The notes below the pieces were generated by a model, which ran no database searches, had not been told where the DNA came from, and saw only the letters and a list, made by a program, of their open reading frames with translations. Shown here piece by piece: positions 1-64,000 of a stretch of 64,000 nucleotides of DNA. The translations under genes and the position numbers were made by a program. Numbering within the stretch: position 1 is the stretch's first letter; each line of letters opens with the position of its first letter. Where the stretch lies: assembly GCA_964585475.1 (NCBI GenBank), contig CAZPDF010000004.1, positions 23,169-87,168 on the forward strand. The letters are read 5' to 3'. This DNA comes from an uncultured Candidatus Saccharibacteria bacterium (GTDB taxonomy: Bacteria; Patescibacteriota; Minisyncoccia; Sungbacterales; HO2-52-23).

Positions 1-13
1 TTCGTTATGCTAC

Positions 14-115
14 ATTCATCCCGCTAAAGATAAGAGGAAAACTGTGTCGGCCAGAATATTGCCAATGGCCGGAAGCGAAGAACCCCATCCTTATTTAATC
101 TAAATCTCTAACGGG
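14..115 (-). repeat. degenerate copy of the TCTAACGGGA inverted-pair intergenic element
   Basis: CCCGCTAAAGA (20-30) and TCTCTAACGGG (104-115) in inverted orientation ~73 bp apart; downstream of GH13 gene stop. Confidence 0.3.
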
Positions 116-161
116 ACTCATGCCAAGAGCAAATTTTACATCGGGTTTTACGTAAAGGCGA

Positions 162-1406
162 TTAGGCACGGAAAAAAGAGGATGGATTTTTGAGCTTCTT
201 TTCCGCCTTTTGCCAATCAAAGACTCCTCGGACGGCGCGCCTAGTGTCTCTTTCGCCTGCCGGGATGACTTCATTTTCCATTCCTATCTCATCCCCGTAA
301 TAAATTACCGGCCTGATGGGATATTTTTTGCAAACTTCGAAAAGAAGCGAAAAGGCCTTCTTTATCTTGGCCGGATTACCGCGAAATGCCGTTCCCAAGC
401 GCACGGACACTCCTTTGCCAAATCTAAAAACCCCGTCCGGATCCAAAGCGTAGAGAATCTCTTTTCTATCTTTTAAAGAAAGAGTGGCCAGCGAGAGATC
501 ATCGTGATTTCGCAAAAACCCAAGCCATTGACAATCTGCCGGTATTTTAGAAACTCTCTTGGCCATTTTCCAAAGCCGCTTTTCGTCGTTACGGAGGATG
601 GCCAGAAAAAGCTCCTCGGCCAGCGAAAAATTATAAACCAGTTGGCATTCGTCCCCTAGACCGAAATACGCTGCGGATTTTTCTAGGGATTCATGCACCT
701 CCGCCAGCAATGCGATATCTCCCGATTTTGAATCCGCGTATCTCCGTATGCGCTTTAAAACATCGTGCGTCTCGGGAAGACTTTCTGAATTCGTTCCTTC
801 TTTTTTTATAAGATGGGAAACCGCGTCCAGGCGAAAGGCCCGCACGCCTAAGCCCGTCCAAAAATCCAAAACTTTCATCATTTCGGAAAATACCTCCGGG
901 TTTTCCCAATTCAAATCGGCCTGCTCCGGATAAAACGTAGAGTAATAAAAATCTCCGCGCCCTTTATTCCGAACCCACACGCTTGGCTTGATTCCTGAAA
1001 ACGCGTTGGTTGAACCTTTTAATTCTTCGCCCGCCTGACTCCAAATATAAAAACCGCGCTTGGGATTTGACTCACCCGATCTTGCCTCCCTAAACCACGG
1101 GTGCTCTCGGGATGTATGGTTTAGCACAAAATCAATCATTACACTCATCCCCCGCGCTCGGGCATCTTTTGTAAAATTCTCAAAATCCTTGAGAGTCCCG
1201 AGTCCCGGCCTTATCCCGGTGTAATCAGAAACGTCGTAGCCGTCGTCCACCATCGGCGAAGGATAGTGAGGAAGAACGTGCACGCAAGTAATTCCTAATT
1301 CGGCGAGATAATCAAGGCGCCGGCGGAGGCCCTTAAAATCACCGGCGAATTTATCGGTATAAAGCTCATAAAACACCGCTTTTTCCCACCATTTGACGCT
1401 GGCCAT
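162..1406 (-). CDS. GH13 (alpha-amylase family) catalytic-domain glycoside hydrolase/transglycosidase
   Basis: 414 aa; GH13-like region VMIDFVLNHTS and glycosidase-like N-terminus (YELYTDKF..GDFKGL..LDYLAELGI); sits beside glgA. Confidence 0.7.
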   Translation of the reverse strand: MASVKWWEKAVFYELYTDKFAGDFKGLRRRLDYLAELGITCVHVLPHYPSPMVDDGYDVSDYTGIRPGLGTLKDFENFTKDARARGMSVMIDFVLNHTSREHPWFREARSGESNPKRGFYIWSQAGEELKGSTNAFSGIKPSVWVRNKGRGDFYYSTFYPEQADLNWENPEVFSEMMKVLDFWTGLGVRAFRLDAVSHLIKKEGTNSESLPETHDVLKRIRRYADSKSGDIALLAEVHESLEKSAAYFGLGDECQLVYNFSLAEELFLAILRNDEKRLWKMAKRVSKIPADCQWLGFLRNHDDLSLATLSLKDRKEILYALDPDGVFRFGKGVSVRLGTAFRGNPAKIKKAFSLLFEVCKKYPIRPVIYYGDEIGMENEVIPAGERDTRRAVRGVFDWQKAEKKLKNPSSFFRA

Positions 1407-1426
1407 AGCTTATATTTTAGTATATC

Positions 1427-2965
1427 ATGATACCAATGGGTATTTTTAGCCCTGTGCCAAAATTAAAAATTCTTTTTGTGGCTCCGGAAGCGGCGCCCTT
1501 CGTTAAAGTCGGGGGTTTGGGAGAGGTTATGTTTGCCCTGCCCCGGGCCATAAGGAAACTCGGCTACGACGCGCGCCTTATGATTCCCCGGTACGCCGGA
1601 ATAGACCCGGAAAAATTCTTTTTGAAGATGGCGTACGAAGAATTGATGGTCCCCACTGACTCCCAAGAGCCGGGCCAGCCCAAGCATCTTATCTGTAACG
1701 TTAAAAAATATGAGTCGGATCCCCAAGACCGCCGCGCTCCGGTTACAACTTATTTTCTGGAAAACCGCGAGTACTACGAGCAGCGCGCGAACACTTACGG
1801 CTACGCCGACGACGCGGTCCGCTGGGCGCTTCTATCCCGAGGCGTTCTTGAATTTTTGGTCGCATCGCGCGAGTGGAAACCGGACGTGATTGTTGGCTCG
1901 GACTGGCAATCGGCCTTTCTATTAAATTATCTTCAAACAACTTACAAAAATTACGTCGGCTTAAACTCCATAGCCACGGTATTTTCCATCCACAATCTTT
2001 ACTACCAAGGCATGTTTAACCATAAATTCGTCTCGGAGATGGATTACGACTCCGGCCAGACGCCCCTTCCCGCCTTTTTTGATCCGCGCCTTTTGAAACT
2101 TAACATGATGCGGCGCGGCATAATGTATGCGGACGCCATCAACACCGTGTCTTCCTCCTACGCCCGTGAAATTATGACTCCCGAATACGGCGAGCTTTTG
2201 GATGACCTGATAAAGGAGCGGAGATCCGTGCTTTACGGAATTTTAAACGGCCTGGACTACGAACTTGTAAATCCCAAAACCGACCCGCAACTTTACGTAA
2301 ATTTTGATTCCAAAAGCATTGAAGAGCGCGCCCAAAATAAGCTGCATCTGCAGGATCGCTTCGGCCTGCCCAAAGACCCCAAAAAATTTGTAGTCGGCAT
2401 TGTTTCCCGGCTGGACGAACAAAAAGGGTTGAATCTGCTTTTCACTACCCTGGAACCCTTGCTTAAGCAGCTGGATTTCGAGCTTATCGTAGTCGGCTCC
2501 GGCGACAACCGCTTTATGTCGTTCTTTGACGAAATGGGGAAAAAATTTCCTAAGCAGGTGGCTGCCCACTTAAGTTTTGACGCAGTTCTCGCGCATACTG
2601 TTTTTGGAGGAGCGGATGCCATTTTGATCCCTTCCAAATTTGAGCCCTCCGGCCTTACCCAAATGGAAGCCATGAGGTACGGCGCGATTCCCATCGTAAG
2701 GCGCACCGGCGGACTGGCCGATACGGTCGAGGACTATGATCCTGAGAAAAATACCGGCACGGGTTTTGTTTTTAACGATTTTGAAGGACTCGCGCTGGTC
2801 ATTGCAATTACCCGGGCGTGCGAAACCTTCAAGCATAAAAATATCTGGTCAGGGCTTCAAAAACGCGCCATGGAAACGGATTTCTCCTGGGAGCAGTCCG
2901 CCAAAGAATACATAAAACTTTTCGAAAAAGCCGTGGATATTAAAAAAGGACATGTACTGGGCTAA
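1427..2965 (+). CDS. glgA: glycogen (starch) synthase, GT5
   Basis: 512 aa; N-terminal KILFVAPEAAPFVKVGGLGEV motif diagnostic of GlgA; GT-B C-terminal half. Confidence 0.85.
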   Translation: MIPMGIFSPVPKLKILFVAPEAAPFVKVGGLGEVMFALPRAIRKLGYDARLMIPRYAGIDPEKFFLKMAYEELMVPTDSQEPGQPKHLICNVKKYESDPQDRRAPVTTYFLENREYYEQRANTYGYADDAVRWALLSRGVLEFLVASREWKPDVIVGSDWQSAFLLNYLQTTYKNYVGLNSIATVFSIHNLYYQGMFNHKFVSEMDYDSGQTPLPAFFDPRLLKLNMMRRGIMYADAINTVSSSYAREIMTPEYGELLDDLIKERRSVLYGILNGLDYELVNPKTDPQLYVNFDSKSIEERAQNKLHLQDRFGLPKDPKKFVVGIVSRLDEQKGLNLLFTTLEPLLKQLDFELIVVGSGDNRFMSFFDEMGKKFPKQVAAHLSFDAVLAHTVFGGADAILIPSKFEPSGLTQMEAMRYGAIPIVRRTGGLADTVEDYDPEKNTGTGFVFNDFEGLALVIAITRACETFKHKNIWSGLQKRAMETDFSWEQSAKEYIKLFEKAVDIKKGHVLG

Positions 2966-4307
2966 TTTTCTGCATTTCTATCAGCCGCCCACGCAAAAGC
3001 CGTTTTGGATACGAAAGATAACGGCCGAGGCCTACCGCCCCATCTTGGCAGGATTAAAAAAACAGGGCCGCACCAAAATCACACTCAACATCAACGGCGT
3101 CCTGCTTGAACATTTAGACCGCTGTGGCGAGCAAGACGTTATCGGCCTAATCAAGGACTTGCTGTCGTCCAGGCAAATCGAACTTACCGGAAGCGCCAAA
3201 TTCCATCCGCTGCTTCCTTTTTTGCCGGAGCAAGAAATAGTGCGGCAGATAAAATTAAACGAAGGCACTCTCCGAAAGTATCTCGGAGCTCTTTGGCGCC
3301 CTGAAGGATTCTTTCCTCCGGAGATGGGTTTGAACAAAAAAGTTGCGGAGATTGCCTGCAAATTGGGTTATAAATGGATAATAGCCGACGAACTTTCCAT
3401 GCCTTCCTCTTCCAGGCCCATAGATTATTCCCGGCTTTATAAAATCGCGGGGCTTGAGAATTTTTTTATTTACTTCAGGGAACGGCGCATGAGCTGGATG
3501 ATACTATCCGGCCAAGCAGGGACGGGAAAAATTCTGATCAAAAGCTTGGGGCCGCGTCTCAAGCGGCCTGAATATCTTCTTACCGCGATGGACGGCGAAA
3601 CTTTCGGGCACCATCGCCCCGGGTTGGAGCAGCTTCTCTTTGAAATGTACGAGGAAAAGGACATCCAAACTGTTTTCATTTCCGATCTGCCGGGCCTTTT
3701 TAAGAATGCCGCGGAAATAAATCCGGTTCCCTCCACTTGGGCGCTTATGGAAAAAGATTTGGAGCGCCAAAAGCCCTTTTCCAGATGGAAGGACGAAGAT
3801 AATAAAATTCACAAATTGCAATGGGAATTAACCGATTTAGCGTTGGAGGCCATTAAAAAAGCCGACGCCAAAAGCCCCTTCTTTGCGGAAGCGCGGCTGG
3901 CTCTTGACCGAGCCGTCCACTCCGACCAATATTGGTGGGCTTCGGCCCGGCCGTGGTGGTCAATGGAGATGATTGAAAAAGGCGCGAAAGAACTTTCTAG
4001 CGCGGTGCAAAAGATGCCGGGGGTTACCCAAAAGACCAAGGAGAAAGCGCGCGAGCTTTACAAATTAATAATATTTACGGCTTTCGACTGGCAGAGAGAG
4101 GGCGTGGTTGACGAACTTTCCAAAAAAGAGGATGAGGAAATAAGACAGCGGACCGATACCAGTTTTCCCAAGCTTCCTAAAAAAGAAATAGAAAAGATGA
4201 TTAAAAATTTGAGAGAGGAAATGAAACTGGTCGCAGAAAATCAGGAATTTGAGCGCGCCGCGCAAATACGCGACCGCATCGCCGAGCTTAGAAAATACGC
4301 GGAATAA
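2952..4307 (+). CDS. GH57 family glycoside hydrolase with C-terminal UVR (UvrB/C-like) domain
   Basis: 451 aa; N-terminal FLHFYQPP motif typical of GH57; C-terminus ENQEFERAAQIRDRIAELRKY matches the UVR domain; overlaps glgA stop by 14 nt. Confidence 0.7.
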   Translation: MYWANFLHFYQPPTQKPFWIRKITAEAYRPILAGLKKQGRTKITLNINGVLLEHLDRCGEQDVIGLIKDLLSSRQIELTGSAKFHPLLPFLPEQEIVRQIKLNEGTLRKYLGALWRPEGFFPPEMGLNKKVAEIACKLGYKWIIADELSMPSSSRPIDYSRLYKIAGLENFFIYFRERRMSWMILSGQAGTGKILIKSLGPRLKRPEYLLTAMDGETFGHHRPGLEQLLFEMYEEKDIQTVFISDLPGLFKNAAEINPVPSTWALMEKDLERQKPFSRWKDEDNKIHKLQWELTDLALEAIKKADAKSPFFAEARLALDRAVHSDQYWWASARPWWSMEMIEKGAKELSSAVQKMPGVTQKTKEKARELYKLIIFTAFDWQREGVVDELSKKEDEEIRQRTDTSFPKLPKKEIEKMIKNLREEMKLVAENQEFERAAQIRDRIAELRKYAE

Positions 4308-4450
4308 ACAAGATGGCTGGTACTGGTCTCTCGTTCTGGAACGCTCTTCCTTAATCTACGACTTGCTGAAACTCACAAAAGCCCGTCCCGACTATGGTTG
4401 TGGACGGGTTTTGGGTTGTAAACTAGAAATAATTATGCTATAATTAAAAT

Positions 4451-4639
4451 ATGTATAATTGGTCTACCGATGAAAAGGAACTAAAAAAATATCCGGAAGA
4501 CTACAAAATATGGCGGCTTGAACAGCTGGCCAATTTCGGGCTTAACGGAGAAAAAATAAAGTTAGAGGATTTAAAAAAATATTGGGATAAAATAAAAATT
4601 GATCCGGCGCGCAGAAAATTTCTAAACGCAATTTTATGA
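4451..4639 (+). CDS. small hypothetical protein, possible cognate partner/antitoxin of the downstream AbiEii-like gene
   Basis: 62 aa ORF; stop overlaps downstream start (ATGA); charged, no recognisable domain. Confidence 0.3.
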   Translation: MYNWSTDEKELKKYPEDYKIWRLEQLANFGLNGEKIKLEDLKKYWDKIKIDPARRKFLNAIL

Positions 4640-5298
4640 ATATCGAGGTCCTAAGCCAATTGCAGAAAGATTTTCTTGAAAAAATTGGGCGAACCCCTTA
4701 TTTAAGAGACAATTTCTATCTTACCGGAGGCACCGCTCTTGCCGCTTTTTATTTAAAGCACCGTTATTCGGAGGATTTGGATTTTTTCAGCGAAAAGGAA
4801 GTTGATATGATCAATCTTAATGTGTCGGTGGCCAAGCTTAAAACATTTCCCGGAGTAGTTAAGACGGATTTTGAGCAAAGTTATAACCGAAATTTGATCT
4901 TTTTTCATTTCAAAGAAGTCGTTCTGAAAACCGAATTCACTTTTTTCCCTTTCCCAAGAATTGAAAAAGGGGAGGCGCAATACGGGCTCTATATTGATAG
5001 CCTTTTGGATATTGCCGTAAATAAGCTTTTTACGATTTACCAAAGAAGCGCTGCGAGAGATTATATTGATTTATATTTTATATGTAAAGATGATAAATTT
5101 GAAATTGCCGATTTAATTAAAAAAGCTAAAATAAAATTTGACTGGCACGTCGACCCTTTACAGTTAGGGACGCAATTTATTAAGTCGGCCGAAGCGAAAG
5201 ATTATCCCAGAATGATAATTGATATCAAACCGGAAGAATGGCAAAATTTTTTCCTGAAAAAGGCAAAAGAGTTAAGATCAGAGGTTTTAGAATTTTAA
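4636..5298 (+). CDS. nucleotidyltransferase, AbiEii/AbiGii toxin family (DUF1814-like)
   Basis: 220 aa; N-terminal YLTGGTALAAFYLKHRYSEDLDFF resembles AbiEii-family NTase signature. Confidence 0.65.
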   Translation: MNIEVLSQLQKDFLEKIGRTPYLRDNFYLTGGTALAAFYLKHRYSEDLDFFSEKEVDMINLNVSVAKLKTFPGVVKTDFEQSYNRNLIFFHFKEVVLKTEFTFFPFPRIEKGEAQYGLYIDSLLDIAVNKLFTIYQRSAARDYIDLYFICKDDKFEIADLIKKAKIKFDWHVDPLQLGTQFIKSAEAKDYPRMIIDIKPEEWQNFFLKKAKELRSEVLEF

Positions 5299-5400
5299 CA
5301 GTGCTGCATCAAAAACTTCGCAGTATGCAGAGTCGGTAGGGAATACGCCAAAAAGCCGCATGTGTATGCGGCTTTTTGAACAATTAATTATAGGTGGCGG

Positions 5401-6474
5401 CTAGATTTTTCCGGAAAATTTTAGAAGCAGAGTCAAAATCTTTGCTTGCCAATTGAAAAAGATTAACGCCACCATAAACAATATCAGTAGCGATGCGTAT
5501 GCCGCATGCAGGAGATGCTGTTTTCTTACCTCAACCGCTACGGCAAGCAGGAATGAGGCGGAAACAACCGCTCCAAGCAGGAAATAAAGCATCCCGAGGA
5601 TCTTCCCGGGCGAGACAATAAGCCGTTCAATGAAAGAGGCATATCGCAAGACGGGCAAAGGAGAAACTAGCGGAGAAATCTCATTTTCAGCGCTCTCCAG
5701 AACTTTCATCACGATAAGCGATTCGTCTTCATAAACTTTTTTAATACCCTCCTTGAGATTCACGTTCACCCCGTTACTGCTTGCAGTAACGGGGCCCACC
5801 GCCTCTCCCGCAACCCGCAACTCTTCCGCCCCATTCGCTTTAGCTGGAATGGTCTCAACCACAGTTTTTGCCAACTCCGGAAGAGGATCCGCCGTTGTTT
5901 GGACAAAGGGAAGAAACGGATGGCCAAACATCTGGACCACAAATAATGTCTCTTTTCCCTGGTAATTACCTCGCGCAGCCGCAATGCCAATTTCGGTGAA
6001 TTTATAGCCCAAAATGTTTGCACGATGTCTAGGAGAATTGAGCCATGCCTTGTTCACCGCTCCGGAGTCCACGAAATCCACCGCCAGATTCTCCCCTGCC
6101 GCGGAAAATAGATATCCGGCCTCGCCAAACCAATGCCACGGCGTAAGGCCGTCCGGGCTAGTATGGGAGAAATATCCGTTTTTAGCCATGTCTTCTGCTT
6201 TGAGCAGGGCCGCTTTTTCAAGAAGCGAATTTATTTTAAGCGGCGCAAGACCGTTTTCCTCTCTGCTTTCATTTGTAAAATCAACCAAAACCCGAGGAAG
6301 AATCGCGGCGGTTAGATCCAACCGGCTCAAGAGAACGGACTGAAAACTCGTTCCGATAAGGAGCAGGACAGCAACAATTGAAAGCCGGAAAATGCTTGCC
6401 CTTCTTAGTAAATGCGGCTGGTATTCATTTGCTTCATGCGGAATAAAATATTTTCGCAGAATTCTCTTGTTCAT
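5401..6474 (-). CDS. CAP/SCP (PR-1-like) domain protein, membrane anchored
   Basis: 357 aa; N-terminal TM; CAP-like region NGYFSHTSPDG..GENLA....AWLNSPRHRANIL; C-terminal TM helices. Confidence 0.6.
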   Translation of the reverse strand: MNKRILRKYFIPHEANEYQPHLLRRASIFRLSIVAVLLLIGTSFQSVLLSRLDLTAAILPRVLVDFTNESREENGLAPLKINSLLEKAALLKAEDMAKNGYFSHTSPDGLTPWHWFGEAGYLFSAAGENLAVDFVDSGAVNKAWLNSPRHRANILGYKFTEIGIAAARGNYQGKETLFVVQMFGHPFLPFVQTTADPLPELAKTVVETIPAKANGAEELRVAGEAVGPVTASSNGVNVNLKEGIKKVYEDESLIVMKVLESAENEISPLVSPLPVLRYASFIERLIVSPGKILGMLYFLLGAVVSASFLLAVAVEVRKQHLLHAAYASLLILFMVALIFFNWQAKILTLLLKFSGKI

Positions 6475-6667
6475 TTTTTTATAATTATAGCATAAATTTA
6501 CCTGCCCGCCATAAGCCTGTCCTGTTAAGTTAAGATGGGGTTGGAAACTTCGTGAAGCATTAAAAGTTATCTTGGTTTCTGTGCAGGCCTAGGACAGGCA
6601 GGGACAAAAACAATACCCCTCCGATTATAATCGGAGGGGTATTGTGGTAAAATCAGCATTTGACTAC

Positions 6668-9600
6668 TTAATTCGGTGAAGCAATGAGTGCCGCAAGTTC
6701 AGCTTCAAGTTCCGCAAGTCTTTTACGGATGAGGTCAATGAGTTTCAATTTTAATTCTGCAATCTTTACACGGATTTCTTGAATCAATTCCTCGCGACTC
6801 GCTGTAACACCCAACACCTGTCCGGATGAAGCGGGAGGAACAAATAAGGCTGTCCCGTCAGGCATATATAATGCCGTCCCTGATATAATCCCGCCGCCGC
6901 CTCCGCCACCACCGCCTCCACCGCCGCCTCCTCCTGAAGACGGCGCAGGTGTCGTAAAGGATTGCTCGCCGCCAACTGATTCCGGTGATGCCGAGGAGAT
7001 AGTGCGATAGAAGTAAGTGGTGCCCGCAGCAAGACCGCTCACGGAAACGCTGTGGTCCGTTACCTTCGGATCCTCGTCCAACGTCGCCGTGGAATTCGCG
7101 TACCCGTAGTTCGGCGCGGAATCAAGTACGGGGTGCGAAACGGTGTCGTAAATCACGCGACTCGTGCCCGGGAAATCCGTTGTCCACTGAATGGTCACCG
7201 ATGTTTGCTCCGCTTCTGTCGCCACCTCTTCGCTGATAACGAGCACTCGTTGATGATTGCCGAAATCAAGCGGATGATCATTTGCATCCGTATTCACATT
7301 TTGGCCACTTATTTCAATTTCAACAAATACATCAAAGAATGAGGCGCGATTGAGATCGGGAGAACTGTCAATGCGGTAAGTAATGTCAAAAAATGAATCT
7401 ACGACTGGGGCGGGATTGGTCGCGTTCCATCCATCGCTATTTCCCTCGAAAACTTTATATTCACCCGACTGTGTAACGGGCAGAGAATACGAACCATTTG
7501 CTCCGGTGAGTGACAAGGCAATAATTTCAATCGGAATCATTTCTTGTCCTTCTCTTTGCGGCATCACCTGTCCAAGCGCTATCGGCCATTCGGCAAGTCC
7601 GGGCTCACCTTCATCCCACACGCCATCATCATTAAGATCGTTCCATTTGTGTCCGGTAATAACCGGGTAATGGAAGTTTCCGAAGTTCAGCGGATTATTG
7701 CTGAGATCAGTCGTGATCGTTCGTCCTAATCTCGGTTGAAGCTCAACGAATACATCAAAGAATGAGTCAACAACCAATGGCGGTTGCTCTGGCAAACCAA
7801 TACGATAAGTAATGTCAAAAAATGAATCTACGACTGGGGCGGGATTGGTCGCGTTCCATCCATCGCTATTTCCCTCATATACTTTGTATTCGCCGGATTC
7901 TGTTACCGGAAGAACGAATTTTCCATCGGATCCGGTAAGCGAGAGTGCTACGATTTCGATGGGGACCTGTCCGTCTTCGTTTGCGGGCCCTGTTACCAGA
8001 CCGAGCGCTACATTCCAACCTGGGAGCGCTGGCTCTTCTTTATCCCATTCGCCATCGCCATCCAAATCTTCCCATTTGTAACCAACCAGTTCAGTGCTCG
8101 TGTCGGTATTCGTAAATGTACAGGTTACGGTATCGCCTTCTTCAACCGTCACCGTCTTGCCGTTTGGCGGTTCCGCAAATCCAACTGATTCATTGTCATA
8201 CTCACAAGAAATATCGGAAAGCTCCCAACCCTCCGGCACGGTTTCTGTAATCGTGTAATCTCCTACAGCGACATCAAGGGTTCGCTCGTCGCCTCCGGAA
8301 AGAGCGAAATCTTCATGATCCGTTAATGAGAAATTAAATGATTCTCCCGCATCGTCGGGGTTCGTTATTTTGCGGACAACAATATGCCCGCCGTTAAATC
8401 GGTTGTAAAGATACGTCTCCGTATCCCCCCTATCGTCGAAAAAATTTGTACCAAACCACACCAGCACCTGTCCCAAATCCCGGTTGACTACCCTTTCATA
8501 GTATCCGTCCACGTTTTCAAGCCGCCACCCCCCTCTTTCCTCTTCGTCAATGATGTGCCATTCGTCAGGAGATTGTAGAATCTCGGAGGAAAATACCGCC
8601 GCGCCGCGGAAATTGCTTGCTTCATCACTACTGGTTTCCTTACATTCTACTATTTCTCCCGTCGTAAAAGTATTTTCGCCATCTTCATCAAGCAGAGAAT
8701 CCCCATTTTCGTCAAGAACCGGCACCGCTTCATAGAGACAGACATCCCAGCCCGGGATAACATTTCCCGTATCGTCGTCATACTTATACACCACTACAAA
8801 TGACCGCCTATTGCCGAACAGAACTTCCTCGTTTTCTCCCGGACTTAGCTCAACCCCTTGCGAGGTCTCGGTCGTCGATATCCAGCCCTGCGGAGCTTCG
8901 CCTTCTGTACCTTCTCTAACGTCATACTCGCCCGCAGGAAGACCTGTCCATTCGACTATTCCGTTCGGGTCGGTATTTTTACACTGACCCTCCCAACCCT
9001 CGGGAAAGAAAAATGAAAACAAATTATCCAAAAAACGGTCTGCGAGATCATCGGGGTAAAGGCAAATGTTTATATTCTCCACCCCCGGCTCGCCGTCGTC
9101 CCACGCGCCATCGCCATCCTGATCGTTAAATTTCTGAACCGTAATCGTGCCAAACTTCGGGGTATTGCCGAAATCAAATGATTCGGTGCCGTTAATAACT
9201 TCTCCATTTTCAACGGTGACTTCCCACCCCCACGGAGCATAATCTTCATTTTCATCGCACTCTACTGCGCCTGACGTATTCTCGGTCGGGTAAGTTTGCG
9301 TCCAGTTTACTTCCGCCGTTTCACAAACGATAAAAGTGCCGTTTGAAAGATCGCTAAATTCATACGCATAATCCTCCCCGTTCGTATTCGCGGAATCTTC
9401 CTCGTCGCCATTCTCGTCAACTAACGAGATCTCCCAACCCGCGATACCCTGGTCGCCATCATCCCTCGCGCCGCCGTTGCCATTGACATCATAGAACTTG
9501 TAACCGGAGATTGTGTCGTGCGCTTCACCGTTTTCGTGCTGGTCCGCCAGTACAAAATTATTAGAAAATAAAACGGCGCCGAAAACAGCGACTGTTATAA

Positions 9601-9760
9601 ATAAACTTGTAGCAATCAGGTGCTTCGGTCGCCAATGAGTAATCCTACAAAGATAAAAATCGATTGAACGAGATGTATTGTTACGTTTAAAATGAGATAA
9701 ATTTATGATTCTATTACTGCCGGAACCCGCTATTACATCAGAAATGATTTTCCTGCTCAT
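6668..9760 (-). CDS. large cell-surface protein with SdrD-B/Cna-B-like Ca-binding repeats, FN3-like region, (Gly)16 tract and C-terminal coiled coil
   Basis: 1030 aa; N-terminal TM/signal; repeated Y/HKW.DL..DG.WD..EPG..GW motifs; two near-identical segments (..NSDGWNATNPAPVVDSFFDITYRI..); GGGGGGGGGGGGGGGG; LKLKLIDLIRKRLAELEAELAAL tail. Confidence 0.6.
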   Translation of the reverse strand: MSRKIISDVIAGSGSNRIINLSHFKRNNTSRSIDFYLCRITHWRPKHLIATSLFITVAVFGAVLFSNNFVLADQHENGEAHDTISGYKFYDVNGNGGARDDGDQGIAGWEISLVDENGDEEDSANTNGEDYAYEFSDLSNGTFIVCETAEVNWTQTYPTENTSGAVECDENEDYAPWGWEVTVENGEVINGTESFDFGNTPKFGTITVQKFNDQDGDGAWDDGEPGVENINICLYPDDLADRFLDNLFSFFFPEGWEGQCKNTDPNGIVEWTGLPAGEYDVREGTEGEAPQGWISTTETSQGVELSPGENEEVLFGNRRSFVVVYKYDDDTGNVIPGWDVCLYEAVPVLDENGDSLLDEDGENTFTTGEIVECKETSSDEASNFRGAAVFSSEILQSPDEWHIIDEEERGGWRLENVDGYYERVVNRDLGQVLVWFGTNFFDDRGDTETYLYNRFNGGHIVVRKITNPDDAGESFNFSLTDHEDFALSGGDERTLDVAVGDYTITETVPEGWELSDISCEYDNESVGFAEPPNGKTVTVEEGDTVTCTFTNTDTSTELVGYKWEDLDGDGEWDKEEPALPGWNVALGLVTGPANEDGQVPIEIVALSLTGSDGKFVLPVTESGEYKVYEGNSDGWNATNPAPVVDSFFDITYRIGLPEQPPLVVDSFFDVFVELQPRLGRTITTDLSNNPLNFGNFHYPVITGHKWNDLNDDGVWDEGEPGLAEWPIALGQVMPQREGQEMIPIEIIALSLTGANGSYSLPVTQSGEYKVFEGNSDGWNATNPAPVVDSFFDITYRIDSSPDLNRASFFDVFVEIEISGQNVNTDANDHPLDFGNHQRVLVISEEVATEAEQTSVTIQWTTDFPGTSRVIYDTVSHPVLDSAPNYGYANSTATLDEDPKVTDHSVSVSGLAAGTTYFYRTISSASPESVGGEQSFTTPAPSSGGGGGGGGGGGGGGGIISGTALYMPDGTALFVPPASSGQVLGVTASREELIQEIRVKIAELKLKLIDLIRKRLAELEAELAALIASPN
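7321..7880. repeat. intragenic tandem duplication (~430 bp period) inside the 1030-aa surface protein gene
   Basis: ~85 bp identical blocks starting near 7365 and 7794 (antisense ORFs 7383 and 7812 begin with the same 22 residues); flanking sequence diverged. Confidence 0.6.
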
Positions 9761-9899
9761 TAATTCGCGTTCCCCATTAAAACTGCCAAATTATTGAAGA
9801 AATAAGGCAATTTCTAAAAAAACGTCTAAATAAACATTATATTTGAGATAAGTTATGACACTTTCCCCATTTTAGCATAATAAAATAATTATGTCAAGG

Positions 9900-10990
9900 G
9901 CATGTCGTGGTTCAATAGCTTGGAATACCCCTCTGGTAAGATATGGGTATGCCATACACATCAAATCCGCGTATAGAGCGCGTCCGCATGGAAGCGGTGC
10001 GCATGGTTCAAAAAGGACATAGTACTCCGGAGGTTGCCCGTCATTTCGGGTATTCACAAAGCGCGATTGTAAAATGGGTAGGACGCGCCCGCTATCTTCC
10101 TCAAAACGCGCACCTCATTCCAACCAGGTCCTCGCGTCCGCACCATCATCCGAATGAGCTGTCATCCTATCTTGTGTCCGAGATTCTCCGGTACAGGGCA
10201 GAACGAAATCAATGCGCAGAGATTCTGTATCATCGGCTTCTGACTGACGGACTTCGGGTAAGCCTTTCCTCGGTAAAGCGGGTGCTGAAACGATTCGGGT
10301 GCAGCCGGTATTCTCAATGGAAGAAGTGGCACCAGTATCCTCCACGGCCGCTTCCGGAAATGCCCGGTATTCTCGTAGAAATTGATTCGGTGCATGAAGG
10401 ACCGCCGCAAGACAGAGTAAGCGCGTTTGCCCTCATTGACGTGCATTCCCGCTGGGGATATGCGGAGCCGACATGGAGGGCGACGAGTCGGGCTGCGGCG
10501 CGGTTCGTATCTCATGCCAAAGGAACTGCTCCATTCCCATTTCGCACTATTCAAACAGACCACGGTTCAGAATTTTCAAAGTGGTTTACCAAAGTAGTTG
10601 AACACCATGGCGTTTCTCATCGACATTCAAGAGTACGCACACCCACTGACAATGCCCATGTGGAAAGGTTTATTCAGACGTTGCAGAAAGAATGCCTGCA
10701 CCGGATACCTAAGAACTTCCGTGCTTGGCAGAAAGAAATCCCTGAATTCCTGAATTACTACAACACCGAGAGGCCGCATATGTCATTGCAGTATCAAACT
10801 CCGTTACAATACTTAAAAACTATTCCAAGCTATTGATTAGAGAACAGGGCATCACAGAGAAGGTAAACCGTACAATGATTAAGAGCCCATGGAAGACTAA
10901 ATACTAATTTTACCCAAGACGCGCGGATAGGTCAACTGTGCGCTTTAGATCACCCCGGGAGTACCAGATTTTGTCACATATTGCTTAACA
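9900..10990 (+). mobile_element. putative IS481-family insertion sequence (ends not resolved)
   Basis: Transposase ORF with short non-coding flanks; I could not find convincing terminal inverted repeats, so boundaries are approximate. Confidence 0.35.
9943..10836 (+). CDS. IS481-family transposase (DDE/rve integrase core)
   Basis: 297 aa; N-terminal HTH (HSTPEVARHFGYSQSAIVKW), rve-like core IQTDHGSEF.. and downstream conserved E; GC-richer than flanks. Confidence 0.8.
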   Translation: MGMPYTSNPRIERVRMEAVRMVQKGHSTPEVARHFGYSQSAIVKWVGRARYLPQNAHLIPTRSSRPHHHPNELSSYLVSEILRYRAERNQCAEILYHRLLTDGLRVSLSSVKRVLKRFGCSRYSQWKKWHQYPPRPLPEMPGILVEIDSVHEGPPQDRVSAFALIDVHSRWGYAEPTWRATSRAAARFVSHAKGTAPFPFRTIQTDHGSEFSKWFTKVVEHHGVSHRHSRVRTPTDNAHVERFIQTLQKECLHRIPKNFRAWQKEIPEFLNYYNTERPHMSLQYQTPLQYLKTIPSY

Positions 10991-11045
10991 CTATATTTTA
11001 TAATACGCTGATCTTGGATGATCTTTCCAAAACGAAGGGGCAGAC

Positions 11046-11417
11046 ATGAATCAAGAAAATACCGAATATCTATTCAAGAATTTTCCTTTTTTCCATCCCG
11101 AAACTCCGTTGACGGAATCTCTCATGGCATTCGGGTTTGAGTGCGGAGATGGTTGGTTTATCCTAATCAAAGAGCTATGCGAAAAGCTGAAGGCCCTAAA
11201 GCTCAAAGATTTTAGGGTGGTCCAGGTTAAAGAAAAATACGGGGGGCTCCGTTTCTATACCGGTTCAATTGAAACCAAAAAGGCCGACGAAGTATTCCGC
11301 CTCATAGAAGAAGCCGGGGGAAAAAGTTATACTATTTGTGAAGCATGCGGCCAACCGGGCCAACCGAATGAAGATGGTTGGATAGCAACTCTCTGTGAAA
11401 GTTGTAGAAAAAAATAA
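11046..11417 (+). CDS. small hypothetical protein with C-terminal CxxC...CxxC zinc-ribbon
   Basis: 123 aa; CEACG...CESCRKK; SD-like AAGGGG upstream; followed by strong terminator. Confidence 0.5.
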   Translation: MNQENTEYLFKNFPFFHPETPLTESLMAFGFECGDGWFILIKELCEKLKALKLKDFRVVQVKEKYGGLRFYTGSIETKKADEVFRLIEEAGGKSYTICEACGQPGQPNEDGWIATLCESCRKK

Positions 11418-11418
11418 C

Positions 11419-11440
11419 AGGCCACCGGGTGGCCTTTTTT
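11419..11440 (+). terminator. rho-independent terminator
   Basis: AGGCCACC/GGTGGCCT perfect hairpin followed by TTTTTT. Confidence 0.6.
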
Positions 11441-11473
11441 CTTACCACGCGGGTTCGGGCCATAACCGCTAAA

Positions 11474-11502
11474 TTGACAAAATACTTGTATGGCTGTATA
11501 AT
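11474..11502 (+). promoter_or_regulatory. sigma70-like promoter (TTGACA-17 nt-TATAAT)
   Basis: Consensus -35 TTGACA at 11474-11479 and consensus -10 TATAAT at 11497-11502 with 17 nt spacer, upstream of the 11585 CDS. Confidence 0.5.
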
Positions 11503-11584
11503 ATCCGGGACACACCGCTACGTTTGAAGTAGCGGCTGTGGGATGTTCTCTACAAAATCTCACTTGAGAAAGGGGGTGTACCCG

Positions 11585-13003
11585 ATGCTCTGGACCGTAG
11601 TATTTTCGGTTGTATCTGTTGCCGCGGCCGGCCTTCTCATCAAATTCCTGCTTGACCGATCAAGCCATCCGGCCGAGATCACGTGGCAGGAATTCGGCAT
11701 CGGCTTAGCCGTTGCCACGATCGTCATCTCCCCGCTGGTCGGCTGGGCAGGTTTCCGAGTGGCGCGTTCCAACAACGTCACCTTCACCGAATACTGGAAC
11801 GGTTGGGAACTTGAGGCAGTGAAGCAAGATATTTCCTGCACGCGTGACGGCTCCTGTAGCCGTACTTACGACTGCGATCCCTACCTCGTTCCGGTGTTCT
11901 ACCCATGCAACTGCGACGACAAGGGCAACTGCAGTACCTGCATGACGCTAGAAACCCGTTATCACTCTTGCCCCTACGCCACGGTGGAGTCAACCTATAC
12001 CATCCAGACGACGCTCGGCGACTACGAAATAGACGCTCACCGCTTTCCAGAAAACGCCCAGTCCCATCGCTGGCGCAAGTCCGTAGCAATCCCGCCGGGG
12101 CTTATCAGCCGGGTTGGCGAAGGCGCGCCGCCATTCTGGAGCGAGGCCAAAATCAGGATCGAGAGAAACGCTCCAGGTCCGGTTAGCACACGGAAGGACT
12201 ATGAGAACTATATTCTCGCGTCCGACCGCACGATCCTCAAGCAGTACTCAAGCGACATCGAGCGGCTCCGGCAGGCAAACCTCCTCCCGCCAATCGCATC
12301 CAGCATCCTCGATTTCTACCTTGCCGACAAAGTGGCATTTGTTGGATACAGGCCGGAGGATCCTGTTGCCTGGCAACGAGCGCTCCGCTACCTAAACGCC
12401 GCCCTCGGCTCCGAACTTCAAGGCGATCTCCATCTCGTGATCGTCGGCGATCCTTCTGCCAACCAGAATCCAGACGTTTATGCTCTGGCCCTCCGGGCAT
12501 ACTGGCAGAACCGCTCGGTCTTCGAGAAAAACTGCCTTGCCAAAAACGGCATAGTCGTAGTCGTTGGCACCGCCGACAACAAAACCACGTCCTGGGCGCG
12601 GGCCTTCACCGGCATGCCAATGGGAAATGAGGCGCTAACGGTTGCCATCCGAAATGAACTCAAGGCACAGCCGCTTACGCCCGAGCGCATCTTAGGAGGG
12701 GTGCGCGGAGAGTTTCGTTTAAGCAACGGCAAAAAGGATGTACAAGGACTCCACGGGAAAGGCGCAATCGAGCGCATCCTCTGGGGCCTTGATGAACCCG
12801 CCACAAAGTTTACCCGTATCAGCATGCGGGCGGACGATCCCGGCGGAGTCGGAAGCGGATATCTCTATCTCTTGGGAGAGGTAGAGCTCACCTCCAAGCA
12901 ACTGGCCGCCATCGCCTTTCTCGAATTTCTGGCATCGCTCGGCGTATGGCTTGCCGCGGCGCTCATCGGAGAACGCCGCAAACGCTCCCGGGCAGGAAAC
13001 TGA
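11585..13003 (+). CDS. hypothetical multi-pass membrane protein with Cys-rich extracytoplasmic segment
   Basis: ORF open from 11543; AAGGGGG SD 8 nt before ATG 11585 (MLWTVVFSVV..); TM helices at both ends; CTRDGSCSRTYDCDPY..CNCDDKGNCSTC cluster; high GC. Confidence 0.5.
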   Translation: MLWTVVFSVVSVAAAGLLIKFLLDRSSHPAEITWQEFGIGLAVATIVISPLVGWAGFRVARSNNVTFTEYWNGWELEAVKQDISCTRDGSCSRTYDCDPYLVPVFYPCNCDDKGNCSTCMTLETRYHSCPYATVESTYTIQTTLGDYEIDAHRFPENAQSHRWRKSVAIPPGLISRVGEGAPPFWSEAKIRIERNAPGPVSTRKDYENYILASDRTILKQYSSDIERLRQANLLPPIASSILDFYLADKVAFVGYRPEDPVAWQRALRYLNAALGSELQGDLHLVIVGDPSANQNPDVYALALRAYWQNRSVFEKNCLAKNGIVVVVGTADNKTTSWARAFTGMPMGNEALTVAIRNELKAQPLTPERILGGVRGEFRLSNGKKDVQGLHGKGAIERILWGLDEPATKFTRISMRADDPGGVGSGYLYLLGEVELTSKQLAAIAFLEFLASLGVWLAAALIGERRKRSRAGN

Positions 13004-13052
13004 TTCAGTCGCCTGCAGTTAACGCTTCGGGTCCTTGAAAGGAGAGTTCGCC

Positions 13053-13688
13053 GTGAAGAAGAATCTCATCATCGCTCTCGTGGTAATCATGGCTCTGGTC
13101 GTAGCCAGTTTCAGTTTATACGGCTACCTCAACGGCCTCCGCACGGAGTCGGTTCACCAGGAGACGGCGCTGAACGCCCAGTACCTGGCGAACCAGAACT
13201 ACCTCTCGGCTTTCCTCTCCGGCTTCTATGAGCAGCTCGGCATCGCGAAGTACAAGTCCGAGAAGCTCAACGAGATCATCACGGACTACGTGAAGGGACG
13301 CAGCTTCGCCCAAGGCGGCAAGTCGGAACGAGCCGGGTTCATCAACGTAGTCGTCGAGGCGGTTCCCAACATCGGGAAGCTAGATATCCTCGACAAGATG
13401 ATGGACTACGTTGCCGCCCAACGCGAGGGGTATCGCGCCGCGCAGGACAAACAGCTCGACATGCTCCGCCACTACGATGACTGGCGCCAGGACGGCTACG
13501 TGCAGTCCTTCGTGGTCGCCAAGATCATAGGAGTCCCGACAAGGCGCCTCCAAGCCAGTATCGGCATCGAGTTGACGCGCGGGGCGGAAGCGCGGGAGCA
13601 GATGTACCGCATCGTCCTCGCCTCCCAAGCACGTGATGCCTATCGGACAGGCACCATGGAGCCGCTGAACGTCCCGACGAAACCCTAG
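13053..13688 (+). CDS. hypothetical membrane-anchored protein
   Basis: ORF-track start 13035 is a TTG; AAAGGAGAG SD precedes GTG 13053 (VKKNLIIALVVIMALVV..); single N-terminal TM; high GC. Confidence 0.45.
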   Translation: MKKNLIIALVVIMALVVASFSLYGYLNGLRTESVHQETALNAQYLANQNYLSAFLSGFYEQLGIAKYKSEKLNEIITDYVKGRSFAQGGKSERAGFINVVVEAVPNIGKLDILDKMMDYVAAQREGYRAAQDKQLDMLRHYDDWRQDGYVQSFVVAKIIGVPTRRLQASIGIELTRGAEAREQMYRIVLASQARDAYRTGTMEPLNVPTKP

Positions 13689-13709
13689 TCATCAGGTCCG
13701 AAACAACTT

Positions 13710-13747
13710 GAGCCGCCGTGCGCAATGCCGGCGGCTCGTTTATTTTT
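13710..13747 (+). terminator. rho-independent terminator
   Basis: GAGCCGCCG...CGGCGGCTC hairpin followed by GTTTATTTTT. Confidence 0.5.
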
Positions 13748-13908
13748 ATGTAAATTAAATTGCCTTTGAACTAGTTTAGAACCTATCTCAAAAATTCCAA
13801 AAAGTAGTTCCTGAGCTTGTCGAAGGATTACTTTTTGGCTTACTCATGGGGTATGCCTTCGACAAGCTCAGGCAATAATTGAACTTTGAGATGACCTCTA
13901 ATCTGATT

Positions 13909-14802
13909 CTAATCAAAAATAGATACAAGATACTTATCAATTTCGCGCTGCTCAAGATCGTAGAAAAATTTACCCTCATTATGCAATTTCTCTGCCAAAC
14001 TTCTCCCGACAAATCTCCAATGCCACGGCTCAAATCGGTAATAGGCGTTATTTTTCGGATACGAGAGTATAAAACCATATTTATACGCCTCCGCCGCAAG
14101 CCATTGAAAGGTCTGCGTTTTTTCAAAAGCTGAAAAATTAGCTCCCAATTTCGCAGTTGTAAAATCCACGGTCGTGCCTAGCTGATGTTCGGAATACCCC
14201 TGATCCGCCGAAAATTTATTTGCAGTGCCCGCCCCGTAAACCACGGTGTAGGATGATTTTAATTCGGACTGCGTTCCGAACGATCGGTATGCTGAAATTA
14301 TTCGGATATCAACATTGCTTGAAGTTGCGACATCCAATAAAATTTTTAAGAAAGGCTCGATACCCCCGTGCATTAGCATCTCCTTTTTGGGGTCAAAAGT
14401 ATATTTTGGATCAATCGGCGTAAGTTTGGGCGGAATGTAATGCTCGTTAAGAAAATATACTTTTGAATATTTTTGCAGGAGTTGCGGGTCCGTTTTGCTA
14501 AGTTTAACCAGCGTCCCGACGTTGCCCGCGATGTCTTTGACCTGTGCTGCGAAAGTGTCCACCCTGTATTTCTCGTCCAGAAGTTGAAGTTCAAGGGTCT
14601 CCCTCGCTTTTTTGGTACTCGCAAGCTCCTGCCGTAGAAACCCAACCGCCTTTTGGTTGCTCTCGAGGAACTCTTTCTCAAGCGACAATCCATACTGCGT
14701 GAAGAGATAATAATGATATCCTAAAATCGAAAAGCCGCCCATACATAATATAAGGATGGACAGAATCAAGCGCATTCTTATATGTATACGTGGCGCTTTC
14801 AT
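13909..14802 (-). CDS. D-Ala-D-Ala carboxypeptidase, VanY/M15B peptidase family
   Basis: 297 aa; N-terminal TM; SAYRSF..Q; SEHQLGTTVDF; FEPWHWRFVG motifs typical of VanY/M15B. Confidence 0.7.
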   Translation of the reverse strand: MKAPRIHIRMRLILSILILCMGGFSILGYHYYLFTQYGLSLEKEFLESNQKAVGFLRQELASTKKARETLELQLLDEKYRVDTFAAQVKDIAGNVGTLVKLSKTDPQLLQKYSKVYFLNEHYIPPKLTPIDPKYTFDPKKEMLMHGGIEPFLKILLDVATSSNVDIRIISAYRSFGTQSELKSSYTVVYGAGTANKFSADQGYSEHQLGTTVDFTTAKLGANFSAFEKTQTFQWLAAEAYKYGFILSYPKNNAYYRFEPWHWRFVGRSLAEKLHNEGKFFYDLEQREIDKYLVSIFD

Positions 14803-15029
14803 GTCGTGAAATTCTCGATTTCAAGCACTTTCAACCGAGATGTAGATCCGGATAAAATCCGCATCGCCGATTTTGGGACGCCAAAATACTCGCTAACCGC
14901 TTCCAACACCGCCATATTTGCCCTTCCCTCCCTAGGCGGTTCTTTAACCCATATCTCCAAATGCGTGCCGTCAACTTTTTTAATTTTCCGTTCTCTTGCG
15001 CCGGGTTTTACCTTAATGAAGAGTTTCAT
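14799..15029 (-). CDS. DUF167 / YggU-family small protein
   Basis: 76 aa; KVKPGA...EGRANMAVLEAVSEYFGVPKS..RILSGSTSRLKVL matches YggU pattern. Confidence 0.6.
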   Translation of the reverse strand: MKLFIKVKPGARERKIKKVDGTHLEIWVKEPPREGRANMAVLEAVSEYFGVPKSAMRILSGSTSRLKVLEIENFTT

Positions 15030-15092
15030 AGACCCCTAATAAAATCATGTTAGCATGGACACAAAAAAATCTTAAATCGAAATCAAACTGAT

Positions 15093-15118
15093 AAAAAATA
15101 GCACAAGCCGTGCTATTT
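15093..15118 (-). terminator. rho-independent terminator (hairpin AAAAATAGCAC..GTGCTATTT)
   Basis: 10-bp stem flanked by A- and T-tracts downstream of the 15152-16369 gene; same stem sequence recurs at 18186-18212. Confidence 0.5.
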
Positions 15119-15151
15119 GATCAATACCACGTTTAGCTACTCCATATCTCC

Positions 15152-16369
15152 CTAATTCATCTTTCGTATGACGGAGAGCGCCGTATCGTGGAGCATTTTT
15201 GATACGTTGCTTAGCATCTCAAGAGTTTGCCGCTGCTGCTGAAGCTTATTTTGAAGGTCAATATTCGCAAGCTGGGCGTCGTCCCCGACACTGCTTAATT
15301 TAACCTGTGTCTGCATGGTTTGTTTAACGCCTTCAGTCCCTTTTTCAACGCTCTTCTGAATATCGGGTACGCTTAGGGGGTTCTTGAATAAGAAGCGAAA
15401 CCAGGGGTATTTAACCTTAACCCTTGATTCCGAATCAACTTCTATACGCGCGGTAAGCGATGAATTGAATATACCAAGAAACTTTGCCGGCATCCTATAA
15501 TTCAACCGCACCCCTTCCTCGCCTATGACGACTGATTCCGCATTCTCGTCTTGCAGGAGCACTCCGCGGGCGAAATTTTCAAGATCCTGTGAGGATTTGG
15601 CTTGAGCGTGCTCCTTTATGCTTTCGAGGAACTCCTTTTTCTTTTCCGGATCCCAACCGCGCACCTCAACCGATTTAACTTGAATGATTGTGCTCAGACG
15701 CGGCTCAAAATTTTTCAAATTATCCTCGCTCTCGCCCCCGGGCGCAATAATGCCGCCGCCGGTTGACCCTCCGGTGGCAGGGGGCACGCAAATCCATTTG
15801 CCGTCTCGGCATTCGGGAGTATTCGGAACTTCGCAGGCCGGCGCTATGTTGCCGGGGCAGGCCGCTCCGCGCGCCGCTCCGCCCGCGCCGCATGAGCGAA
15901 TACAGGCCTCATATCCTGCCGAACCACTGCCGCCATATTGATCCCGGCACCTCGCTTGGCATGCCGCTAAGGTAGACACCGCTGGCTCCAGTTCTCGCGC
16001 CGTTTCACCTCCGCTGGTTTCTGTGGTACCGGAAACCGGAGCCCGCCGTATAAAATCCAGATTGGATTGGTTATTTTGATAAATAGAATCTGCTTCGTTA
16101 GCAGGCGTAGGCGCCCATTGGATAACTCTGTTGGATTCTTTGCCGCAGGCCCAGTGGTCTCCGCCGATAGGATTGCACATCATCGTATAACCGGACGGGC
16201 AGGAAAGAGCGGGCTTGGGCTGAGAGTCGCAATTTGTCCTAAGATCGGCCGTGTTTACGTACGATTTGACCGCCTCCGCCTGAAATTCCATGGTGTCCAG
16301 AGTTTGTCCGAAAACCGGATATACTGCAGCGGCAAGAAGAATAAACGTTATAATGCAAGTATTTTTCAT
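15152..16369 (-). CDS. secreted Cys-rich hypothetical protein
   Basis: 405 aa; signal peptide MKNTCIITFILLAAAVYPVFGQ; many Cys in N-terminal half; Gly-rich linker; no recognisable domain. Confidence 0.5.
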   Translation of the reverse strand: MKNTCIITFILLAAAVYPVFGQTLDTMEFQAEAVKSYVNTADLRTNCDSQPKPALSCPSGYTMMCNPIGGDHWACGKESNRVIQWAPTPANEADSIYQNNQSNLDFIRRAPVSGTTETSGGETARELEPAVSTLAACQARCRDQYGGSGSAGYEACIRSCGAGGAARGAACPGNIAPACEVPNTPECRDGKWICVPPATGGSTGGGIIAPGGESEDNLKNFEPRLSTIIQVKSVEVRGWDPEKKKEFLESIKEHAQAKSSQDLENFARGVLLQDENAESVVIGEEGVRLNYRMPAKFLGIFNSSLTARIEVDSESRVKVKYPWFRFLFKNPLSVPDIQKSVEKGTEGVKQTMQTQVKLSSVGDDAQLANIDLQNKLQQQRQTLEMLSNVSKMLHDTALSVIRKMN

Positions 16370-16448
16370 AAATTGAATGTAGACGAATTATCCATACTCA
16401 ACTATATACTTAAAACGTCAATAAGTAAACTTATTTTACAACATACCA

Positions 16449-16473
16449 ACATTCTCAAGTTTGTAAGGATGTT
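16449..16473. promoter_or_regulatory. operator-like motif copy 2 (ACATTCTCAAGTTTGTAAGGATGTT)
   Basis: 25/25 identical to 16786-16810; lies in promoter region of the 15152-16369 gene, immediately 3' of the ArsR-like gene. Confidence 0.4.
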
Positions 16474-16474
16474 G

Positions 16475-16759
16475 TTATATACGTTGGAATGATTTAAGAA
16501 AGCTGACAAATGTTTTGCCGTATGGCGAAAGAGTGTGCTCCACGAATTTACCGCGGTATTTTTTATTGATAAGCCCAGCCTGATAGAGGCGTCTCGTATG
16601 CTCGCCCAAGGTTTTCTCATTTGCCTCTAGCGCCTTGACGATATCCTCAAGGGTTATGCCCTCGCTCTCCGCAATCAAAAGCAATATCTCAATGCGGTAA
16701 TGATTTGCCATACCCTTGAGGTGCCGCTCCATTTGTTTTGCCGTCTTCACTTTCCCCAT
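16475..16759 (-). CDS. ArsR/SmtB-family winged-helix transcriptional regulator
   Basis: ORF opens at a GTG (16774); first ATG at 16759 gives MGKVKTAKQMERHLKGMANHYRIEILLL...GEHTRRLYQAGLI, an ArsR-like HTH. Confidence 0.65.
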   Translation of the reverse strand: MGKVKTAKQMERHLKGMANHYRIEILLLIAESEGITLEDIVKALEANEKTLGEHTRRLYQAGLINKKYRGKFVEHTLSPYGKTFVSFLKSFQRI

Positions 16760-16778
16760 ATTTACATTATGCACATAA

Positions 16779-16810
16779 CATCCTTACATTCTCAAGTTTG
16801 TAAGGATGTT
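16779..16810. promoter_or_regulatory. palindromic operator-like site (CATCCTTACA-N10-TGTAAGGATG) upstream of the ArsR-like gene
   Basis: Perfect 10-bp inverted arms at 16779-16788 and 16799-16808; 20 bp upstream of regulator ATG; overlaps 3' end of the PCD gene. Confidence 0.4.
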
Positions 16811-17128
16811 TATTTTGGCGGCTAAGATAAAGTCATTCTCAGAGAGGCCGCCGATAGCATGAGTCCAGGATTCGAGCACCACGCAATTGTAGAAAATGTG
16901 GAAATCCGGATGATGCCCTTCCTCCTCTGCCAATTCCGCGACTTTACCCACAAAGACAATTGCTTCTTTAAAACTTTTAAATTTAAATTCTCTTTTTATC
17001 TTTTTCCCATCCTCCATAATCTCCCAGCCGGGGGTTTCTTTGAGATAGTCCCCTGCCTGCATTTTGTTCAGAGGCGGAACTCCGCCCTCACAAGGAACGC
17101 ATTTTTTTTGGATAAGACCGTGGCCCAT
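16784..17128 (-). CDS. pterin-4a-carbinolamine dehydratase (PCD/DCoH family)
   Basis: Internal ATG at 17128 gives 114 aa; EEEGHHPDFHIFYNCVVLESWTH matches the PCD signature; the longer 188-aa N-extension is low-complexity and unlikely. Confidence 0.7.
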   Translation of the reverse strand: MGHGLIQKKCVPCEGGVPPLNKMQAGDYLKETPGWEIMEDGKKIKREFKFKSFKEAIVFVGKVAELAEEEGHHPDFHIFYNCVVLESWTHAIGGLSENDFILAAKINILTNLRM

Positions 17129-17129
17129 A

Positions 17130-17558
17130 ATGCTTGATCTTAGATTGAATACACCTGAATTATGCACTAAAACATTGACAGGACAAGGCGGATTTACAGA
17201 CAAGATATATAGTGGTATACTGAATGAAATAAGAACTACTATGGAAGGCAGAAGAGAAAAAATTGAACCGGTTATGGAAGGAAAGGTTGCAAAAATGCGA
17301 ATTCCTGATGCCGACATGCAGGGCTGGATTGAGTCACTGCGCGAAGGCAACTTGGATGATAGGGAAATTGACGAAATCCTCTCTCATCTGAATCCTACAT
17401 ATAAAGAGCAAAACTTTTCTCCGCGCATGAAAGAGTCGCTCAAGGAATTCGTAACCCTGATCGAAGAATCAGCCGGCAGAAAACTTACTCCCGAGGAGCG
17501 GACCAAAATTGTAGAAAAGCTAAAATCGTCCTGGCACCAGTCCACCCAGGAACACTGA
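17130..17558 (+). CDS. hypothetical protein (start uncertain; alternative ATG at 17241)
   Basis: Acidic ORF (..MEGRREKIEPVMEGKVAKMRIPDADMQGWIESLREGNLDDREIDEIL..); no domain recognised. Confidence 0.3.
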   Translation: MLDLRLNTPELCTKTLTGQGGFTDKIYSGILNEIRTTMEGRREKIEPVMEGKVAKMRIPDADMQGWIESLREGNLDDREIDEILSHLNPTYKEQNFSPRMKESLKEFVTLIEESAGRKLTPEERTKIVEKLKSSWHQSTQEH

Positions 17559-17714
17559 ACGACCATTTTCTTTATTTTTCCGATTAAAAAGCATGGCTTG
17601 AGCGACGCTTTTTTTCAGCTCCGGCGGCAGGATTTTCGCTGTATAAAAAATACCGCAGGCGCTGGACCGTGCGATTTGATTTTGCCGATAAAACTCTCTT
17701 TGTTAATAATGGTA

Positions 17715-18155
17715 TTATCTTTGTTGCTCCTTCTGAATGTACTCGGGCCGCATATCCGAAGCATCAACAGTGAGTTTTGAAATATGATTTATTTTTCCCC
17801 ACTGAATTTTGATTTGCCCTGGATCAAACCCTTTTTCTTTCAAAACTTGCAGTAAGTGATGCCGCTGGTTTTCTGTATAAGCAACTAGGCCTTCTGAAGC
17901 ATTCGCCCACACGTGACTACCGCAGATGAAAACTTGTATATCTCCACGGTTGTCAAACTCTTTCAAAGCGGCATCAAGGAATTCAGTTAGTATAGGATCA
18001 CGTGTATTCTGTAAATGAGCAGGAAAGCAAGGACTTTTGTCTAATCTGTAGCAAGCAACCGCGATGCATGAATCTAGCCAACCTGAAGTTATCTTCTCTA
18101 GTCCTTCTATACGATCGTAACGATTCACCCCAACCTGGATTAAGGATTGAACCAT
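17715..18155 (-). CDS. hypothetical protein
   Basis: 146 aa; no confident domain (weak CheD-like GWLDSCIAVACY). Confidence 0.35.
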   Translation of the reverse strand: MVQSLIQVGVNRYDRIEGLEKITSGWLDSCIAVACYRLDKSPCFPAHLQNTRDPILTEFLDAALKEFDNRGDIQVFICGSHVWANASEGLVAYTENQRHHLLQVLKEKGFDPGQIKIQWGKINHISKLTVDASDMRPEYIQKEQQR

Positions 18156-18185
18156 TTGTGGCTCCAGACTTAATTAAGACTAAAC

Positions 18186-18212
18186 CAAAAATAGCACGAG
18201 GTGTGCTATTTT
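18186..18212 (-). terminator. rho-independent terminator (AAAAATAGCAC..GTGCTATTTT)
   Basis: 10-bp stem with T-tract on minus strand directly downstream of the tRNA pair. Confidence 0.5.
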
Positions 18213-18220
18213 GTCAAAAA

Positions 18221-18281
18221 CTCCCCGGGTAGGGATCGAACCTACGACCGTCGCCTTAACAGGGCGCCGCTCTTCCGGGGC
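18221..18281 (-). pseudogene. tRNA-Asn(GTT)-like, 61 nt, lacks D-arm (probable tRNA pseudogene or fragment)
   Basis: Acceptor GCCCCGG/CCGGGGA, anticodon loop CTGTTAA, T-arm GGTTCGATCCC present; ~11 nt of D-stem/D-loop absent relative to the neighbouring tRNA-Asn. Confidence 0.45.
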
Positions 18282-18302
18282 AACTTTCGTTTCGATTCAA
18301 AC

Positions 18303-18374
18303 CTCCGGCGGCAGGATTCGAACCTGCGACCATCTCCTTAACAGGGAGCCGCTCTACCGCTGAGCTACGCCGGA
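18303..18374 (-). tRNA. tRNA-Asn (anticodon GTT)
   Basis: Manual fold: acceptor TCCGGCG/CGCCGGA; D-arm TAGCTCAGCGGTAGAGC; anticodon loop CTGTTAA; T-arm GCAGGTTCGAATCCTGC; no encoded CCA. Confidence 0.8.
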
Positions 18375-18470
18375 GGTTTGAATCGGGATTTATGTTGTCG
18401 CCCGCGAAACGATTAACAATCGTTTCGCCCACTTCGCTACCGGGGAATATTCAATATTTTACTTCAAAAT

Positions 18471-19748
18471 TTAATATCCTTCAAGTTTCTTTGAATGATC
18501 ATGCAGGCGGATGCGCTCAAGGGACTTGGCCTCAATCTGACGGATCCGCTCACGGGTTACGCCAAATTCCCGACCTACTTCCTCAAGAGTATGCGTTATG
18601 CCGTCATCAAGACCAAAACGCATGGCAAGAATTTTTTGCTCTCTGGGGGTAAGCTCCTTGATTATTCCAAGAAGTTGATCTTTCAAGAGCCGCCGCGAGG
18701 CAACCTGCGAAGGCGAAAGGGTTTTATCGTCCACGATAAATTCGCCGAGAACCGAATCCTCGTCATCCCCTTCCCCAACCGGCGCCTCAAGCGACACCGT
18801 GTCCTGCTCAATCCGTTCAAGATGATGCACTTTTTCAACTTCGATATTCATTTCGGCCGCAATCTCCTCCGGCAAGGGCTCGCGACCCAAATCCTGTAGC
18901 AACCTGCGCTTCACCTGCTGGAATTTGGAGATGGTCTCCACCATATGCACCGGAATGCGGATTGTCCGCGCCTGATCCGCCAGGGCCCGCGTAATCGCCT
19001 GTCTGATCCACCAGGTGGCGTAAGTTGAAAATTTATAACCCCGGCGGTAATCAAACTTCTCAACCGCTTTAAAAAGGCCGAGATTCCCCTCCTGGATCAG
19101 ATCAAGAAGAGTTAAATGCGTGGAGCGGCCAACATAACGCTTGGCAATGGAAACCACCAGGCGGAGATTGGCTTGCGTAAGCTTCTTTCGCGCCTCCTCG
19201 TCTCCCTTCTCGATGCGTCTGGCAAGTTCTTTCTCCTCGTCCCCGGTAAGAAGTGGGATGCGGCCGATCTCGCGAAGATACATCTGTACCGAATCCTGCG
19301 ACAATTGATCAAAGTCTATTGCCTCCTCTTTTTTCCGGCGCTTGGCCGTAACCACGGTTTCTTCCTTCTTTTTATCCTCATCTATAAACTCCTTTGTTTC
19401 AAGAATCTCGATATTTTCCCGCTCAAACCGCGCGTAGAGATCCTCAAGGAGTAAAATATCCTCCTCGATCGTCGGGAAATAATAAAGGATCTCGGCGTAA
19501 GTTACAAAACCGCGCTCTCTCCCCCGCTTAAGAAGTGCGTTGATTTTATGCTCTACCTCAATGGCGCCCGCCTTTTTGGGCAGCTCTGATTCCATAATCT
19601 TTTTCCGGGCGGCCTGAAATTTGGTAAGTTTGCGCACGAATTTTGTGCGATTTTTTACGACCGGCTTTTTTTTAAAACTGAATCTACGCATGATTTTATC
19701 CCGCCCTCTCCACGAGGTATTATACCTCGTAGAGAGAAACGTTGCCAT
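18471..19748 (-). CDS. rpoD: RNA polymerase primary sigma factor
   Basis: 425 aa; regions 2-4 conserved ([40 protein letters not shown]...). Confidence 0.9.
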
Positions 19749-19794
19749 GCTACCCTGCGGCAGAACCGCAGGGTTTTCGCTGAAAGGGCGGGAT

Positions 19795-21585
19795 TTATGA
19801 AATAGTTTTAAGTTTCTCGGACAGCGCGCGGAAATCCCTAAGAAGCGAGGTGACTAAAGTCGCGTTCCCCTCCTTTTCCTTCCGCTCAATTTCCTCGCCA
19901 AGCTTGAGAAGATTTTCCCTAATACATTCCTTCTCAAGCTCGCGTCTGCATGTATAAAAATCTTCTTCGACATCCGGTGTCATCTGCGCCAGAACCTCGC
20001 CTTTGAAGCGGAGAAGGTCAAACGGACCCGCCAGATGCGGCGCGGGCTTTACCGAGGCGACACCCGCTTGAAAAAGCCCGAAAAGTTCCGCATTGACGCC
20101 AGAGGCAAAAGTAAGATGATGGCCCTCAAGACCTTCAAACCGTGCGCTGTCTTTAAGAACCGTAAGGAGCGCCAACAACCTCTCTTCAATAAGTTCGCGC
20201 CGCGTTGGCAAACGCACGGTTCCCCCTTCTGATGCGCCGTCACGTACTCCATACGTCGCCTTCTCGCCCGGCTTCCTTTTTAACTCCTTCCGGATTGCCT
20301 CCTCCGGCACCCCAAGCTTGCGCGAAACCTCACTTACCCAATGCGCCTTTTCCACCTCGTTTGATAATTCGGAAATTAGAGGAAGAAGAAGTGCTGAAAT
20401 TTCCTTTTTTTCGGAAACGCCAAGCGTTCCTTTTGCCCGAAAGGATTTCTCAAAATAGAAATCCACCACCGGCTTTGCTTTCTCAACCGCTTCCTGCCAG
20501 AACACCGGATTTTCTTTAACCGCATCGGCGGGATCTTTCCCGGCGGGAATTGAAGCGATCTTTCGCTCAAAATCAAATTCTGCAGCCAAGGCAAGCGAGC
20601 GCCTGGTTGCCGTCTCGCCGGCCGAATCAGTATCGAACGAACTTATAATGGTCCCGCAAAGACGCCGCAGGGTCTTTAACTGCTGAGGAGTCAATGCCGT
20701 GCCGGATACCGAAATCGTATTCTTGACTCCGGCTTGGTAAGACATGATGCAATCCATATAACCTTCAACTACCACCGCTTCGTTTTTTGAGCGGATTGCC
20801 TCTTTGGCCTTGTTAAAACCGTAGAGAACACGGGATTTATCATAAATCAATGTTTGGGGGGTATTGATATATTTTGCAACACCCTCCGTAGCTTTGGCGG
20901 GGGAGGGCCTCGCGATTCCCGCCTGCGCCAAGACCTCAGCGGGCGGAGCAAAAATTCTTCCACCGAATCCGATGACGCGGCTGTTGGCATCCGTAATCGG
21001 AAACATGATTCGCGAGCGGAAGCGATCATACCATGAAGATCCGTCTTCGGATCTTATAGCAAGCCCCGCCTTCTCTACCTCCTCTTTTTTAAAACCTTTT
21101 TGTCCTAGGGCTTTCCGAAGAAAATCCCAGCTTTGAGGCGCAAAGCCTACCCGAAACTCGCGCACGGTTTCTTCTTTCATTCCTCGTTCTTGAAGATAGA
21201 TTTTAACCGCCGGGGTTAGGGAAAGATTGCGCTCGAATATTTTGGCCGCTTCCTCGCAAAGGTCATACAGACGATTGCGCTCCGAGCGTAAAGCCGGATC
21301 TTCGCGCCTAAGTACTATGCCGGCGCGCTCCGCTAAAAGCTTTAGCGCCTCCGGGAAATCGTGCCCTTCAATCTCCATCAAAAACTTAAAAATATCTCCT
21401 CCTTTGCCGCATCCGAAACAATGCCAGATTTGGCGCGGCGGGGAAACAAAAAAGGACGGAGTTTTTTCCGTATGAAAAGGGCAATTGGCCCTATAGTTTA
21501 TGCCCGCCTTCTGCAGCCGGATATAGGACTGGACAAACTCCACGATATCCAGCCGTGATTTTATTTCCTCAACGGGTGAATTCAT
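19795..21585 (-). CDS. dnaG: DNA primase
   Basis: 596 aa; zinc-binding [20 protein letters not shown] motif; TOPRIM region. Confidence 0.9.
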
Positions 21586-21629
21586 ACAATGCTTATTCTT
21601 AACAATAGAGGCGGGGTTCGCTGCGAAAT

Positions 21630-21716
21630 CGGAAGGGGCGAGATTCGAACTCGCGGTACCATTTCTGGTACACGGTCTTTCCAGGACCGCCAGTTAAACC
21701 GCTCCTGCACCCTTCC
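21630..21716 (-). tRNA. tRNA-Ser (anticodon GGA), long variable arm
   Basis: 87 nt; acceptor GGAAGGG/CCCTTCC; anticodon stem CGGTC/GACCG with loop CTGGAAA; variable arm GTACC..GGTAC; T-arm GCGAGTTCGAATCTCGC. Confidence 0.8.
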
Positions 21717-21832
21717 ATTCTTTATATTTTTCGGTGATTCTCGGGTTGGATGAGCCAAATGTACGAGGATATCTTACCACAAAATCTTTGTTGTACAAAT
21801 AGATTCTCCTCCCTCTATCTGCAATATGCGGC

Positions 21833-22753
21833 TTAATCCCGCGTACCTTCCAGCGCTTTAATTCTTTCTTCTATGGAAGGGTGGGTCGAAAACATTCTTA
21901 TAATCAACGACGTTTTTCTGCCGGTAGAAGATCCCCTATCCGCCCCGAATGGATTTTCAAAAAATAAATGCGCCGTAGCGTTAGTTGCCGTACGAAGCGG
22001 CTGAGAATAGGCGGAAATTTTTCGGAGGGCTGAAGCCAGGCCTTCAGGATAGCGCGTAAGAAGCGCGCCCGAGGAATCCGCCAAAAATTCGCGCCTGCGC
22101 GAAATTGCCAAGTGAATGAGCGAAGCGATTATGGGTGCCAAGACGGAAAGAATAATACCAAAAATAAACAAAAATCCGGCGGCAGAGCCGCGATCGCGGT
22201 CGCGCCCGCCCATTCCCCCAAACCAAAGAGAACGCATAAACATATCGGTGATTATGGAAATAAACCCTACGAGCACCACCGCAACGGTAGATATGAGCAT
22301 GTCCCTATTCCCTATGTGCGAAAGTTCATGCGCCAAAACCCCCTCAAGCTCTGATCTATCAAGACGTTCAAGAAGCCCCGAAGTTACCGCAACCACAGCG
22401 TGTTTTGGATTACGGCCCGTGGCAAAGGCGTTAGGGGCCGGATCGTTAATAAGATAAAACCGAGGCATGGGAAGGCCGGCGGCAATAGTGAGATTTTCCA
22501 AAACCCGATAAAGCTCGGGGTGGGATTTTAATTCGACCGGTTCGGCCCGATGCAACCTAAGCACAATCCTGTCCGAGAACCAGTAACTTAAAACATTCAT
22601 GCCAACGCTAAAAAGAACGGCAACATAAAGTATTCCCGGGTTTCCGTAAATCTGGCTGAAGGTCCAGCCGATCGCGATTACAACACCGAAGAACGCGGCC
22701 ATCAAAAGCCACGTCTTTCTAATGTTGGACGATTTTTGCGTGTATAGCGTCAT
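21833..22753 (-). CDS. htpX: zinc metalloprotease HtpX (peptidase M48)
   Basis: 306 aa; TM helices; HELSHIGNRD (HExxH) motif. Confidence 0.8.
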   Translation of the reverse strand: MTLYTQKSSNIRKTWLLMAAFFGVVIAIGWTFSQIYGNPGILYVAVLFSVGMNVLSYWFSDRIVLRLHRAEPVELKSHPELYRVLENLTIAAGLPMPRFYLINDPAPNAFATGRNPKHAVVAVTSGLLERLDRSELEGVLAHELSHIGNRDMLISTVAVVLVGFISIITDMFMRSLWFGGMGGRDRDRGSAAGFLFIFGIILSVLAPIIASLIHLAISRRREFLADSSGALLTRYPEGLASALRKISAYSQPLRTATNATAHLFFENPFGADRGSSTGRKTSLIIRMFSTHPSIEERIKALEGTRD

Positions 22754-22761
22754 CGCACGAG

Positions 22762-23010
22762 CTACCTTTTCTCAAGGGTATAACCCTTATTCGAATAATC
22801 GTATTTAATAGTGAAATTGCCTCCGGACTGATCTTCAAAATCGGCGGAGCCGGTCGCCTTGGCCGCCTCAAAAAGGGCTGAGGCCTCGCTCGCATCAATA
22901 GAATATTTGCCGTATCCTCCGAGGTAATCGATCGCGGGCTTAATACCGGAGTAATCCTCCTCGCTGTAATAAACGTAGTAGTTATGAACCTTTACGTAGG
23001 GGGATCCCAT
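22762..23010 (-). CDS. small hypothetical protein
   Basis: 82 aa Tyr/Gly-rich ORF between lemA and htpX. Confidence 0.4.
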   Translation of the reverse strand: MGSPYVKVHNYYVYYSEEDYSGIKPAIDYLGGYGKYSIDASEASALFEAAKATGSADFEDQSGGNFTIKYDYSNKGYTLEKR

Positions 23011-23019
23011 AATCGGGAA

Positions 23020-23580
23020 CTAAAATTTAACTTTCACCGGTTCTTTCGCCGCTTCCTCTTCAAGGTCGAAAAATTCTCTCGCGGAGAATCCAAATGACTG
23101 CGCGATCGTGTTAGAAGGGAAGGACTGAATCATAGTGTTATAATTCAGGATACTGGCATTATAAAATCGGCGGGCGGACTGGATTTTATTTTCCGTATCC
23201 GCAAGTTCTCTCTGCAAATCCAAAAAATTGGCATTGGCCTTAAGATCCGGGTAGTTTTCCGAAACTGCAAAAAGGGTTTTAAGGGTGCTGGTAAGCATAT
23301 TCTCGGCCTGCGTATGCTCTTTCGCGGTTTTAGCACCCATGGCGGCGGAGCGCGCCTCGGTTACATTTTCAAACACGCCCTTCTCATGCGCGGCATAGCC
23401 CTTAACCGTCTCCATCACGTTCGGAATAAGATCGTACCTCCTCTTCATCTGCACTTCAATATCGGACCAGGCCTCATCAATGCGATTGCGCCGGCTGATT
23501 AGGGAATTATAAATAAATATCGCCGAGAGAATAAGAACCCCGATGATGCTTAATATAATGTATAGCGTGGGCATAACCAA
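23020..23580 (-). CDS. lemA: LemA family protein
   Basis: 186 aa; N-terminal TM then LemA-like YNSLISRRNRIDEAWSDIEVQMKRRYDLIPNVMETVKGYAAHEK.. Confidence 0.85.
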   Translation of the reverse strand: MVMPTLYIILSIIGVLILSAIFIYNSLISRRNRIDEAWSDIEVQMKRRYDLIPNVMETVKGYAAHEKGVFENVTEARSAAMGAKTAKEHTQAENMLTSTLKTLFAVSENYPDLKANANFLDLQRELADTENKIQSARRFYNASILNYNTMIQSFPSNTIAQSFGFSAREFFDLEEEAAKEPVKVKF

Positions 23581-23604
23581 AAATCACTAATCAAGCTCGA
23601 ATTT

Positions 23605-23673
23605 AATTCGCGAATGCCCGTAGTGAGCCTGTCGAACTATTCGCGAATAGGATTAGAGATTGATTCGCGATAC
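23605..23673. promoter_or_regulatory. three TTCGCGAA-type palindromes upstream of lemA
   Basis: AATTCGCGAAT at 23605-23615, TATTCGCGAATA at 23638-23649, GATTCGCGATAC at 23662-23673. Confidence 0.35.
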
Positions 23674-23691
23674 AGGGCTGATTATAACAGA

Positions 23692-24045
23692 TTAAATTTT
23701 CTCTTCAATGTCACTAAGCTCCCGCTCCATGTTTTTCTCAATCTTCTCAAGCTCGCGCAGGAGGTGATCTTTTCTCGTAAGTTCATCCCCGGAAAGCGCT
23801 TTGCCCGAGGATTCGAGGAGACGCAGCTCGCCCAAAAGATCGCTCCGAATTTCGGATAACCCATCGCGGATTGATTCGTGCGCTTCACGGATTTCCTTTG
23901 AAAGCAGCACTTGCTTGATGCGCCGCACCCGCCACGTGTAATAAAGGACCAACGTCACACCGAAGATCAACAAAATAACGATAATAAGCGTCGGGAAGAA
24001 GACTGAAATACTTGCAAGAAAAAACCTTCTGAATGATCTACTCAT
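23692..24045 (-). CDS. hypothetical membrane protein with cytoplasmic coiled coil
   Basis: 117 aa; one TM then a charged helical region. Confidence 0.4.
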   Translation of the reverse strand: MSRSFRRFFLASISVFFPTLIIVILLIFGVTLVLYYTWRVRRIKQVLLSKEIREAHESIRDGLSEIRSDLLGELRLLESSGKALSGDELTRKDHLLRELEKIEKNMERELSDIEEKI

Positions 24046-24245
24046 CCAGCAGTTATATCTAACTAATATACATCTTTTATTATAGCATACTGGACTGAAT
24101 GAACTGTGGATAACTTAGCAAAAATGGCGGCTTAAACGCCACCGTATAACATTGATAAGAATTAATACAAAGGGCTTAAAATAAATCGGCAAGAAATATT
24201 TTTATTGCTATGGACGAATTTAATCAGCACACCGATACACCGCCT

Positions 24246-26531
24246 TTAAAACCTTGACTTGATGTAATCAAACACGGGTTGGACTATGCCGCGATGCCCC
24301 TTGGCAAGAATGACTGTTTTCTGGCAAAGTTTGGCCACCTGCTCCGGAATGGGGCCTACTCCAATTGCCTTCGTTATCCTGTCGCGCGCGGCAGGAAATA
24401 GAACAACATCGTGATGCTCGGATTCTTTGAGGATGGCGGAAGCGACAAAATCGGAAAAAATCAACTTTGCGGCCGGCGAGACATTTGTTTTTATCTTCAG
24501 CTCCCTCACCCGATCTTCAAGAACTGCATGGAAGGCAGCATACTCTATATTGCGGGTGGCTCTCGGGACCACCATTCCCACCGTAATTTCTCCGTCAAAC
24601 CATTTAGCAAGGGCAGACGCAACCTTTCCCGCAAAACGCAAATTCGGATTTTCGTCCACCGGCACCGGGATGAAAATTTTTTTAAACCGGGCCGAATCAA
24701 AAAGTTTTACCACCATAAGATCGCACTTGGCTCGGTGAAGAACAGTATCGACCTTCCTGCCGAAAATAAATCCTTTCGTGTTCACGTATCCATCCCACCC
24801 CATAATTAGAAGGTCTCCGTCCTCAATCGAGACGGTTTCCAAAATTGTGTCCGGGATGGAACGCGCGACGATAAGTCGCGTATCAATATTAAATTTTTTC
24901 TGCACTGCGGACTGCTCTATTTTTTCAAGCAATTTTTTTTCGTGATCAGAATGGAATCCAGCTACAAGCGGCAGGGACGGAGGAACTTCGTGGATACGCA
25001 ACGCCATCAACTCCCCTTCCTCGGAACGCGCCATGGCAAACGCAATTTGTGAAAATTCGTTCCAGTGCGCATCCTGCACCACAGGAATAATAATGCGATA
25101 CCCCAGCTTCTCCCGAAATCTTGACGCATGCTCATACATAATTTCGCGCTCGTGCCCCGCGCGCCCCTGAATTTTGGTATATCCGAAATAATTTATGAGA
25201 CCTAGGAGCAGCCAAAATACCGAAAAATAAATTCCAACGGGACTTACTTGGAATAGCGCAACCCCCAGGAGTATATAGAGTGCAACAGCAAGCAAGGGCA
25301 AGAACACTCCAAAAGGCACAACATATTGCCAGCGCGCTTCCGGCCTTTTTCTCCGAAGCTGAATATAGGCAAGGTTAAGCTGGAGAAAAAGAGCGATGAA
25401 GAGAACATTGGCCGCGCCCGCAATGTCTTTCAAAGGCAGAAAGGTGGATACAAAAGTAATTACCGCAATGGAGAGTAAAATTGCGCGATAGGGCGTCTGG
25501 TTAATTTCGTGGGTATCCCCTAGCCGCCACCATACGAATTTGTCCCGGGCCATCGCAAAAAGCACGCGGGAGGAAGAATAAATAGTCGCGTTTAAAGCCG
25601 CAATGTTGGCCAGCAATCCCCCCAGGAGCATAAGCAAATACCCCAAGGGAAGAAATTGCGCGGCTGATTCTATAATCGCGCGTTCGGCAAGCGAATCCAG
25701 AACTTGCCAGGAAGGCACGGCATGGCCGTTGGTCGCGCCGACGATCACAAAGGAAATAAGAAGATAAATAACCGAGACAATCCCCCATGAGGCAAAAAGT
25801 CCGATTTTCAACGTACGAGCTGGGTTCCGAACCTCCTCTCCCGCCTGCGCTTGAATTTCCGAACCCTCGAAAGCAATATAGAATAATCCGGCTGCCTGAA
25901 GAACCCCGGCAAGCCCTAAAGGAAAAAGCGGAGAAAAGTTCTTAAAAAACACCTCCGGCGTTCCCCCAATTTTTTTAAGACCGAAGATAACATAGAACGT
26001 CAAAATACCGAGGAGCAGCATGGAAATATAGCCGCCGATTTTTCCGGAGAGCGCAACCCCCCGATAGTTGATCAATCCAAACATAATTACCACCAATACG
26101 GCGAAAATAATCTTCCAGATTCCTACGCCAAGACCAAAGGGAGAAAACGCAAGAAAAGAAGATAGAAATTCCGTTGCGAATATCCCGAAACTTACTGCAT
26201 AAAGAGCGCAGGCAACGGAAGAGGCCATCCAAGAAAACCATCCCGATAAAAATCCCTGCAAATCGCCAAGTCCATCCCGCACCCAGTGGTATCCCCCGCC
26301 TGCTGCGGGAAATGTAGTGGCTAGCGAAACATAAGAATTGAGGTTAAGAAACGAAATAAAGGCACCAAGAAGTATTACAAAAACGAGTGCACCGCCGGCA
26401 AGTCCTGCGGCGTGTCCCAAAAGCGTAAATACTCCCCCGCCAAGAAGCGCTCCTACACCAAGGAGCGTTATCTCCCAAACACCAAGAGTTCGGCTAAGGG
26501 TTATGGGTATGACAGATTGCGCTTTAGACAT
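24246..26531 (-). CDS. APC-family amino-acid permease fused to C-terminal tandem universal-stress-protein (Usp) domains
   Basis: 761 aa; ~12 TM N-terminal permease; ~300 aa C-terminal region with UspA-like alpha/beta pattern. Confidence 0.65.
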   Translation of the reverse strand: MSKAQSVIPITLSRTLGVWEITLLGVGALLGGGVFTLLGHAAGLAGGALVFVILLGAFISFLNLNSYVSLATTFPAAGGGYHWVRDGLGDLQGFLSGWFSWMASSVACALYAVSFGIFATEFLSSFLAFSPFGLGVGIWKIIFAVLVVIMFGLINYRGVALSGKIGGYISMLLLGILTFYVIFGLKKIGGTPEVFFKNFSPLFPLGLAGVLQAAGLFYIAFEGSEIQAQAGEEVRNPARTLKIGLFASWGIVSVIYLLISFVIVGATNGHAVPSWQVLDSLAERAIIESAAQFLPLGYLLMLLGGLLANIAALNATIYSSSRVLFAMARDKFVWWRLGDTHEINQTPYRAILLSIAVITFVSTFLPLKDIAGAANVLFIALFLQLNLAYIQLRRKRPEARWQYVVPFGVFLPLLAVALYILLGVALFQVSPVGIYFSVFWLLLGLINYFGYTKIQGRAGHEREIMYEHASRFREKLGYRIIIPVVQDAHWNEFSQIAFAMARSEEGELMALRIHEVPPSLPLVAGFHSDHEKKLLEKIEQSAVQKKFNIDTRLIVARSIPDTILETVSIEDGDLLIMGWDGYVNTKGFIFGRKVDTVLHRAKCDLMVVKLFDSARFKKIFIPVPVDENPNLRFAGKVASALAKWFDGEITVGMVVPRATRNIEYAAFHAVLEDRVRELKIKTNVSPAAKLIFSDFVASAILKESEHHDVVLFPAARDRITKAIGVGPIPEQVAKLCQKTVILAKGHRGIVQPVFDYIKSRF

Positions 26532-26537
26532 TTGATT

Positions 26538-28316
26538 TTAGGCCTTGGGCAGACTGAAACTAAATCGCGTTCCCTTCCCCTCCTCCGACACAAACCAGAT
26601 TTTGCCCTGCATTTTTTCTACCAACTCTTTGGTGATAAAAAGGCCAAGCCCGGTTCCCTGAATTAATTGAGTTTTCGCGCTTTCCGCCCGGAAAAACTTC
26701 TCAAACATATGTTCCTGGTCATCCCGCGTCATTCCGATACCATTATCTTCAACATGTATAATGATCTTACCATCGGCAATTTCATGATAAATTTTTACAA
26801 ACCCTCCGACCCGGTTATATTTTATCGCATTAGAAACCAGGTTCATAACTATCTCTTTTACTCGGGCCTCATCAGCCACAACTTCCGGCAAACCTTCCAG
26901 TTCCGTATAAGAAAGGATGATTTTCTTCTCATCCGCCAGCGGCTTAACTTCTACTAAAATCGCCTTTATACTTTCTCGCAGATCGCAAGGAGCGACCTTA
27001 ATTTTGATTCGCCCCGCCTCGCTTCGCGCAACATCTAAAATATCATTCACTAATTGAATCAGGCGCTCATTGGCCTGCATAACCGGATTGATATATTGCT
27101 TCATCCCTTCCGTAACCTTGCCGCCGCTTCCCTCCAGAAGCATGGAGAGATAACCCTTGATCGCGGTAACCGGGGTACGAAGTTCGTGGGCGGCGATAAA
27201 TACGAATTCATTTCTTAATTCCTGCAGACGTTTCAGGCCCTCTGCCATTTTATTGAATGCATTTCCTAAGTCCTCAAGCTCATCTTTAGTTTTAATCTCC
27301 ACCCGCTTCTCAAAATTACCTTGTTCAATCTCGAAAGCGCTTTCTTCCAGCGCCCGGATCGGCCGCGTAAGTCGCCTCGCCAAAAGCGGAGAGAGCAGCA
27401 AAACAGCCAAAATGCTGAAAAGGGTGAAATTCAACACCTGATTTCTAATGTCATTTACAATACCGTCTGCATCCGCAATGGGCCATTCAGCCAGCAGCGC
27501 CCATCCGAGTTTAGGAATTTTCTTCCCGGAACCTACTACCGGCTCACGCCCAAAAAAACTTTCATAACGGTCGCGATCTCCCAAGCCGTCCAGAATCTCT
27601 CCCCGCAGTATTCTTTTCACCCTCTCAAGTCCCAACAAAAGCGTTCCCGATTTCACTTCTCCCCTTCCACGGTAGGCAACGAGCGCTCCTTCTTTATCAA
27701 GAAGCAAAAGATAACCGCTCGCGCCAAGACGAGCTGACTCAACGGAGCGAACGATGGCGAGAAGATTTACTTCGGCCGTCAACACTTGAATGATATCATT
27801 ATTTCTATTCCGCACGGGGGAGGCAAGAGTCATCTGGGGACCAGAGAGCGTATAGTAGACCTCACCCATAAAATCTATGCCGCCCGCCGCGCGTTTGAAT
27901 TTGGGGAGGGAAGACACATCCTGAAGTTCCGCCTCGTCCTCGTCGCGTATGAGTTTTGCGGTTTCCTTCCCTTGAAGATCAATCAAGCTCGCTTCCGAGA
28001 ATGCGCGGTTCTCATCAAGAATTCCTTTAAGAAGAAATTGCTGCTGAGACCTCTCGATCTCCGATTTTTGGGTGAACCCTACGCGAAGCTGCAAAATGCC
28101 TAGGGTATCAACAAGAAATTTTTCTATCTCCTCGGTTTTCTGGTCAATCAGCTGCAATTCAAGATTAGAAACATCGTGACGATGTGAAATTTCAATCAGG
28201 TAGAGCACAAGACCTCCCAAAATCAGCGGCGTAGCCGAGGCAAGCACTATGAAAAATAAAGCAAACTTTTGCTGGAGCCGCGATCCGAAAACAAATTGTG
28301 TGATGCGATCTAGCAT
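26538..28316 (-). CDS. sensor histidine kinase
   Basis: 592 aa; two TMs with periplasmic sensor; HAMP; H-box IAAHELRTPVTAIKGY; HATPase_c motifs. Confidence 0.8.
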   Translation of the reverse strand: MLDRITQFVFGSRLQQKFALFFIVLASATPLILGGLVLYLIEISHRHDVSNLELQLIDQKTEEIEKFLVDTLGILQLRVGFTQKSEIERSQQQFLLKGILDENRAFSEASLIDLQGKETAKLIRDEDEAELQDVSSLPKFKRAAGGIDFMGEVYYTLSGPQMTLASPVRNRNNDIIQVLTAEVNLLAIVRSVESARLGASGYLLLLDKEGALVAYRGRGEVKSGTLLLGLERVKRILRGEILDGLGDRDRYESFFGREPVVGSGKKIPKLGWALLAEWPIADADGIVNDIRNQVLNFTLFSILAVLLLSPLLARRLTRPIRALEESAFEIEQGNFEKRVEIKTKDELEDLGNAFNKMAEGLKRLQELRNEFVFIAAHELRTPVTAIKGYLSMLLEGSGGKVTEGMKQYINPVMQANERLIQLVNDILDVARSEAGRIKIKVAPCDLRESIKAILVEVKPLADEKKIILSYTELEGLPEVVADEARVKEIVMNLVSNAIKYNRVGGFVKIYHEIADGKIIIHVEDNGIGMTRDDQEHMFEKFFRAESAKTQLIQGTGLGLFITKELVEKMQGKIWFVSEEGKGTRFSFSLPKA

Positions 28317-28327
28317 GGCGCAAAAAA

Positions 28328-29182
28328 TTACAATCCAAAACCGCGAATAGCGGCGCGCTCCAAATACGTTTTCTCAAGCGGACGCTTTCTCCCGGCGCCC
28401 ATCAAATCCGGAGATAAAATTCGTTCCTCAAAAGTCGGCTCCTCGACTTCATACTTATCCGGGAGTCCAAGGGTATGATAAAACTCATGAACCATTACGC
28501 TCGCGCCGTATGATCGTAATTCGGGGCGCGCTAAATAGGCGGAGGAAAGCAGGAAAAAACCGTCAGCCGCTTCAACATCAATCTTAAAAATGATTGACTC
28601 GGGGATTCCTAACTTTTCAGCAATCTCACGCTCCGATTCAAGCTCACTTTCATAAATTATGCCGCCGGAGGCCCCCACGCCTTCATAAAGAATAAAGAGG
28701 ACTGGATAAACATTTTTTTCGCGTAGCGAAAAATCTTCATGACGAATATCGCCCGAAGGCCTAAACACTCTTTGCTCAATCTCCGAAGCAGTACGAAGAA
28801 GCGCGTGAGGGTTTCCGCCGCCCGTATTGTCCGTATCATAATAGACGGAGTCCTGCAGTCCCACTACCGGCTCGGGAAAAATTTGGTACTTGAGACTCGA
28901 CTTGCCCTGAAACTGAAGCGCGTGAAATTTCTCTAATTTTTGCAGGTTTTCTTCGAGAACCTCCCGCCAATTCGAAATAATGGATTTCGCTTTACTTTGA
29001 GGCACAAAATAAAATGCGGTGACTCTGATTTCGCTAATCGCTCGGCTGGGATCGTTATAAGCATGCGGGATTGAAACGTCAGGATAATATTCACGGTATA
29101 CTTTCGGAACGCCAATAAAAAAATAGAGCACACCCAGGGCCGCGAAAATAACACTTAGGGTTAGGGCGAGATACTTGACCAT
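28328..29182 (-). CDS. putative membrane-anchored zinc metalloprotease (HExxH)
   Basis: 284 aa; N-terminal TM; MVHEFYHTLGLPDKYE zincin-like motif; family not assigned. Confidence 0.5.
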   Translation of the reverse strand: MVKYLALTLSVIFAALGVLYFFIGVPKVYREYYPDVSIPHAYNDPSRAISEIRVTAFYFVPQSKAKSIISNWREVLEENLQKLEKFHALQFQGKSSLKYQIFPEPVVGLQDSVYYDTDNTGGGNPHALLRTASEIEQRVFRPSGDIRHEDFSLREKNVYPVLFILYEGVGASGGIIYESELESEREIAEKLGIPESIIFKIDVEAADGFFLLSSAYLARPELRSYGASVMVHEFYHTLGLPDKYEVEEPTFEERILSPDLMGAGRKRPLEKTYLERAAIRGFGL

Positions 29183-29204
29183 ACCCAGTATATCTTCCCC
29201 GACT

Positions 29205-29236
29205 GCTCCGACTTGAGTCGGAGCGTTTTTCTGAAA
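29205..29236 (+). terminator. terminator-like hairpin GCTCCGACT..AGTCGGAGC plus T-tract
   Basis: 8-bp stem followed by GTTTTT; near-identical hairpin at 50395-50425. Confidence 0.35.
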
Positions 29237-29273
29237 TCTAGGCGCCGAGGTTCAGGAGCGAGGAAAATGCCGC

Positions 29274-32200
29274 CTATTTGGAGAGAATTTTGTCTATCTT
29301 CTTTCTGGTGAACGGGCCTACAACTCCCGTACCTTGACTAAGCCCTGACGGCGTTAAAATTTCGTCGGCATACTTTTCCTGAAAACGAATCACGGCTTGT
29401 TTGGTAAGATTGCCGAAAAATCCGGTGATAAGCCCTTCGGGATAAACACCTTCTTTGAGAAGAAGTTCCTGCATGGCTTTTACATCATCCCCGGTTGTGC
29501 CGACGGCGAGGTTTCTAAGAATTTCAAGTTTAACGGCCTGCCCGGGAGGAACTGCTGATTTTTCTTTGGATGGCATACCGAGAAGTTCATTTATCTTCTT
29601 TCTGGTTGAGGGACCGATAAAACCGCTGCCTTTCGCCAATCCTACCGGCGAAAGAATATCGGCTGCATACTTTTCTTGGAAACGAACGACGGCCTGTTTG
29701 GTAAGATTGCCGAAAAATCCGGTGATAAGCCCTTCGGGATAAACACCTTCTTTGAGAAGAAGTTCCTGCATGGCTTTTACATCATCCCCGGTTGTGCCGA
29801 CGGCGAGGTTTCTAAGAATTTCAAGTTTAATCGCTTGTCCAGGCGGAAGCTTATCCTTTGGCGCTTCTCCAGAAAGAGGAGCTGCGGGAGCCATCTTTTT
29901 AGCAGAGGTACCAACGGCTTTGACACTTACCTGATTAGTGTTTGTCGACTCGTTACCAGCCGGGTCAACTGCGCGGACAACGTAATAATATGTAATGCCT
30001 TCGGAGAGTCCTTCGTCGTCCGTAAATTCTTTTCCAGGCACTTCCAATGCTCTAATTTCACCAAGTTGAGTAGTTGTGGCGGATCGATAAATCTTCGCGT
30101 GGTCAAAATCGCGCGAAGGATTTTTCCATTCAATTTTAACTTTTCCCTGACCAAGGGCTGAAACAGTAACCGCAGTCGGCGCGACAGGTGGAATTATATC
30201 GGCTGCGGCCACGATGGCAAAGCGGGTGAAATGCGTGGTTTTACAGATCACGTTGTTTTCCGTTTTATTCACCAAGCAGTTTTCAAGCGGCTTCCACGTT
30301 CCTTTGGTTTCGTCCCAAAATCCAATGTCAAGCGTTTCTTCTTTTACGCCTTTTTCTGCGACTTCTGTCTTCTCGTAAAGAAGAGAGAGGGTAACCGGCG
30401 CCCTAAAGGAGGAGATCACCTGACCCGTAGCATCGCGAGCTTCTATGTCATAGACAATGCCTATTACCGTGACATCTCCTTGCGATGGCGTGCGCTCATC
30501 CGGTGTGATCGAAACACTTACCGAGCCGGAACTGGAGATGGCATTCGCCGGTGCAGTGACGGCCGCTCCTCCGCCGGCTGAAGAAACCACCATGGGTCGA
30601 GATGCATCAGCGGTCTTTAACGTAGACGGAGGCATTACTGCAACTTTTTGGAGATTTATCTCGTGTACCATACTAGTTGTACCGACGAAAAGCGGAACCT
30701 CCGATGCCTTATAAAGCACTCCGCCGATCTCTTTGGAAGCGGCCACTCTCCAAGTGGAGGATCCGGTGACGTTTAATATATAAGAGCCGTCGCTCTTTGA
30801 AACGGTCTCCTGGTATCCGCCCTGCTCCGCCCATCCCCAGATAAAACTTTCCGCAACGGTGGTTGTCCCGTTTACGAACACCTTCCCTGTGATTTTAAAC
30901 TCGGCCTTACGAAGTTTAAGGTTTAGGGTAAGAGTTTGTCCTTCGGCAGTGGTCACTTTCTCCTCCGCAGCGCTAATAAATCCAAACTCGGGAGGAACAA
31001 ATGTTTTTATAAAATAGGTTCCGGGAGGTACGGCAACTTTGTAAAACCCCTTCGCATCGGTCTCCGCTTCCGCGACCATGGACTCGAAAGTTCCCCCCTC
31101 AAACGCTCCGCTAAAACTGGTTTTGGATACACCCACAAAGGCATGGAATACTCCTCCTCCTACAGGATCACTGATCTGTCCAGTGATAATGGAGTTGGCC
31201 TTGATTGCGGTAAGATCCCGTACAACTGTAACATTCTCGCCAACCTTCGTTTCAATATCATGCCCTGCCGCTACGTACCCAAATGCAGGATCAATCTCAA
31301 AGCCAAGATACCAAGTTCCTGGAGCCACGCCCAAGCTATAGCTTCCGCTTACAGGATCAAGAAACGCATCTCGCCAAATATTGGTCTCGGTACTCGCAAA
31401 GATCTTAGCCGGAACTCCGGTAATAATTTTTCCGCTCTCATCTCTAAGATTTCCCGTGATCTTTGAGGTATTTCGAAAAACCGTAACTTTTACCGTAAGT
31501 GTTTGGCCGGAAGCCACCGTAACCTTCTGCGGCGGGCCGGAAGTATAGGATGAATCCGGCGGAAGGAAAAGAGATAAGGTATACGTTCCTGCAGGCACCG
31601 CTAAAGAGAAAGTTCCCCGCTCCACTGGTCCACCAAGCCCCGGCCCGCCGAAGAAAAAATCAGAACGCGGAGACCGAAGCACCTCTTGAGAAACGTCCAC
31701 GAACCCAAAGACATCGGAAACAACATTTCCTTTCTCGTCCACCACCTGCCCGGTGATTTTTGCGTCGGCAAGATGCAGCACGAAATTAACTACGGAGGTA
31801 ACGCCCGAAACCACGGTTATTTGCTTAGGAGGATCAAGACTATAAAGCTTGGTTGCAGGATCAGGCCGCGCCGAAACCTCCCAGGGCCCCGGAATTACCC
31901 GAAGATCAAATTCGCCCTGAGAATTGGTTAACGCAAAAGCAAGCCCTCCGCCTTCCGGCTGAACAGCGTTCACCTCAATTCCGCTAATGCCCTTTCCATC
32001 TTTATCCGTAACTTTACCTTTGATGTAATCCGTTCTAAGGACCAATCGAATCTCTCCCAAATCTTTAGTTTCTCCGGAAGCAACGGTTACCGCAGGAAGA
32101 GGAGGCGGACCGAACGAAGGATCCTGGGAGGCGATAAATAAAGTGTAGGTTCCGGCCACAATCGGAATCCGGAAAGAACCACTCGCGTCCACCGGGCCTC

Positions 32201-35150
32201 CGGTACCAAAACCGTCTTTAGTTCTGACTCCGGCAAAAACAGTGTCCGAAGAAGGTATAGAACCATCGGGTTTCAACACTTTCCCTTGGATAAAGGAGTC
32301 GGCGGTCCGCACGGTGAAATTAAGTATCTTTTCTTCGCTCGAAGAGTCCTTGGCAAAAATTACCGTTTCCGGTGGTTTGGTATAAATCCAGTCAACAGTG
32401 GACATGGACGGATTAAACGAAACCTCCCAAGTGCCACCTGGAAGAAGAAGAGTATAACTTCCGGAACTATCAGTGGTAGCTTCAAGAAACTGTTGGGTTT
32501 CCTGTCTATACACGCCGATTCTCGCATTGGTAATCGCGCGTCCATCTTCGCGGAGCACCCGTCCTTTTATTACTTTAGTCGGCTTAATGAGAACGATGGT
32601 CCCCAAATCCTTGGTTTCGCCCATAGCCAGGGTAAAACTCGCAAGCTCCGGTCCTATCAAAGCCGGATCTTTACTAAAGATATTCAGGCGGTACGTTCCT
32701 GCAGGAAGAGAAACTGCAAATGCTCCGGTGGCATCCGTTGGTCTGCCTCCCAGACTCATGCCCGCCTCATTCTGAAAATCTGCAGACACCGAGCCCTGAG
32801 AGGGCGCGGTTCCGTCCGGCCGCAAAATCTTTCCTTTTACCTTGGCGTCGGCCTTTATTACCGTAAAATCGATGTTTTTGAATTCGGCTGTAAAATCATT
32901 CGCAAAGGAGATAAACACGGGCGAGGCCACATATACCCAATCCGGAGTCGTGGTTGCCGAATAGATAAAAGCTTCCCAGATGCCGCCGGTAAGAAGAAGG
33001 GCGTAGTTTCCCTGCAAGTCAGTCTTTGCTTCTCTTTGCGGTCCAGCCCTTGTATAAGCGCCCACAACAGCGTCCGTTACTCCTCGCCCATCCGGATAGC
33101 GCACTATGCCCTTTACGGTCTTGGGCGGTTTTACGAGCGTAATATTCCCTAAGTCCCTAACCTCTCCTTTGGCTAAAACAATGGCTGGAAGCGTAGGCGC
33201 TATAAGGTTTGACTCCTTGGTTTCCACCAAAAGTTCATAAGTACCTGCCGTAACCGGAACATCAAAAAATCCGCTCGCATAAACTTGACCGCCAAACCCA
33301 TAGACCGGCATTCCGGAAATATAAGCATCTTTGGGTCGTAAGCTCACCCAAGCGGTATTTTCCGGAGGAGGAGTTCCGTCGGGACGATAGATGTTTCCGC
33401 GGACTCTTGCGTCCGTCACGGTTACCGTAAAGTCAACCACTTTTTCTTCAAACGTGAGATCGCCTGCAAAAATAACTGTCGGCTGGGGCTGAATATAAGA
33501 CCAGCCGGCGGGGCTTGATTGCGGAGAGATTGAAACCCGCCAGGTTCCTCCTGAAGTAAGCAGGGTATAATTACCTGCGGGATCCGCGGTAATAAATACC
33601 GAACGGCGGGTATCTTCCTGATACGCGTTCACTCCGGCGTCCCCAACCCCGTTACCGTCCGGGAAGCGAACTTTCCCTTTAATGGTTTTGGTGGCCCTGG
33701 CTAAAGTTAGAGTTCCCAAATCCTTGGTCTCTCCCTTGGCAAGGGTAATCGGAAGAAACGCCGGAGGAACCACGCTTGAGTCCTGACTGCTGATATAAAT
33801 GTTATAGGTGCCGGTTGCGGCTCCGATGGAAAAGAAACCTTGCTCGTTTGTATCTCCGCCGAAATTGTCTCCGGAGCTTGAGTTGAGATTGATGAAAATC
33901 TTATTTAACGGCGGCGCTGTTCCATCCGGAAGAAGAACTCTTCCCTGGACTTTCGCATCGATGCTTGAAACGATAAAATCAACAATTTTTTCTTCCGGAG
34001 TCGAATTTTCGGCAAATACTATTGATGGAGAAGGCCTAGAATAAGCCCAATCCCGTGTTTCGGAACGGGAAAAAACGTGCAGATTCCATGTTCCGCCAGT
34101 GACAAGGAGTGAATAATTTCCTGCAGAATCGGCTTGGGCTTCAACATAGCCTTGCGTTGTTCCCCGAGAAGCGCTTACCACTGCATCTCCCACCCCTCTT
34201 CCATCAGATCGCACCACCCTTCCCTTGATGGTTTTGGTTGCTTTCACGAGATAAAGTATGCCTAGATCTTTGGCTTCGCCTTTTACCACGGTTACAGGAC
34301 TTGTGGTCGGCGCGCTAAATCCCGGGTCGCTAACATATATAAAGATACTATAGGTTCCTGTGGATAGCTGAACAAAGAACGAGCCGCTTTGGTCCACCGA
34401 TGATCCAAACCCAAGCCCTGCGGAACCCTGAAAAGAGATGCTGGTACTCATGGCTGCCGGCGTTCCGTCGGGACGAAGAATCTTCCCCTTCACCGATGCT
34501 TCAACCGTAGTAACGATAAAGTTAATAATTTTTTCCTCCGCCGTGATGTCCGAAGCGAAAGTAAGGCCCGTCGGCGATTGATTATAAATCCAATCGCTCG
34601 TCGTAATAGGAAAAACAGTAACGCTCCATGCTCCGCCAGTAACCAGAAGCGTATAATTTCCGGAGGAGTCGGTCTGTATCTCTATATATGTATCCTGCCT
34701 AAAGGCCTGGACACGCGCGTTAGTAACGGAGGTTCCGTCCGCTCGCTTCACTTGGCCTTTAATGGTCTTGGCGGCCTTAAGAAGAATTAAATCCTGCGTA
34801 CGGGTCTCACCGGCCGAAAGAGTTATATCTATGGGGTAAGAACTTATCAGGTTGGTTATTCCAAAAAGAGGCCAAGCACGAATTTTATAGGTATCGGGCG
34901 GAACAGCAATGCTATACGTACCATTCGCATTCGTTACGGTGTTGTAAGATACGGAATGATCGGCTTTATAAATTCCAACTGATGAGTCCGGAATGGCAAC
35001 CCCCGATTCATCCCATACCTTGCCGGATACCGTTGCGGTAGTAGTTGAAGTGGTCTGGGCGGATGCCGATTCGGGAACACCAAAAACAATCAGACAAGAT
35101 GCCGACAAAATGGCAAGAAATAACGGCAGAAAAGCCAAATACTTTCTCAT
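29274..35150 (-). CDS. giant cell-surface protein: >12 carboxypeptidase-regulatory-like beta-sandwich repeats, FN3-like domain, two C-terminal PG_binding_1 domains
   Basis: ORF to 35192; likely start at MRKYLAFLPLFLAILSASC (35150) giving a signal peptide; repeated ..KG.V...DG....A.V....SGNY.L....GTW motifs; C-terminal duplicated ..GTTGDDVKAMQELLLKEGVYPEGLITGFFGNLTKQAV.RFQEKY. Confidence 0.65.
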   Translation of the reverse strand: MRKYLAFLPLFLAILSASCLIVFGVPESASAQTTSTTTATVSGKVWDESGVAIPDSSVGIYKADHSVSYNTVTNANGTYSIAVPPDTYKIRAWPLFGITNLISSYPIDITLSAGETRTQDLILLKAAKTIKGQVKRADGTSVTNARVQAFRQDTYIEIQTDSSGNYTLLVTGGAWSVTVFPITTSDWIYNQSPTGLTFASDITAEEKIINFIVTTVEASVKGKILRPDGTPAAMSTSISFQGSAGLGFGSSVDQSGSFFVQLSTGTYSIFIYVSDPGFSAPTTSPVTVVKGEAKDLGILYLVKATKTIKGRVVRSDGRGVGDAVVSASRGTTQGYVEAQADSAGNYSLLVTGGTWNLHVFSRSETRDWAYSRPSPSIVFAENSTPEEKIVDFIVSSIDAKVQGRVLLPDGTAPPLNKIFINLNSSSGDNFGGDTNEQGFFSIGAATGTYNIYISSQDSSVVPPAFLPITLAKGETKDLGTLTLARATKTIKGKVRFPDGNGVGDAGVNAYQEDTRRSVFITADPAGNYTLLTSGGTWRVSISPQSSPAGWSYIQPQPTVIFAGDLTFEEKVVDFTVTVTDARVRGNIYRPDGTPPPENTAWVSLRPKDAYISGMPVYGFGGQVYASGFFDVPVTAGTYELLVETKESNLIAPTLPAIVLAKGEVRDLGNITLVKPPKTVKGIVRYPDGRGVTDAVVGAYTRAGPQREAKTDLQGNYALLLTGGIWEAFIYSATTTPDWVYVASPVFISFANDFTAEFKNIDFTVIKADAKVKGKILRPDGTAPSQGSVSADFQNEAGMSLGGRPTDATGAFAVSLPAGTYRLNIFSKDPALIGPELASFTLAMGETKDLGTIVLIKPTKVIKGRVLREDGRAITNARIGVYRQETQQFLEATTDSSGSYTLLLPGGTWEVSFNPSMSTVDWIYTKPPETVIFAKDSSSEEKILNFTVRTADSFIQGKVLKPDGSIPSSDTVFAGVRTKDGFGTGGPVDASGSFRIPIVAGTYTLFIASQDPSFGPPPLPAVTVASGETKDLGEIRLVLRTDYIKGKVTDKDGKGISGIEVNAVQPEGGGLAFALTNSQGEFDLRVIPGPWEVSARPDPATKLYSLDPPKQITVVSGVTSVVNFVLHLADAKITGQVVDEKGNVVSDVFGFVDVSQEVLRSPRSDFFFGGPGLGGPVERGTFSLAVPAGTYTLSLFLPPDSSYTSGPPQKVTVASGQTLTVKVTVFRNTSKITGNLRDESGKIITGVPAKIFASTETNIWRDAFLDPVSGSYSLGVAPGTWYLGFEIDPAFGYVAAGHDIETKVGENVTVVRDLTAIKANSIITGQISDPVGGGVFHAFVGVSKTSFSGAFEGGTFESMVAEAETDAKGFYKVAVPPGTYFIKTFVPPEFGFISAAEEKVTTAEGQTLTLNLKLRKAEFKITGKVFVNGTTTVAESFIWGWAEQGGYQETVSKSDGSYILNVTGSSTWRVAASKEIGGVLYKASEVPLFVGTTSMVHEINLQKVAVMPPSTLKTADASRPMVVSSAGGGAAVTAPANAISSSGSVSVSITPDERTPSQGDVTVIGIVYDIEARDATGQVISSFRAPVTLSLLYEKTEVAEKGVKEETLDIGFWDETKGTWKPLENCLVNKTENNVICKTTHFTRFAIVAAADIIPPVAPTAVTVSALGQGKVKIEWKNPSRDFDHAKIYRSATTTQLGEIRALEVPGKEFTDDEGLSEGITYYYVVRAVDPAGNESTNTNQVSVKAVGTSAKKMAPAAPLSGEAPKDKLPPGQAIKLEILRNLAVGTTGDDVKAMQELLLKEGVYPEGLITGFFGNLTKQAVVRFQEKYAADILSPVGLAKGSGFIGPSTRKKINELLGMPSKEKSAVPPGQAVKLEILRNLAVGTTGDDVKAMQELLLKEGVYPEGLITGFFGNLTKQAVIRFQEKYADEILTPSGLSQGTGVVGPFTRKKIDKILSK
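29289..29882. repeat. near-identical 297-bp tandem duplication encoding two PG-binding domains
   Basis: ~130 bp perfectly identical blocks at 29404-29536 and 29701-29833; antisense ORFs 29455 and 29752 start with identical 26 residues. Confidence 0.7.
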
Positions 35151-35163
35151 AGTAATTGTTGTG

Positions 35164-35370
35164 TTATGCCGCTTGGTATCCGAGTTCGGCAATAGCTTTT
35201 ATAATCTGCTCCTTGGTGACCTTGGCCGGATCAAACTCAAAAACCCCCTTCTTCCCGTCATAATCAACAAAGGAGGACGCGACCCCGTCCATCTGCGAGG
35301 TCAGCATCTGAATGCCGGTGGCGCAGGCGCCGCAATGCATACCCTCAATTTTTAACTCGATTTTCTCCAT
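35164..35370 (-). CDS. copZ: copper chaperone CopZ (heavy-metal-associated domain)
   Basis: 68 aa; GMHCGAC metal-binding motif. Confidence 0.8.
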   Translation of the reverse strand: MEKIELKIEGMHCGACATGIQMLTSQMDGVASSFVDYDGKKGVFEFDPAKVTKEQIIKAIAELGYQAA

Positions 35371-35976
35371 AAAATTTATAAGTTTATTAACCAGTAATTG
35401 CCGGGTGATTCATTATTAAAATATTACCACACTTAACAACTTCATCAAAAGTGTGAGATTGTGGATAATAGGCCTATTCAAAACTACATCGGTTATATAG
35501 TATTAAATGTTTATTATCTCTGGCAGAATACCTCGGAGCTCTGCTCCGAGGATGAATGCCGAGCCCCCGCGCGTAAGCGGAGGAGATAACCCCGACGTAG
35601 TCGTCCGATTAGAGGACCTCGTATTCCGTAGAGGAATACCCCGCAGCCCCGCCTGCCGGCGGGCAGGTCTGCTACGGGTGTCGGTTATTATTCAATGCAT
35701 GGGGATAAGTATTTTGCGGAAATTTGCAATAAATAATACAATAAAAAATGCAATATAAACTTAAAAAACCGTCAAATATGCATATTCTAAACGTCATTGT
35801 CTATATAATAATCTACATTGTTGTAACGGTTACTATTGTGATGCTTTTAAGATGGGGGGTGAGATCATTGGTGATATGGGGCTGGCACAAATACAAATCA
35901 GTTAATCCTCCGACTAATGTAGAAATGGACAAAAATGCCTCCCCTCCCGCAAAATAAAAAATGGGGAATGAAGCTC

Positions 35977-36083
35977 CACGGGCAAGCCCGTGGTATCCCC
36001 TCTTACGGTCAAGCCGAAGGCTTGCCCGTGGAGCGGAATCCCGCACCGAGGACCACCTATTCACCCACGAGCAAGCCCGTGGT
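35977..36083. promoter_or_regulatory. three hairpin repeats of CAAGCCCGTGG upstream of the 36126 gene
   Basis: CCACGGGCAAGCCCGTGG (35977-35994, perfect palindrome), CTTGCCCGTGG (36021-36031), CCACGAGCAAGCCCGTGG (36066-36083). Confidence 0.4.
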
Positions 36084-36125
36084 CCTCTGGTGCGTGGATA
36101 GATAATACAAAAAGATTCATCTTTC

Positions 36126-37715
36126 ATGTTTTTACGTCTTGTAATCGTCTGGCTAATCTTATCTATGCCATGGGTTTCCATTCCCCTGGGATTTTGGACG
36201 CCCGCGGCTCATGCGCAGACGCCTTCTTCGCAAACCCAGGCCGATCTGGTGGCCGAAGACATTTGGTGGACACCGCTTGAGGTAAATATCGGAGATCAGG
36301 TATTTTTTGGCTTCCGGGTCCACAACGCCGGCACCGCCTCGTCCGGTCCTTTCAAAATTCTTTTCAGGACAAGTAGCGGCGGGGTTCCCTTGACATGCGC
36401 TTCCGATGTCGCAGACCTCTCCGCCAAGACTACCCTGCTTTCAAGCGCCCTATCCGGCCAAGGAACAACGCTCATTGATGGCATCGCGGTTCCCTATTGT
36501 AATTCCTCCTTCTTCCAGATAGAAGCTCCTGCTGGCGGAGGAGGAATAACGTTCCTTTTATATGTTGACAGGAGTAACCAGGTCCAGGAATCCATTGAGT
36601 CTAATAATATTCTCTCTGAATCCGTCGCTGTGACTGCTCCGCCATCAACGCCTATCCCAACGCCAACTCCTACACCAACACCAGCACCGGCGCCAATCCA
36701 ATGTTCGGTGCAATTAATCCCCGCCTGGAGAGTAGGCGATGTAAGGAACATATGGGCTGCACCGGGCAGCGAGAGATATCAATATTTGTTAACTCTTCCT
36801 CCGGACACGCTGATGATACAGAAAGACGGCAATTGGGTCATTGCCTCCACCGGACAATTTATTGACCAGGTAACCCCGGGTCAGCAATATTCCGCTCCGA
36901 CGACAACTTTTGCCATGCCAACATGTACCCCGGCGCCGGCTCCCGCTATCGGCGGCGGCACATTACCAATCCAGCAGGAAGGCCCAATCCCGCTTCCTAG
37001 TGTGGGTGGGAATATAAGCAGTCCCCCTGGTGGCACTACGCCCGGCGGAGAAATAGGCGGACAGCCATCCGGAAACACTTCGGGGCAAACCGGAGGACAG
37101 CCATCCGGAAACACTTCGGGGCAGACTAGCGGACAAACTGCCGGACAAACAGGCGGGCAAGCTACGAGTCCAACTGGACAATCACAAACATCGACATTCG
37201 GCGCGGCAGTTGCCAACGCTATCGCAGGCGCCATTAATAATTCGCCTTTCGGGCTCGCAGCGGCCTTATTAGGAAACAATAATCTTGCCGCAACGCTCGG
37301 AATTACGAACACCAACCCGACAAACATAACCACAGCAGTCATTGGCCTCGCCATAACAGGTATCACAATGGGCATTGGTAATAGCGCCTTATCACTGGCA
37401 ATTAATATTGCTCAGGGAATAATAGGTATTGTTAAATTTGCGATAAGTCTTTTTAGCGGCAAAGGAGGAGATCCAGGGCCCTCATCTACACCAGGGGGGG
37501 AGCCAGAGGGCGCTGAAAGCACAAGTGAAGCAGTCGAGGGCGTTGAAAGCACAAGTGAAGCAGTCGAGGGCGTTGAAAGCACGAGCGAGTCAACAGAGGG
37601 CGTTGAAAGCACTTCAGAAGCCGGAGCAGGAGTAGAAGGTGTTGAAAGCACTTCAGAAGCCGGAGTAGGAGCAGAGGCAGGAGCAGGAGCAGGAGCAGGA
37701 GCAGATGCCTACTGA
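36126..37715 (+). CDS. secreted low-complexity repeat protein (PT linker, GQ(P/T)SGNTS repeats, TSEAVEGVES repeats, hydrophobic segment)
   Basis: 529 aa; signal peptide; PTPTPTPTPAPAP; GGQPSGNTSGQTGGQPSGNTSGQTSGQ; C-terminal EAVEGVESTSEAVEGVESTSE.. Confidence 0.5.
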   Translation: MFLRLVIVWLILSMPWVSIPLGFWTPAAHAQTPSSQTQADLVAEDIWWTPLEVNIGDQVFFGFRVHNAGTASSGPFKILFRTSSGGVPLTCASDVADLSAKTTLLSSALSGQGTTLIDGIAVPYCNSSFFQIEAPAGGGGITFLLYVDRSNQVQESIESNNILSESVAVTAPPSTPIPTPTPTPTPAPAPIQCSVQLIPAWRVGDVRNIWAAPGSERYQYLLTLPPDTLMIQKDGNWVIASTGQFIDQVTPGQQYSAPTTTFAMPTCTPAPAPAIGGGTLPIQQEGPIPLPSVGGNISSPPGGTTPGGEIGGQPSGNTSGQTGGQPSGNTSGQTSGQTAGQTGGQATSPTGQSQTSTFGAAVANAIAGAINNSPFGLAAALLGNNNLAATLGITNTNPTNITTAVIGLAITGITMGIGNSALSLAINIAQGIIGIVKFAISLFSGKGGDPGPSSTPGGEPEGAESTSEAVEGVESTSEAVEGVESTSESTEGVESTSEAGAGVEGVESTSEAGVGAEAGAGAGAGADAY

Positions 37716-37750
37716 ATTCACCCCCGGGAGGAGAAATGTAAATACAAAAA

Positions 37751-37781
37751 CCGTCCCGCTGAAAAGCGGGGCGGTTTTTTT
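37751..37781. terminator. bidirectional rho-independent terminator
   Basis: CCGTCCCGC..GCGGGGCGG 9-bp stem with A-tract before and TTTTTTT after; between convergent genes. Confidence 0.6.
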
Positions 37782-39600
37782 ATTCAACTTCCACTTGCTG
37801 GGAAAAACAGCGGAAATTCTGAAGAGTTTGATGAGCCGCCATAACAGGAATACGGCAAAAATTTTCTTTATTTTCGTCGTTCGGCGGCGAGCGTTTAATG
37901 CATTCTTCATTTCTCCACCCTGATTTTTCTAAATTACTCCATCCCGGCAAAAGGTCTTTTAGAACCTCGCGCCGCTTCTCGTCAGGACAAATTCCCGGCA
38001 GCCAACTTCGGTAATAAATCAAAACGGGCTCGGCATAAGGAATAATTTCAAAACTTGCCCATCCGAATTCGTTGCTATCCAGATAGTCATATTTTGTTTC
38101 AAAGAAAAAGACATTGCCGGAGCGTGAAAAATTTTTTACGACGGCTTGAGAATCGGTAAATGGGGAAGAGGCGCTTATATTCCGAACCTCGGCATTTTCC
38201 ACTTCCACGTGCAATCCGCCGAAGGCGAAGGGCTCCGCAAGAGAAGGGCCGCCGATATTTTCCAGTTTTATCGCGATTTTCTGCGACTGGCCAAGGCGCA
38301 AAACGCCGCCGGCTTCTATGATAATATGCGAGAGAGGCGGAAAGCGATAAAAATTCCTGTAAAAAACAAGGCCCCCCCACACTGCGGCCAAAGCCAAAAC
38401 AAGCACCAGGCCAGTTTTTGTCATCATCATCTTAATTTTTAAATGCCTCAGATAAAAACCGGCATATTCCCAGATATGGCCGATTTTTTCCTTAATGACT
38501 CCCGGTTCCAATATCAATTTTACGCCAAGAGCCATCACATATAAAAAAAGGGACAATGCCAAAAATCTCTCTTTTACAAAAAAGAGCAGAAACGCAAATC
38601 CAACCAGATTGAAAACGCCGATAATCTGCTTTTCTTTTTTCCTTAAATCAAGCGCTATTGAACACCAACCCCAAAAAATAAGGAAAAGTCCGGACAGGCC
38701 GAAATAAGACCAAAATCTACTAAAACTTATGTTGGCCCAATCACTGCGGCTCATGGCCGAAATTAAATCCGGATCGGAACGATGCCAGAAAGCATATATA
38801 TATTCCTTTATCATTGCCAGAGGGGAGTAATCAATTCCGATCAATACTCTGGATAATACTTCCGCCAGCAATAAAGGGCTTAGTAAAAAGAAAAGCAATA
38901 GAACGGCGTTTTTTTTAGATAAATTCCCGCTTAAAATCCAAAAAATAAAAAGGGGGACCGAGGAAATATAAAAAACCGGAAACTGCTGCCAGGCCAGAAC
39001 TAACGCAGTATTCACCAATAGGCTGGCGGCAAAAAACCGGTTTATATCGGGCTTAGCAGCTACTTTAATTAAAAAATACACCCCTAAAAAAATAAGCCAT
39101 GTTCCGACTGTCTCCTCAAAATAACCCATGGTCGTCAAAGAAACGGAAACCGGCAAAAAAGAAAATATCGCGAGGGTATAAATCGCTACCGCCGTTCCCC
39201 AAAGATCATAAAAAACGAAAAACAGGCTCAAAGACCATAAACCATACATCGCCAGCGGGAAAATTTTTACAAAATCTTCAAGGTTTAAACCGCCAACAAG
39301 CTGATATATTTTATAAAACGACCGGGTAAAATAAGCCAGAAAGGGCGGAGCATTTTCTTTTCTAACCGATGGGGCAAAATCCCAAATGTCTTCTTTGGGA
39401 AAATAGCCGTCAGTAACAAGCCGTTGGGACTTGTCAAAATAATAACTAGAAACAGTATTCAGGACCGGCTCATAAATTATATTACTACTCCGAAAATAAA
39501 AACCAATTCCCAAAATCAGCGCTACTAATAAAACCAGGCCTTGTTTTTTAAAAACCTTATGGAAAAATCCCTTGATTTCACGAAAACGGCCTTTTTCCAT
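37780..39600 (-). CDS. polytopic membrane protein, GT-C-like (ArnT/PMT/STT3-type) glycosyltransferase candidate with extracytoplasmic C-terminal domain
   Basis: 606 aa; >10 TM helices in N-terminal 430 aa then soluble domain; immediately downstream of a GT2 gene; family assignment inferred from architecture. Confidence 0.4.
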   Translation of the reverse strand: MEKGRFREIKGFFHKVFKKQGLVLLVALILGIGFYFRSSNIIYEPVLNTVSSYYFDKSQRLVTDGYFPKEDIWDFAPSVRKENAPPFLAYFTRSFYKIYQLVGGLNLEDFVKIFPLAMYGLWSLSLFFVFYDLWGTAVAIYTLAIFSFLPVSVSLTTMGYFEETVGTWLIFLGVYFLIKVAAKPDINRFFAASLLVNTALVLAWQQFPVFYISSVPLFIFWILSGNLSKKNAVLLLFFLLSPLLLAEVLSRVLIGIDYSPLAMIKEYIYAFWHRSDPDLISAMSRSDWANISFSRFWSYFGLSGLFLIFWGWCSIALDLRKKEKQIIGVFNLVGFAFLLFFVKERFLALSLFLYVMALGVKLILEPGVIKEKIGHIWEYAGFYLRHLKIKMMMTKTGLVLVLALAAVWGGLVFYRNFYRFPPLSHIIIEAGGVLRLGQSQKIAIKLENIGGPSLAEPFAFGGLHVEVENAEVRNISASSPFTDSQAVVKNFSRSGNVFFFETKYDYLDSNEFGWASFEIIPYAEPVLIYYRSWLPGICPDEKRREVLKDLLPGWSNLEKSGWRNEECIKRSPPNDENKENFCRIPVMAAHQTLQNFRCFSQQVEVE

Positions 39601-39603
39601 ATT

Positions 39604-42600
39604 TTAATTTCCCAATTGATTTAAAATGTAATTGGTTCCGGCAAGGATGAAATGAGAAGCGCTATCCATCCACATCTCCTGATCCAAAAGGGTGTGTATA
39701 AATCCGCCCTCCGCTTTGTTGCCAACGGCCGAATTCACCCAGTAAGAATTTTCTCGGTCAAACTGCATGTTAAAAATCCATAAAAAAGCCAATTCAATCG
39801 CTTTTTTATATTTATCCGTATGGTATTTGTCGCCGCGCTCTTGAGCAATAAGAAAAGCGTCGTCCAGCGCCTCCAAAACCTTGCTCGTGCCTCTTAGCGA
39901 AAATGTTCTACCGTCCGGCACGTCCGGAAACGAGCCATACCGCCAGTCATTTCCCGGCCACTGCTGATCCACCAACCAATCGCCTATTTCAAACACAAAG
40001 TCGGCATCATCCTTTTCACCGCCTAAATTATAAATCTCTTTAAAAATGTTCAGAAGCCAGCCCTGCAAACCCAAAGACAAAGAGTTTTCTTTAAGAATTC
40101 TGTTTTTTCTGAATTCATCTTTTTTTATCTCTGCGGCCGCTCGTAATTCTTCGGTCTTGCGGCGATCGTTTGCGGCATTTTCATATGCGCCTAGAGCGGC
40201 GAGCACATGATAATCCGCCAAATTAGAAGAACCTTTAGTTCCTTCATCCGGCCGGCCGTCCGCCACAAACCACGGCCAAAAACTGCTATTCTCTTTTTTA
40301 AGACCCCACAATTTTTCCGCCAATACGCCGGCATTATCAAGATACGCTTCATCTTTGGTCAAATTAAATAATGCCAGATCATTAAATATACGAAAGGCCA
40401 GACTTCCGGTCGGAAACAGCGTTGAGGGCGCAACCGCCGCCGCGACAGTTGAAGTTGCTTCTACATATTCCCGGTTCTTTAAAGCCGAGCTCACATATTC
40501 TCTTTTACCGGAAAATTGATAAAGATTAGTCAGGGACTGCGCTGTAAGCGAATTCCTTATTAAATTCAAATTTTGAGTTACATTACCGGTCTGCGCGTTT
40601 ACTTTGAAAACATAACTCCCGTCGTTGTTTTGATTTTTAACCACCCAGTCCGCCGCCTTAATCATCCGCTGTAAAAGCCTATTTTTATCAAAAGTTTCTC
40701 CGCGAACCAAAAACGGACCGTGCAAAGAAAAAACATTTTTCTTATCAAAAGATTCAATAAAATCGTCAACTCCGAACATATATACCGTCGCTTCGCGGCT
40801 TTTAAAGCAGTCGTTTTTGAGGTTATTAACGGTGCAGAGCCACGACAAACTGTCCTTAAAACTTGAATATTGATGGAGATTCAGCAAATAAGGAAGAAAA
40901 TAAATTTTTTTGCCAAGATACTCTATCACATAGCCCTTGAGAGGATTAAGGCCGATATTCTGCAACAAGTACGGATCCACTTTCAATAAATCATTTTTAA
41001 CAAGCGCTATCTCTATCCTCAAAGATTCCAATTCCTCATTTCCCAGTCGCGGGAAACGCGAATCGCTCATGGCGCCGACGGCATTATTGATCAGGTTCTC
41101 CAAAAGTGAACCGCCGATTGTTAGGGAAGCACGCAGCTTCTGGTTATTCCAGATCATAAGAGCGGCGCCCTGGGGTTTCAAAAAAACATCAAGCAAGTTT
41201 TTTGATTCAAGCATCGGGATAAAATCCGCGGCAGTTAATTTTTTATTACCCAACAATTCCTCCATGGTTTTTCTCACGATGTGTATGGCGGCAAACCTCA
41301 CTTCTTTCATCGACCTCTCGTCTTTATCGGAAATTTTGTATATTACAAAGCGGGGCGAATCCCATACTTTTTGGAAATGAGAGAAATCAGCGCCCCGAAC
41401 CATTAAGCCCACCATGGTGGTTGATCTTGCCCACGGAGCAAGATTTGTCCTGCCGGGAAAAAGATCACAGCGATTTACGGGTAGGCAAATCCACCATTGA
41501 AAACTCTTGTCTAAAAAAACGTAAGAGGCCTGGTATTTTTTGGCAAGGGTCAGGGCCTCGTCCTCGCTGTCTGTCAAAAAAAACTTAGCAATATCTTTAT
41601 AGCGGGCCGCCACCTCTTTCGACTCTGAAGGATAAACTTTGGTGGTAGAAATAACCCGCTTATCGGCGAAAGCAACGATCTGGTGGCCCCTAAACCAATG
41701 GGCCATAACTATTGCGTCCTCGTCAGAATTATTTTTAAGCCATTCAAGGGCGGTTTTCATTTCCCCGCTCAATGAACTATTAAAATCGCCGGTGCCGGTG
41801 TTTAAATTTTTATAACCCTGATAAAGCGTCGCGGAGAGAACCAAAAATAAAACGGCTGACGAAATTAATTTTTGGTTAAAGAGGACCCTTTTGGCGGGCG
41901 GCCAAGAATAAATTAGGGACGTCTTAAAACCGCCTATAACAAGATACGAAAAAATATACGCGGCCCTCCGAAGGTCTTTCAAGAAATCCGCCGGCTGCTG
42001 CCTCCAAATTGTTTCAATCCCGACCTCCTTAAAATTAAGGTTGTTTTTTATTGCCCAAAAGATTATTTCGCTATCCACCGAATAACTCTTTCGTTTTATT
42101 ACCATCCTTTCTAACGCGGCTTTGCTAATCAACCTAAATCCGCATTGCGAATCTTTAAATACCCGCTCTGTAAAAAATAAGATGACGGCATTTGCGATCC
42201 GGTTCCATATTACACGGGGCAGGGGCATGCTTTTGGGGCTTAAAGAACGAACACCGAGAACCAGATCGCACCGATTTATCTTCCAAGTTTCTATCAACTT
42301 AGGTATGTCGCCAGGAGAGTGCTGTCCGTCCGCATCCATAAGGACAAGCGCATCAAAATCAAAATTATCCACCGCAAAATGGATGCCACTGTAAATTACG
42401 TTACCCTTGCCCTTATGAAGGGGCAGCGCCAAAACTTCAGCTCCAGATTTTTTGGCAATAGAAACAGTGCCGTCGTCCGAACCGTCATCTGCGACAAGAA
42501 CCCGGCCGAATTTTTTTGCCTCGCCTATAACTTTTGAAATATTATCCGCTTCGTTATGGGCAGGTAATAAGATTAAAATTTTATCGCTCTCTTGTTTCAT
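39604..42600 (-). CDS. GT2-family glycosyltransferase (Dpm1/GtrB-like N-terminus) fused to TM segment and ~700-aa C-terminal domain
   Basis: 998 aa; N-terminus ILILLPAHNEADNI...VADDGSDDGT...LMDADGQH typical of GT2 polyprenyl-phosphate glycosyltransferases; TM helices ~230-260; large unassigned C-terminal region. Confidence 0.6.
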   Translation of the reverse strand: MKQESDKILILLPAHNEADNISKVIGEAKKFGRVLVADDGSDDGTVSIAKKSGAEVLALPLHKGKGNVIYSGIHFAVDNFDFDALVLMDADGQHSPGDIPKLIETWKINRCDLVLGVRSLSPKSMPLPRVIWNRIANAVILFFTERVFKDSQCGFRLISKAALERMVIKRKSYSVDSEIIFWAIKNNLNFKEVGIETIWRQQPADFLKDLRRAAYIFSYLVIGGFKTSLIYSWPPAKRVLFNQKLISSAVLFLVLSATLYQGYKNLNTGTGDFNSSLSGEMKTALEWLKNNSDEDAIVMAHWFRGHQIVAFADKRVISTTKVYPSESKEVAARYKDIAKFFLTDSEDEALTLAKKYQASYVFLDKSFQWWICLPVNRCDLFPGRTNLAPWARSTTMVGLMVRGADFSHFQKVWDSPRFVIYKISDKDERSMKEVRFAAIHIVRKTMEELLGNKKLTAADFIPMLESKNLLDVFLKPQGAALMIWNNQKLRASLTIGGSLLENLINNAVGAMSDSRFPRLGNEELESLRIEIALVKNDLLKVDPYLLQNIGLNPLKGYVIEYLGKKIYFLPYLLNLHQYSSFKDSLSWLCTVNNLKNDCFKSREATVYMFGVDDFIESFDKKNVFSLHGPFLVRGETFDKNRLLQRMIKAADWVVKNQNNDGSYVFKVNAQTGNVTQNLNLIRNSLTAQSLTNLYQFSGKREYVSSALKNREYVEATSTVAAAVAPSTLFPTGSLAFRIFNDLALFNLTKDEAYLDNAGVLAEKLWGLKKENSSFWPWFVADGRPDEGTKGSSNLADYHVLAALGAYENAANDRRKTEELRAAAEIKKDEFRKNRILKENSLSLGLQGWLLNIFKEIYNLGGEKDDADFVFEIGDWLVDQQWPGNDWRYGSFPDVPDGRTFSLRGTSKVLEALDDAFLIAQERGDKYHTDKYKKAIELAFLWIFNMQFDRENSYWVNSAVGNKAEGGFIHTLLDQEMWMDSASHFILAGTNYILNQLGN

Positions 42601-42916
42601 AAACAGTTGTAAATCATGCTTATCCTAAAATCTAACCATCAAGATTTTCCTGATTTTATCAAGTTAATCTTACACGGATTGACTGGCTTATAATCTGGGG
42701 CTGTCCACTTCCATATTTTTTCTTCGTGGTCCGGTAAACCCCTACTGAACCGCGGGGCATTCCAAGTAACGTGGTAAAAATTTCAATATCCATAGCTTAT
42801 CATAATGATTGACTGCTGTCAGCGCGTTAGCAGCAAAAGGGAGTCCGTAGATATACCTCTTTGTTATATATATCCCGAAACCGCTTATGGTGTATAGAGG
42901 GTTAACTAGATATACT

Positions 42917-43060
42917 ATGAAAACTTTCTTGAACTTGTTCCTGGCCATGATTGCGCTTATGCTTCCTGTTGTCTTGGGCTATGGCGTGGGTCTGCTTTAT
43001 CGCCGCTGGCGGAAGAAGAAGGAGGAATCTCAAGCTACGCCCTCTATCGGAGTTAAATGA
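42917..43060 (+). CDS. possible small membrane protein (47 aa)
   Basis: MKTFLNLFLAMIALMLPVVLGYGVGLLYRRWRKKKEE...; below the ORF-track length cutoff; followed by terminator. Confidence 0.25.
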   Translation: MKTFLNLFLAMIALMLPVVLGYGVGLLYRRWRKKKEESQATPSIGVK

Positions 43061-43074
43061 TGAACACATAAACC

Positions 43075-43103
43075 AAAACTCCGCCTGAGCAGGCGGAGTT
43101 TTG
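43075..43103. terminator. bidirectional rho-independent terminator
   Basis: AAAACTCCGCC..GGCGGAGTTTT hairpin between small ORF and copA 3' end. Confidence 0.6.
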
Positions 43104-43124
43104 GTTTACGATCTCCAGCATATT

Positions 43125-45611
43125 TTATGCCTGCTTTCTTTCAATAGGGGGCGTGTATCTGCGAAGCAACAGCGAGTTAGTCACCACCGAAACGGAACTA
43201 AATGCCATGGCAAATCCTGCAATTTCGGGACGAAGAGTTGCCTGCGAAAGATTGTAAAATACCTGCCCAGCCCCTCCGAATCGGCTACGGATAGAAAGAA
43301 TCCACGGCGCCGCCTGACCGAAAGCCGACTGGGTGATAAGAAGATGCGCTCCTGCCGCGATCGGAATCGCCAGAACGTTATAGATGAACGCCCAGAAAAG
43401 GTTCTGCCAAATTTTTATGATCGTTTTCCTCGAAAGCTGGATCGCGGTAACAACGTCGCGGAGATCGTCTTTAACCAGGATTATCTCGCCCGTCTGCACC
43501 GCCACATCGGTTCCGGACCCCACGGCAATTCCGACATCTGCCTGGGCTAAAGCCGGAGAATCATTAATGCCATCCCCCACCATAGCGACCACTTTTCCCT
43601 CCTTCTGCAGTTTTTTTATAACTTCGGCTTTGTCTTGCGGCTTGACCTCGGCCAAAATGCGGTCAATCCCGACCTGCTTCCCAATGGCCTCGGCCGTTTT
43701 GGGATTATCCCCGGTAATCATAATAATTTCTTTCTTCATTTTTTTAAGTTCAGCTATGGCTTCTTTGGCGAATGGCTTTAGGGTATCGGCCATCGCAATA
43801 ATCGCGATTGCCCTCCATGAGCCGCCCTCGTTTCGCGCGGCAAATACCACGGTTTTTGCCTGCGAAACAAGTTCTTCAAATTTCTTCGCATGCTCGGATA
43901 TCGATACCCCTAGTTTCTCCATAAACGCCGGGTTGCCGACGGCGATTTCGTTGCCCTCGATTTTACCCTTCACTCCGAATCCCGACACCGCTTCAAAATC
44001 TTTCACTTCCGGGAGATTCCCAAAAGAACCTTTCCCCTTCTCTATCACGGCGCGAGCCAGTGGGTGCTCGGACCCCTGTTCCACCGCGGAAGAAAGACGC
44101 AAGGCGTCTTTTTCGTCCATTCCGCTAAGCGCCACAAAATCAGTTACCACCGGCTTGCCGATAGTAAGAGTTCCGGTTTTATCCAACGCAATGGCCGTAA
44201 TTTTATAAGTTTTCTCAAGCGCTTCACCTCCCTTCAAAATTATGCCAAATTTCGCGGCGCGTCCTATCCCCACAATTAACGCCGTCGGCGTGGCAAGCCC
44301 CATAGCGCAGGGACAGGAAATCACCAAAACCGCAATCATGTGAACCAATGCCGCGCGGAGATCATCCGGCACGACGATAAAATACCATGCCGAGAAAACG
44401 ATTACCGAAAACACTACGACGGCCGGAACAAAATATTCGCTAATTTTATCCACTAAATCCTGCACCGGCGCGCGAGAGGCCTGCGCCTCCTCAACCATCT
44501 GGATGATTTGGTAAAGTAGCGTCTCTTTGCCGACCTTGGTCGCTCTGAACTTAAAAAGCCCTTCCTGATTTACTGTGGCCCCAATCACTTCATCATTGAC
44601 CCCTTTTCCTACCGGGAAGGACTCTCCGGTCACCACTTTCTCGTCAATATGGCTCTTCCCTTCAACAATTACGCCGTCCACCGGAATTTTTTCCCCGGGG
44701 CGCACGACTACAATGTCACCATCCTGCAGCTTGTCTATCGGCACGGTAATTTCCTGTCCGTTTTTCAGAACATGGGCCTCTTTGGCCTCAAGTTTAAGAA
44801 GCTCTTTTATGGCTTGGGACGCGCGTCCTTTGGCTTTTGCCTCAAAATAACGTCCGAGGAGAATGAAGAAAAGAAGGGCTGCGGATGATTCCCAAAAAGG
44901 ATGGTCAATATTGAAAAATAAAAACCCGAACATCGAATAAAAATACGCGGCCGAGGTTCCAAGCGCCACCAAGACGTCCATACTGGCAGCACCCACACGG
45001 ATCGAAGTAAAAGAATTACGGTAGAAGGGCCAGGCAATGATGAATTGGATCGGGGTGGAAAGAATCCAGTATAAATAGTTAAGGTCAATACGAAAGGGGG
45101 GGCTCGCAACATCCACAAAAGTGCTTAAAATGAGCTTCAGGGGCTGCGCAATGAACCAGAAAAGATAATTAACTATGTAAGCTCCATATCCCAAAAATCC
45201 CTGGGTCACCAAAACGGGCTGCTGAAGATTTACGAAGGAGAAAAACTCATGCACATGCGTCAAGTTAAACATGTGGATCAACATGTAGTAGGCGATAATC
45301 GGGATCGAGAGCGCAAAGGCCGCGCGGACTCTCCGGCGCGCCTCCTCAATTTTCTGGGCTTCTTTTTTCTCCTCTTCTTCGGCAGTAGACCCCTGTTCGG
45401 TCGGACGAATCAAGTCGTAACCCAATTTATTGATGAATTCGTCTATTTTTTCGAGAGAAATTTTGGTCTCATCAAATTCAACCGCGGTTTTTTCCGCGCC
45501 GTAACTCGTTTTAATCGAAACCACCCCGGGCTGTTTTATGAGCAGTTTATCAATCAGAACAGAACACGAAGCGCAATGCATCCCTTTAACTTTTAACACT
45601 AGCTTAGTCAT
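43125..45611 (-). CDS. copA: copper-translocating P1B-type ATPase
   Basis: 828 aa; N-terminal HMA GMHCASC; CPC motif [11 protein letters not shown]; DKTGTLT; [10 protein letters not shown]. Confidence 0.9.
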
Positions 45612-45686
45612 ACATTCATTAGACGCCAGCTGATATATATTTTATACTTTAGTAAGCTCTATATTCCTTACTAGGGGGCTGACTGG

Positions 45687-46073
45687 ATGCTATACGGTAT
45701 TGATAAAGTTACATTCCGGCACGGCTTTTGCGAGGGTCTAATGCTGGGGGCGGCTTTTGCTATACTGCTATTTTTAGGCGCAATATTTAAGCTGGGTGGG
45801 ATCGGAACGGACGTAAATTATGGAGCAACGCTCGGGGTTTACGTACTAATAGTGGGGGCGCTAGCGGCCGCCACAGTGAGAAATCCGACGAGCGGTATGG
45901 GGGTTACTTCCGGAGCAGGATTTCTAATGTCTCTCGCCGCTTTCGGAGGACTCTTATATGCACAGGGGGCCGGTCAAGCAATCCGGGTAAGTACAGGCAT
46001 ACTACTTACTACAATTCTTGGCATGTGCATCTTTGCCATAATTCAAATCATCAAGCAGAGGTACGATGCATAA
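45687..46073 (+). CDS. hypothetical membrane protein
   Basis: 128 aa, 3-4 predicted TM helices, Gly/Ala-rich. Confidence 0.4.
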   Translation: MLYGIDKVTFRHGFCEGLMLGAAFAILLFLGAIFKLGGIGTDVNYGATLGVYVLIVGALAAATVRNPTSGMGVTSGAGFLMSLAAFGGLLYAQGAGQAIRVSTGILLTTILGMCIFAIIQIIKQRYDA

Positions 46074-46103
46074 ATGAGAGAGCGGTTTATACCGCTTCTT
46101 TTT

Positions 46104-46541
46104 TTATTGTGTGGAACTGATGATACTCCTCACATGTATCTTTCCTATCATATCAAAATGGGTTCTTTTTTTGCCTTCCACTACTCCCTCTCCGCAGGGC
46201 ACCGAGCAGTAAAAAGGAAAGTCTCCTTCCTGCGTTGCCACAAATTCAATTTTTACCGTCTCATTTGCCGGCATACGCTGGGAGATACCGTAGGCGTCAA
46301 TCGCGATTCCATGATCATATTCATCTTCGTTGACAATGGTCATCTTGATTCTATCGCCGCGATCTGCCTCGATAACTTCCGGGGTAAAACGCCATTCGTT
46401 TTTATCGGCGACAATCGTCACTTCGCGGATAACTCCGGTTTCAACCGGCTTTGATTCTTCAGGAAGCAAAAACGCGCGATAAAGAACACCGCCGCCAATA
46501 ATCAGAACGCCTACGATAATAAGGATTGCATACTTGTTCAT
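46104..46541 (-). CDS. membrane-anchored cupredoxin-like copper-binding protein
   Basis: 145 aa; N-terminal TM; beta-rich domain with H..(D/H)HG...FYCSVPCGEG....H..M candidate Cu ligands. Confidence 0.55.
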   Translation of the reverse strand: MNKYAILIIVGVLIIGGGVLYRAFLLPEESKPVETGVIREVTIVADKNEWRFTPEVIEADRGDRIKMTIVNEDEYDHGIAIDAYGISQRMPANETVKIEFVATQEGDFPFYCSVPCGEGVVEGKKRTHFDMIGKIHVRSIISSTQ

Positions 46542-46545
46542 AAAC

Positions 46546-48693
46546 CTACTCTGCCTTTGCGGCTTCTACCTTTTTCGGATTAACCCGCAAATACTTATGA
46601 ACCCCAAAGCTTAACAGCGCCATTAAAATCAGAGAGGCAATAAGAAGAATCCACCATGATGAAACAGCCGCGGGCGCTTTCTCTTCAACCTTTATCCAAA
46701 ATTCAGCTGTCAGAGCTTCGTCTTGGGGCAAGGCAATGCCCTTGGGCCGAAACTGGGCAAATATTTTATAAAGTCCCGCCTCCGGAAATACAGCGTGGAA
46801 ATTTATCACCTCATCCTTTCCCTCCTCATGGATTGCTCCCGGCACCTCCTCATCTCCATGGGCAAGAGCTTCAGGAACCATACGCAAACTATGATGATCT
46901 CCTATTTCGGGATGCGTATGTATAAACTGCTTCCAGTCATCCTTGATTATCGTCAAATGCATTTTTGCGGCAAGATAATCCTCTACCTCAACCTCGTCTC
47001 CGGTGAAAGTATGGACGTCAAAAGACAATTCATGCTCATGCCCCTTTGCAACCGGCTCATCAATTTTTAACGCAACCTGATACTGTCCGACAATAACGTT
47101 TCTTCCAAGAGAAACTTTTCTCTCGTCCCGCGGACCTTCGCCCGCAACCGAGATTTCCGGATGGCCAAAGGAATGATTAACGCCGTCTTTTTTAATTTCT
47201 GACCAGATCTTATAAAGCCCGGGGTTGGAAAATGCATAATTAACCAGTAAATGTCCGGGGGTAGACGTGGGGCTGGGATGTATATGGAAAAATTCATTCA
47301 TGTCGCTCCGAAGACCTATGACATGCATGAGTTTGGAGTGCTCAATTTCTAAATCCTGGACCGGAACAGGGACGTTTCCCGGCTTGTCGTTTATAAAGAA
47401 ATCAAGTTTTTGTACTTGACCGGTTCGGTAAGGAACGGGCGCGATATTCAAATTTACTGCAACCCCCTCCCGCACTTCATTTTCCTCATGATATTGTGCC
47501 GCTCCGTGCTCGTCATGTGCTCCTCCAGTGCCTTCTGACATCACCATTGAATGACCCGAGGGTGGCGGGACCGTAAATGTCCAGCCGGTTGAATTACCGA
47601 TAACAAGGGCAATAGCAATGTATGTTATGGAAAGCCATAACATCGTACGCCGGGACGGACGCTTAAAAATAAACGCGGCCAGTATCGTCACCGCCAGGAG
47701 CCCCAGAAAGAACATATTCCCGTACTTAATAAAACCAGAAATATCAACGAGCGGATGCTCGTGCTTGAGTATGGTTTCGCCGAACCGCTCGCCCGAAATA
47801 TTGACTACAAATTGCTCCCATGCGCTATGAGTACCTGAAGCAATAAACCAGTCATGGCCAAAGATGCCGAAGGTAAGAAGATATGCGCCGATGATGAGAA
47901 GCATCCACCCCATTACTTTCCCAATGCCCTCTTTATGCCGGGCGACACCGGAGAGCGCATTCACGCCCAAAGTGCCAAGAATTGCAAGGAAAATAAGCGG
48001 TACTGACCGCCCCATGCCGTGAACAAAACCAAGAAACCATCCGTTAAATATATCGCCCGTAGTTGCGATGTATCCCAGAAGCACATAGAAAGCGGGGTTT
48101 GGACAGCCGACACCGGCATTGCCCAGAAGCAGCCCAAGAAGAAATGTCTTCATATAATCTTTTCGGCGCTGGATAAAATCAGGGAACTTGCCGGAATACG
48201 AGGGAAGTTTAAATTTTATTAGCCCGACCTCGGATAATCCGAAAATAAATGCGGCGAACCCTCCAAAAAGAACCGCGTAGACCTCTGCATCAGACTTGAG
48301 GCCGAAAGCTTTACCAGCAGCCGCAATAAAGACCCCATATAAGGAAAGTGTGATCGTGAGCCCCAGAGTAAAGGTAAGCGCCATAATAAGTCCTTTCTTG
48401 GGGTCCTTCCCCATGGTCAAGGGAACAATGACAAAAGCAAGCGGCAGGGTGCAGGGCAAAAAAATCATGGAAAGGCCCGCGACAAATGAAAGTGTCAACC
48501 CCACGGTAAGCTCCGGAGTCGTAGCCATCCAAAAAAGACCCACCACGAAAACAATAAATAAGAAAAAACCGAATATCCCGATCTTAAATCTGATTGATTT
48601 TTCGTGTTGCGCCTCTTCAGCCGTTACTGGCGGCTTGGTCTGACTCGGCTGCGGCTCTCCTCCGACAGGAGGAGTAATAGTATTTGGTTCCAT
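46546..48693 (-). CDS. CcdA/DsbD-like thiol-disulfide transmembrane domain fused to His-rich extracytoplasmic domains
   Basis: 715 aa; MIFLPCTLPLAF resembles the CcdA/DsbD TM1 Cys motif, second Cys GVGCPNP; C-terminal region with HEHELSFDVHTF, IHTHPEIGDHH, FHIHPSP clusters and terminal TM. Confidence 0.5.
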   Translation of the reverse strand: MEPNTITPPVGGEPQPSQTKPPVTAEEAQHEKSIRFKIGIFGFFLFIVFVVGLFWMATTPELTVGLTLSFVAGLSMIFLPCTLPLAFVIVPLTMGKDPKKGLIMALTFTLGLTITLSLYGVFIAAAGKAFGLKSDAEVYAVLFGGFAAFIFGLSEVGLIKFKLPSYSGKFPDFIQRRKDYMKTFLLGLLLGNAGVGCPNPAFYVLLGYIATTGDIFNGWFLGFVHGMGRSVPLIFLAILGTLGVNALSGVARHKEGIGKVMGWMLLIIGAYLLTFGIFGHDWFIASGTHSAWEQFVVNISGERFGETILKHEHPLVDISGFIKYGNMFFLGLLAVTILAAFIFKRPSRRTMLWLSITYIAIALVIGNSTGWTFTVPPPSGHSMVMSEGTGGAHDEHGAAQYHEENEVREGVAVNLNIAPVPYRTGQVQKLDFFINDKPGNVPVPVQDLEIEHSKLMHVIGLRSDMNEFFHIHPSPTSTPGHLLVNYAFSNPGLYKIWSEIKKDGVNHSFGHPEISVAGEGPRDERKVSLGRNVIVGQYQVALKIDEPVAKGHEHELSFDVHTFTGDEVEVEDYLAAKMHLTIIKDDWKQFIHTHPEIGDHHSLRMVPEALAHGDEEVPGAIHEEGKDEVINFHAVFPEAGLYKIFAQFRPKGIALPQDEALTAEFWIKVEEKAPAAVSSWWILLIASLILMALLSFGVHKYLRVNPKKVEAAKAE

Positions 48694-48729
48694 GAAATTT
48701 ATGAATTTAATTAAACTGGTAAGTGCTTG

Positions 48730-49122
48730 TTATTTTACGTATTGTGTGGCTTCGCCGAGAGTTTCTTTTGGAAGATCCCGAGAAAGGGTGATTATTAAAA
48801 GCGCCAAAGCCGCGCCCAAAAGTCCTATATCGCGGAAAGTAATCGAGAAATTTACTTCGCTGAAAGGAAGAAAGGCAAGTATAAAAATTGTGAGAAACTC
48901 AAGCGTTGAAAGAAGCGCAACCAACTTCACCAGCGGCGGTTTCGCGAACCAGGCAAGAAGTACGAGCGCCATGAATATTTCGAGCGCCCCCTGCATCCGT
49001 AAATAGCCGTCAAGCGGGATGATTTGCGCAATAATCTCCCGAAGCCAATATGGCAACACCCAGTACCATGCCCTCGGATGCGCCATAAGGTGATAACCCG
49101 AATAAAGGTACATGGTCCCCAA
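48730..49122 (-). CDS. hypothetical membrane protein
   Basis: 130 aa, 3-4 TM helices. Confidence 0.35.
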   Translation of the reverse strand: MGTMYLYSGYHLMAHPRAWYWVLPYWLREIIAQIIPLDGYLRMQGALEIFMALVLLAWFAKPPLVKLVALLSTLEFLTIFILAFLPFSEVNFSITFRDIGLLGAALALLIITLSRDLPKETLGEATQYVK

Positions 49123-49169
49123 AGATAAACGCAGAATCCATTCCGGTTTTAATTTTTGTAAATAGCTGG

Positions 49170-49433
49170 TTATGATAATTCTTTTAGCTTTTCTACAAAT
49201 TTCTCCTTATTAAAACCCCCCGTAGCCCAAAGTTCACCGTTTAAAATTATTCCCGGAGACGCAAAAATCATATGTTTCCCGGCCATTTCTTGACCCTCCG
49301 GCGTAGTTACGTCAACTTTCTTATACGACACGCTCGGCCAATCCTTCTCAATAGAGTGCCAAAATTCTTCGAAGGCCTTGCAGATGTGGCATCCGGGCGC
49401 AACCAACTCTTCAAGCAAAATCGGCTTTACCAT
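49170..49433 (-). CDS. thioredoxin-fold protein (CxxC)
   Basis: 87 aa; PGCHICK active-site-like CxxC near N-terminus. Confidence 0.6.
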   Translation of the reverse strand: MVKPILLEELVAPGCHICKAFEEFWHSIEKDWPSVSYKKVDVTTPEGQEMAGKHMIFASPGIILNGELWATGGFNKEKFVEKLKELS

Positions 49434-49645
49434 TATCGTAATTATATCCTATCTAAAGGGCGGAACCCTAATTCTCTTTTCCACATATTCTCTGTGATAA
49501 TTCGATAAGTTTATGATGCAATACTAAACTTTATAAAAACATGTTATAATAAGTGCAGAGGAGGAAAATGCGGCAAAGATAAGAGCTTTTTAAAAGAAAC
49601 CACTCGGAATCGCAACTTGCGGGATAATCTGTCAAGTACTTTGAT

Positions 49646-49678
49646 AACCTCTCTTTACATCAAAAAGAGAGGTTTTTG
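49646..49678 (+). terminator. rho-independent terminator
   Basis: AACCTCTCTT..AAGAGAGGTT stem followed by TTTTTG; ~65 nt downstream of a 4-codon mini-ORF. Confidence 0.45.
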
Positions 49679-49824
49679 TAAACAAAGTGTGGAAAAGTTC
49701 TGGGTAAGGGTGGAACAAATCCTGAATATCTCCGGTCCCATTGTCTCCATCAACGCTAAAAAATAGCGTAGGAAGGCGATAATGAGGACGGGGGTCAGCA
49801 CACCCAGCCATACCGGGATCCTAT

Positions 49825-50334
49825 TTGGAGAAGGGTCTGGGTATGGCCTGGTGGACACACTTATTATTCTTCAGGAGTTATCCTGATGCCCAAAATGGGA
49901 AAATTTCGAAAGAAGAAAATCTCTTCGCTTTGTTTAATCGTGCCCTCCGAGAGTATATTTACAAAAATTTTCTCGACATCCTCCATTTCGTCCTTTCCAT
50001 CTGTACGTACGTATATCTGGGACTGGCCATTGTCACATTTTTCTTTGAAGAATACGTGCCGGCTGCCTTCCCCTCGGTTATTGAAACGCTCTCGGAACCG
50101 TACCTGGGAGTATTGGGAATCTATGTGGTGGTGCGGGAACTGGAACGAAGACGCGGCCGACAGGTACGTACGGGCCTGGGAGAACTCTTTGCGGTAATTT
50201 GGTTTTTCTTCTTCGTCGCGGCAAGTTTCCTCACCTATTTCTCAGAACACTATGCTCTAAGCGCCATCTACAAAACCGTGGTCACCAATGCTCTGGCCGC
50301 CCTAATTATAAGAATTGGGATACTACTTAGATAA
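49825..50334 (+). CDS. hypothetical membrane protein
   Basis: 169 aa, 4 TM helices. Confidence 0.35.
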   Translation: MEKGLGMAWWTHLLFFRSYPDAQNGKISKEENLFALFNRALREYIYKNFLDILHFVLSICTYVYLGLAIVTFFFEEYVPAAFPSVIETLSEPYLGVLGIYVVVRELERRRGRQVRTGLGELFAVIWFFFFVAASFLTYFSEHYALSAIYKTVVTNALAALIIRIGILLR

Positions 50335-50394
50335 TGGGCGGGCCGCACTAATTATCCGCGTGGGAACTCTTCTTCGATGATCTGGCCAGATAAG

Positions 50395-50425
50395 AAAATG
50401 CTCCGACTTGGGTCGGAGCATTTTC
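50395..50425. terminator. bidirectional rho-independent terminator (AAAATGCTCCGAC..GTCGGAGCATTTT)
   Basis: Perfect 13-bp stem with A/T tracts between convergent genes; stem core shared with the 29205 hairpin. Confidence 0.55.
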
Positions 50426-50455
50426 TTATCCAAAAATATCGAGTAGCGCCGCCGA

Positions 50456-50914
50456 CTAAAACAAACTATACGACCATGGCTCCGGAACGGCTGCCAACAT
50501 CAACGCCGCCCCAAGAAGCGCCATATTCTTTGTGAAATTCACCATCTCCATCATTTTCATGTTCGGATCCGAAATCTTCCAGAAGGCGTGCATCTTGAAA
50601 GAAACCGAGACCAAAAAGAGGACCAGTGAGGCGATCGCCCAAGGAATCAAAACTCCGAGGAAAATCCCTAGCCCTCCCAAAAGTATGAGGAGGCCGGAAA
50701 ACACAACTGCAAATCCGGGAGCGGGTACTCCTTTTGATGAAGCGTACCCAGTGAGCATTCCCCTTTTCATTAAATGGTTCATACCATTCATAATGAAAAA
50801 CCCTCCATAGAGCATTCGTCCAATCAAAAAAATAATTTCCATATTCTTAATTTGCGGATTTACCCCGTTACTTAGAATACCCTGCAGTCGAGTCAGACTC
50901 GACTGCGGTTTCAC
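50456..50914 (-). CDS. DoxX-family membrane protein
   Basis: 152 aa; 4 TM helices with DoxX-like FIMNGMNHLMK..G start. Confidence 0.6.
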   Translation of the reverse strand: MKPQSSLTRLQGILSNGVNPQIKNMEIIFLIGRMLYGGFFIMNGMNHLMKRGMLTGYASSKGVPAPGFAVVFSGLLILLGGLGIFLGVLIPWAIASLVLFLVSVSFKMHAFWKISDPNMKMMEMVNFTKNMALLGAALMLAAVPEPWSYSLF

Positions 50915-50951
50915 GCCATAGAGTTACCGCGGTAGTCGTTCGTAACTAGGT

Positions 50952-51509
50952 TTATCCCTTTATTCTGCTTCGACCTTTGTCCATATTCTTCATTCTTCTC
51001 CCTATGAACCAACCCGCGATTAACCCCAATAAAAGGCCACCTCCCACGCCCAGAAAAGGCGGGCTATTTTGATCATTATTTTTTCGTTCCTGAACATCTA
51101 TCAAGAAATCTGGCGCCTCATAAATTTCCTCTGGATTTGAGGCAAGCGCGAAATCAAAAAATATTTCATGAAGACCAGCATCACTAAAAGTATATTGAAG
51201 TTCCAATACGCCACCTTTGACCCGAAGATTGCCCTGTTCGAAGACAAACTTTCTATCTCTCGCCAGTTTTGAAATCCGAACCCTTACGACAAGATCCTCC
51301 CCGAAGAGATTATTTGTTTTGAGGTCCACGAATGAAGCAAGAAAAGAGGTCTTTATGCCAACATGAGGAGTAAAAGGCGCACGGGAAAGATTAATATAAA
51401 ATTTTCCTTCAACAATGCGCTGATCGCCGCCGTTCGCAAAGGAAAAAAGGGGTACTAGTACTACAGAAATCAATATAATCAAAAATGGGATTATAGATTT
51501 GGGTATCAT
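50952..51509 (-). CDS. hypothetical secreted/membrane-anchored protein
   Basis: 185 aa; N-terminal signal/TM, C-terminal TM; no domain. Confidence 0.35.
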   Translation of the reverse strand: MIPKSIIPFLIILISVVLVPLFSFANGGDQRIVEGKFYINLSRAPFTPHVGIKTSFLASFVDLKTNNLFGEDLVVRVRISKLARDRKFVFEQGNLRVKGGVLELQYTFSDAGLHEIFFDFALASNPEEIYEAPDFLIDVQERKNNDQNSPPFLGVGGGLLLGLIAGWFIGRRMKNMDKGRSRIKG

Positions 51510-51564
51510 TCTTGTGACGTCGAGGACTTATTAACAAAAAATCTCGCAATGAAGGGCAAAATTA

Positions 51565-51828
51565 CTAATCCGATTGCAAGGCTAACCGATTCGAACTCTT
51601 ATCTTGTTCGCAAGCGACACAACCCTTATGTTCGCTATGACCTTTATTCATGGCACGCATAGCCAAAACCATTGAAATCGGACAAAGAGCGAAAAAAAGA
51701 AATGGCGCAAACGCTATCGCTTGTTGCGAAGAAAATATAAAGAATAGTCCCGCGCCAAGCGCAATCACCACCAGCAACCCTTTCAAGTTGAAACACCTGC
51801 TTACAAGTTTTGATTGTTGTTTGTTCAT
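51565..51828 (-). CDS. small membrane protein with C-terminal CxxC and His-rich tail
   Basis: likely start MNKQQSK; 2 TM; ..KGHSEHKGCVACEQD. Confidence 0.35.
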   Translation of the reverse strand: MNKQQSKLVSRCFNLKGLLVVIALGAGLFFIFSSQQAIAFAPFLFFALCPISMVLAMRAMNKGHSEHKGCVACEQDKSSNRLALQSD

Positions 51829-51833
51829 AATCT

Positions 51834-53480
51834 TTATGTGCCACACGAGGCGCCGCCTTTTTGTTGCGGAACAAGACCGAGTTCGCTTACTTTTTGCTCA
51901 ACAAGGCTTGCTCCACTTGCGCTTGAATAATCCTTGCCCATTATCATCTTAGGATCGACCTTATTCCAGTCGGTGTTTTTTACCGCCTTAAAATAGAGTG
52001 CGGTCTGAACGTAATTATGCGGAAACCAAAATGAATTGAAGGCAAGCGCTTCTCGGTACAGCTCATCTTCGGTAAGTCCTTGGGATGCCCCGAGCTGGAG
52101 AAGCCCCAAAAGAGCTGACCCGTGATTGCAATCCTGATAGAAAGTCGAGTTATTGCAACAGGGCCTGTAGGTGTTTTGAGCAATTTTTGTGACGAGTGCC
52201 TCCTCAACCGGCGTAAGCTCCACAATTTTGAATTTGTTGAAGTAAGCGCCGCCGTTTTCTTCTTTGCCCAAATCCCATCCGCCAGTTGATGCAAAACTAA
52301 AGAGCGACCTGCCATTGATTGGGCTTTCTTTATTTGACGACATATAATTTGCAAGTCCAATCGGCCACATGAAATTTACATAGTAGTTGGCGTTTTTCCG
52401 CGTCAGTATAATAGGCTTCTGGGATGGTGTATCGAGGATGTTTTTCAATTCATCGGGGAATCCGCCGCGATCTTGGTAAATTGCCAAAAATTTCTCGCGA
52501 TCTATCACGCCGTTTTGTGTGAGTTTTACCACGCTCGCGCCGAGTGCGATTTTACTTTGGAATCCTTGCTCCGGCAGAACCTGTGCGGTGACTTCATCAA
52601 CAAGTTTATTTCCCGTTCCCGAAATGTCGACGTTGTAGAGCGTGTTGTCATTCGGGTTGAAGATGCGGCTTTGGGCGAGGGCTTTCGCAATTATCGGTTC
52701 GGTTTTGAGCATATTCCAGCTCGCAAGCGAAAGCGCGATAACAACGGCCAAAAGCGCAAGGAGCCACGGCCGATCCGATTCTTTGAATCGGTGATCTTTT
52801 GGCACAGGACAGGTTGCGTCGCCGCATTCAAGCTTTTTGAGATCTCTCCGCATGAGCCAGACCGGCAAGGCCATGAGTCCAAACGAGAGCGCTTTGAGCT
52901 CTAAACCTTGAAGTGGAAAAGCGGCAAGCCCCCCGGCGATTCCGATCGCGGAAAGTATGGTTGAGCCGCAGACAGGACAGGCGGAAGCAGCAATGCCTAC
53001 GATGGAACCGAATCCAGAAGCGGTCCCTCCTTTGCTAAAGCTTCGGAGGGCAAAGCCGAATTTTCTCCAACGATAGACAAGGAGCGAGATATTAACGCCG
53101 AATAGCGCAATTGCTCCAAGCGTCAGAATCACATACGGCCAGAAGTAAAGAGGTGTGCTATATGTATTAGTGATGACATTCGTAATTGCCGAATCAAGGC
53201 GGAGCACCCAATAGAGGACAAGGAAGAAAGCGAGTGATGAGATAATGCCGATGAGTCCATAGAAAAGTTTCGTCAAAAATTTGATGTCTTCCGGCTTGAG
53301 ATCGTATTTTTCCCTTTCCTCATCTTGCGGAATAGCATGTGCCGTGATTTCAATATTGCAGCTTTTGTGTTCCCGGCACCACGCCTCGCATTTCTCGGCC
53401 CACTCTTTATCTTCGTATTTGAAGCCGCACTCCTCGCATTGATGCAATTCTTTATTTTGTTGTTGAATTATTTTGACCAT
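51834..53480 (-). CDS. membrane protein with N-terminal Cys4 zinc-ribbon, Cys-containing TM core and ~300-aa extracytoplasmic domain
   Basis: 548 aa; CEECG..CEAWC zinc ribbon; TM helices incl. ASACPVCGS and ECGDATCP; C-terminal domain with CCNNSTFYQDCNHG; family unknown. Confidence 0.45.
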   Translation of the reverse strand: MVKIIQQQNKELHQCEECGFKYEDKEWAEKCEAWCREHKSCNIEITAHAIPQDEEREKYDLKPEDIKFLTKLFYGLIGIISSLAFFLVLYWVLRLDSAITNVITNTYSTPLYFWPYVILTLGAIALFGVNISLLVYRWRKFGFALRSFSKGGTASGFGSIVGIAASACPVCGSTILSAIGIAGGLAAFPLQGLELKALSFGLMALPVWLMRRDLKKLECGDATCPVPKDHRFKESDRPWLLALLAVVIALSLASWNMLKTEPIIAKALAQSRIFNPNDNTLYNVDISGTGNKLVDEVTAQVLPEQGFQSKIALGASVVKLTQNGVIDREKFLAIYQDRGGFPDELKNILDTPSQKPIILTRKNANYYVNFMWPIGLANYMSSNKESPINGRSLFSFASTGGWDLGKEENGGAYFNKFKIVELTPVEEALVTKIAQNTYRPCCNNSTFYQDCNHGSALLGLLQLGASQGLTEDELYREALAFNSFWFPHNYVQTALYFKAVKNTDWNKVDPKMIMGKDYSSASGASLVEQKVSELGLVPQQKGGASCGT

Positions 53481-53489
53481 AAGCGTGAA

Positions 53490-53702
53490 TTAATGATGGT
53501 GTTCGCTGTCGCCGCCGCAACCATCCGAGAGATTCCATACCTCGGTTAGTTGTTCGCCAGTGAAGCCGTGATCTTTAATAAGATATTTTCCTAATCCGCC
53601 GTAGACATACCACCGCCAGCATTTACAGCAGCAAGGCCCTTTTTCGCTTGAGTTTTGCATAGCATAATCATACGCTTTTTGTTCTTCTGGGGTAAACTTC
53701 AA
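53490..53702 (-). CDS. small Cys-rich protein with C-terminal HHH
   Basis: 70 aa; GPCCCKCWRW....DGCGGDSEHHH; probable metal-binding; co-directional with and 10 nt upstream of the 548-aa gene. Confidence 0.4.
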   Translation of the reverse strand: MKFTPEEQKAYDYAMQNSSEKGPCCCKCWRWYVYGGLGKYLIKDHGFTGEQLTEVWNLSDGCGGDSEHHH

Positions 53703-53808
53703 ATTGTATCTCCTTAGAAAATCTTCTGTTTAAAATCATAACATAATAATATTAAAAAACAGCCCTTGCGGGGCTTGCAAAAATCCTAAATATCCGAGGA
53801 GGATGATT

Positions 53809-54015
53809 TTAATCAATACTCGCCGGGAGATAACCCGAAAGAAAAACGAGAATCACCACAGCACCGAGGGCCGCCAAAGGCGGCACCGGGATTAGATGCG
53901 AAAAAAATGAAAGGGAAATCGAAATGAGTATGCCTATTGCCAAAAATAGACGCCGCGCCATACAGCCGTAGTAATTTAGCGGTGAAATTTTAGGACTCAT
54001 TCCGTCATCCCGCAT
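53809..54015 (-). CDS. small membrane protein (hypothetical)
   Basis: 68 aa, 2 TM helices. Confidence 0.3.
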   Translation of the reverse strand: MRDDGMSPKISPLNYYGCMARRLFLAIGILISISLSFFSHLIPVPPLAALGAVVILVFLSGYLPASID

Positions 54016-54176
54016 AAAACAATTATGTATCCGGATAACACTTTTTGCAGAGCTGATAGTTTTGGGGATCCGGAACGCCTACGTAGGAACAGCTCGGTGC
54101 GGAAGCAAAATTCGGACAGTACTGCTGAATCTATTGTTGATACTGCTCATCTTAAAATATGTTTGACTGATTTTGA

Positions 54177-57100
54177 CTATTGATCGGAAGTTCTTCTCCA
54201 GAAAAATTCAATGATGCTCGCAAAAAGTCCTCTCGGCGTGGAGGATGTTTGCGACTGGGTACCGGAGGGCATAAATTGCTTGCATGCCAGATCCTGGTAA
54301 TTTTTAGTGCAGTAAGACGTGCATTCTTCAGGAGTTTTGCAACCGCCCGGTCCGCTGAAGTCCGTCTGCGATGAACCAGAGCATTTGCCCTTACTACCAG
54401 CATTAAAGATGGTCTGGACTTCGGACGCGTTTAACGCCCTGTTGTATACGGAGGCCTCATCAATCAAGCCGGAGAAAAATTCAGTGCTACTCCGCCATGA
54501 CCCGAGCGTAAACGGATCATCGCTCGTTGATTGTGTATTTGGAGCCTGCCGAAGGATAGTTCCCCGCGACTCGCCATCCACATATAATTTGACGTTGCCA
54601 GAACCATCTTTCGTGCCAACGGCATGATGCCAAACTCCCGAACTAACAGGCGCGGTAACGATGGTCTGACCTTCAGCTTTGGTAGTTTCTCCAACAGAAA
54701 ATTCCAATGTTCCATTACCTACCCTAAGCCAGTATCCCGATCCGGGGCCGCTTGAAGGATAGTTTGATTTTCGGATGATGTTATTTACGGATGATCCACC
54801 ACCCCAATGAAACCAGGCTTCCAAAGAAAATGGTCCGGTCCCGAAATTTAGATTCGCGGGATTTCCGATATTGACGCTACCCGCATTAAATTTGAGCGCA
54901 TTCCCTACTTTTCCGTCGTCAGCGATAGCGGCCCCACCAGAGAGAGTCCCGCTATTTCCATCAGCACTGTCTGACGCACTTGCGTCCCCCTTCCACCAAC
55001 TGACTAAACCTGAAGGCACCGGGGCGCAACTTTGAGTTGGAGGTGGTGGCGGAGGCGGCAGAATAGAGCACGCTGCAAATTCACAGTTTGGCGCTACACG
55101 ACCAACACTACTTCCGTTAGGACACTGTTTTAGATCTTCGGGGCAAGCAAGGCCGCCTCCGTAAGCAACGCAGGCAGGATCGGTGTAGTGGGTTTGACAA
55201 TAAGCTTTACATTCGGCTTGGCTTAGGCAACCGCCTGGGCCTGGTTCACCGCCAGTGCTTCCTCCTCCGCCGATATAGGAAGCACAAACTGGATCAGTGT
55301 AATGGGCGGTACAATAAGCTATACATTCTTCTTTATTCGTGCAGCCACCAGGGCCATTAAAGCCGCCTCCCCCGCCAGACGGAGGTTGGAAACCTCCAGG
55401 CAATCCACCTGCTCCGCCAGGCGGCTGAAAGCCCTTGCAAGCATCCGGATGTTCCTGACAATATGCTTTACATTCTTCTTGACTCTTGCATCCTCCAGGC
55501 CCGCCCGGGAATCCTCCACTTCCTCCTCCCGGAGGACCAAAACCTTCGCACTCTTCTTGATGGGCGGTGCAATACTCAATGCATTCTTCTGTATTTTTAC
55601 ATCCTCCCGGTCCGCTAAATCCCCCCTCGCCAAAATTACCTCCTCCACCTAACGATTGCTGTAGTTGCTCAAAACATCCTTCCAATGACTCAAAATTCAA
55701 ATCCTCGCCGAATTCCCCACTTTGGAGTTTCCGAAGCCCGTCTTCCCCAACCGCACCTTTAATGCACTCTACTGCTTCGGGTGGCAACTTGCTTAATTTT
55801 TGGCTTAAGTCGGCAGTCATCTGACCAAAGCAGGATTTCATTTTTCCTTCCATACCTCTGTCAAAAATCGGCTTGCCGTTCTTGATTTTCTCGAAATTTT
55901 CTTCGCCAAGAGCATCCTCAAGACATTGGACGACCTCGGGCGGCATTTTATCAAGATTTTCGCGGAACTGCTCCATTCCCTTGCTCATTCGTTCAAGGTC
56001 GGCTTCGCTCATTAGTCCATGTTCCTTGGCAAAATTGAAGCACTCCTCGGAATTTTCTTCACAATACGCCTCGCATTGCGTCTTGCTGTGGCATCCGCCC
56101 GGTCCTTTTCCTCCTACTTTTCTTACCATTTCGGCTTCTTCCGCCGTCATAACCCCGGCTTTTTCAGCAAAGGCAATGCACTCCTCTATATGATTATCTT
56201 CAGAACAGTAATTCTCGCATTGTTCTTTGGAGGTGCAGCCGCCCGGGCTCTCGCCCTGGCGCATCAAAACCATGAACTTCCTTGCCTCATCAATCTCTTC
56301 CTGAGGCATGAAGCCGCTTTTTTCGGCGAAATTCAAACACTCTTCCATGTGACTGGAATCACTGCAATAAATCTCGCAGGTGTTTCTGTCTTTACAACCG
56401 CCCGGGAACTGCGCGCCGGATTTTACCAATCCTTGAAATTTTCTAGCCTCGGCCAATTCGTCGCCGGAATAATAGCCGGTCTCCTCGGCAAAGGCGATGC
56501 ATTGATCAAGATGATCAATCGTATTGCAATAATTTTCGCAGGAAGACCAGGAGTTGCAGCCGCCGGGGCCATTTTTAATGTTCAGGAATTTATCAGCTGC
56601 TTCTTTGGATTCTTGTTCCGAAATCAAATTGTATTTTTTGGCAAACGCGAGACACTCTTTGGCGTGGTCAACATTATCACAATAGGAACGGCATTCGGCC
56701 TCGCTTTGACAATTTCCCAACTCGGGTACGGGGTATTGAATATCTTCTGCCGAAAGCGGTCCCTCTTTCTTCTCTTCTTGCGGAGGTGGAGGAGGCGGCG
56801 GAGGAGGCACTTCTTTTTTCACCGCGACACTTTTAGCTACTCCTTTAACAGGGGGGGAAATCTCAAGCTCGGTGGTATTGTTTTGACAATCAACAACATA
56901 GGCGGGCATCACCGGCGTAAAATCGGAGGGATCACGGAAGGATACGTTGTCGCTCACAAAAGATTTGCTGCAACCGCTCAACAACCCGCCGTAACGGAAT
57001 TGCTCTACCGGAGAAAGCGAAAACTCCTGAACGCCGTCGGGGTCTCTGATGGTTAAGGTAAATGCTTCGGAACCGGGGGGTTTTTTAAAATTTATTGAGG

Positions 57101-57209
57101 AATCATTGACGGCTGCCTCGACGTGGATGGTCGCCAAACTCAACAAAAAGGAAAGTACCAATATACTTGCGGCTAATAATTTCGTGGTTGTAATTGTCTT
57201 GGTATTCAT
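54177..57209 (-). CDS. secreted protein with ~8 tandem Cys-rich ~45-aa repeats, poly-Pro and Gly-rich linkers, and C-terminal LamG (concanavalin-A-like) domain
   Basis: 1010 aa; signal peptide; repeats GGC.S...CE.YC.......EC..FA...G; PPPPPPPPPQ; LamG-like region with LYVDG, VWHHAVG and LIDEASVYNRAL motifs. Confidence 0.65.
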   Translation of the reverse strand: MNTKTITTTKLLAASILVLSFLLSLATIHVEAAVNDSSINFKKPPGSEAFTLTIRDPDGVQEFSLSPVEQFRYGGLLSGCSKSFVSDNVSFRDPSDFTPVMPAYVVDCQNNTTELEISPPVKGVAKSVAVKKEVPPPPPPPPPQEEKKEGPLSAEDIQYPVPELGNCQSEAECRSYCDNVDHAKECLAFAKKYNLISEQESKEAADKFLNIKNGPGGCNSWSSCENYCNTIDHLDQCIAFAEETGYYSGDELAEARKFQGLVKSGAQFPGGCKDRNTCEIYCSDSSHMEECLNFAEKSGFMPQEEIDEARKFMVLMRQGESPGGCTSKEQCENYCSEDNHIEECIAFAEKAGVMTAEEAEMVRKVGGKGPGGCHSKTQCEAYCEENSEECFNFAKEHGLMSEADLERMSKGMEQFRENLDKMPPEVVQCLEDALGEENFEKIKNGKPIFDRGMEGKMKSCFGQMTADLSQKLSKLPPEAVECIKGAVGEDGLRKLQSGEFGEDLNFESLEGCFEQLQQSLGGGGNFGEGGFSGPGGCKNTEECIEYCTAHQEECEGFGPPGGGSGGFPGGPGGCKSQEECKAYCQEHPDACKGFQPPGGAGGLPGGFQPPSGGGGGFNGPGGCTNKEECIAYCTAHYTDPVCASYIGGGGSTGGEPGPGGCLSQAECKAYCQTHYTDPACVAYGGGLACPEDLKQCPNGSSVGRVAPNCEFAACSILPPPPPPPTQSCAPVPSGLVSWWKGDASASDSADGNSGTLSGGAAIADDGKVGNALKFNAGSVNIGNPANLNFGTGPFSLEAWFHWGGGSSVNNIIRKSNYPSSGPGSGYWLRVGNGTLEFSVGETTKAEGQTIVTAPVSSGVWHHAVGTKDGSGNVKLYVDGESRGTILRQAPNTQSTSDDPFTLGSWRSSTEFFSGLIDEASVYNRALNASEVQTIFNAGSKGKCSGSSQTDFSGPGGCKTPEECTSYCTKNYQDLACKQFMPSGTQSQTSSTPRGLFASIIEFFWRRTSDQ

Positions 57210-57309
57210 CCCGTTAGAAATTTAGGGCTAATTTTAATACTTATTTCGTCCAGCAAATAATCACTCATCGTACGCTCCATTAAAGACGGTGCCCCATCTC
57301 TAACGGGAT
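57207..57309 (-). repeat. TCTAACGGGA inverted-pair intergenic element
   Basis: CCCGTTAGAAA 57210-57220 abuts ATG 57209 of the LamG-protein gene; TCTCTAACGGG 57297-57307 lies 10 nt past the stop of the upstream gene; 75-bp spacer. Confidence 0.5.
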
Positions 57310-57317
57310 TCACGCCT

Positions 57318-57569
57318 TTATCGTAACGGATTTATGTATTTAAATGGATTGGCCCGATCAAGCGGATTTACTTCCGGAACTTTTTCTCCGAGATTGGTTT
57401 GGATTTCCGGAACCGATTTGCTTAGAGCTTCGGCCGTTCCAACCGCGCTAGCCGGCTCGATAGGTTCCTGGACTTTTTTTTGCGACCAATACCAAAAACC
57501 TCCGGCAATCAGTGCCGCCAGTATAATAGTAACAACAACAAAAATGGGTTTTGATTTTGAATCATTCAT
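57318..57569 (-). CDS. small membrane-anchored hypothetical protein
   Basis: 83 aa; one N-terminal TM. Confidence 0.35.
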   Translation of the reverse strand: MNDSKSKPIFVVVTIILAALIAGGFWYWSQKKVQEPIEPASAVGTAEALSKSVPEIQTNLGEKVPEVNPLDRANPFKYINPLR

Positions 57570-57716
57570 AAACCTAATTGATATTATACCGCAACATATC
57601 GGTCTTGATAAACAGGCTTATACACAGATATTCGTTCTGGCGAGTCCATAATAATGCTCCTGATTTTCCAGATGTATTCAAGGATTAACTTAAGACTTAA
57701 GAAATTTTAACTATAC

Positions 57717-57744
57717 TTGATTTTTCTCTTTCCCGATATAGAAT
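57717..57744 (+). promoter_or_regulatory. candidate sigma70-like promoter (TTGATT-16-TAGAAT) for the aldolase-family gene
   Basis: -35-like TTGATT 57717-57722; -10-like TAGAAT 57739-57744; AGGAGG SD before ATG 57775. Confidence 0.35.
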
Positions 57745-57774
57745 GCACTTGAGTCCTAACTTTAGGAGGCCTCG

Positions 57775-58452
57775 ATGTCGCTGGCGGATGATCTTTGCAA
57801 AATAGGAAAATCGCTTGCCGAAAGAAATTTCGTCCACTATCTCCTCGGCACCATCAGCGCCAGATCCTCCGAAAATCCTCACACCTATCTCGTAAAGCCG
57901 GCCGAATGCCTTTACGAACTGGCGAATCCTAGCGACTTCGCTCTGGTAAATGAGGACGGAGACCCGGTTGACGGCACCGACCGCCGGCCCTCGTTAAATT
58001 TCCTAGTCCACCTTGCCTGTTACCGGGCCAGGCCGGATATCGGCGGGGTCGTACACGCTCATCCGGAAAAGACAACCGCTTTAATCTCTCAGGATCACCC
58101 TGCTTTTAACGGCATACCCAGTAGGATCCCGCTTCTTACGCAGGAAGGCGTATGGATGGTCAAAAATTGGCATATTCCTATTGTGGAAGACCTCGACCCG
58201 AAAGAACTTGCCGAAGCGGTTTCCGAAAAAATTCTTGAGGCCAATGTCGTGGCCATACGAAACCACGGCATCATAGCCGTCGGAAAAAGCATATGGGAAG
58301 CATACGGCGCCGCGCTGGTTGCAGAAAGCGAGGCGGTGATGCTCGGTTCGATTATCAGCATGGGCGGAAAGCCGCTCATCCGAAACCCGGAAACCGGAGA
58401 AACTGATCTTTGCAAAATGCCGTCGCGGACGTTTTCCAAAAAATTCACATAA
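57775..58452 (+). CDS. class II aldolase/adducin-family protein
   Basis: 225 aa; VVHAHPE metal-binding motif and fold-typical glycine patterns; strong SD. Confidence 0.7.
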   Translation: MSLADDLCKIGKSLAERNFVHYLLGTISARSSENPHTYLVKPAECLYELANPSDFALVNEDGDPVDGTDRRPSLNFLVHLACYRARPDIGGVVHAHPEKTTALISQDHPAFNGIPSRIPLLTQEGVWMVKNWHIPIVEDLDPKELAEAVSEKILEANVVAIRNHGIIAVGKSIWEAYGAALVAESEAVMLGSIISMGGKPLIRNPETGETDLCKMPSRTFSKKFT

Positions 58453-58490
58453 TATCCCCGCCTTTCACGGCGGGTTTTAAATATCCCTTC

Positions 58491-59264
58491 CTAGGAAAAT
58501 TTTGCTTTGGGATCTATCCCACGGATAGGTCCTCCGAGTTTCCGAACTGCTTTTTTCACTCTTATCATACAGCCCTCCAAATCCGAGACAATATCCTTTT
58601 CTGACAAACGAATAACCCTCCAACCGCACCGCCGAAGAACAGCGTTTTTTATTTTATCTTTCTGCCTCTTACGCAAACCGGAATGGGCCTTTTTATTATC
58701 ACACTCAATAGCTATCAATCCTTGCCGGCAAAATACGGCAAAATCTATACAATATCGTTTCTGGCCGCATGCGACGTGGTATTGGGCGCGCACTCCGATG
58801 CCGGTGAGCTTCAAACCATCCTCTATCATCTGCTCGGTCGGAACGACGTTATAAAGCTGTAAAATATTTCTGGATTTCAACAAACGATTTAGGGTGGTAA
58901 AACCGAAGGAAATGCGGCGCGGTATTATATTTCTGACGGGCCGAGGCAGTTTCTTGACCCTACCGACACGAAGCCGGAAATAGTAATCGCGGGCCCTCGG
59001 ATGATTTAACTCATCCGGTAGCAACTCGCTCCTTTTAATAGTTTGCTGATTTAAAACACGGGCATAATATAGAATACGCCTTCCCCGACGGCCGAACCTG
59101 GCGGGCTGATAGAAAGCAAGGTAATGGAATGGCCGCGCCGGCGCATGCGCCAAGGGAATTCTATACCACTTTTTGGTTAAAAGGATGCCAAGATCGCGCT
59201 TGTTTTTGAGCACGCCGACTAAAACGATTTTATCTATTTTATCTTTAGCATAATTCTTGACCAT
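58491..59264 (-). CDS. DUF559 (Vsr-like endonuclease fold) domain protein with uncharacterised N-terminal region
   Basis: 257 aa; C-terminal YCIDFAV....LIAIECDNKKAH.........LRRCGWRVIRL matches the DUF559 pattern. Confidence 0.55.
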   Translation of the reverse strand: MVKNYAKDKIDKIVLVGVLKNKRDLGILLTKKWYRIPLAHAPARPFHYLAFYQPARFGRRGRRILYYARVLNQQTIKRSELLPDELNHPRARDYYFRLRVGRVKKLPRPVRNIIPRRISFGFTTLNRLLKSRNILQLYNVVPTEQMIEDGLKLTGIGVRAQYHVACGQKRYCIDFAVFCRQGLIAIECDNKKAHSGLRKRQKDKIKNAVLRRCGWRVIRLSEKDIVSDLEGCMIRVKKAVRKLGGPIRGIDPKAKFS

Positions 59265-59311
59265 ATTTTGGGCCTACGGCTAGCCCCGGAAAAGTCCATG
59301 GCTAAATTTTT

Positions 59312-59426
59312 ATCCCGTTAGAGGCAGATCGCGATCACGATAGCGCAATCTTTGTGTATTACTCCATAAATTCGACCTTGTATATTTTATTTATCCTGCA
59401 AGAAGCGATCGCGGCCTCTAACGGGA
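59312..59426 (-). repeat. TCTAACGGGA inverted-pair element with extended arms
   Basis: ATCCCGTTAGAGGCAGATCGCGATC (59312-59336) and GATCGCGGCCTCTAACGGGAT (59406-59426); ~20-bp imperfect inverted repeat, ~70-bp AT-rich spacer; ~50 nt upstream of the DUF559 gene start. Confidence 0.5.
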
Positions 59427-59469
59427 TTTATCCGGTGTGAGCGAACATAAGTTTTTTAAACTATTCTCC

Positions 59470-59487
59470 AATTCGCGCGAATTGGCC
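59470..59487. promoter_or_regulatory. perfect 18-bp palindrome CCAATTCGCGCGAATTGG
   Basis: Self-complementary; no adjacent T-tract in the orientation required for a terminator; TTCGCG..CGAA core resembles the 23.6 kb palindromes. Confidence 0.3.
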
Positions 59488-59607
59488 AAAAAAATATAAC
59501 TTTGAAATAGTGTTTATAAACTACCCTGCTACCCTGACGCATCAGGCGTTATGACGCATCACCCGTCTCGGTCGGGTGCTCAAAGAGTCTGGCCCCCTTG
59601 GTATCGA

Positions 59608-61419
59608 TTACCCTTTCCGACGGGCCCTTGAGCGCTCAACTTCGGTAAGATACTGCTTTCGCAAACGAACGCTTTGCGGAGTAATCTCAAGGTATTCATC
59701 CTCGGATATAATTTCAAGTCCGCGCTCGATCGTAAGCACAAATGGCGGAGTAAGATTGATCGCTTCGTCCGAACCGGAAGCACGCATATTCGTAAGCTGT
59801 TTACCTTTCGTCGGATTAACCCTCATTTCTTCTCCTTTTGACGTGTTACCGATCACCATTCCTTCATAAACTTCAATTTGCGAGCCTATGTAGAGCGTGC
59901 CGCGCTCCTGAAGCCCCCATAACGCATATCCCATGGCAACACCCTTTGCCATCGAGATCATTGAACCGACAGCGCGTTTATGAATTTCTCCGGCATACGG
60001 CTTAAAGCCGAGAACACGTGAGGCAAAAATACCCTCGCCTTTGGTATCAATCACAAATTGATTGCGATATCCAAGAATGCCTCTCGTCGGCCCCTCAAAA
60101 GACATCCGTACGGCCTCGCCTTTGTGAGAAATATTGTTTAAAACAAAGCCGCGGGACCCAATCCGCTTAATTATAACACCCTGGTATTCGCCGGGTATAT
60201 CAATAATTACCTCTTCAAACGGTTCGAGTTTCTTGCCATTTTCTTCACGAATTATGACTTGGGGTTGCGAAACTTGAAGCTCAAAACCGGCCCGCCGCAT
60301 ATTTTCAAGAAGGATTGCAATATGAAGCTCCCCTCTGCCCAACACCCGGAAGCTTTCCGAAGAACTAAAATCAATGCGAAGACCCACGTTTACTTCAAGT
60401 TCACGTTCAAGGTATTCCCGGAGTTGCCGAGAAGTCACGTACTTTCCTTCCCGCCCGGCAAATGGAGAATTATTCACCAAAAAATTCAGCGCAATAGTCG
60501 GCTCATCAACCGCGATTGCGGGCAAGGGTTTGGCATCCCGGTCAGTCGTAACCGTCTCACCAATATCAATATCGGGAAGTCCTGCCACAAGAATTATGTC
60601 GCCGGCACCCGCTTCAGCGGATTCTATTTTTTCGAGCCCCTTGAAAGTAAAAATCTTTGTAATTTTTCCGGAGCGAGTTTCACCATTCTGTTTTTTTACG
60701 AATACATCGGCCCCCGTCTTGGCGATACCTTCATATATTCTTCCAACCGCAAGCCGTCCCAAAAAATTATCATACCCCAAGTTAAACGGCTGGAGCTTTA
60801 AGGGTTTCTGGGCCAGCTCTTCAGATGACGCAGAAGGAATATGCGCGAGAATGGTATCGAGAAGCGGAGACAAATCATGTGATTCATCGGTGAGCTTTAA
60901 AGTCGCAATTCCTGCCCGGCCGTTAGCATAGACCACCGGAAAATCCGCTTGCTCATCATCGGCCCCGAGTTCGAGGAATAGTGCAAGCACTTCTTCTTCG
61001 CATCGTGCGGGGTCAGCGGCGGGCTTGTCTATTTTATTTATTATCACGATCGGCCTCAGCCCAAGTTCAAGAGATTTTTTTAAAACAAACCGGGTCTGGG
61101 GCATCGGGCCTTCTTGGGCGTCCACGACCAGAAGCACCGAGTCTATTGAACGAAGCACTCGCTCAACCTCGGATCCAAAATCGGCATGTCCCGGGGTATC
61201 GACAATATTAATCTTCGTCGAGACTCGCCCCGAGTTTATCGGGGGATAAAAAATCGCCGCATTTTTTGAATAAATAGTAATCCCGCGCTCAAGTTCCAGC
61301 GCGTTTGAATCCATTGAAACACCCTCTTTGGCAACACCGGTTTGCCGTAGCATCGCGTCAGTCAAAGTGGTTTTCCCATGATCCACATGGGCAATGATTG
61401 CAATGTTTCTTATTTCCAT
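59608..61419 (-). CDS. typA: translational GTPase TypA/BipA
   Basis: 603 aa; N-terminus MEIRNIAIIAHVDHGKTTLTD; EF-G-like domain order. Confidence 0.9.
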   Translation of the reverse strand: MEIRNIAIIAHVDHGKTTLTDAMLRQTGVAKEGVSMDSNALELERGITIYSKNAAIFYPPINSGRVSTKINIVDTPGHADFGSEVERVLRSIDSVLLVVDAQEGPMPQTRFVLKKSLELGLRPIVIINKIDKPAADPARCEEEVLALFLELGADDEQADFPVVYANGRAGIATLKLTDESHDLSPLLDTILAHIPSASSEELAQKPLKLQPFNLGYDNFLGRLAVGRIYEGIAKTGADVFVKKQNGETRSGKITKIFTFKGLEKIESAEAGAGDIILVAGLPDIDIGETVTTDRDAKPLPAIAVDEPTIALNFLVNNSPFAGREGKYVTSRQLREYLERELEVNVGLRIDFSSSESFRVLGRGELHIAILLENMRRAGFELQVSQPQVIIREENGKKLEPFEEVIIDIPGEYQGVIIKRIGSRGFVLNNISHKGEAVRMSFEGPTRGILGYRNQFVIDTKGEGIFASRVLGFKPYAGEIHKRAVGSMISMAKGVAMGYALWGLQERGTLYIGSQIEVYEGMVIGNTSKGEEMRVNPTKGKQLTNMRASGSDEAINLTPPFVLTIERGLEIISEDEYLEITPQSVRLRKQYLTEVERSRARRKG

Positions 61420-61518
61420 CCCGTTAGAAGTATACTCTTACTTACATCCCATAATAGAAGAATAAACCGATTTATTACCAAACCCATTAGAAAACTTCTA
61501 CTTAAACTTCTAACGGGG
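61417..61518 (-). repeat. TCTAACGGGA inverted-pair intergenic element
   Basis: CCCGTTAGAAG 61420-61430 abuts typA ATG 61419; CTTCTAACGGGG 61507-61518 abuts obg stop codon 61520-61522; 76-bp spacer. Confidence 0.5.
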
Positions 61519-61519
61519 T

Positions 61520-62488
61520 TCATGCGTATTTTTCTTTTATTAATTTGTTTAGAATTTTCTTTATTTTTACTATGCTGTCAAAATCATGGATTGAGAATAC
61601 ACCGGCTGGCACTTTCTTTTTTTTAAGTGCAGAGAGTTTCTTTTTCAGTTCAGCCGGCGGAACCATGTCGCTTTTTCCCAAAAATACATATTCCTTTTTT
61701 TTGAGAAGAGCTTTGTTATACATTCCGAGCTCTTGTCTGATGGTTTTATAATCTTTATGCGGATCCGGGGATTCGGCGGAAATAATATGAAAGAGAACTT
61801 TTGTCCGCTCAATATGGCGCAAAAACTTTATGCCGAGCCCCTTCCCGCCGGAAGCTCCTTCTACCAGGCCAGGAATATCAGCAAGGACAAGCTCGTAATA
61901 CACCCCTAAATTCGGCTCAAGCGTTGTGAATAAATAATTCGCCACTTTGCTTTTGGCGCGCGTCAATTCATTAAGAAGGCTCGATTTCCCAACATTAGGC
62001 AGACCTATCAGGCCGACATCGGCTATCAGCTTTAATTCAAGACGAAAAGTAAAGCTCTCACCCTGAGCTCCATATCTAAATTGTTTCGGCCTGGTATTCG
62101 TGGAGGAACGGAAATGAAAATTTCCCTTGCCTCCTCTTCCGCCCTTGGCCGCAAAAATGCGCTCGCCGATTGATACAATTTCCGTATCAACGCCGGTAGT
62201 AAGATTATGAATGATGGTTCCGACGGGCACAAGCAATATAAGGTCTTCCGCATCAGATCCGTCGCAAAATTGCCCCCGGCCGTCCTGGCCGTTTTTTGCG
62301 GGAAATTCTTTTTTGAAACGGTATGTTCGTAAAATGCCAAGGTCCGAAGAACTCTCAAAATAAACGCTTCCGCCGCTTCCCCCGGATCCTCCCGCCGGAC
62401 CGAATTGATTGAGATTCTTATTAAACGAAGTAGCACCTCTTCCTCCGTTTCCCGCCAACACCCTGATTGTAATGTCGTCTACAAACAT
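61520..62488 (-). CDS. obg: GTPase Obg/CgtA (short form without C-terminal extension)
   Basis: 322 aa; Gly-rich Obg fold (AGNGGRGATSF...GGSGGSGGS); G1 GLPNVGKSSLL. Confidence 0.85.
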   Translation of the reverse strand: MFVDDITIRVLAGNGGRGATSFNKNLNQFGPAGGSGGSGGSVYFESSSDLGILRTYRFKKEFPAKNGQDGRGQFCDGSDAEDLILLVPVGTIIHNLTTGVDTEIVSIGERIFAAKGGRGGKGNFHFRSSTNTRPKQFRYGAQGESFTFRLELKLIADVGLIGLPNVGKSSLLNELTRAKSKVANYLFTTLEPNLGVYYELVLADIPGLVEGASGGKGLGIKFLRHIERTKVLFHIISAESPDPHKDYKTIRQELGMYNKALLKKKEYVFLGKSDMVPPAELKKKLSALKKKKVPAGVFSIHDFDSIVKIKKILNKLIKEKYA

Positions 62489-62571
62489 ATGATTAAATTA
62501 AAAAAAGCGGCTTACGCCAAAGCCCCTGCTTAAACTAACGATAACGCATGATACCCAATAGAGGAGAGTAG

Positions 62572-62805
62572 TTATGCGGCAGTACGATTGGTAGAAAACC
62601 AATCAATGAGCCTCTTTCGATGCTGAGCGATTGACCAGGTATCGCCATGCTTGAAAAGCCCCGGGTAGAGACTTTGAAACTTTTGCAACATGGCAACGGA
62701 GGCACATGGAAAACCCTTCGGGATACTATTGTTATAAAACCCCATAAACGTCAAGATGGGTACCCGTATCAAGCTTTGTTCGTATTCTTCGTTCTTTCTT
62801 TTCAT
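62572..62805 (-). CDS. hypothetical protein
   Basis: 77 aa, no recognisable domain. Confidence 0.3.
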   Translation of the reverse strand: MKRKNEEYEQSLIRVPILTFMGFYNNSIPKGFPCASVAMLQKFQSLYPGLFKHGDTWSIAQHRKRLIDWFSTNRTAA

Positions 62806-62982
62806 TGCTTACCATCATACAGTAAACCATTCAAAAAATCAATTATAAAAACCGTCCCGTTTTAAGCGGAGCGGCTTTTGAGGAAGAAATGGCTCCCAAC
62901 CCATTTCACTTTTTCTCAACAGCAGTTGTGCATTTGGTTACAAGAAAATATGTTTTAGTTATTGATACGCCTTGGTTAGAAA

Positions 62983-63930
62983 TTATTCAAGTAATTTTCG
63001 GGTTCTTTCCGCACTCTCGAAGAGAAACGCTTTTATCCCAAGATCCCACGCTACCTTAATATTCTCCTCCGAGTCGTCAAAAAACGCGCACTCTTCCGGC
63101 TTCAAGCCGTTATCCTTGAGAACCAGTTTGTAGGCCTCGGGGTTTATTTTAAGAAATCCGGTTTGCCAGGAATAATAAATTTTGTCTGATACCTGCTCCA
63201 GAAACGGAAAATTCTTTTTATAATAACTTGTCCGCTCAGAAAAATTGTTGGACAGAATAAAAATCTTCACTCCTTTGCTTTTTAATTCACGCGCCAAACT
63301 CTCCATATCAGGGACCGCCAACTCAGCACTGAACCAGTAGTTAAGAAAATCTGCCCGCGACAAATTAATATTCCACTTTTTGAAATACGGCATCCAGTAC
63401 TCATACACATCACCCGCATCTGGCAGGCGAACTTTTGACATAACTTCTTTCAGGGCATCAAGAGCTTCTCTTTCGGGTACATTAAAATTATCCCGGAACC
63501 TTTCCGTCAATTTCGGCCCTTTAATAAATACTCCGTTCAGATCGAAAATCACGGCTTTCGTTAATTTTCCCAAAGAGAGTTCAGACGTGCAAAGATCATA
63601 CTTTTTCTGAAGCATTTCTATTGCTTCCTTAAGCTTGTCGTATTTCTCGTTTGCGCTCTCTACCGTATCCAGTATTTTTTTCGTACCTTCGTCTTTTTTC
63701 AACTCCGTAAGAACCTTCTCTTTTGCCATCTCCTGTAACTTCTCTTTCGGCCACTTACGCACCATGTCTTCAAACTCCTTACTTTTTTGCTCAAGCAACG
63801 TTTTTATATCCTCGCACTTTTGGTTCTCCTCTTTCTTATCTTTTTTGTCCTTATTACCTTTGCGCATGAGGCGCGAAGCGCCGTAGGCAACCGCGGCGGC
63901 GACAAGTGCCGCAACGGCCGCAAGTATCAT
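62983..63930 (-). CDS. HAD-superfamily hydrolase domain protein with N-terminal TM and coiled coil (N-terminus may extend beyond window)
   Basis: HAD motif I VIFDLNGVF; reading frame stays open upstream of ATG 63930 to the window edge. Confidence 0.5.
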   Translation of the reverse strand: MILAAVAALVAAAVAYGASRLMRKGNKDKKDKKEENQKCEDIKTLLEQKSKEFEDMVRKWPKEKLQEMAKEKVLTELKKDEGTKKILDTVESANEKYDKLKEAIEMLQKKYDLCTSELSLGKLTKAVIFDLNGVFIKGPKLTERFRDNFNVPEREALDALKEVMSKVRLPDAGDVYEYWMPYFKKWNINLSRADFLNYWFSAELAVPDMESLARELKSKGVKIFILSNNFSERTSYYKKNFPFLEQVSDKIYYSWQTGFLKINPEAYKLVLKDNGLKPEECAFFDDSEENIKVAWDLGIKAFLFESAERTRKLLE

Positions 63931-64000
63931 AGTATTGCCGCTATCCCATTCTTCGGGTATAGGTGCCTGTATCGGAACAGGTGGAAGCGTAGCAGAAGGA

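Follow-up and report, generated by a model that had tools for sequence, protein, structure and literature searches.

The two overlapping genes at positions 4451 to 5298 of the window, the 64,000-nt stretch of DNA analyzed here, appear from comparison across genomes to belong to an unnamed class of DUF1814 modules with a small partner, one that is widespread and concentrated in Patescibacteria, rather than to be an oddity of a single genome. The upstream gene encodes a 62-aa protein and the downstream gene encodes a 220-aa nucleotidyltransferase (NTase) of the AbiEii/DUF1814 family. By analogy with characterized systems, the mechanism best supported for the pair is most likely that of a DUF1814 toxin-antitoxin (TA) module working like MenA1-MenT1. 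In this reading, to which we assign a probability of roughly two in three, the 62-aa protein would be an antitoxin that directly binds an active DUF1814 NTase toxin.

The gene pair and its conservation

The putative antitoxin gene (4451 to 4639) and the putative toxin gene (4636 to 5298) both lie on the forward strand and start with ATG. They share the ATGA at 4636 to 4639, in which the toxin start codon overlaps the partner stop codon, an arrangement that points to translational coupling. The coordinates, the sizes, and the coupling overlap of the two open reading frames (ORFs) all stand as they were given in an earlier note on this DNA. A longer N terminus of the 62-aa ORF is ruled out by an in-frame TAA at 4445 to 4447, and no further plausible co-directional ORF was found between the GH57 gene (2952 to 4307) and the gene pair. 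Beyond the toxin gene and outside the conserved cassette lies a perfect 13-nt inverted repeat, I6 (CAAAAAGCCGCAT / ATGCGGCTTTTTG; 5349 to 5378). This repeat was not called by the consensus terminator scan; it is likely to serve as a bidirectional terminator common to the cassette and the convergent CAP-domain gene.

One genome per GTDB species was scanned, yielding 480 confirmed loci of the toxin subfamily, and the best 80 of these were examined together with the window. A gene of the 62-aa family is located directly upstream of the toxin gene, on the same strand, in all 81 loci, and no toxin-only locus was found among them. The partner and toxin ORFs overlap by 4 to 62 nt in about 76 of the 81 loci, and the set includes one Nitrospira and one Acidobacteria contig (L002 and L005). 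The generic layout of a TA module is thus present: an adjacent, co-oriented pair, with the small gene first, that is inherited as a unit. The earlier note had suggested that the 62-aa gene could be a minimal antitoxin or partner and had made the case dependent on its conservation at homologous loci; the strict pairing, 81 of 81, bears out that reading. The same note had described the size of the partner as unusual, which it is not, given that a 62-aa partner is the rule in this toxin subfamily and that small partners without DNA binding have precedents in MenA1 (68 aa; PMC10435456) and in DUF6922 proteins (77 to 90 aa).

The 62-aa ORF is a genuine gene, not a chance ORF. Its product has 327 homologs in a 90%-clustered collection, nearly all of them 62 to 70 aa long and derived mostly from Patescibacteria MAGs, and an alignment of 91 sequences shows no variation at residues M1, N3, W4, W21, E24, Q25, and G30. 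When 1.84 billion representatives were searched with a profile, 251 clusters of the family at 50% identity were recovered, all consisting of small proteins. Across codons 1 to 36, nucleotide diversity amounts to 0.34 at the first codon position, 0.20 at the second, and 0.50 at the third, as is characteristic of a reading frame that is translated and under purifying selection. Codons 2 and 3 (ATG TAT AAT TGG) spell TATAAT, which was also considered as a DNA sequence under constraint of its own, for instance an internal promoter; this idea was rejected because TAC (18/56) and AAC (35/74) are used at these codons no less often than in the toxin genes of the loci concerned.

The 220-aa protein matches the AbiEii family in Pfam (PF08843; 68.5 bits, E = 1.1e-18, residues 22 to 199), far above the gathering cutoff of 22.5 bits, as well as 21 AbiEii models in PADLOC, and it contains the segment YLTGGTALAAFYLKHRYSEDLDFF; these matches uphold the AbiEii/DUF1814 identity that had been proposed for it. 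An alignment-based AF2 model of the toxin (pLDDT 89.4, pTM 0.86) was compared with known structures using Foldseek. The best match was JHP933, a DUF1814 NTase of Helicobacter pylori (4o8s/4ok0; E = 5e-9). Next in rank came poly(A) polymerases, TUTases (terminal uridylyltransferases), and CCA-adding enzymes. The protein thus has the Pol-beta-type NTase fold on which the earlier assignment hinged. JHP933 is also the sole PDB sequence that was reached by the toxin family profile (E = 2.5e-7); MenT1, MenT3, and MenT4 were not reached by the sequence profile at E ≤ 1 to 10.

Four motifs have been defined in AbiEii, namely, hG[GS] (I), R..DhD (II), KLxxxaxR (III), and +DxxD (IV), and mutating them abolishes toxicity (PMC3985639). 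Their counterparts in the toxin, assigned by eye from the motif patterns and not by structural superposition, are G31-G32 (motif I), R43-Y44-S45-E46-D47-L48-D49 (motif II), K130-L131...R137 (motif III), and R141-D142-x-x-D145 (motif IV). All four are invariant or at least 90% conserved in an alignment of 20 toxin homologs with 58 to 90% identity (alignment A2). Because all four motifs are intact, the toxin looks catalytically competent. Residue S45 is invariant in the same alignment and, judging from the motif pattern as opposed to a superposition, aligns with the phosphoacceptors T65 of AbiEii (R63-S64-T65), T39 of MenT1 (catalytic D41), and S78 of MenT3. An antisense promoter-like site within the toxin gene (5088 to 5060; 11/12 matches) was rejected as a conserved feature, given that a similar site is present in only 16 to 18 of the 81 loci; its recurrence near toxin codons 140 to 145 follows from the conserved D-Y-I codons.

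Promoter and mobility of the cassette

The whole cassette, comprising a promoter and the two overlapping genes, spans 896 bp on the forward strand (4409 to 5304). A promoter scan detected a -35-like hexamer, TTGTAA (4416 to 4421), separated by a 17-nt spacer from TATAAT, for a total of 10/12 matches. The -10 hexamer is preceded by TG, forming an extended -10 element, TGcTATAAT (4436 to 4444), the final base of which precedes the A of the start codon by 7 nt. This geometry is conserved: in 44 of 76 related loci, the end of a hexamer with at least 5/6 matches to TATAAT falls precisely at -7 relative to the ATG, compared with 6 or fewer loci at any other position. A TTGAnTTTT-like -35 element recurs in related loci, and outside the -35 and extended -10 elements the promoter is not conserved across these loci. 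A Shine-Dalgarno (SD)-like motif is absent in 70 of the 76 related loci, and the toxin gene in the window is not preceded by an SD sequence either. Given that the extended -10 ends 7 nt before the ATG, a leaderless mRNA starting at about position 4451 is predicted. No palindrome, inverted repeat, or operator-like repeat was found in 4409 to 4450. The missing operator palindrome is in keeping with a partner devoid of a DNA-binding domain and with the absence of autoregulation reported for MenAT1. Transcription of the operon would rely on the strong extended -10 promoter within the cassette and yield a leaderless mRNA; translation of the toxin would be coupled to that of the antitoxin through the ATGA overlap, so that the antitoxin would always be made first; no transcriptional autoregulation is predicted.

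The boundaries of the cassette are sharply defined by comparison with its closest relatives, which are Nomurabacteria and related contigs (87% DNA identity). For example, blastn aligned positions 4409 to 5304 of the window with positions 3963 to 4858 of one such locus (L081) at 87% identity, and likewise with four others (L082 to L085), and the flanks do not align. This block, 896 bp long, is the only homologous stretch of DNA; it begins immediately ahead of the -35 hexamer and ends six bases past the stop codon. GC content drops from 48.4% and 48.1% in the two flanks to 34.6% in the cassette, the GC3 of which is 0.35 to 0.37, against 0.47 to 0.58 in the neighboring genes. A GC content lower than that of the flanks was observed for the cassette in 77 of 78 loci.

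The genomic contexts of the cassette are near random. The 150 neighbors at 80 loci include 156 different Pfam families, with no recurrent third gene, and the sole theme among them is occasional adjacency to DUF6922-AbiEii modules. In the closest relatives, the cassette resides within a TA island together with ParE, RelB/YafQ, two DUF6922-AbiEii pairs, and Gp49/HTH_31. The window itself carries an IS-type transposase gene (HTH_23 + rve) at 9943 to 10836. No convincing direct or inverted flanking repeats were found around 4409 and 5304, nor any terminal repeats that would explain movement. A search of sequenced plasmids and phages returned no match for the 62-aa protein and just two distant matches for the toxin, both in Campylobacter plasmids. 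Taken together, these sequence features indicate that the gene pair is a discrete, horizontally mobile mini-cassette. The earlier note had considered its location, next to a glycogen cluster and not in a mobile context, to be atypical. That view is overturned by the discrete low-GC cassette, the ends of homology at 4409 and 5304, the near-random neighbors, and the transposase gene at 9943 to 10836; the adjacency to glycogen genes is best regarded as incidental because the low-GC unit occurs in unrelated contexts elsewhere.

The small partner and its proposed function

Searches of Pfam, PADLOC, and NCBIfam at E ≤ 1 returned no family for the 62-aa protein. Within Pfam, neither this protein nor 29 of its homologs matched AbiEi or DUF6922 at E ≤ 1, and ten distant members of the family did not match the DUF6922 HMM at E ≤ 5. 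Searching all PDB sequences with the family profile at E ≤ 10 produced just two unrelated matches. The AF2 model (pLDDT 83.4) is compact and consists of four helices (residues 8 to 11, 15 to 29, 38 to 44, and 52 to 61). The N-terminal MYNWS/TxD is invariant in the family and flexible or disordered in the model, where residues 1 to 3 have a pLDDT below 50. A Foldseek search of PDB with this model gave nothing better than E = 5.9, and the lack of a PDB neighbor argues against a helix-turn-helix (HTH) fold and against likeness to MenA1 or AbiEi. Several candidate identities were rejected on these grounds. AbiEi, HTH, and other known antitoxins are disfavored by the negative Pfam, PADLOC, NCBIfam, PDB sequence, and Foldseek searches, and a relative of MenA1 (Rv0078B; PDB 8AN5) is disfavored by the absence of PDB sequence or fold similarity. 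Furthermore, 62 residues are too few to accommodate the two domains of AbiEi. The lack of an obvious HTH, previously remarked upon, was confirmed in that the Pfam, PADLOC, and PDB fold searches were all negative.

The results are suggestive of a more distant relationship with DUF6922 (PF21956). On the contigs of the closest relatives, DUF6922 proteins of 77 to 90 aa are encoded directly upstream of AbiEii toxins of 207 to 213 aa; six further loci contain a second AbiEii gene, each with an upstream DUF6922 gene. The DUF6922-associated toxins are 30 to 32% identical to the 220-aa toxin over the full length. When the profile of the 62-aa family was compared with that of DUF6922 using hhalign, the probability was 55% (P = 1.2e-4). 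With broader profiles, it was 74 to 78% (P = 1.9e-5; score, 30.0), still below the usual standard of 90 to 95%, and the alignment ran end to end over 59 columns; among the controls, reversed profiles scored 9.9, and 100 block-shuffles gave a mean score of 16.8 (standard deviation, 3.1; maximum, 26.9). Invariant residues of the two families are aligned (W4/W11, D7/D14, and G30/G35), as is P15/P20. True DUF6922 neighbors score 45 to 58 bits against the PF21956 HMM, and the 62-aa family is outside Pfam DUF6922 as defined. Judging from these alignments, it is quite probably a shortened, divergent branch of a DUF6922-like superfamily. No mention of DUF6922 was found in the literature searched, and because DUF6922 is itself uncharacterized, this link adds no functional evidence.

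We propose that the 220-aa toxin is an active Pol-beta-type nucleotidyltransferase that, by analogy with MenT1, MenT3, MenT4, and AbiEii, would probably add nucleotides to tRNA 3' ends and block translation. Toxicity cannot be assumed for every DUF1814 enzyme, given that MenT1 is not toxic in E. coli (PMC10435456). Having no DNA-binding domain, the 62-aa antitoxin would most likely act posttranslationally, by binding the toxin directly. It might occlude the toxin active site, as MenA1 does (type II-like); alternatively or additionally, it might drive auto-phosphorylation of Ser45 within the R-x-S-x-D-x-D motif (type VII-like). Both Ser45 and the flexible N terminus of the 62-aa protein are invariant, which is compatible with an auto-phosphorylation mechanism without demonstrating it, and the involvement of S45 auto-phosphorylation in neutralization is offered as a tentative suggestion, at odds well below even.

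A broader version of this proposal can be formulated, in which the 62-aa family joins DUF6922 in a third class of DUF1814 antitoxins, structurally distinct from both AbiEi/MenA3 and MenA1. Such an antitoxin would be a minimal four-helix protein, the invariant flexible N-terminal MYNW(S/T)xD of which would insert beside the toxin active site and trigger Ser45 auto-phosphorylation. In this full form, the proposal is doubtful. If it is true, self-phosphorylation induced by an antitoxin would have arisen convergently as a general off-switch for DUF1814 NTases, and this class of antitoxin would be the dominant one in Patescibacteria, supplied in the form of a leaderless, promoter-carrying mini-cassette that is scored by current defense and TA finders as an orphan AbiEii.

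Strict co-occurrence and translational coupling would suit any obligate heteromer equally well, and the 62-aa protein could accordingly be pictured as an obligate accessory subunit of the NTase (an activator, substrate-specificity factor, or phage sensor) in a two-subunit defense or RNA-modifying enzyme. Its invariant, model-disordered MYNWS/TxD N terminus resembles a partner- or ligand-binding element, and the protein shows neither antitoxin-like features, such as a DNA-binding domain, nor similarity in sequence or fold to any characterized antitoxin. However, the small gene placed first with an overlap, the low GC content, the mobility, and the residence in TA islands constitute a TA pattern, and the characterized upstream partners of DUF1814 toxins (AbiEi, MenA1, and MenA3) are all inhibitors. 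Gene fusions also speak against an accessory subunit. Two of them (P0358 and P0333) keep the small protein and have lost the catalytic N-terminal part of the toxin, the asymmetry that is expected of an antitoxin; a full fusion of 282 aa (P0254) retains the catalytic motifs. The converse, a toxin without the small protein, is not seen in the 81 loci (best 80 of 480 plus the window). A role as an accessory subunit thus appears improbable.

The upstream partners of AbiEii are canonically winged HTH (wHTH) repressors (PMC3985639), and the strongly conserved promoter could in principle hold an operator, so the pair might instead be a miniature AbiE, in which the 62-aa protein is an autoregulating DNA-binding repressor and antitoxin that makes no contact with the toxin (type IV as first defined). 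We consider this very unlikely. Neither Pfam nor PADLOC yields an HTH or AbiEi match for the protein, and PDB yields no fold match, even though HTH folds are abundant there; positions 4409 to 4450 contain no palindrome or operator repeat, the conserved bases being those of the -35 and extended -10; and AbiE itself has been reinterpreted as a binding, type VII system (bioRxiv 10.64898/2026.01.19.700257). Finally, the earlier note had raised the possibility of an orphaned toxin. Such a reading, in which the 62-aa ORF would be a fortuitous or decaying frame, is in line with the lack of a database family for the ORF and with records that all read "hypothetical protein," but it is refuted by the 327 homologs with seven invariant residues, the 251 clusters in 1.84 billion representatives, the third-codon-biased variation, the presence of the gene upstream in 81/81 loci, and the confident predicted fold.

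The reading of the pair as a toxin with a directly binding antitoxin has several implications. DUF1814 (AbiEii/MenT) toxins rank among the most abundant defense and TA enzymes, and it has recently been proposed that unrelated antitoxins all force toxin self-phosphorylation. A third, unrelated, and much smaller partner family that is strictly paired with a short toxin retaining the phosphoacceptor serine would provide a clean test of that proposal. AbiE detection that requires AbiEi would presumably label the 62-aa/220-aa loci as orphan toxins, in which case hundreds of Patescibacteria genomes carry a complete module that goes unrecognized; the 62-aa family, which has no Pfam entry, is an annotation blind spot. 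Furthermore, the leaderless-promoter geometry, conserved across phyla, bears on how cassettes stay expressible after transfer.

Comparison with known systems

Among solved structures, JHP933 of H. pylori (4O8S/4OK0) is the closest to the toxin (Foldseek TM, 0.57), and the two have the RFSEDLDF motif in common; however, their identity is just 21 to 23%, and the partner and function of JHP933 are uncharacterized. In a related copy on a Campylobacter plasmid (308 aa), the protein encoded upstream is an unrelated one of 110 aa.

The AbiEi-AbiEii systems of Lactococcus lactis and Streptococcus agalactiae resemble the present pair in the PF08843 domain, the four motifs, the antitoxin-first bicistron, and the Ser/Thr phosphoacceptor, and the same auto-phosphorylation off-switch has been reported for them (bioRxiv 10.64898/2026.01.19.700257). 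AbiEii is larger than the 220-aa toxin. AbiEi is a two-domain wHTH repressor of roughly 200 aa (COG5340) that autoregulates via inverted repeats, whereas the partner described here is 62 aa long and lacks an HTH, and the search for an operator was negative. In the absence of AbiEi, the pair is not AbiE in the strict sense.

MenA1-MenT1 of Mycobacterium tuberculosis (Rv0078B-Rv0078A) likewise consists of a short DUF1814 NTase encoded after a very small partner. MenA1 is a helical protein of 68 aa without a DNA-binding domain that binds MenT1 and blocks its active site; it also induces auto-phosphorylation of MenT1 at a Thr/Ser located two residues before the first catalytic Asp, and MenAT1 is not subject to transcriptional autoregulation (PMC10435456, PMC11375011). 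The equivalent of the MenT1 phosphoacceptor in the 220-aa toxin is the invariant S45-x-D47. The partners differ, however: MenA1 folds into a V made up of a long and a short helix, in contrast to the compact four-helix model of the 62-aa protein, and the MenA1 family is tiny (21 homologs reported), whereas the 62-aa family numbers in the hundreds, mostly in Patescibacteria. The partner being unrelated to MenA1, the pair is not of the MenAT1 type by homology.

The pairs of DUF6922 proteins with short AbiEii toxins share with the present pair a small gene that lies directly upstream of, and overlaps, an AbiEii toxin gene. Relative to DUF6922, the 62-aa proteins are missing about 6 central residues as well as the C-terminal extension. 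The two kinds of modules, DUF6922-AbiEii and 62-aa/220-aa, are often found in tandem.

Genomic setting of the cassette in related loci

In the closest relatives, which are Nomurabacteria-type contigs, the cassette (a promoter and the two overlapping genes of the putative toxin-antitoxin pair) is the last unit of a toxin-antitoxin island (L081, 738-4852; L082, 863-6663; also L083 and L084). The content of these islands comprises ParE, RelB/YafQ, two DUF6922-AbiEii pairs and Gp49(HigB)/HTH_31. Tandem modules that pair AbiEii with DUF6922, an uncharacterized family, also flank the cassette in loci L025, L026, L027, L032, L053 and L063.

Downstream of the cassette in L081 lie an Ig-like surface protein and a CAP gene, analogous in type to two genes of the window but in the opposite orientation and with no DNA-level similarity to them. 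The window genes, both on the minus strand, encode a 1,030-aa surface-type protein with SdrD_B and SpaA prealbumin-like domains (6668-9760), which is internally duplicated and contains 15 consecutive glycines, and then a CAP-domain protein (5401-6474) whose C-terminal end bears a membrane segment.

Fusion proteins and an antisense promoter-like site

The small protein and the toxin also occur joined as natural fusions, namely, P0254 (282 aa), P0358 (210 aa) and P0333 (174 aa). The fusion in P0254 is nearly full-length, with the first ∼20 toxin residues replaced and the GGT of the toxin changed to GEGT. In P0358 and P0333, the N-terminal ∼44-49 residues of the small protein are fused to what remains of a toxin without its catalytic GG...RxSxDxD region. 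All three may represent modules that are decaying or have been domesticated, or else assembly errors.

Within the toxin gene, a strong promoter-like site was identified on the antisense (minus) strand at 5060-5088 (TTTACA, 17-nt spacer, TATAAT; 11/12 matches). The surrounding region contains 10 promoter-like sites, compared with 2.9 ± 1.9 expected from shuffles. Of the 81 loci (the best 80 and the window), only 16 to 18 have a similar site around codons 140-145, to which the conserved R-D-Y-I-D codons give rise when the gene is AT-rich.

Other features of the window

The plus-strand GH57 glycoside hydrolase (2952-4307) carries a C-terminal UvrB/UvrC (UVR) motif (residues 414-448; E = 1.2e-9), a combination of domains that is unusual for an enzyme of the glycogen-branching or amylase type. 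An IS-type transposase with HTH_23/HTH_28 and an rve/rve_3 integrase core is encoded about 4.6 kb further downstream than the cassette (9943-10836, plus strand), and the margins of this gene are low in GC (0.365 at 9601-10000). Two plus-strand ORFs, one cysteine-rich (123 aa; 11046-11417) and one with predicted membrane segments (486 aa; 11543-13003), had no Pfam match at E ≤ 1e-3. The tRNA calls of Rfam and ARAGORN disagree at two minus-strand positions: a weak second tRNA adjoining tRNA-Asn (18221-18281) was detected by Rfam only (30.6 bits; gathering score, 29), whereas tRNA-Ser(GGA) (21629-21717) was called by ARAGORN but is absent from Rfam at the gathering score.

A small upstream partner on a Campylobacter plasmid

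The conjugative plasmid pCNZW441b2 of Campylobacter novaezeelandiae carries a JHP933-like AbiEii of 308 aa together with an overlapping upstream gene (L086, 828-2049). The product of this gene, a hypothetical protein of 110 aa, matches nothing in Pfam and is a further unrecognized case of a small partner encoded upstream of a DUF1814 toxin.

Follow-up and report, generated by a model that had tools for sequence, protein, structure and literature searches.

An IS481-like insertion sequence, a lone zinc-ribbon gene and the operon of a conserved two-protein membrane module: probably three independent units rather than one GC-rich island

The window analysed here is a stretch of 64,000 nucleotides from a Parcubacteria-like (candidate phyla radiation) genome. 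Between about 9.9 and 13.7 kb it carries an insertion sequence, a short zinc-ribbon gene and a two-gene operon. The features of this interval and of its left border are:

9869..9897, minus strand: sigma70-type promoter (TTGACA 9897-9892, 17-nt spacer with TG, TAAAAT 9874-9869), 11/12 match, extended -10
9898..9902, no strand: left copy of the target-site duplication GGGCA, 5/5 identity with 10847-10851
9903..10846, plus strand: IS481-like insertion sequence, 944 bp, TGT…ACA termini, ends set by comparison with 93 metagenome contigs
9943..10836, plus strand: DDE transposase, 297 aa, N-terminal HTH and rve/rve_3 core (domain searches)
10847..10851, no strand: right copy of the target-site duplication GGGCA, 5/5 identity with the left copy
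11046..11417, plus strand: stand-alone zinc-ribbon protein gene, 123 aa (…VKEKYGGLRFY…, CEACG…CESC), a CxxC…CxxC ORF
11419..11435, plus strand: intrinsic terminator of the zinc-ribbon gene, 7-bp stem with 5 GC pairs, T-run, ΔG -11.1 kcal/mol
11474..11502, plus strand: sigma70 promoter of the two-gene operon, TTGACA-17-TATAAT, full consensus (12/12 match)
11503..11584, plus strand: 5' leader, about 82 nt, ΔG -31.4 kcal/mol, z -2.7; it contains a 7-bp hairpin (11515-11535) and, as a strong Shine-Dalgarno sequence, GGGGG
11585..13003, plus strand: large partner, 472 aa (486 aa if from 11543), from homologue alignment A1 and an AlphaFold model
13035..13688, plus strand: small partner, 217 aa from TTG 13035 (211 aa from GTG 13053), from alignment A2
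13710..13748, plus strand: intrinsic terminator of the operon (ΔG -22.9 kcal/mol, z -3.1), a stem-loop at 13710-13737 and then GUUUAUUUUUAU

At its two ends the insertion sequence has imperfect inverted repeats (9903-9927 and 10821-10846, about 26 bp), which include a perfect 16-mer (9912-9927/10821-10836), and the stop codon of the transposase falls within the right repeat. The left end, TGTCGTGGTTCAATAGC, is presumably similar to the IS481 inverted repeat. Among all IS families the NCBIfam IS481 model fits the transposase best (E 1.4e-55), in agreement with the family named by an earlier, sequence-only reading of this DNA, although the score stays under the NCBI curated cut-off (188.8 vs 224 bits). 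Like IS481 family members, the element has TGT…ACA termini, a short target duplication and one DDE (rve) transposase, whose HTH domain is N-terminal; with only 944 bp it is, unlike them, short. The sequence-only reading had left its borders to be drawn by inverted repeats and a target-site duplication, and both were found. Because the element possesses its own inverted repeats with the GGGCA duplication directly at its ends, it is self-contained and without cargo, and it would have transposed alone. Two independent assemblies of the locus stop at, or at most one base from, its right end: one contig begins at window position 10709, the right end minus 138 nt (L005, k=139 assembly), the other at 10818 (L004, k=31 graph).

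The minus-strand promoter is directed at the gene of a 1030-aa SdrD/SpaA-like surface protein (9760-6668), and the element seems to have landed 5 bp upstream of its -35 box, divergent from it. This -35 box is at the same time the target landmark GTCAA, which is found at 63 of 73 independent insertions of the same IS lineage. Members of the lineage nearly always keep a distance of 5-6 bp to GTCAA, which forms the -35 box of a promoter reading outwards, and position and orientation in the window appear to be those adopted almost everywhere by the lineage. Such a strict positional and orientational preference (GTCAA plus 5/6 bp, at the upstream border of -35 boxes) distinguishes this lineage from the IS481 family, and in the literature searched we found no description of it.

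The zinc-ribbon gene and its terminator, a GC-rich 7-bp hairpin with a T-run, lie as first described. A family search with this protein gave 411 homologues and no Pfam match; homologues are present in Lak and other megaphages.

For the operon, the sequence-only reading listed a textbook promoter, an ORF for a 486-aa polytopic protein with a dense cysteine cluster (11543-13003), one for a 217-aa membrane-anchored protein and a second terminator, and all of these stand, the terminator being more stable than each of 200 shuffles. The real start of the large gene is more likely ATG 11585 than 11543, because ATG 11585 has the GGGGG ribosome-binding site, corresponds to position 1 of the homologue-alignment profile and gives the form found in public collections. 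Most Parcubacteria homologues have a TTGAC[AT] box and a -10-like element 60-95 nt 5' of the start, and 24% of the homologue upstreams reach a promoter score of 10/12 or more, compared with 8% among other upstream regions (p=0.004). In eight of twelve leaders the Shine-Dalgarno sequence is paired with a CCUU-type stretch, with energies no better than those of shuffles.

Base composition was the reason to regard 9.9-13.7 kb as one GC-rich island in an otherwise AT-rich window. The whole window has a GC content of about 47%, which does not agree with the latter description, and GC values of 55-63% are confined to 11.5-13.75 kb, the two-gene operon; the GC-rich block is exactly one transcription unit, promoter through terminator. 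Measured against the 36 other genes of the window (GC3 0.488±0.055), both operon genes deviate as claimed (large gene 0.674, z +3.4; small gene 0.821, z +6.0), whereas the transposase region (48-53% GC, GC3 0.493, z +0.1) and the zinc-ribbon gene (43% GC, GC3 0.419, z -1.2) are host-like. The island is therefore reduced to the operon. A single cassette, or cargo of the IS, is also made unlikely by the self-contained ends of the element, by the assembly breaks at its right end and by the host-like codons of the IS and the zinc-ribbon gene. Nor does the same cassette recur beside IS copies elsewhere: in about 95 other loci bearing the operon pair, both the IS and the zinc-ribbon gene are absent near it. 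We consider it probable that the interval consists of three independent units, namely the IS481-like element, a lone zinc-ribbon gene and a promoter-to-terminator operon for a conserved two-protein membrane module, likely an abundant one for envelope maintenance or scaffolding, whose C-ending codon bias points to high expression.

The large partner is predicted to span the membrane with two helices near the N-terminus and one at the C-terminal end, where a basic tail follows. In its AlphaFold model (pLDDT 89.7) an antiparallel β-sheet "stalk" (residues 66-154) contains the cysteine cluster, eight residues of which C85, C91, C97 and C129 are invariant, and is followed by α/β domains, one of them TPM-like (approximately residues 250-400). 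The structure matches the TPM domain 2kpt (prob 0.85), a protein of phage Atu_ph07 (E 1.4e-23, TMt 0.75) and, again from a phage, a "TPM domain-containing protein" (E 6.6e-14). At the sequence level the protein matches phrog_2087 (E 1.7e-22), and its homologue from phage Aeh1 reaches Pfam TPM with an E-value of 0.005. None of 47 large homologues matches Pfam TPM, hhalign of A1 against a canonical TPM protein gives a probability of 0.6%, and the canonical TPM protein tested does not match phrog_2087. Judged by the model, the large partner combines three transmembrane helices with an α/β domain that structurally matches TPM-domain proteins.

The small partner consists of an N-terminal membrane anchor and a helical bundle (model pLDDT 85), so that both operon genes encode membrane proteins, as proposed before. 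It matches phrog_1383 (E 1.5e-15), as do its phage counterparts (1e-63 to 1e-77) and two canonical LemA proteins (E 1.5e-22 and 1.7e-18). The top PDB sequence match of the A2 profile is the LemA protein 2ETD (E 0.068), hhalign of A2 against LemA gives 20% probability, only two of 44 small homologues match Pfam LemA, and 2ETD is absent among the 50 matches listed by Foldseek for the model against the PDB. Sequence comparison places the small partner in the LemA superfamily as a divergent member, linked through a phage profile that canonical LemA also matches. The earlier statement that no family can be assigned to the three proteins remains correct with respect to Pfam and NCBIfam for the operon pair and to Pfam for the zinc-ribbon protein, but has to be amended by the remote LemA and TPM links of the pair.

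At least 238 homologues share 45-68% identity, and a profile search found 625 cluster representatives. In nearly all of 80 genome loci (Patescibacteria, Obscuribacterales and others) the A2-type gene adjoins the A1-type gene. The pair occurs in candidate-phyla bacteria, Melainabacteria, a few other bacteria such as Aeromicrobium sp. 179-A (L077), large and jumbo phages and some phage contigs, and is adjacent in seven isolate phages and in one 195-kb phage contig (45% identity). Its contexts are non-syntenic in every relative examined, and together with the patchy phyletic spread this bears out the accessory nature that had been suspected.

The canonical comparators are LemA (PF04011; 2ETD) and TPM proteins (PF04536; B. 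subtilis YdjH, plant TLP18.3, cyanobacterial Psb32). As in LemA-TPM pairs, the gene of a small, N-terminally anchored helical protein lies beside that of a larger membrane protein with a TPM-type α/β domain and, after it, a transmembrane helix. Unlike them, neither protein of the window has a Pfam-level match, and the order is mostly reversed, large then small instead of LemA then TPM (small then large in L091 and L046). The large partner also exceeds a canonical TPM protein by about 200 residues, with two N-terminal transmembrane helices, the Cys-rich β-stalk and a further α/β domain as extras. One genome with the divergent pair (L022) contains a canonical LemA-TPM gene pair as well. The phage counterparts (phrog_2087/phrog_1383) include p307/p306 of Aeromonas phage Aeh1, gp160/gp159 of Burkholderia phage FLC9, and proteins of Xanthomonas phages X1, XacN1 and Xoo-sp13, Serratia phage 2050H1, Sinorhizobium phage phiN3 and Agrobacterium phage Atu_ph07. 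They represent the same two families, adjacent and in the same order, but in the phages the large protein is shorter, with about 350-395 aa, and identity is only 23-27%. The label "virion structural protein" of phrog_1383 is an annotation, behind which we traced no experiment.

Acquisition from a higher-GC donor, as first proposed, has to be seen against the whole family. In 93% of loci the large gene lies above the local background in GC3, and the small gene does so wherever it was scored; the GC3 of the pair follows that of the host (0.23-0.89) with slopes of about 0.9-1 and constant offsets. Of the five phage-collection loci whose flanks had enough genes for scoring, four show the excess in both genes as well; it is mixed in the three metagenomic viral contigs scored, and in Aeh1, X1 and FLC9 the overall GC excess of the pair is at most +0.015. 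Because the excess is family-wide, high GC is weak evidence for recent transfer. It is possible, though rather unlikely, that the operon alone, with its own promoter and terminator, was acquired recently by horizontal transfer, the donor being a higher-GC relative or phage, and has had too little time to approach host composition. The deviation within the window would fit such a transfer, as would compositional borders that coincide with promoter and terminator, non-syntenic flanks in all relatives examined and the occurrence of the family in phages, including the 195-kb contig. The excess in the window is also 1.3-1.9 sd larger than the family regression gives, in the upper tail of the family (ranks 7 and 3 of 68), so that a component of recent transfer may be present; in the closest known relative (L089, 66-68% identity) GC3 is much lower (0.476 and 0.551), with a small offset. 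Against recent transfer, the bias has the same direction across this whole range of host GC3, its gain is strand-specific and mainly in C3 rather than G3, integrase, tRNA and flanking repeats were not found at the operon borders, and the neighbouring IS is a separate simple insertion. Moreover, small-gene GC3 is higher than large-gene GC3 in 56 of 59 loci, which is unexpected for co-transferred genes of equal residence time. The cross-phylum C-ending codon bias and the consensus promoter would rather point to high expression than to foreign origin. In a Nealsonbacteria locus (L006) the pair is slightly GC3-rich and the ribosomal-protein genes are not, so that simple translational selection is not established.

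Concerning the function of the pair, we regard as improbable an extracytoplasmic (pyridine-)nucleotide processing module, in which a membrane-held TPM-type phosphatase or nucleotidase and the LemA-like partner feed NAD or nucleotide salvage. The closest relative has a complete NAD cluster (NadA, NadB, NadC, NadE, NadK, NrtR, NMNAT) as its immediate neighbour, NAD genes are found within 10 kb in L012, L020, L030 and L067, the pair of phage X1 lies between NAD synthase and NMNAT/NAMPT, and that of Aeh1 is 2.4 kb from a NatV-like gene. ATPase/ADPase activity of a TPM domain is mentioned in PMC11237479 as reported by a paper cited there, and this review also mentions a generic-phosphatase hypothesis. 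However, the NAD link comprises just five of about 80 cellular loci and two of seven isolate phages, NAD genes are missing near the pair in the window, no catalytic motif could be assigned, and the TPM assignment itself is remote. Even less credible is the suggested phage-related exclusion or anti-phage defence module as mobile cargo: two membrane proteins, a patchy distribution, homologues among the accessory or early genes of large virulent phages (beside rIIA in 2050H1) and an AbiEii toxin gene 6 kb upstream in the window would suit it, but PADLOC gave no meaningful match (best HamA, E 0.012, 13 bits), no linkage of the pair to the IS or other mobility genes was found, a consensus promoter and host-tracking codon bias are more in keeping with a highly expressed resident gene than with silent cargo, and some genomes have tandem duplicates or paralogous canonical LemA-TPM pairs.

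Our preferred reading is envelope maintenance. For TPM proteins a chaperone-like role has been proposed, helping in the assembly or repair of membrane complexes (PMC11237479), and the reading of the pair is drawn by analogy from this role. The basic tail after the last helix would place the C-terminus of the large partner inside the cell, so that its body of about 375 residues, which contains the invariant cysteines, would lie outside, at the membrane surface, together with the LemA-like bundle. There the two proteins would form an abundant complex, and the pair would most likely represent an abundant envelope-maintenance or scaffold module.

The sequence-only reading had described a GC-rich island from 9.9 to 13.7 kb in an otherwise AT-rich window, with an IS481-family transposase and three further proteins. 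The 1-kb composition profile gives the window a GC content of ~47%, which does not agree with AT-rich surroundings. At 300-nt resolution only 11.5-13.75 kb, the part with the two operon genes, is GC-rich (55-63%), while the transposase region (48-53%) and the Zn-ribbon gene (41-46%) are host-like. A per-gene codon-position analysis divides the interval in the same way: in GC3 both operon genes deviate from the other genes of the window, and the transposase and Zn-ribbon genes do not. At codon positions 1 and 2 the GC of these genes is near normal. The open reading frames, the consensus promoter and both terminators which had been read from the sequence are all present.

Features of the interval, with GC3 and z relative to 36 other genes of the window (0.488±0.055)
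9903-10846: insertion sequence (IS)
9943-10836, + strand: transposase gene, 297 aa; GC3 0.493, z +0.1
11046-11417, + strand: Zn-ribbon gene, 123 aa; GC3 0.419, z -1.2
11474-11502: TTGACA-17-TATAAT promoter, 12/12 consensus positions
11585-13003, + strand: large operon gene (TPM-like), 472 aa; GC3 0.674, z +3.4
13035-13688, + strand: small operon gene (LemA-like), 217 aa; GC3 0.821, z +6.0

The lowest-GC gene of the window encodes an AbiEii-type toxin (4636-5298, Pfam E 1e-18; 35% GC, all z <= -2.2), and makes a more plausible recent acquisition than the IS region does.

The excess in GC3 was also found in relatives of the pair. Among 70 loci the large gene exceeds its neighbours in 93% (mean +0.10) and the small gene does so in every scorable locus (mean +0.18), with GC at positions 1 and 2 unchanged in comparison to the neighbours. 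The GC3 of the pair tracks that of the host (slopes 0.89-0.97, intercepts +0.10 to +0.23), and in 56 out of 59 loci the small gene is richer than the large one (p about 1e-13). The gain is mainly one of C: in the window the four-fold sites have a C share of 0.44 in the large and 0.53 in the small gene, up from 0.28, and for C/(C+T) at two-fold sites the values are 0.70 and 0.78, respectively, up from 0.38. A bias that varies with its host, is specific to one strand and is graded between co-transcribed genes is hard to ascribe to a single transfer; it agrees with codon-usage selection of the sort seen in abundant proteins. That the high GC of the operon stems from a recent horizontal transfer seems unlikely to us in view of an excess which is host-tracking, C-biased and larger in the small gene throughout the family. 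We nevertheless keep it as a rival, because in one Nealsonbacteria locus (L006) the ribosomal-protein genes are not GC3-rich, because the GC3 offsets in the window lie 1.3 and 1.9 sd above the family regression line, and because the closest relative of the pair (locus L089) shows only small offsets. In any case, the family-wide excess of C-ending codons warns against reading horizontal transfer from base composition only.

For the large gene the most probable start is the ATG at 11585, giving 472 aa; this codon is preceded by a GGGGG ribosome-binding site, aligns with the starts of the homologues and corresponds to the form in public collections. Near-consensus promoters (at least 10/12) are enriched ahead of the large gene (24%, compared with 8% of other upstream regions; p=0.004), and in the Parcubacteria homologues their spacing to the start codon is conserved. 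A CCUU(G/U)A-type stretch occurs 15-30 nt before the Shine-Dalgarno sequence in the window (11545-11584) and in the leaders of the homologous loci L023, L028, L015, L019, L020, L008, L017 and L089. It pairs with the Shine-Dalgarno sequence in eight out of 12 minimum-energy folds, the stability of this leader hairpin being no better than that of shuffled sequences.

The pair is widespread. Its large protein matches phrog_2087 and its small protein phrog_1383; by tblastn the former is found in 19 phage records, and in all seven isolate phages inspected a gene of 350-395 aa is directly followed by one of 182-197 aa. Cellular genomes harbour at least 238 homologues of the large protein at 45-68% identity, and 625 clusters were obtained by a profile search of 1.84 billion representatives, 275 with E ≤ 1e-30. 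When each species was represented by one genome, the scan gave 80 loci, belonging to Parcubacteria, Microgenomates, WWE3, Saccharibacteria and many Obscuribacterales/Melainabacteria, besides a few Proteobacteria and Acidobacteriota MAGs and one Aeromicrobium isolate. Going by the taxonomy of the best homologues, the host of the window can be called Parcubacteria-like. In nearly all of them a small-family gene directly adjoins the large gene, usually downstream and sometimes one gene away; it lies upstream in L091 and L046. Two tandem pairs are present in the Obscuribacterales/Melainabacteria loci L033, L039, L043, L044, L047 and L048. The genes flanking the pair differ in every genome examined. 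Relatives at 38-46% identity were detected on seven viral contigs. One of them, the 195-kb phage contig L100 (IMGVR_UViG_3300050034_000187, 89-17237), carries the pair at 45% identity; in its vicinity a homing endonuclease interrupts the gene for a phage DNA polymerase, and there are three transposase genes of phrog_506.

In its AlphaFold model (pLDDT 89.7) the large protein begins with two N-terminal TM helices, continues with five long β-strands (66-154), whose connecting loops hold the cysteines, and with α/β domains, and ends in a C-terminal TM helix (residues 437-461) and a basic tail. From this tail we infer that the ~375-residue body would face outwards. Four of the cysteines (C85, C91, C97 and C129) occur without exception in 47 homologues, which would agree with disulfides or with a metal site. 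At 46546-48693 the window encodes a 715-aa protein with a DsbD-type TM domain, in keeping with thiol-disulfide chemistry outside the cytoplasm.

The Pfam profile TPM_phosphatase (PF04536) matches neither the large protein of the window nor any of the 47 homologues; the homologue from phage Aeh1 reaches E 0.0051 and 17.2 bits, the cut-off being 22.1. An hhalign comparison of the homologue alignment with the canonical TPM protein of a Yanofskybacteria locus (L022) was negative as well (0.6% probability). Among viral models Foldseek found the phage 'TPM domain-containing protein' A0A8S5UGF4 (E 6.6e-14, prob 1.00, TMt 0.58) and a protein of Agrobacterium phage Atu_ph07 (E 1.4e-23). In the PDB the sole high-probability match is 2kpt (prob 0.85, TMt 0.45), which we take to be a TPM-domain structure. 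According to the model, the large protein is thus predicted to have a TPM-type α/β fold followed by a TM helix. Foldseek matches of the β-stalk to MS-ring proteins and pore toxins were discarded (rmsd >12 Å, low probability).

Pfam LemA (PF04011) does not match the small protein of the window at E ≤ 0.1 and matches only two out of 44 homologues (best E 0.031). The model of this protein shows a TM anchor helix and a helical bundle; Foldseek gave no significant match in the PDB, and the LemA structure 2ETD is not among the 50 matches listed. With hhalign the alignment of the small-protein homologues reaches about 20% probability against LemA, and its profile finds 2ETD as top PDB sequence match (E 0.068), including the E-x-YP-[DN]-L motif. 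More decisive for a putative LemA link than the 2ETD match is the shared phrog_1383 profile. Over nearly its full length it is matched by the small protein of the window (E 1.5e-15), by the phage partners (1e-63 to 1e-77) and by two canonical LemA proteins, from this window and from L022 (E 1.5e-22 and 1.7e-18).

The canonical LemA gene of the window (23020-23580, - strand; Pfam E 3.1e-61) lies upstream of an M48 peptidase gene (21833-22753), so that the genome has both a canonical LemA and a divergent LemA-like protein. In L022 a canonical LemA gene is immediately followed by a canonical TPM gene (17674-19073; Pfam E 2.5e-43 for TPM), and the divergent pair is located 8 kb away at 10001-12189. 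Based on this canonical pair and the shared phrog_1383, the operon is best regarded as a paralogue of the LemA-TPM module which has diverged and become larger. Because the direct hhalign comparisons are weak or negative, the LemA/TPM membership rests on intermediate profiles and structure, and since Pfam moreover recognises neither family, we do not file the pair under PF04011 or PF04536. The earlier statement that no family can be assigned therefore holds for Pfam, with regard to the operon proteins as well as the Zn-ribbon protein, but not for the LemA-like and TPM-like links of the operon. LemA-TPM is a known but poorly understood kind of module, and the operon is a new form of it.

The GC-rich block is a conserved membrane operon of the LemA-like/TPM-like kind, and its expression is probably high. 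For TPM proteins a chaperone-like part in membrane-complex assembly, or a phosphatase function, has been proposed (PMC11237479); besides this, a literature search on LemA/TPM function gave nothing directly relevant. We prefer the reading that the two proteins may form an abundant complex on the outer membrane face, which would maintain or scaffold the envelope. A role in nucleotide processing is weakly suggested by the closest relative, L089, in which the pair is located beside genes of NAD biosynthesis and salvage (3273-12376), by NAD genes near the pair in loci L012, L020, L030 and L067, and by such genes in two phages (L003, 3043-8802; L002, 7293-8348), but this link is restricted to five out of about 80 cellular loci and two out of seven phages. 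The defence function considered in the sequence-only reading found no support, as PADLOC-DB gave a single match, of the small protein to HamA (E 0.012, 13 bits), and none for the transposase, Zn-ribbon and large proteins.

Three further observations concern the window as a whole. A glycogen/starch cluster (162-4307) encodes an alpha-amylase, a GH57 enzyme that contains a UVR motif, and a glycosyltransferase of the starch-synthase type, and an ORF of 1972 aa at 29274-35192 may encode a very large surface-type protein. The Rfam search of the window found tRNAs only, including a weak match at 18221-18281 (30.6 bits, just above gathering) beside tRNA-Asn, for which ARAGORN makes no call.

The transposase scores best with IS481 among all IS families (NCBIfam NF033577, E 1.4e-55, 188.8 bits, curated cut-off 224; IS3 scores 96.9) and contains the Pfam domains rve, rve_3 and HTH_23. 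IS481-family elements have terminal inverted repeats starting with TGT and a short flanking target-site duplication. Delimitation of the element, as the sequence-only reading had suggested, was successful: the left end TGTCGTGG… lies at 9903 and the right end …GAGAACA finishes at 10846, a perfect inner 16-nt inverted repeat extends outwards to the TGT…ACA termini, and GGGCA is found at both flanks (9898-9902 and 10847-10851). Termini and flanking repeat together indicate a complete, simple 944-bp insertion which encloses its own gene alone. Both other assemblies of the locus break at, or at most one base from, the right end of the IS, the MEGAHIT contig (k=139) beginning 138 nt and the Logan contig (k=31) 29 nt inside this end, a pattern expected of a repeated or polymorphic element. 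There is no second copy in the window, and the predicted empty site TATGTCAAGGGCATCACAGAGAAGG was not found in JGI metagenome contigs. A look-up of the exact transposase yielded no contig that encodes it. By contrast, 93 metagenome contigs contain a 21-mer from the left end of the IS, in many cases at the end of the contig, and 73 different left flanks were counted among them. Perfect 5-6-bp duplications flank eight out of 26 two-ended metagenome copies; the remaining ones probably reflect chimeric assembly or recombination across a multi-copy repeat.

The Zn-ribbon gene, too, is a unit of its own, with its own terminator and host-like composition. Its protein has 411 homologues in Patescibacteria and other phyla, which belong to no Pfam family, and further homologues in Lak and other megaphages; no functional or structural lead was obtained for it. 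A 117-aa gene upstream of the pair in L006 was tested as a homologue and is not homologous. Neither the Zn-ribbon protein nor the transposase was found in the other pair-bearing loci (about 95), barring two contigs of the same organism, and hence the three units are neighbours by accident. The tRNA genes lie at least 4.5 kb from the interval. A genomic island or IS-borne cargo spanning the interval is not supported, because only the operon genes deviate, the duplication encloses the IS alone and the units are unlinked elsewhere. The features united in the earlier reading as one cassette are thus real but separate, and the same cassette does not recur in the other pair-bearing loci. This removes a false lead: high GC beside a transposase does not, in this case, point to an island of cargo carried by an IS.

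As a type of element the IS is ordinary; what makes it interesting is its targeting. In 63 out of the 73 distinct left flanks (loci L104-L196; window 9869-9927) the sequence GTCAA ends 5-6 nt from the IS end, the orientation being fixed. Since copies identical over the first 60 nt inside the left end have otherwise unrelated flanks, GTCAA is part of the target and not of the element. On the other strand it reads TTGAC, as in a -35 box, and the full TTGACA is present in 40 of the 63 flanks. On the outward strand a TATAAT with at least five out of six matches follows at 16-18 nt in 35 of the 63 (56%, versus 6.7% in shuffled sequences), and an ORF of at least 80 aa reads away from the IS in 41 out of 48, its start being separated from the box by 72 nt in the median. 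The promoter targeted in the window precedes the gene for a 1030-aa surface-type protein with SdrD-B/SpaA repeats (6668-9760), which has a run of 15 Gly residues and a C-terminal coiled-coil-like tail.

We tentatively propose, as quite possible, that this IS lineage, which is widespread in groundwater candidate-phyla bacteria, picks its targets by promoter architecture. It would insert 5-6 bp upstream of a TTGACA -35 box, with the transposase always divergent from the targeted promoter, in a bacterial 'safe-harbour' strategy comparable to that of promoter-targeted retroelements. Recognition might proceed either via the GTCAA sequence or via RNA polymerase/sigma bound at the promoter; if it is by sequence only, GTCAA alone together with the survival of intergenic insertions could suffice. 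A literature search on promoter-targeting IS481-like elements found no report of such behaviour. If true, the docking of an IS at the upstream edge of the -35 box would bear on transposon targeting and on promoter rewiring in small genomes.

With the operon, a so far uncharacterised two-gene membrane module conserved in Patescibacteria, Obscuribacterales and large phages is now defined. If it forms an abundant envelope complex, it would be a concrete target for studying the cell surface of the candidate phyla, and for the question why large phages carry copies of it.

Follow-up and report, generated by a model that had tools for sequence, protein, structure and literature searches.

A cysteine-rich membrane protein of a Patescibacteria copper island as a probable novel handler of toxic metals

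A MerR-copA-cupredoxin-DUF2933-ICMT cluster has been described in Alteromonas and other Gammaproteobacteria, with none of its accessory genes functionally characterised (Cusick et al., 2021; PMC8478169). The island analysed here comes from a Patescibacteria genome, and the host bacterium belongs to the candidate phyla radiation (CPR). Within a 64-kb stretch of its DNA (the window), copA is likewise followed by a cupredoxin-domain gene, a DUF2933 gene lies in the same island, and ICMT-like genes are found near relatives of the RPCC domain of one window protein, p548. The Alteromonas cluster differs from the window in having no genes for RPCC, CCC200 or CxxCG-membrane proteins (PMC8478169). The RPCC membrane protein probably represents a novel type of handler for toxic metals, because its relatives adjoin copper pumps and mercury reductases in other microbes.

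Copper and thiol-redox genes of the window

The region proves to be a genuine copper and thiol-redox island; encoded in it are a CopA of the Cu(I) type, a CuA-like cupredoxin, a fusion protein resembling CcdA/DsbD, a CxxC thioredoxin and one DoxX protein. All ORFs that a sequence-only reading had listed were found in place on the minus strand, together with every motif string quoted, and its assignments of CopA, an anchored cupredoxin, a CcdA/DsbD-like protein with His-rich domains, a CxxC thioredoxin-fold protein and a copZ about 8 kb from copA are borne out by the profile matches given below (features lie on the minus strand unless marked +). CopA (43125-45611) is a P1B-1-type ATPase that exports Cu(I) and has a single HMA domain at its N-terminus, as judged by profile scores (TIGR01511, 588 bits, cutoff 397; TIGR01525, 631 bits) and motifs (SCPC in TM4, plus YN and MxxSS). 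A CopZ-like, 68-aa HMA metallochaperone with an MHCGAC motif (35164-35370; PF00403, E = 1.5e-13, 51.4 bits) is encoded 7.75 kb from copA. Genes for MerA, ArsR or CsoR are absent from the 64-kb window.

The membrane-anchored cupredoxin-like protein (46104-46541; PF13473, 37.7 bits, cutoff 27) has the CuA region of NosZ as its closest NCBIfam match (TIGR04246, 1e-10) and shows a CuA-like pattern, C112-x3-C116...H128-x2-M131, with H77, C112, C116, H128 and M131 as candidate ligands; its homologues adjoin p548 relatives in six loci, including locus L098. The 715-aa CcdA/DsbD-type protein (46546-48693; PF02683 [DsbD_TM], 1e-12, 48.3 bits, cutoff 27.1) combines a CcdA/DsbD domain and extra TM helices with two outward-facing repeats, both beta-rich and rich in His, and is anchored at its C-terminus. 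It contains exactly two Cys residues, C81 and C197, and its His-rich C-terminal 300 aa matched nothing in Pfam or PDB. Shorter homologues, followed by HMA and thioredoxin genes, occur in two loci. A weak similarity between the 715-aa protein and p185, encoded further along the island, was also noted. The 87-aa thioredoxin-fold protein (49170-49433; PF13192, 25.4 bits, cutoff 24.8) carries a CHIC motif and has homologues in three loci.

Of two proposed DoxX-like proteins, the one at 50456-50914 is a DoxX family membrane protein (PF07681, 35.7 bits, cutoff 23.6), encoded by the last gene of the p548 operon and with a homologue near p548 in one other locus (1e-38). The second, a 130-aa polytopic membrane protein (48730-49122), was rejected as DoxX, having neither a Pfam match nor BLASTP similarity to the DoxX protein, and its family is unassigned; a weak homologue lies beside CopA-cupredoxin in L098. 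Two hydrophobic ORFs on the opposite strand, a 128-aa ORF of uncertain reality (45687-46073, +), which ends at a bidirectional terminator-like hairpin found by pattern scan (46080-46097), and a 169-aa orphan (49825-50334, +), belong to no family and lack homologues across the fetched loci.

The five-gene p548 operon

What had been read as a three-gene Cys-rich operon of nameless families comprises five genes, a CCC200 remnant, p548, DUF2933, p185 and DoxX. Its ORFs are not chance occurrences, since p548 has 757 homologues and CCC200 has 1703. Both p548 and CCC200 are indeed without a match in Pfam, NCBIfam or PDB, while the 93-aa protein is a borderline match to DUF2933.

p548 (51834-53480), the homologues of which share 59-85% identity and are all annotated as hypothetical, is a 548-aa fusion protein. 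Its cytoplasmic Cys4 zinc ribbon (residues 1-47; 53340-53480; C15, C18, C31, C35) is optional, being found in about two thirds of the aligned homologues, and weakly matches DUF7128. The membrane module (residues 66-258; 52707-53285), delineated by conserved columns, hydropathy and Cys positions, bears a C168-P-x-C171-G motif within a helix that is invariant in alignment A1, with C219/C224 in the next loop. Stand-alone homologues of this module (170-213 aa) exist, some of them encoded directly upstream of merA. We infer the membrane topology of p548 from hydropathy, which clearly resolves only four of the five helices required, and from a low-confidence AF2 membrane region (pLDDT about 40). No homology of the module to Pfam transporter families was detected, nor to MerC by hhalign (6.7%).

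The outward-facing RPCC domain (~260 aa; residues 290-548; 51837-52613) is marked by the invariants R-P-C441-C442, D450-C451-N-H453-G and ASTGGW in alignment A2, and by C546 in a flexible C-terminal GxCG tail. Four near-invariant Cys residues are thereby accompanied by a His and an Asp, and 195 of 212 RPCC-domain members have a Cys among their last 10 residues. In an AF2 model of the domain (pLDDT 94.7, pTM 0.92), the C-terminal tail is the sole low-confidence part. A Foldseek search with this fold against the PDB gave a best match at E = 1.1, and nothing in Pfam, NCBIfam or PDB matches the domain.

The 70-aa ORF upstream of p548 (53490-53702), previously suggested to be a metallochaperone, is a 5'-truncated remnant of CCC200, a conserved family whose full-length members are membrane-anchored, eight-Cys proteins of ~200 aa. 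It aligns to residues ~126-205 of these homologues and retains only the last third, with the PCCCKCWRW...DGCGG-HHH module, and is without signal peptide, anchor or TM segment. DNA-level homology to the closest relative (blastn and tblastn) breaks at about 53698-53729, in a region (53698-53775) where a pattern scan placed a promoter-like site (53703-53732) and a terminator-like hairpin (53761-53775), and the N-terminal part of CCC200 is absent in all frames. Because the partner gene is only a 70-aa remnant, the module in this host genome may be partly degraded.

The 93-aa, two-TM DUF2933 protein (51565-51846), with a borderline profile score (PF11666, 21.8 bits, cutoff 21), carries an LCPISM motif and a C-terminal HSEHKGCVAC. 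Homologues are present in three loci, and a B. thailandensis plasmid carries a gene annotated as DUF2933 immediately upstream of one for an RPCC-domain protein. The 185-aa protein p185 (50952-51509), missed by the sequence-only reading, is co-conserved with p548: it comes immediately after p548 in seven loci and after MerA in three others. It is composed of a signal peptide, a beta-rich outward-facing domain ('ANGGDQR..GLHEIF') and a C-terminal anchor, has no Cys, and found no match in Pfam or NCBIfam.

Copper and mercury neighbourhoods of the p548 family

The RPCC domain, with 1193 cluster representatives, occurs in at least 588 species-level genomes from CPR, Proteobacteria, Chloroflexota and archaea. 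Neighbourhoods were counted at 80 species-level loci with 0.94 Mb of total flanking sequence, many of them in metagenome-assembled genomes with doubtful taxonomic labels. Co-occurrence with copA had been set beforehand as a refuting test; a copper-type P-type ATPase is present in the flanks of 26 of the 80 loci, always within 5.2 kb and in 15 cases within 1.7 kb, the chance expectation being, by our own estimate, about 1 in 0.94 Mb. Among loci flanked by 5 kb or more on each side, the proportion is 14 of 26, and nearly all of the neighbouring ATPases carry CPC or CPH together with YN and MxxSS motifs. The p548 domain family is thus strongly co-localised with copper-type P1B ATPases across phyla, and the test favours the sequence-only reading. 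Among the 80 loci, DsbD-like proteins (27), CsoR-type repressors (12), DsbA-like proteins (9), multicopper oxidases (5), SCO (5), ICMT-like proteins (5) and DUF2933 (4) also recur, as do CopZ-like genes. In addition, plasmids of cultured Burkholderia and Paraburkholderia, as well as Trinickia, harbour an RPCC homologue inside metal islands, next to DUF2933, DUF411, CcdA, TlpA, SCO, MerR-type regulators and ATPases. Among the short RPCC forms, 152 in number, about 20 bear twin-arginine-like signals and the remainder Sec-type anchors, which places the RPCC domain outside the cytoplasm.

True MerA (TIGR02053, 471-501 bits, cutoff 454; C-terminal KLSCC) is encoded in three CPR loci, in each of which one operon holds MerA, ArsR, CCC200 and p548; no MerT, MerP, MerC or MerF stood out among the ORFs read in these loci, a reading made without mer-transporter Pfam models. 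In a MerA-seeded scan, MerC-like proteins were used at the majority of CPR MerA loci, and CCC200 was seen at none; the slot between ArsR and MerA is occupied by a Redoxin plus a MerC-like protein in seven loci and by two p548 membrane-module paralogues in five. Moreover, L098 has a CopA-cupredoxin-p130-like set beside ArsR...TM(CxxC)-MerA-p185, so that the other modules of the window recur together with mer-type modules. For the RPCC domain family itself, links to copper ATPases outnumber those to MerA. As operons of CPR relatives carry true MerA, the module is better described as a handler of soft, thiophilic metals than as copper-only; thus amended, the central idea of an integrated copper-export and extracytoplasmic thiol module holds.

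A possible thiolate relay and its relation to known systems

The region may represent a defence island against soft, thiophilic metals in this Patescibacteria genome. CopA with CopZ would export Cu(I) from the cytoplasm, and the second operon would provide outward-facing redox and copper-binding parts, i.e. the CuA-like cupredoxin, a CcdA-type electron conduit with His-rich domains and the CxxC thioredoxin. The third operon has its five genes centred on p548, which would be a thiolate relay. In this relay the RPCC domain, normally acting with its Cys-rich, membrane-anchored partner CCC200, would capture Cu(I) or Hg(II) via the CC/C-x-H site and the Cys in its flexible C-terminal tail. From there the ion would be handed to the CxxCG pair within the membrane, next to the Cys pair on the cytoplasmic side and finally to cytoplasmic detoxification, MerA in relatives and CopZ/CopA in the window; DUF2933 (CPxxM), p185 and DoxX may be accessory membrane components. 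We favour this reading of the p548 module, as a Cu(I)/Hg(II) binder or permease that works by thiol relay and is an analogue, not a homologue, of MerP/MerT/MerC, and give it about even odds. Against it, importing Cu(I) merely to re-export it brings no obvious benefit, and the DsbD-like and thioredoxin-like neighbours suit a relay of electrons equally well.

In such an electron relay, which we consider unlikely, the CxxCG module would pass reducing equivalents outward, like the separate DsbD/CcdA-like proteins encoded beside the short RPCC forms, and RPCC and CCC200 would be extracytoplasmic thiol-disulfide reductases or isomerases of a new class, repairing or preventing aberrant disulfides and thiol adducts caused by Cu or Hg, as DsbD-DsbC, ScsABCD and CcdA-TlpA-Sco do. 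DsbD-like membrane proteins are the commonest neighbours, their genes often overlap the start of short RPCC genes (for instance in five loci), DsbA-like, TlpA/Redoxin and SCO genes recur nearby, and the window carries both a CcdA fusion and a thioredoxin. The flexible GCG tail at the C-terminus is reminiscent of the tails that shuttle electrons in flavoprotein disulfide reductases, and the conserved ASTGGW and YSS motifs, which are non-ligand, hint at an enzyme-like site; however, RPCC matched none of the solved redox folds, thioredoxin-like ones included. A slot beside MerA that is elsewhere held by MerC-like transporters is also hard to square with redox repair, and the membrane module, which DsbD_TM does not detect, has one intramembrane CxxC, whereas DsbD/CcdA have two pseudo-symmetric single Cys residues.

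We are equally doubtful that RPCC and CCC200 are a non-transporting, extracytoplasmic Cu(I) sink or chaperone, which would bind Cu(I) from CopA/CopB at the outer face and prevent re-entry or damage, or pass it to a cupredoxin or oxidase, like CusF, CopL, CopG and PcoC/CopC, with the membrane module as an anchor or keeping the site reduced. Such a role would leave unexplained the invariant intramembrane CxxCG, the cytoplasmic Cys residues and the stand-alone modules directly upstream of merA, and the many strictly conserved non-ligand residues suggest more than a simple binding site. It would fit the short forms, which are periplasmic, lack the membrane module and adjoin Cu ATPases most often (at 22 of 51 loci, in several cases within 70-150 bp), as well as the CsoR, multicopper oxidase, Met-rich and cupredoxin genes nearby and the Cys/His ligand set, typical of Cu(I) as in CsoR and CopG sites. 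A non-metal function, e.g. in envelope biogenesis, of families that merely share mobile islands with cop and mer genes is highly improbable: identities of 59-85% across distant CPR classes and of 67% to a contig binned as archaeon imply horizontal mobility, and in three loci of the fused type the available flanks contain no metal gene, but the association spans many phyla and differing gene orders, with tight or overlapping spacing to ATPase, DsbD-like and MerA genes, and Cys, His and Met account for almost all conserved residues.

The putative thiolate relay shares with MerT/MerC/MerF plus MerP two Cys pairs, one within a membrane helix and one cytoplasmic, as well as a Cys-containing binder outside the cytoplasm, and in CPR relatives its genes, like mer uptake genes, sit between a metalloregulator and merA. 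It differs from these systems in having no MerC or MerT Pfam match, and in place of the 70-aa HMA fold of MerP its outward-facing parts are a 260-aa domain without a PDB match and a ~200-aa, eight-Cys protein. CopG (DUF411), the periplasmic CxCC protein of cop islands, is likewise extracytoplasmic, has a comparable Cys cluster (CxCC-x-x-W vs. PCCCKCW) and occurs in copper islands, and on the B. thailandensis plasmid DUF411 and the RPCC gene are 7 kb apart. However, CCC200 and p548 have no DUF411 match, sizes and conserved motifs differ, and no thioredoxin-like fold was found for RPCC. CusF, CopL (DUF1541) and CopC-PcoC are unrelated in sequence or fold and use Met, His or Trp where the p548/CCC200 ligands are Cys-dominated; the proposed acceptance of Cu(I) outside the cytoplasm and the location next to copper exporters are common to both. 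Finally, although RPCC, CCC200 and the CxxCG module belong to none of the DsbD/CcdA-TlpA-Sco and ScsABCD families in Pfam or NCBIfam, they co-occur with CcdA/DsbD-like, TlpA/Redoxin, DsbA-like and SCO genes, and the shared theme is extracytoplasmic Cys residues kept functional under copper stress.

Copper and redox genes of the window

Best hits place the organism among Parcubacteria-type Patescibacteria. All genes between 43125 and 53702 lie on the minus strand, save two hydrophobic orphan ORFs on the plus strand. CopA (43125-45611, -) is identified as a P1B-1 Cu(I) ATPase by its scores against TIGR01511 (588.2 bits, cutoff 397) and TIGR01525 (631 bits, cutoff 346), by a single N-terminal HMA domain (46.3 bits) and by the motifs SCPC in TM4, YN in TM5 and MxxSS in TM6 ([39 protein letters not shown]). 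A CopZ-like HMA gene is found at 35164-35370. A second transcription unit encodes an 87-aa CxxC thioredoxin-fold protein (PF13192), a 130-aa polytopic protein without a family (p130; 48730-49122, -), a 715-aa protein with a CcdA/DsbD membrane domain in its N-terminal half (PF02683, DsbD_TM; 48.3 bits, cutoff 27.1) and a 145-aa membrane-anchored cupredoxin (PF13473; 37.7 bits, cutoff 27). The only cysteines of the 715-aa protein, C81 and C197, each reside in a hydrophobic segment, one per half, and its His-rich C-terminal 300 aa gave zero matches in Pfam or the PDB. The best NCBIfam matches of the cupredoxin are to the NosZ CuA region; its candidate ligands are H77, C112-x3-C116 and H128-x2-M131, with a C116-to-H128 spacing of 11 residues, compared to three in CuA (H..CxxxCxxxHxxM). 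A bidirectional terminator-like hairpin at 46080-46097, between the cupredoxin gene and a plus-strand 128-aa ORF, points to a copA transcript distinct from that of the cupredoxin/CcdA operon. The promoter/terminator pattern scan did no better for promoters than on shuffled sequence, and it served breakpoint description only.

A third unit comprises five close-packed genes (spacing, in order, 9, -13, 55 and 37 nt), encoding a 70-aa ORF (53490-53702), a 548-aa protein (p548; 51834-53480, -), a 93-aa DUF2933 protein, a 185-aa protein (p185; 50952-51509, -) and a 152-aa DoxX protein (PF07681; 35.7 bits, cutoff 23.6). The DUF2933 assignment is borderline (PF11666; 21.8 bits, gathering score 21.0), and phmmer found homologues of the 93-aa protein in three metal loci of other genomes (L014, L047, L080). 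Homologues of p185 are encoded 3' of MerA in three loci (L098, L106, L117). The sequence-only reading of this island was largely correct as to what is encoded, with exceptions that include the 70-aa ORF (see below) and p130, taken there for a second DoxX-like protein; p130 has no Pfam match at E<=0.1, BLASTP did not align it with the 152-aa DoxX protein at E<=100, and that assignment is thus unsupported.

A large secreted protein and a large surface protein are encoded elsewhere in the window. A 1010-aa secreted protein (54177-57209, -) carries a Laminin_G_3 domain (PF13385, 9e-26) and about ten four-Cys repeats (GPGGC..eEC..YC....EC..FA), which have no Pfam family and are separated by Gly/Pro-rich linkers. 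A 1972-aa protein (29274-35192, -) is built of many ~95-aa repeats and ends in two near-identical peptidoglycan-binding-like repeats.

Anatomy of p548 and the CCC200 family

When 34 homologues with 59-81% identity to the window's p548 were aligned, four parts could be told apart: an N-terminal Cys4 ribbon, which is optional; a membrane module (the CxxCG module, residues 66-258) with an invariant C168-P-x-C171-G within a helix and with C219/C224 in the loop after it; one more transmembrane helix; and a 260-aa C-terminal domain (RPCC, residues 290-548) with invariant R-P-C441-C442, D450-C451-N-H453-G and ASTGGW. A further cysteine, C546, is located four residues from the C-terminal end. RPCC also exists as an independent family, with at least 1193 cluster representatives at 50% identity in an exhaustive HMMER search. 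Many members are ~300 aa long and have one anchor, at the N terminus. Twin-arginine-like signals are seen in about 20 of 152 short forms, and 195 of 212 members have a Cys among their last ten residues. Stand-alone homologues of the membrane module (170-213 aa) display the motif GxGCxxCG...LPLxGxE and a C-terminal Cys or CxxC.

Searches of Pfam and NCBIfam returned nothing for p548, RPCC (32 diverse members), the ~200-aa Cys-rich CCC200 family, a Cys/Met membrane protein, an HWHP protein, the stand-alone modules or p185, and PDB sequence and profile searches returned nothing for these families either. Structural similarity between the RPCC domain and PDB chains was not found, and the RPCC fold is thus without a solved counterpart. 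Literature searches on DUF2933, on copper/mer genes in Patescibacteria and on copper-ATPase neighbours, with incomplete coverage so that an earlier description is possible, turned up no account of these families.

CCC200 proteins are membrane-anchored and encoded immediately upstream of p548 in relatives. They comprise at least 1703 clusters at 90% identity and share eight Cys within the motifs SSCS, GSCCSPM, PCCCKCWRW and DGCGG, frequently with a His-rich tail. The 70-aa ORF, which had been proposed to encode a small metallochaperone, aligns only with CCC200 residues ~126-205. The closest relative with genomic context, L008, shares DNA homology starting at ~53698-53729, just 5' of the ORF is a terminator-like hairpin (53761-53775), and the missing N-terminal part is absent upstream in every reading frame. 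Neither a signal peptide nor an anchor is present. A genuine small-protein family was ruled out, as most short CCC200 entries in the databases (68-123 aa) represent one half of a split full-length gene whose N-terminal half is just upstream, as checked for L088 (Mesorhizobium), L089 and L090. Based on the partial alignment, the lost upstream part, the lack of signal and anchor and the split nature of the short forms, the 70-aa ORF is a truncated CCC200 gene.

CCC200 genes are truncated, frameshift-split or broken by assembly gaps repeatedly and in unrelated genomes (window 53490-53702; L088 5667-6219; L089 5595-6207; L090 125-718; L018 8820-9311), which suggests frequent decay or a hard-to-assemble sequence. 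The C-terminal CCC200 module, the part kept in the window, aligned in hhalign with the CC...C core of RPCC at 47-70% probability (E 2e-4 to 4e-5), suggesting, as a lead rather than proof, that the two may be distantly related. The HMA domain with MxCxxC (PF00403) gave no match in CCC200 or RPCC, nor did PF04214 (CopG/DUF411) in the 70-aa ORF, full-length CCC200 or p548. Two further proteins without a family accompany these genes in relatives and are both missing from the window: a small membrane protein with the motif GCPF/M..GQ...C.M...EH...WQQ.F, which precedes CCC200 in 11 CPR loci, and a 170-180-aa 'HWHP...HTHD..IHxE' protein often inserted before p548 (examples of these genes: L001 6492-7004; L004 8396-8716; L002 6913-7296).

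Copper and mercury genes around the relatives

We called ORFs in 80 loci around relatives and searched them with the window proteins. P-type ATPases occurred in the flanks of 26 loci, 14 of 26 where at least 5 kb was present on both sides; all were within 5.2 kb and 15 within 1.7 kb, compared to a chance expectation of ~1 in 0.94 Mb of total flanks, a figure estimated from typical gene densities rather than a measured control. Nearly all of these ATPases carry YN and MxxSS and belong to the CPC (Cu(I)) or CPH (CopB) type, and one resembles the Zn/Cd type. Further neighbours were DsbD/CcdA-like proteins, whose genes frequently overlap the start of short RPCC genes (27/80 loci), CCC200, mostly immediately upstream (23/80), CsoR-type repressors (PF02583) and DUF1573 (12/80 each), Met-rich (10/80) and DsbA-like proteins (9/80), multicopper oxidases, SCO, ICMT-like methyltransferases and DUF3105 (5/80 each) and DUF2933 (4/80). 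Combinations resembling the window recur: p548, a cupredoxin, CsoR and a DsbD-715-like protein, then HMA and Trx (L032, L036); p548, a cupredoxin and DoxX (L028); and p548, Trx and p185 (L007).

On a B. thailandensis plasmid (p1 of AW34-19p), a DUF2933 gene directly precedes the RPCC gene (JMY07_RS29590), surrounded by DUF411, CcdA, TlpA, SCO, a MerR-type regulator and a DUF2282-DUF692-DoxX set, which we take to be bufferin-type. On a P. fungorum plasmid, the RPCC gene is surrounded by P-type ATPases, HMA proteins, Trx/CcdA and merA/merB. For Alteromonas and other bacteria, an uncharacterised arrangement with DUF2933 beside copA and a cupredoxin gene is already on record (PMC8478169). ICMT-type methyltransferases go with DUF2933 in other bacteria, and a class I SAM-dependent methyltransferase adjoins the RPCC gene on Burkholderia/Paraburkholderia plasmids (L086 9919-10485; L087 8066-8683). 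Two additional membrane families were seen in these loci. Proteins of ~270 aa, DsbD-like and with vicinal CC pairs in two helices (FAPCCITF, SSCCAPVLF; L058 8998-9822, also L060, L062, L063, L083), have no Pfam family and only a weak TsoB-like NCBIfam match; their genes overlap the start of short RPCC genes downstream of copA. A 140-152-aa family with an intramembrane CCAH[HY]L (L057 11268-11726; L067 14402-14824), present in four copper or mercury loci, matches neither Pfam nor NCBIfam.

True MerA with a C-terminal KLSCC was encoded in six of the 80 loci. The gene order is ArsR-CCC200-p548-MerA in L018 and L024 and ArsR-CCC200-MerA-p548 in L026 (Microgenomates-type), with MerA scores of 471-501 bits against a TIGR02053 cutoff of 454; among the ORFs read in these three loci, none stood out as MerT, MerP, MerC or MerF, as judged without a scan with mer-transporter Pfam models. 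L090 combines a split CCC200, ArsR, MerA and a stand-alone CxxC membrane protein. Altogether, a p548-type membrane module shares an operon with merA in L018, L024, L026, L090, L093, L098, L103, L104 and L106. In L098, three building blocks that the window has as well (CopA, a cupredoxin and a p130-like gene) are divergent from the mer operon.

A metagenome scan seeded with this MerA yielded 27 loci, in which the slot between ArsR and MerA was read where the upstream region was present. In seven loci, it held a Redoxin/TlpA-like and a MerC-like protein (27.2 bits against PF03203, cutoff 27.6). In five loci, it contained a small CC protein and a Redoxin along with two CxxC membrane proteins that are paralogues, related to each other at 91% probability (hhalign); the 172-aa paralogue is homologous to the p548 membrane module. 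CCC200 is therefore not a general flank of CPR MerA, as the scan returned MerC-like proteins or CxxC-membrane paralogues instead. With CCC200 plus p548, seen in the ArsR-CCC200-p548-MerA loci above, CPR mer operons show three slot variants (compared with the CPR-type merA loci L091-L106). The p548 module itself matched no Pfam family, MerC and MerT included, and a diverged MerC was rejected, as homology was not detectable (hhalign of the CxxC membrane profile against the CPR MerC-like profile, 6.7%).

A scan of one genome per species recovered at least 588 RPCC relatives, distributed over Patescibacteria (Parcubacteria, Microgenomates, Gracilibacteria), Alpha-, Beta- and Gammaproteobacteria, Chloroflexota, Acidobacteriota, Rhodothermia and archaeal MAGs, and including the cultured Trinickia dabaoshanensis, in which the homologue adjoins copA. 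A relative annotated "hypothetical protein" is also present on ten plasmids of Burkholderia and Paraburkholderia. Identities of 60-85% across distant CPR classes and of 67% to a high-GC archaeal contig point to horizontal transfer, as far as the binning of these sequences is free of error. On that contig, binned as Methanobacteriota, the p548 homologue is full-length, zinc ribbon included (L027 7207-8793), with CopA 3.2 kb away; either the gene crossed between domains or the contig was misbinned.

A candidate thiol relay for soft metal ions

The conserved Cys, His and Met residues, the exported RPCC domain, the neighbouring copper pumps, copper sensors and mercuric reductases and the MerC-like slot position make a thiol relay for soft metal ions the most economical reading of the p548 system, one to which we give about even chances and for which we infer topology, metal binding and the direction of transfer. 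An outward-facing capture site would be formed by the CC/C-x-H motif and the mobile C-terminal Cys of RPCC, helped by CCC200; the metal would then pass via the intramembrane CxxC and onward to the cytoplasmic Cys pair. Two other readings are serious rivals, each less likely than the relay and neither likelier than the other: an electron relay by which a new thiol enzyme or binding site on the outer face would be kept in reduced form, and a non-transporting Cu(I) sink for the output of the ATPase.

The window has no MerA, ArsR or CsoR gene. Since its CCC200 partner is truncated and no reductase is visible in this genome, the local copy of the relay may be in decay, or may function with the copper genes alone.

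The sequence-only reading had seen here an integrated copper-detoxification and thiol-redox module with unassigned families that could handle metals. This interpretation is supported in part and can be made more precise: RPCC, CCC200 and the CxxCG membrane module have no Pfam, NCBIfam or PDB counterpart and are strongly metal-linked. More tentatively than the relay itself, we suggest that the three could represent an unrecognised, widespread class of thiol-relay transporter/chaperone for Hg(II)/Cu(I), with RPCC lacking a PDB match, spread horizontally among CPR, Proteobacteria, Chloroflexota and archaea, providing the metal-uptake step in CPR mer operons without recognised MerT/P/C/F and constituting a new partner class of copper ATPases.

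Survival of copper and mercury hinges on accessory proteins, many cop and mer islands still hold unassigned genes, and the gene neighbourhoods of all three families link them to copper pumps and mercuric reductase. If correct, the proposal would bring to light a further structural solution by which thiophilic metals are handled and could account for Hg(II) import by CPR mer operons without a recognised MerT/P/C/F gene. Annotation pipelines would gain names for thousands of "hypothetical" genes, some of them on genetically testable Burkholderia plasmids.

Resistance islands in which thiophilic metals are passed on by Cys residues are a known kind of system; the parts are new. MerC and MerT have an intramembrane and a cytoplasmic Cys pair; p548 has C168xxC171 in a hydrophobic helix and C219/C224 in the next loop, putatively on the cytoplasmic side, and stand-alone p548-type modules end in CxxC or a single C. 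While p548 is not a member of the MerP, MerT or MerC families, its relay would work much as MerP does together with MerT or MerC.
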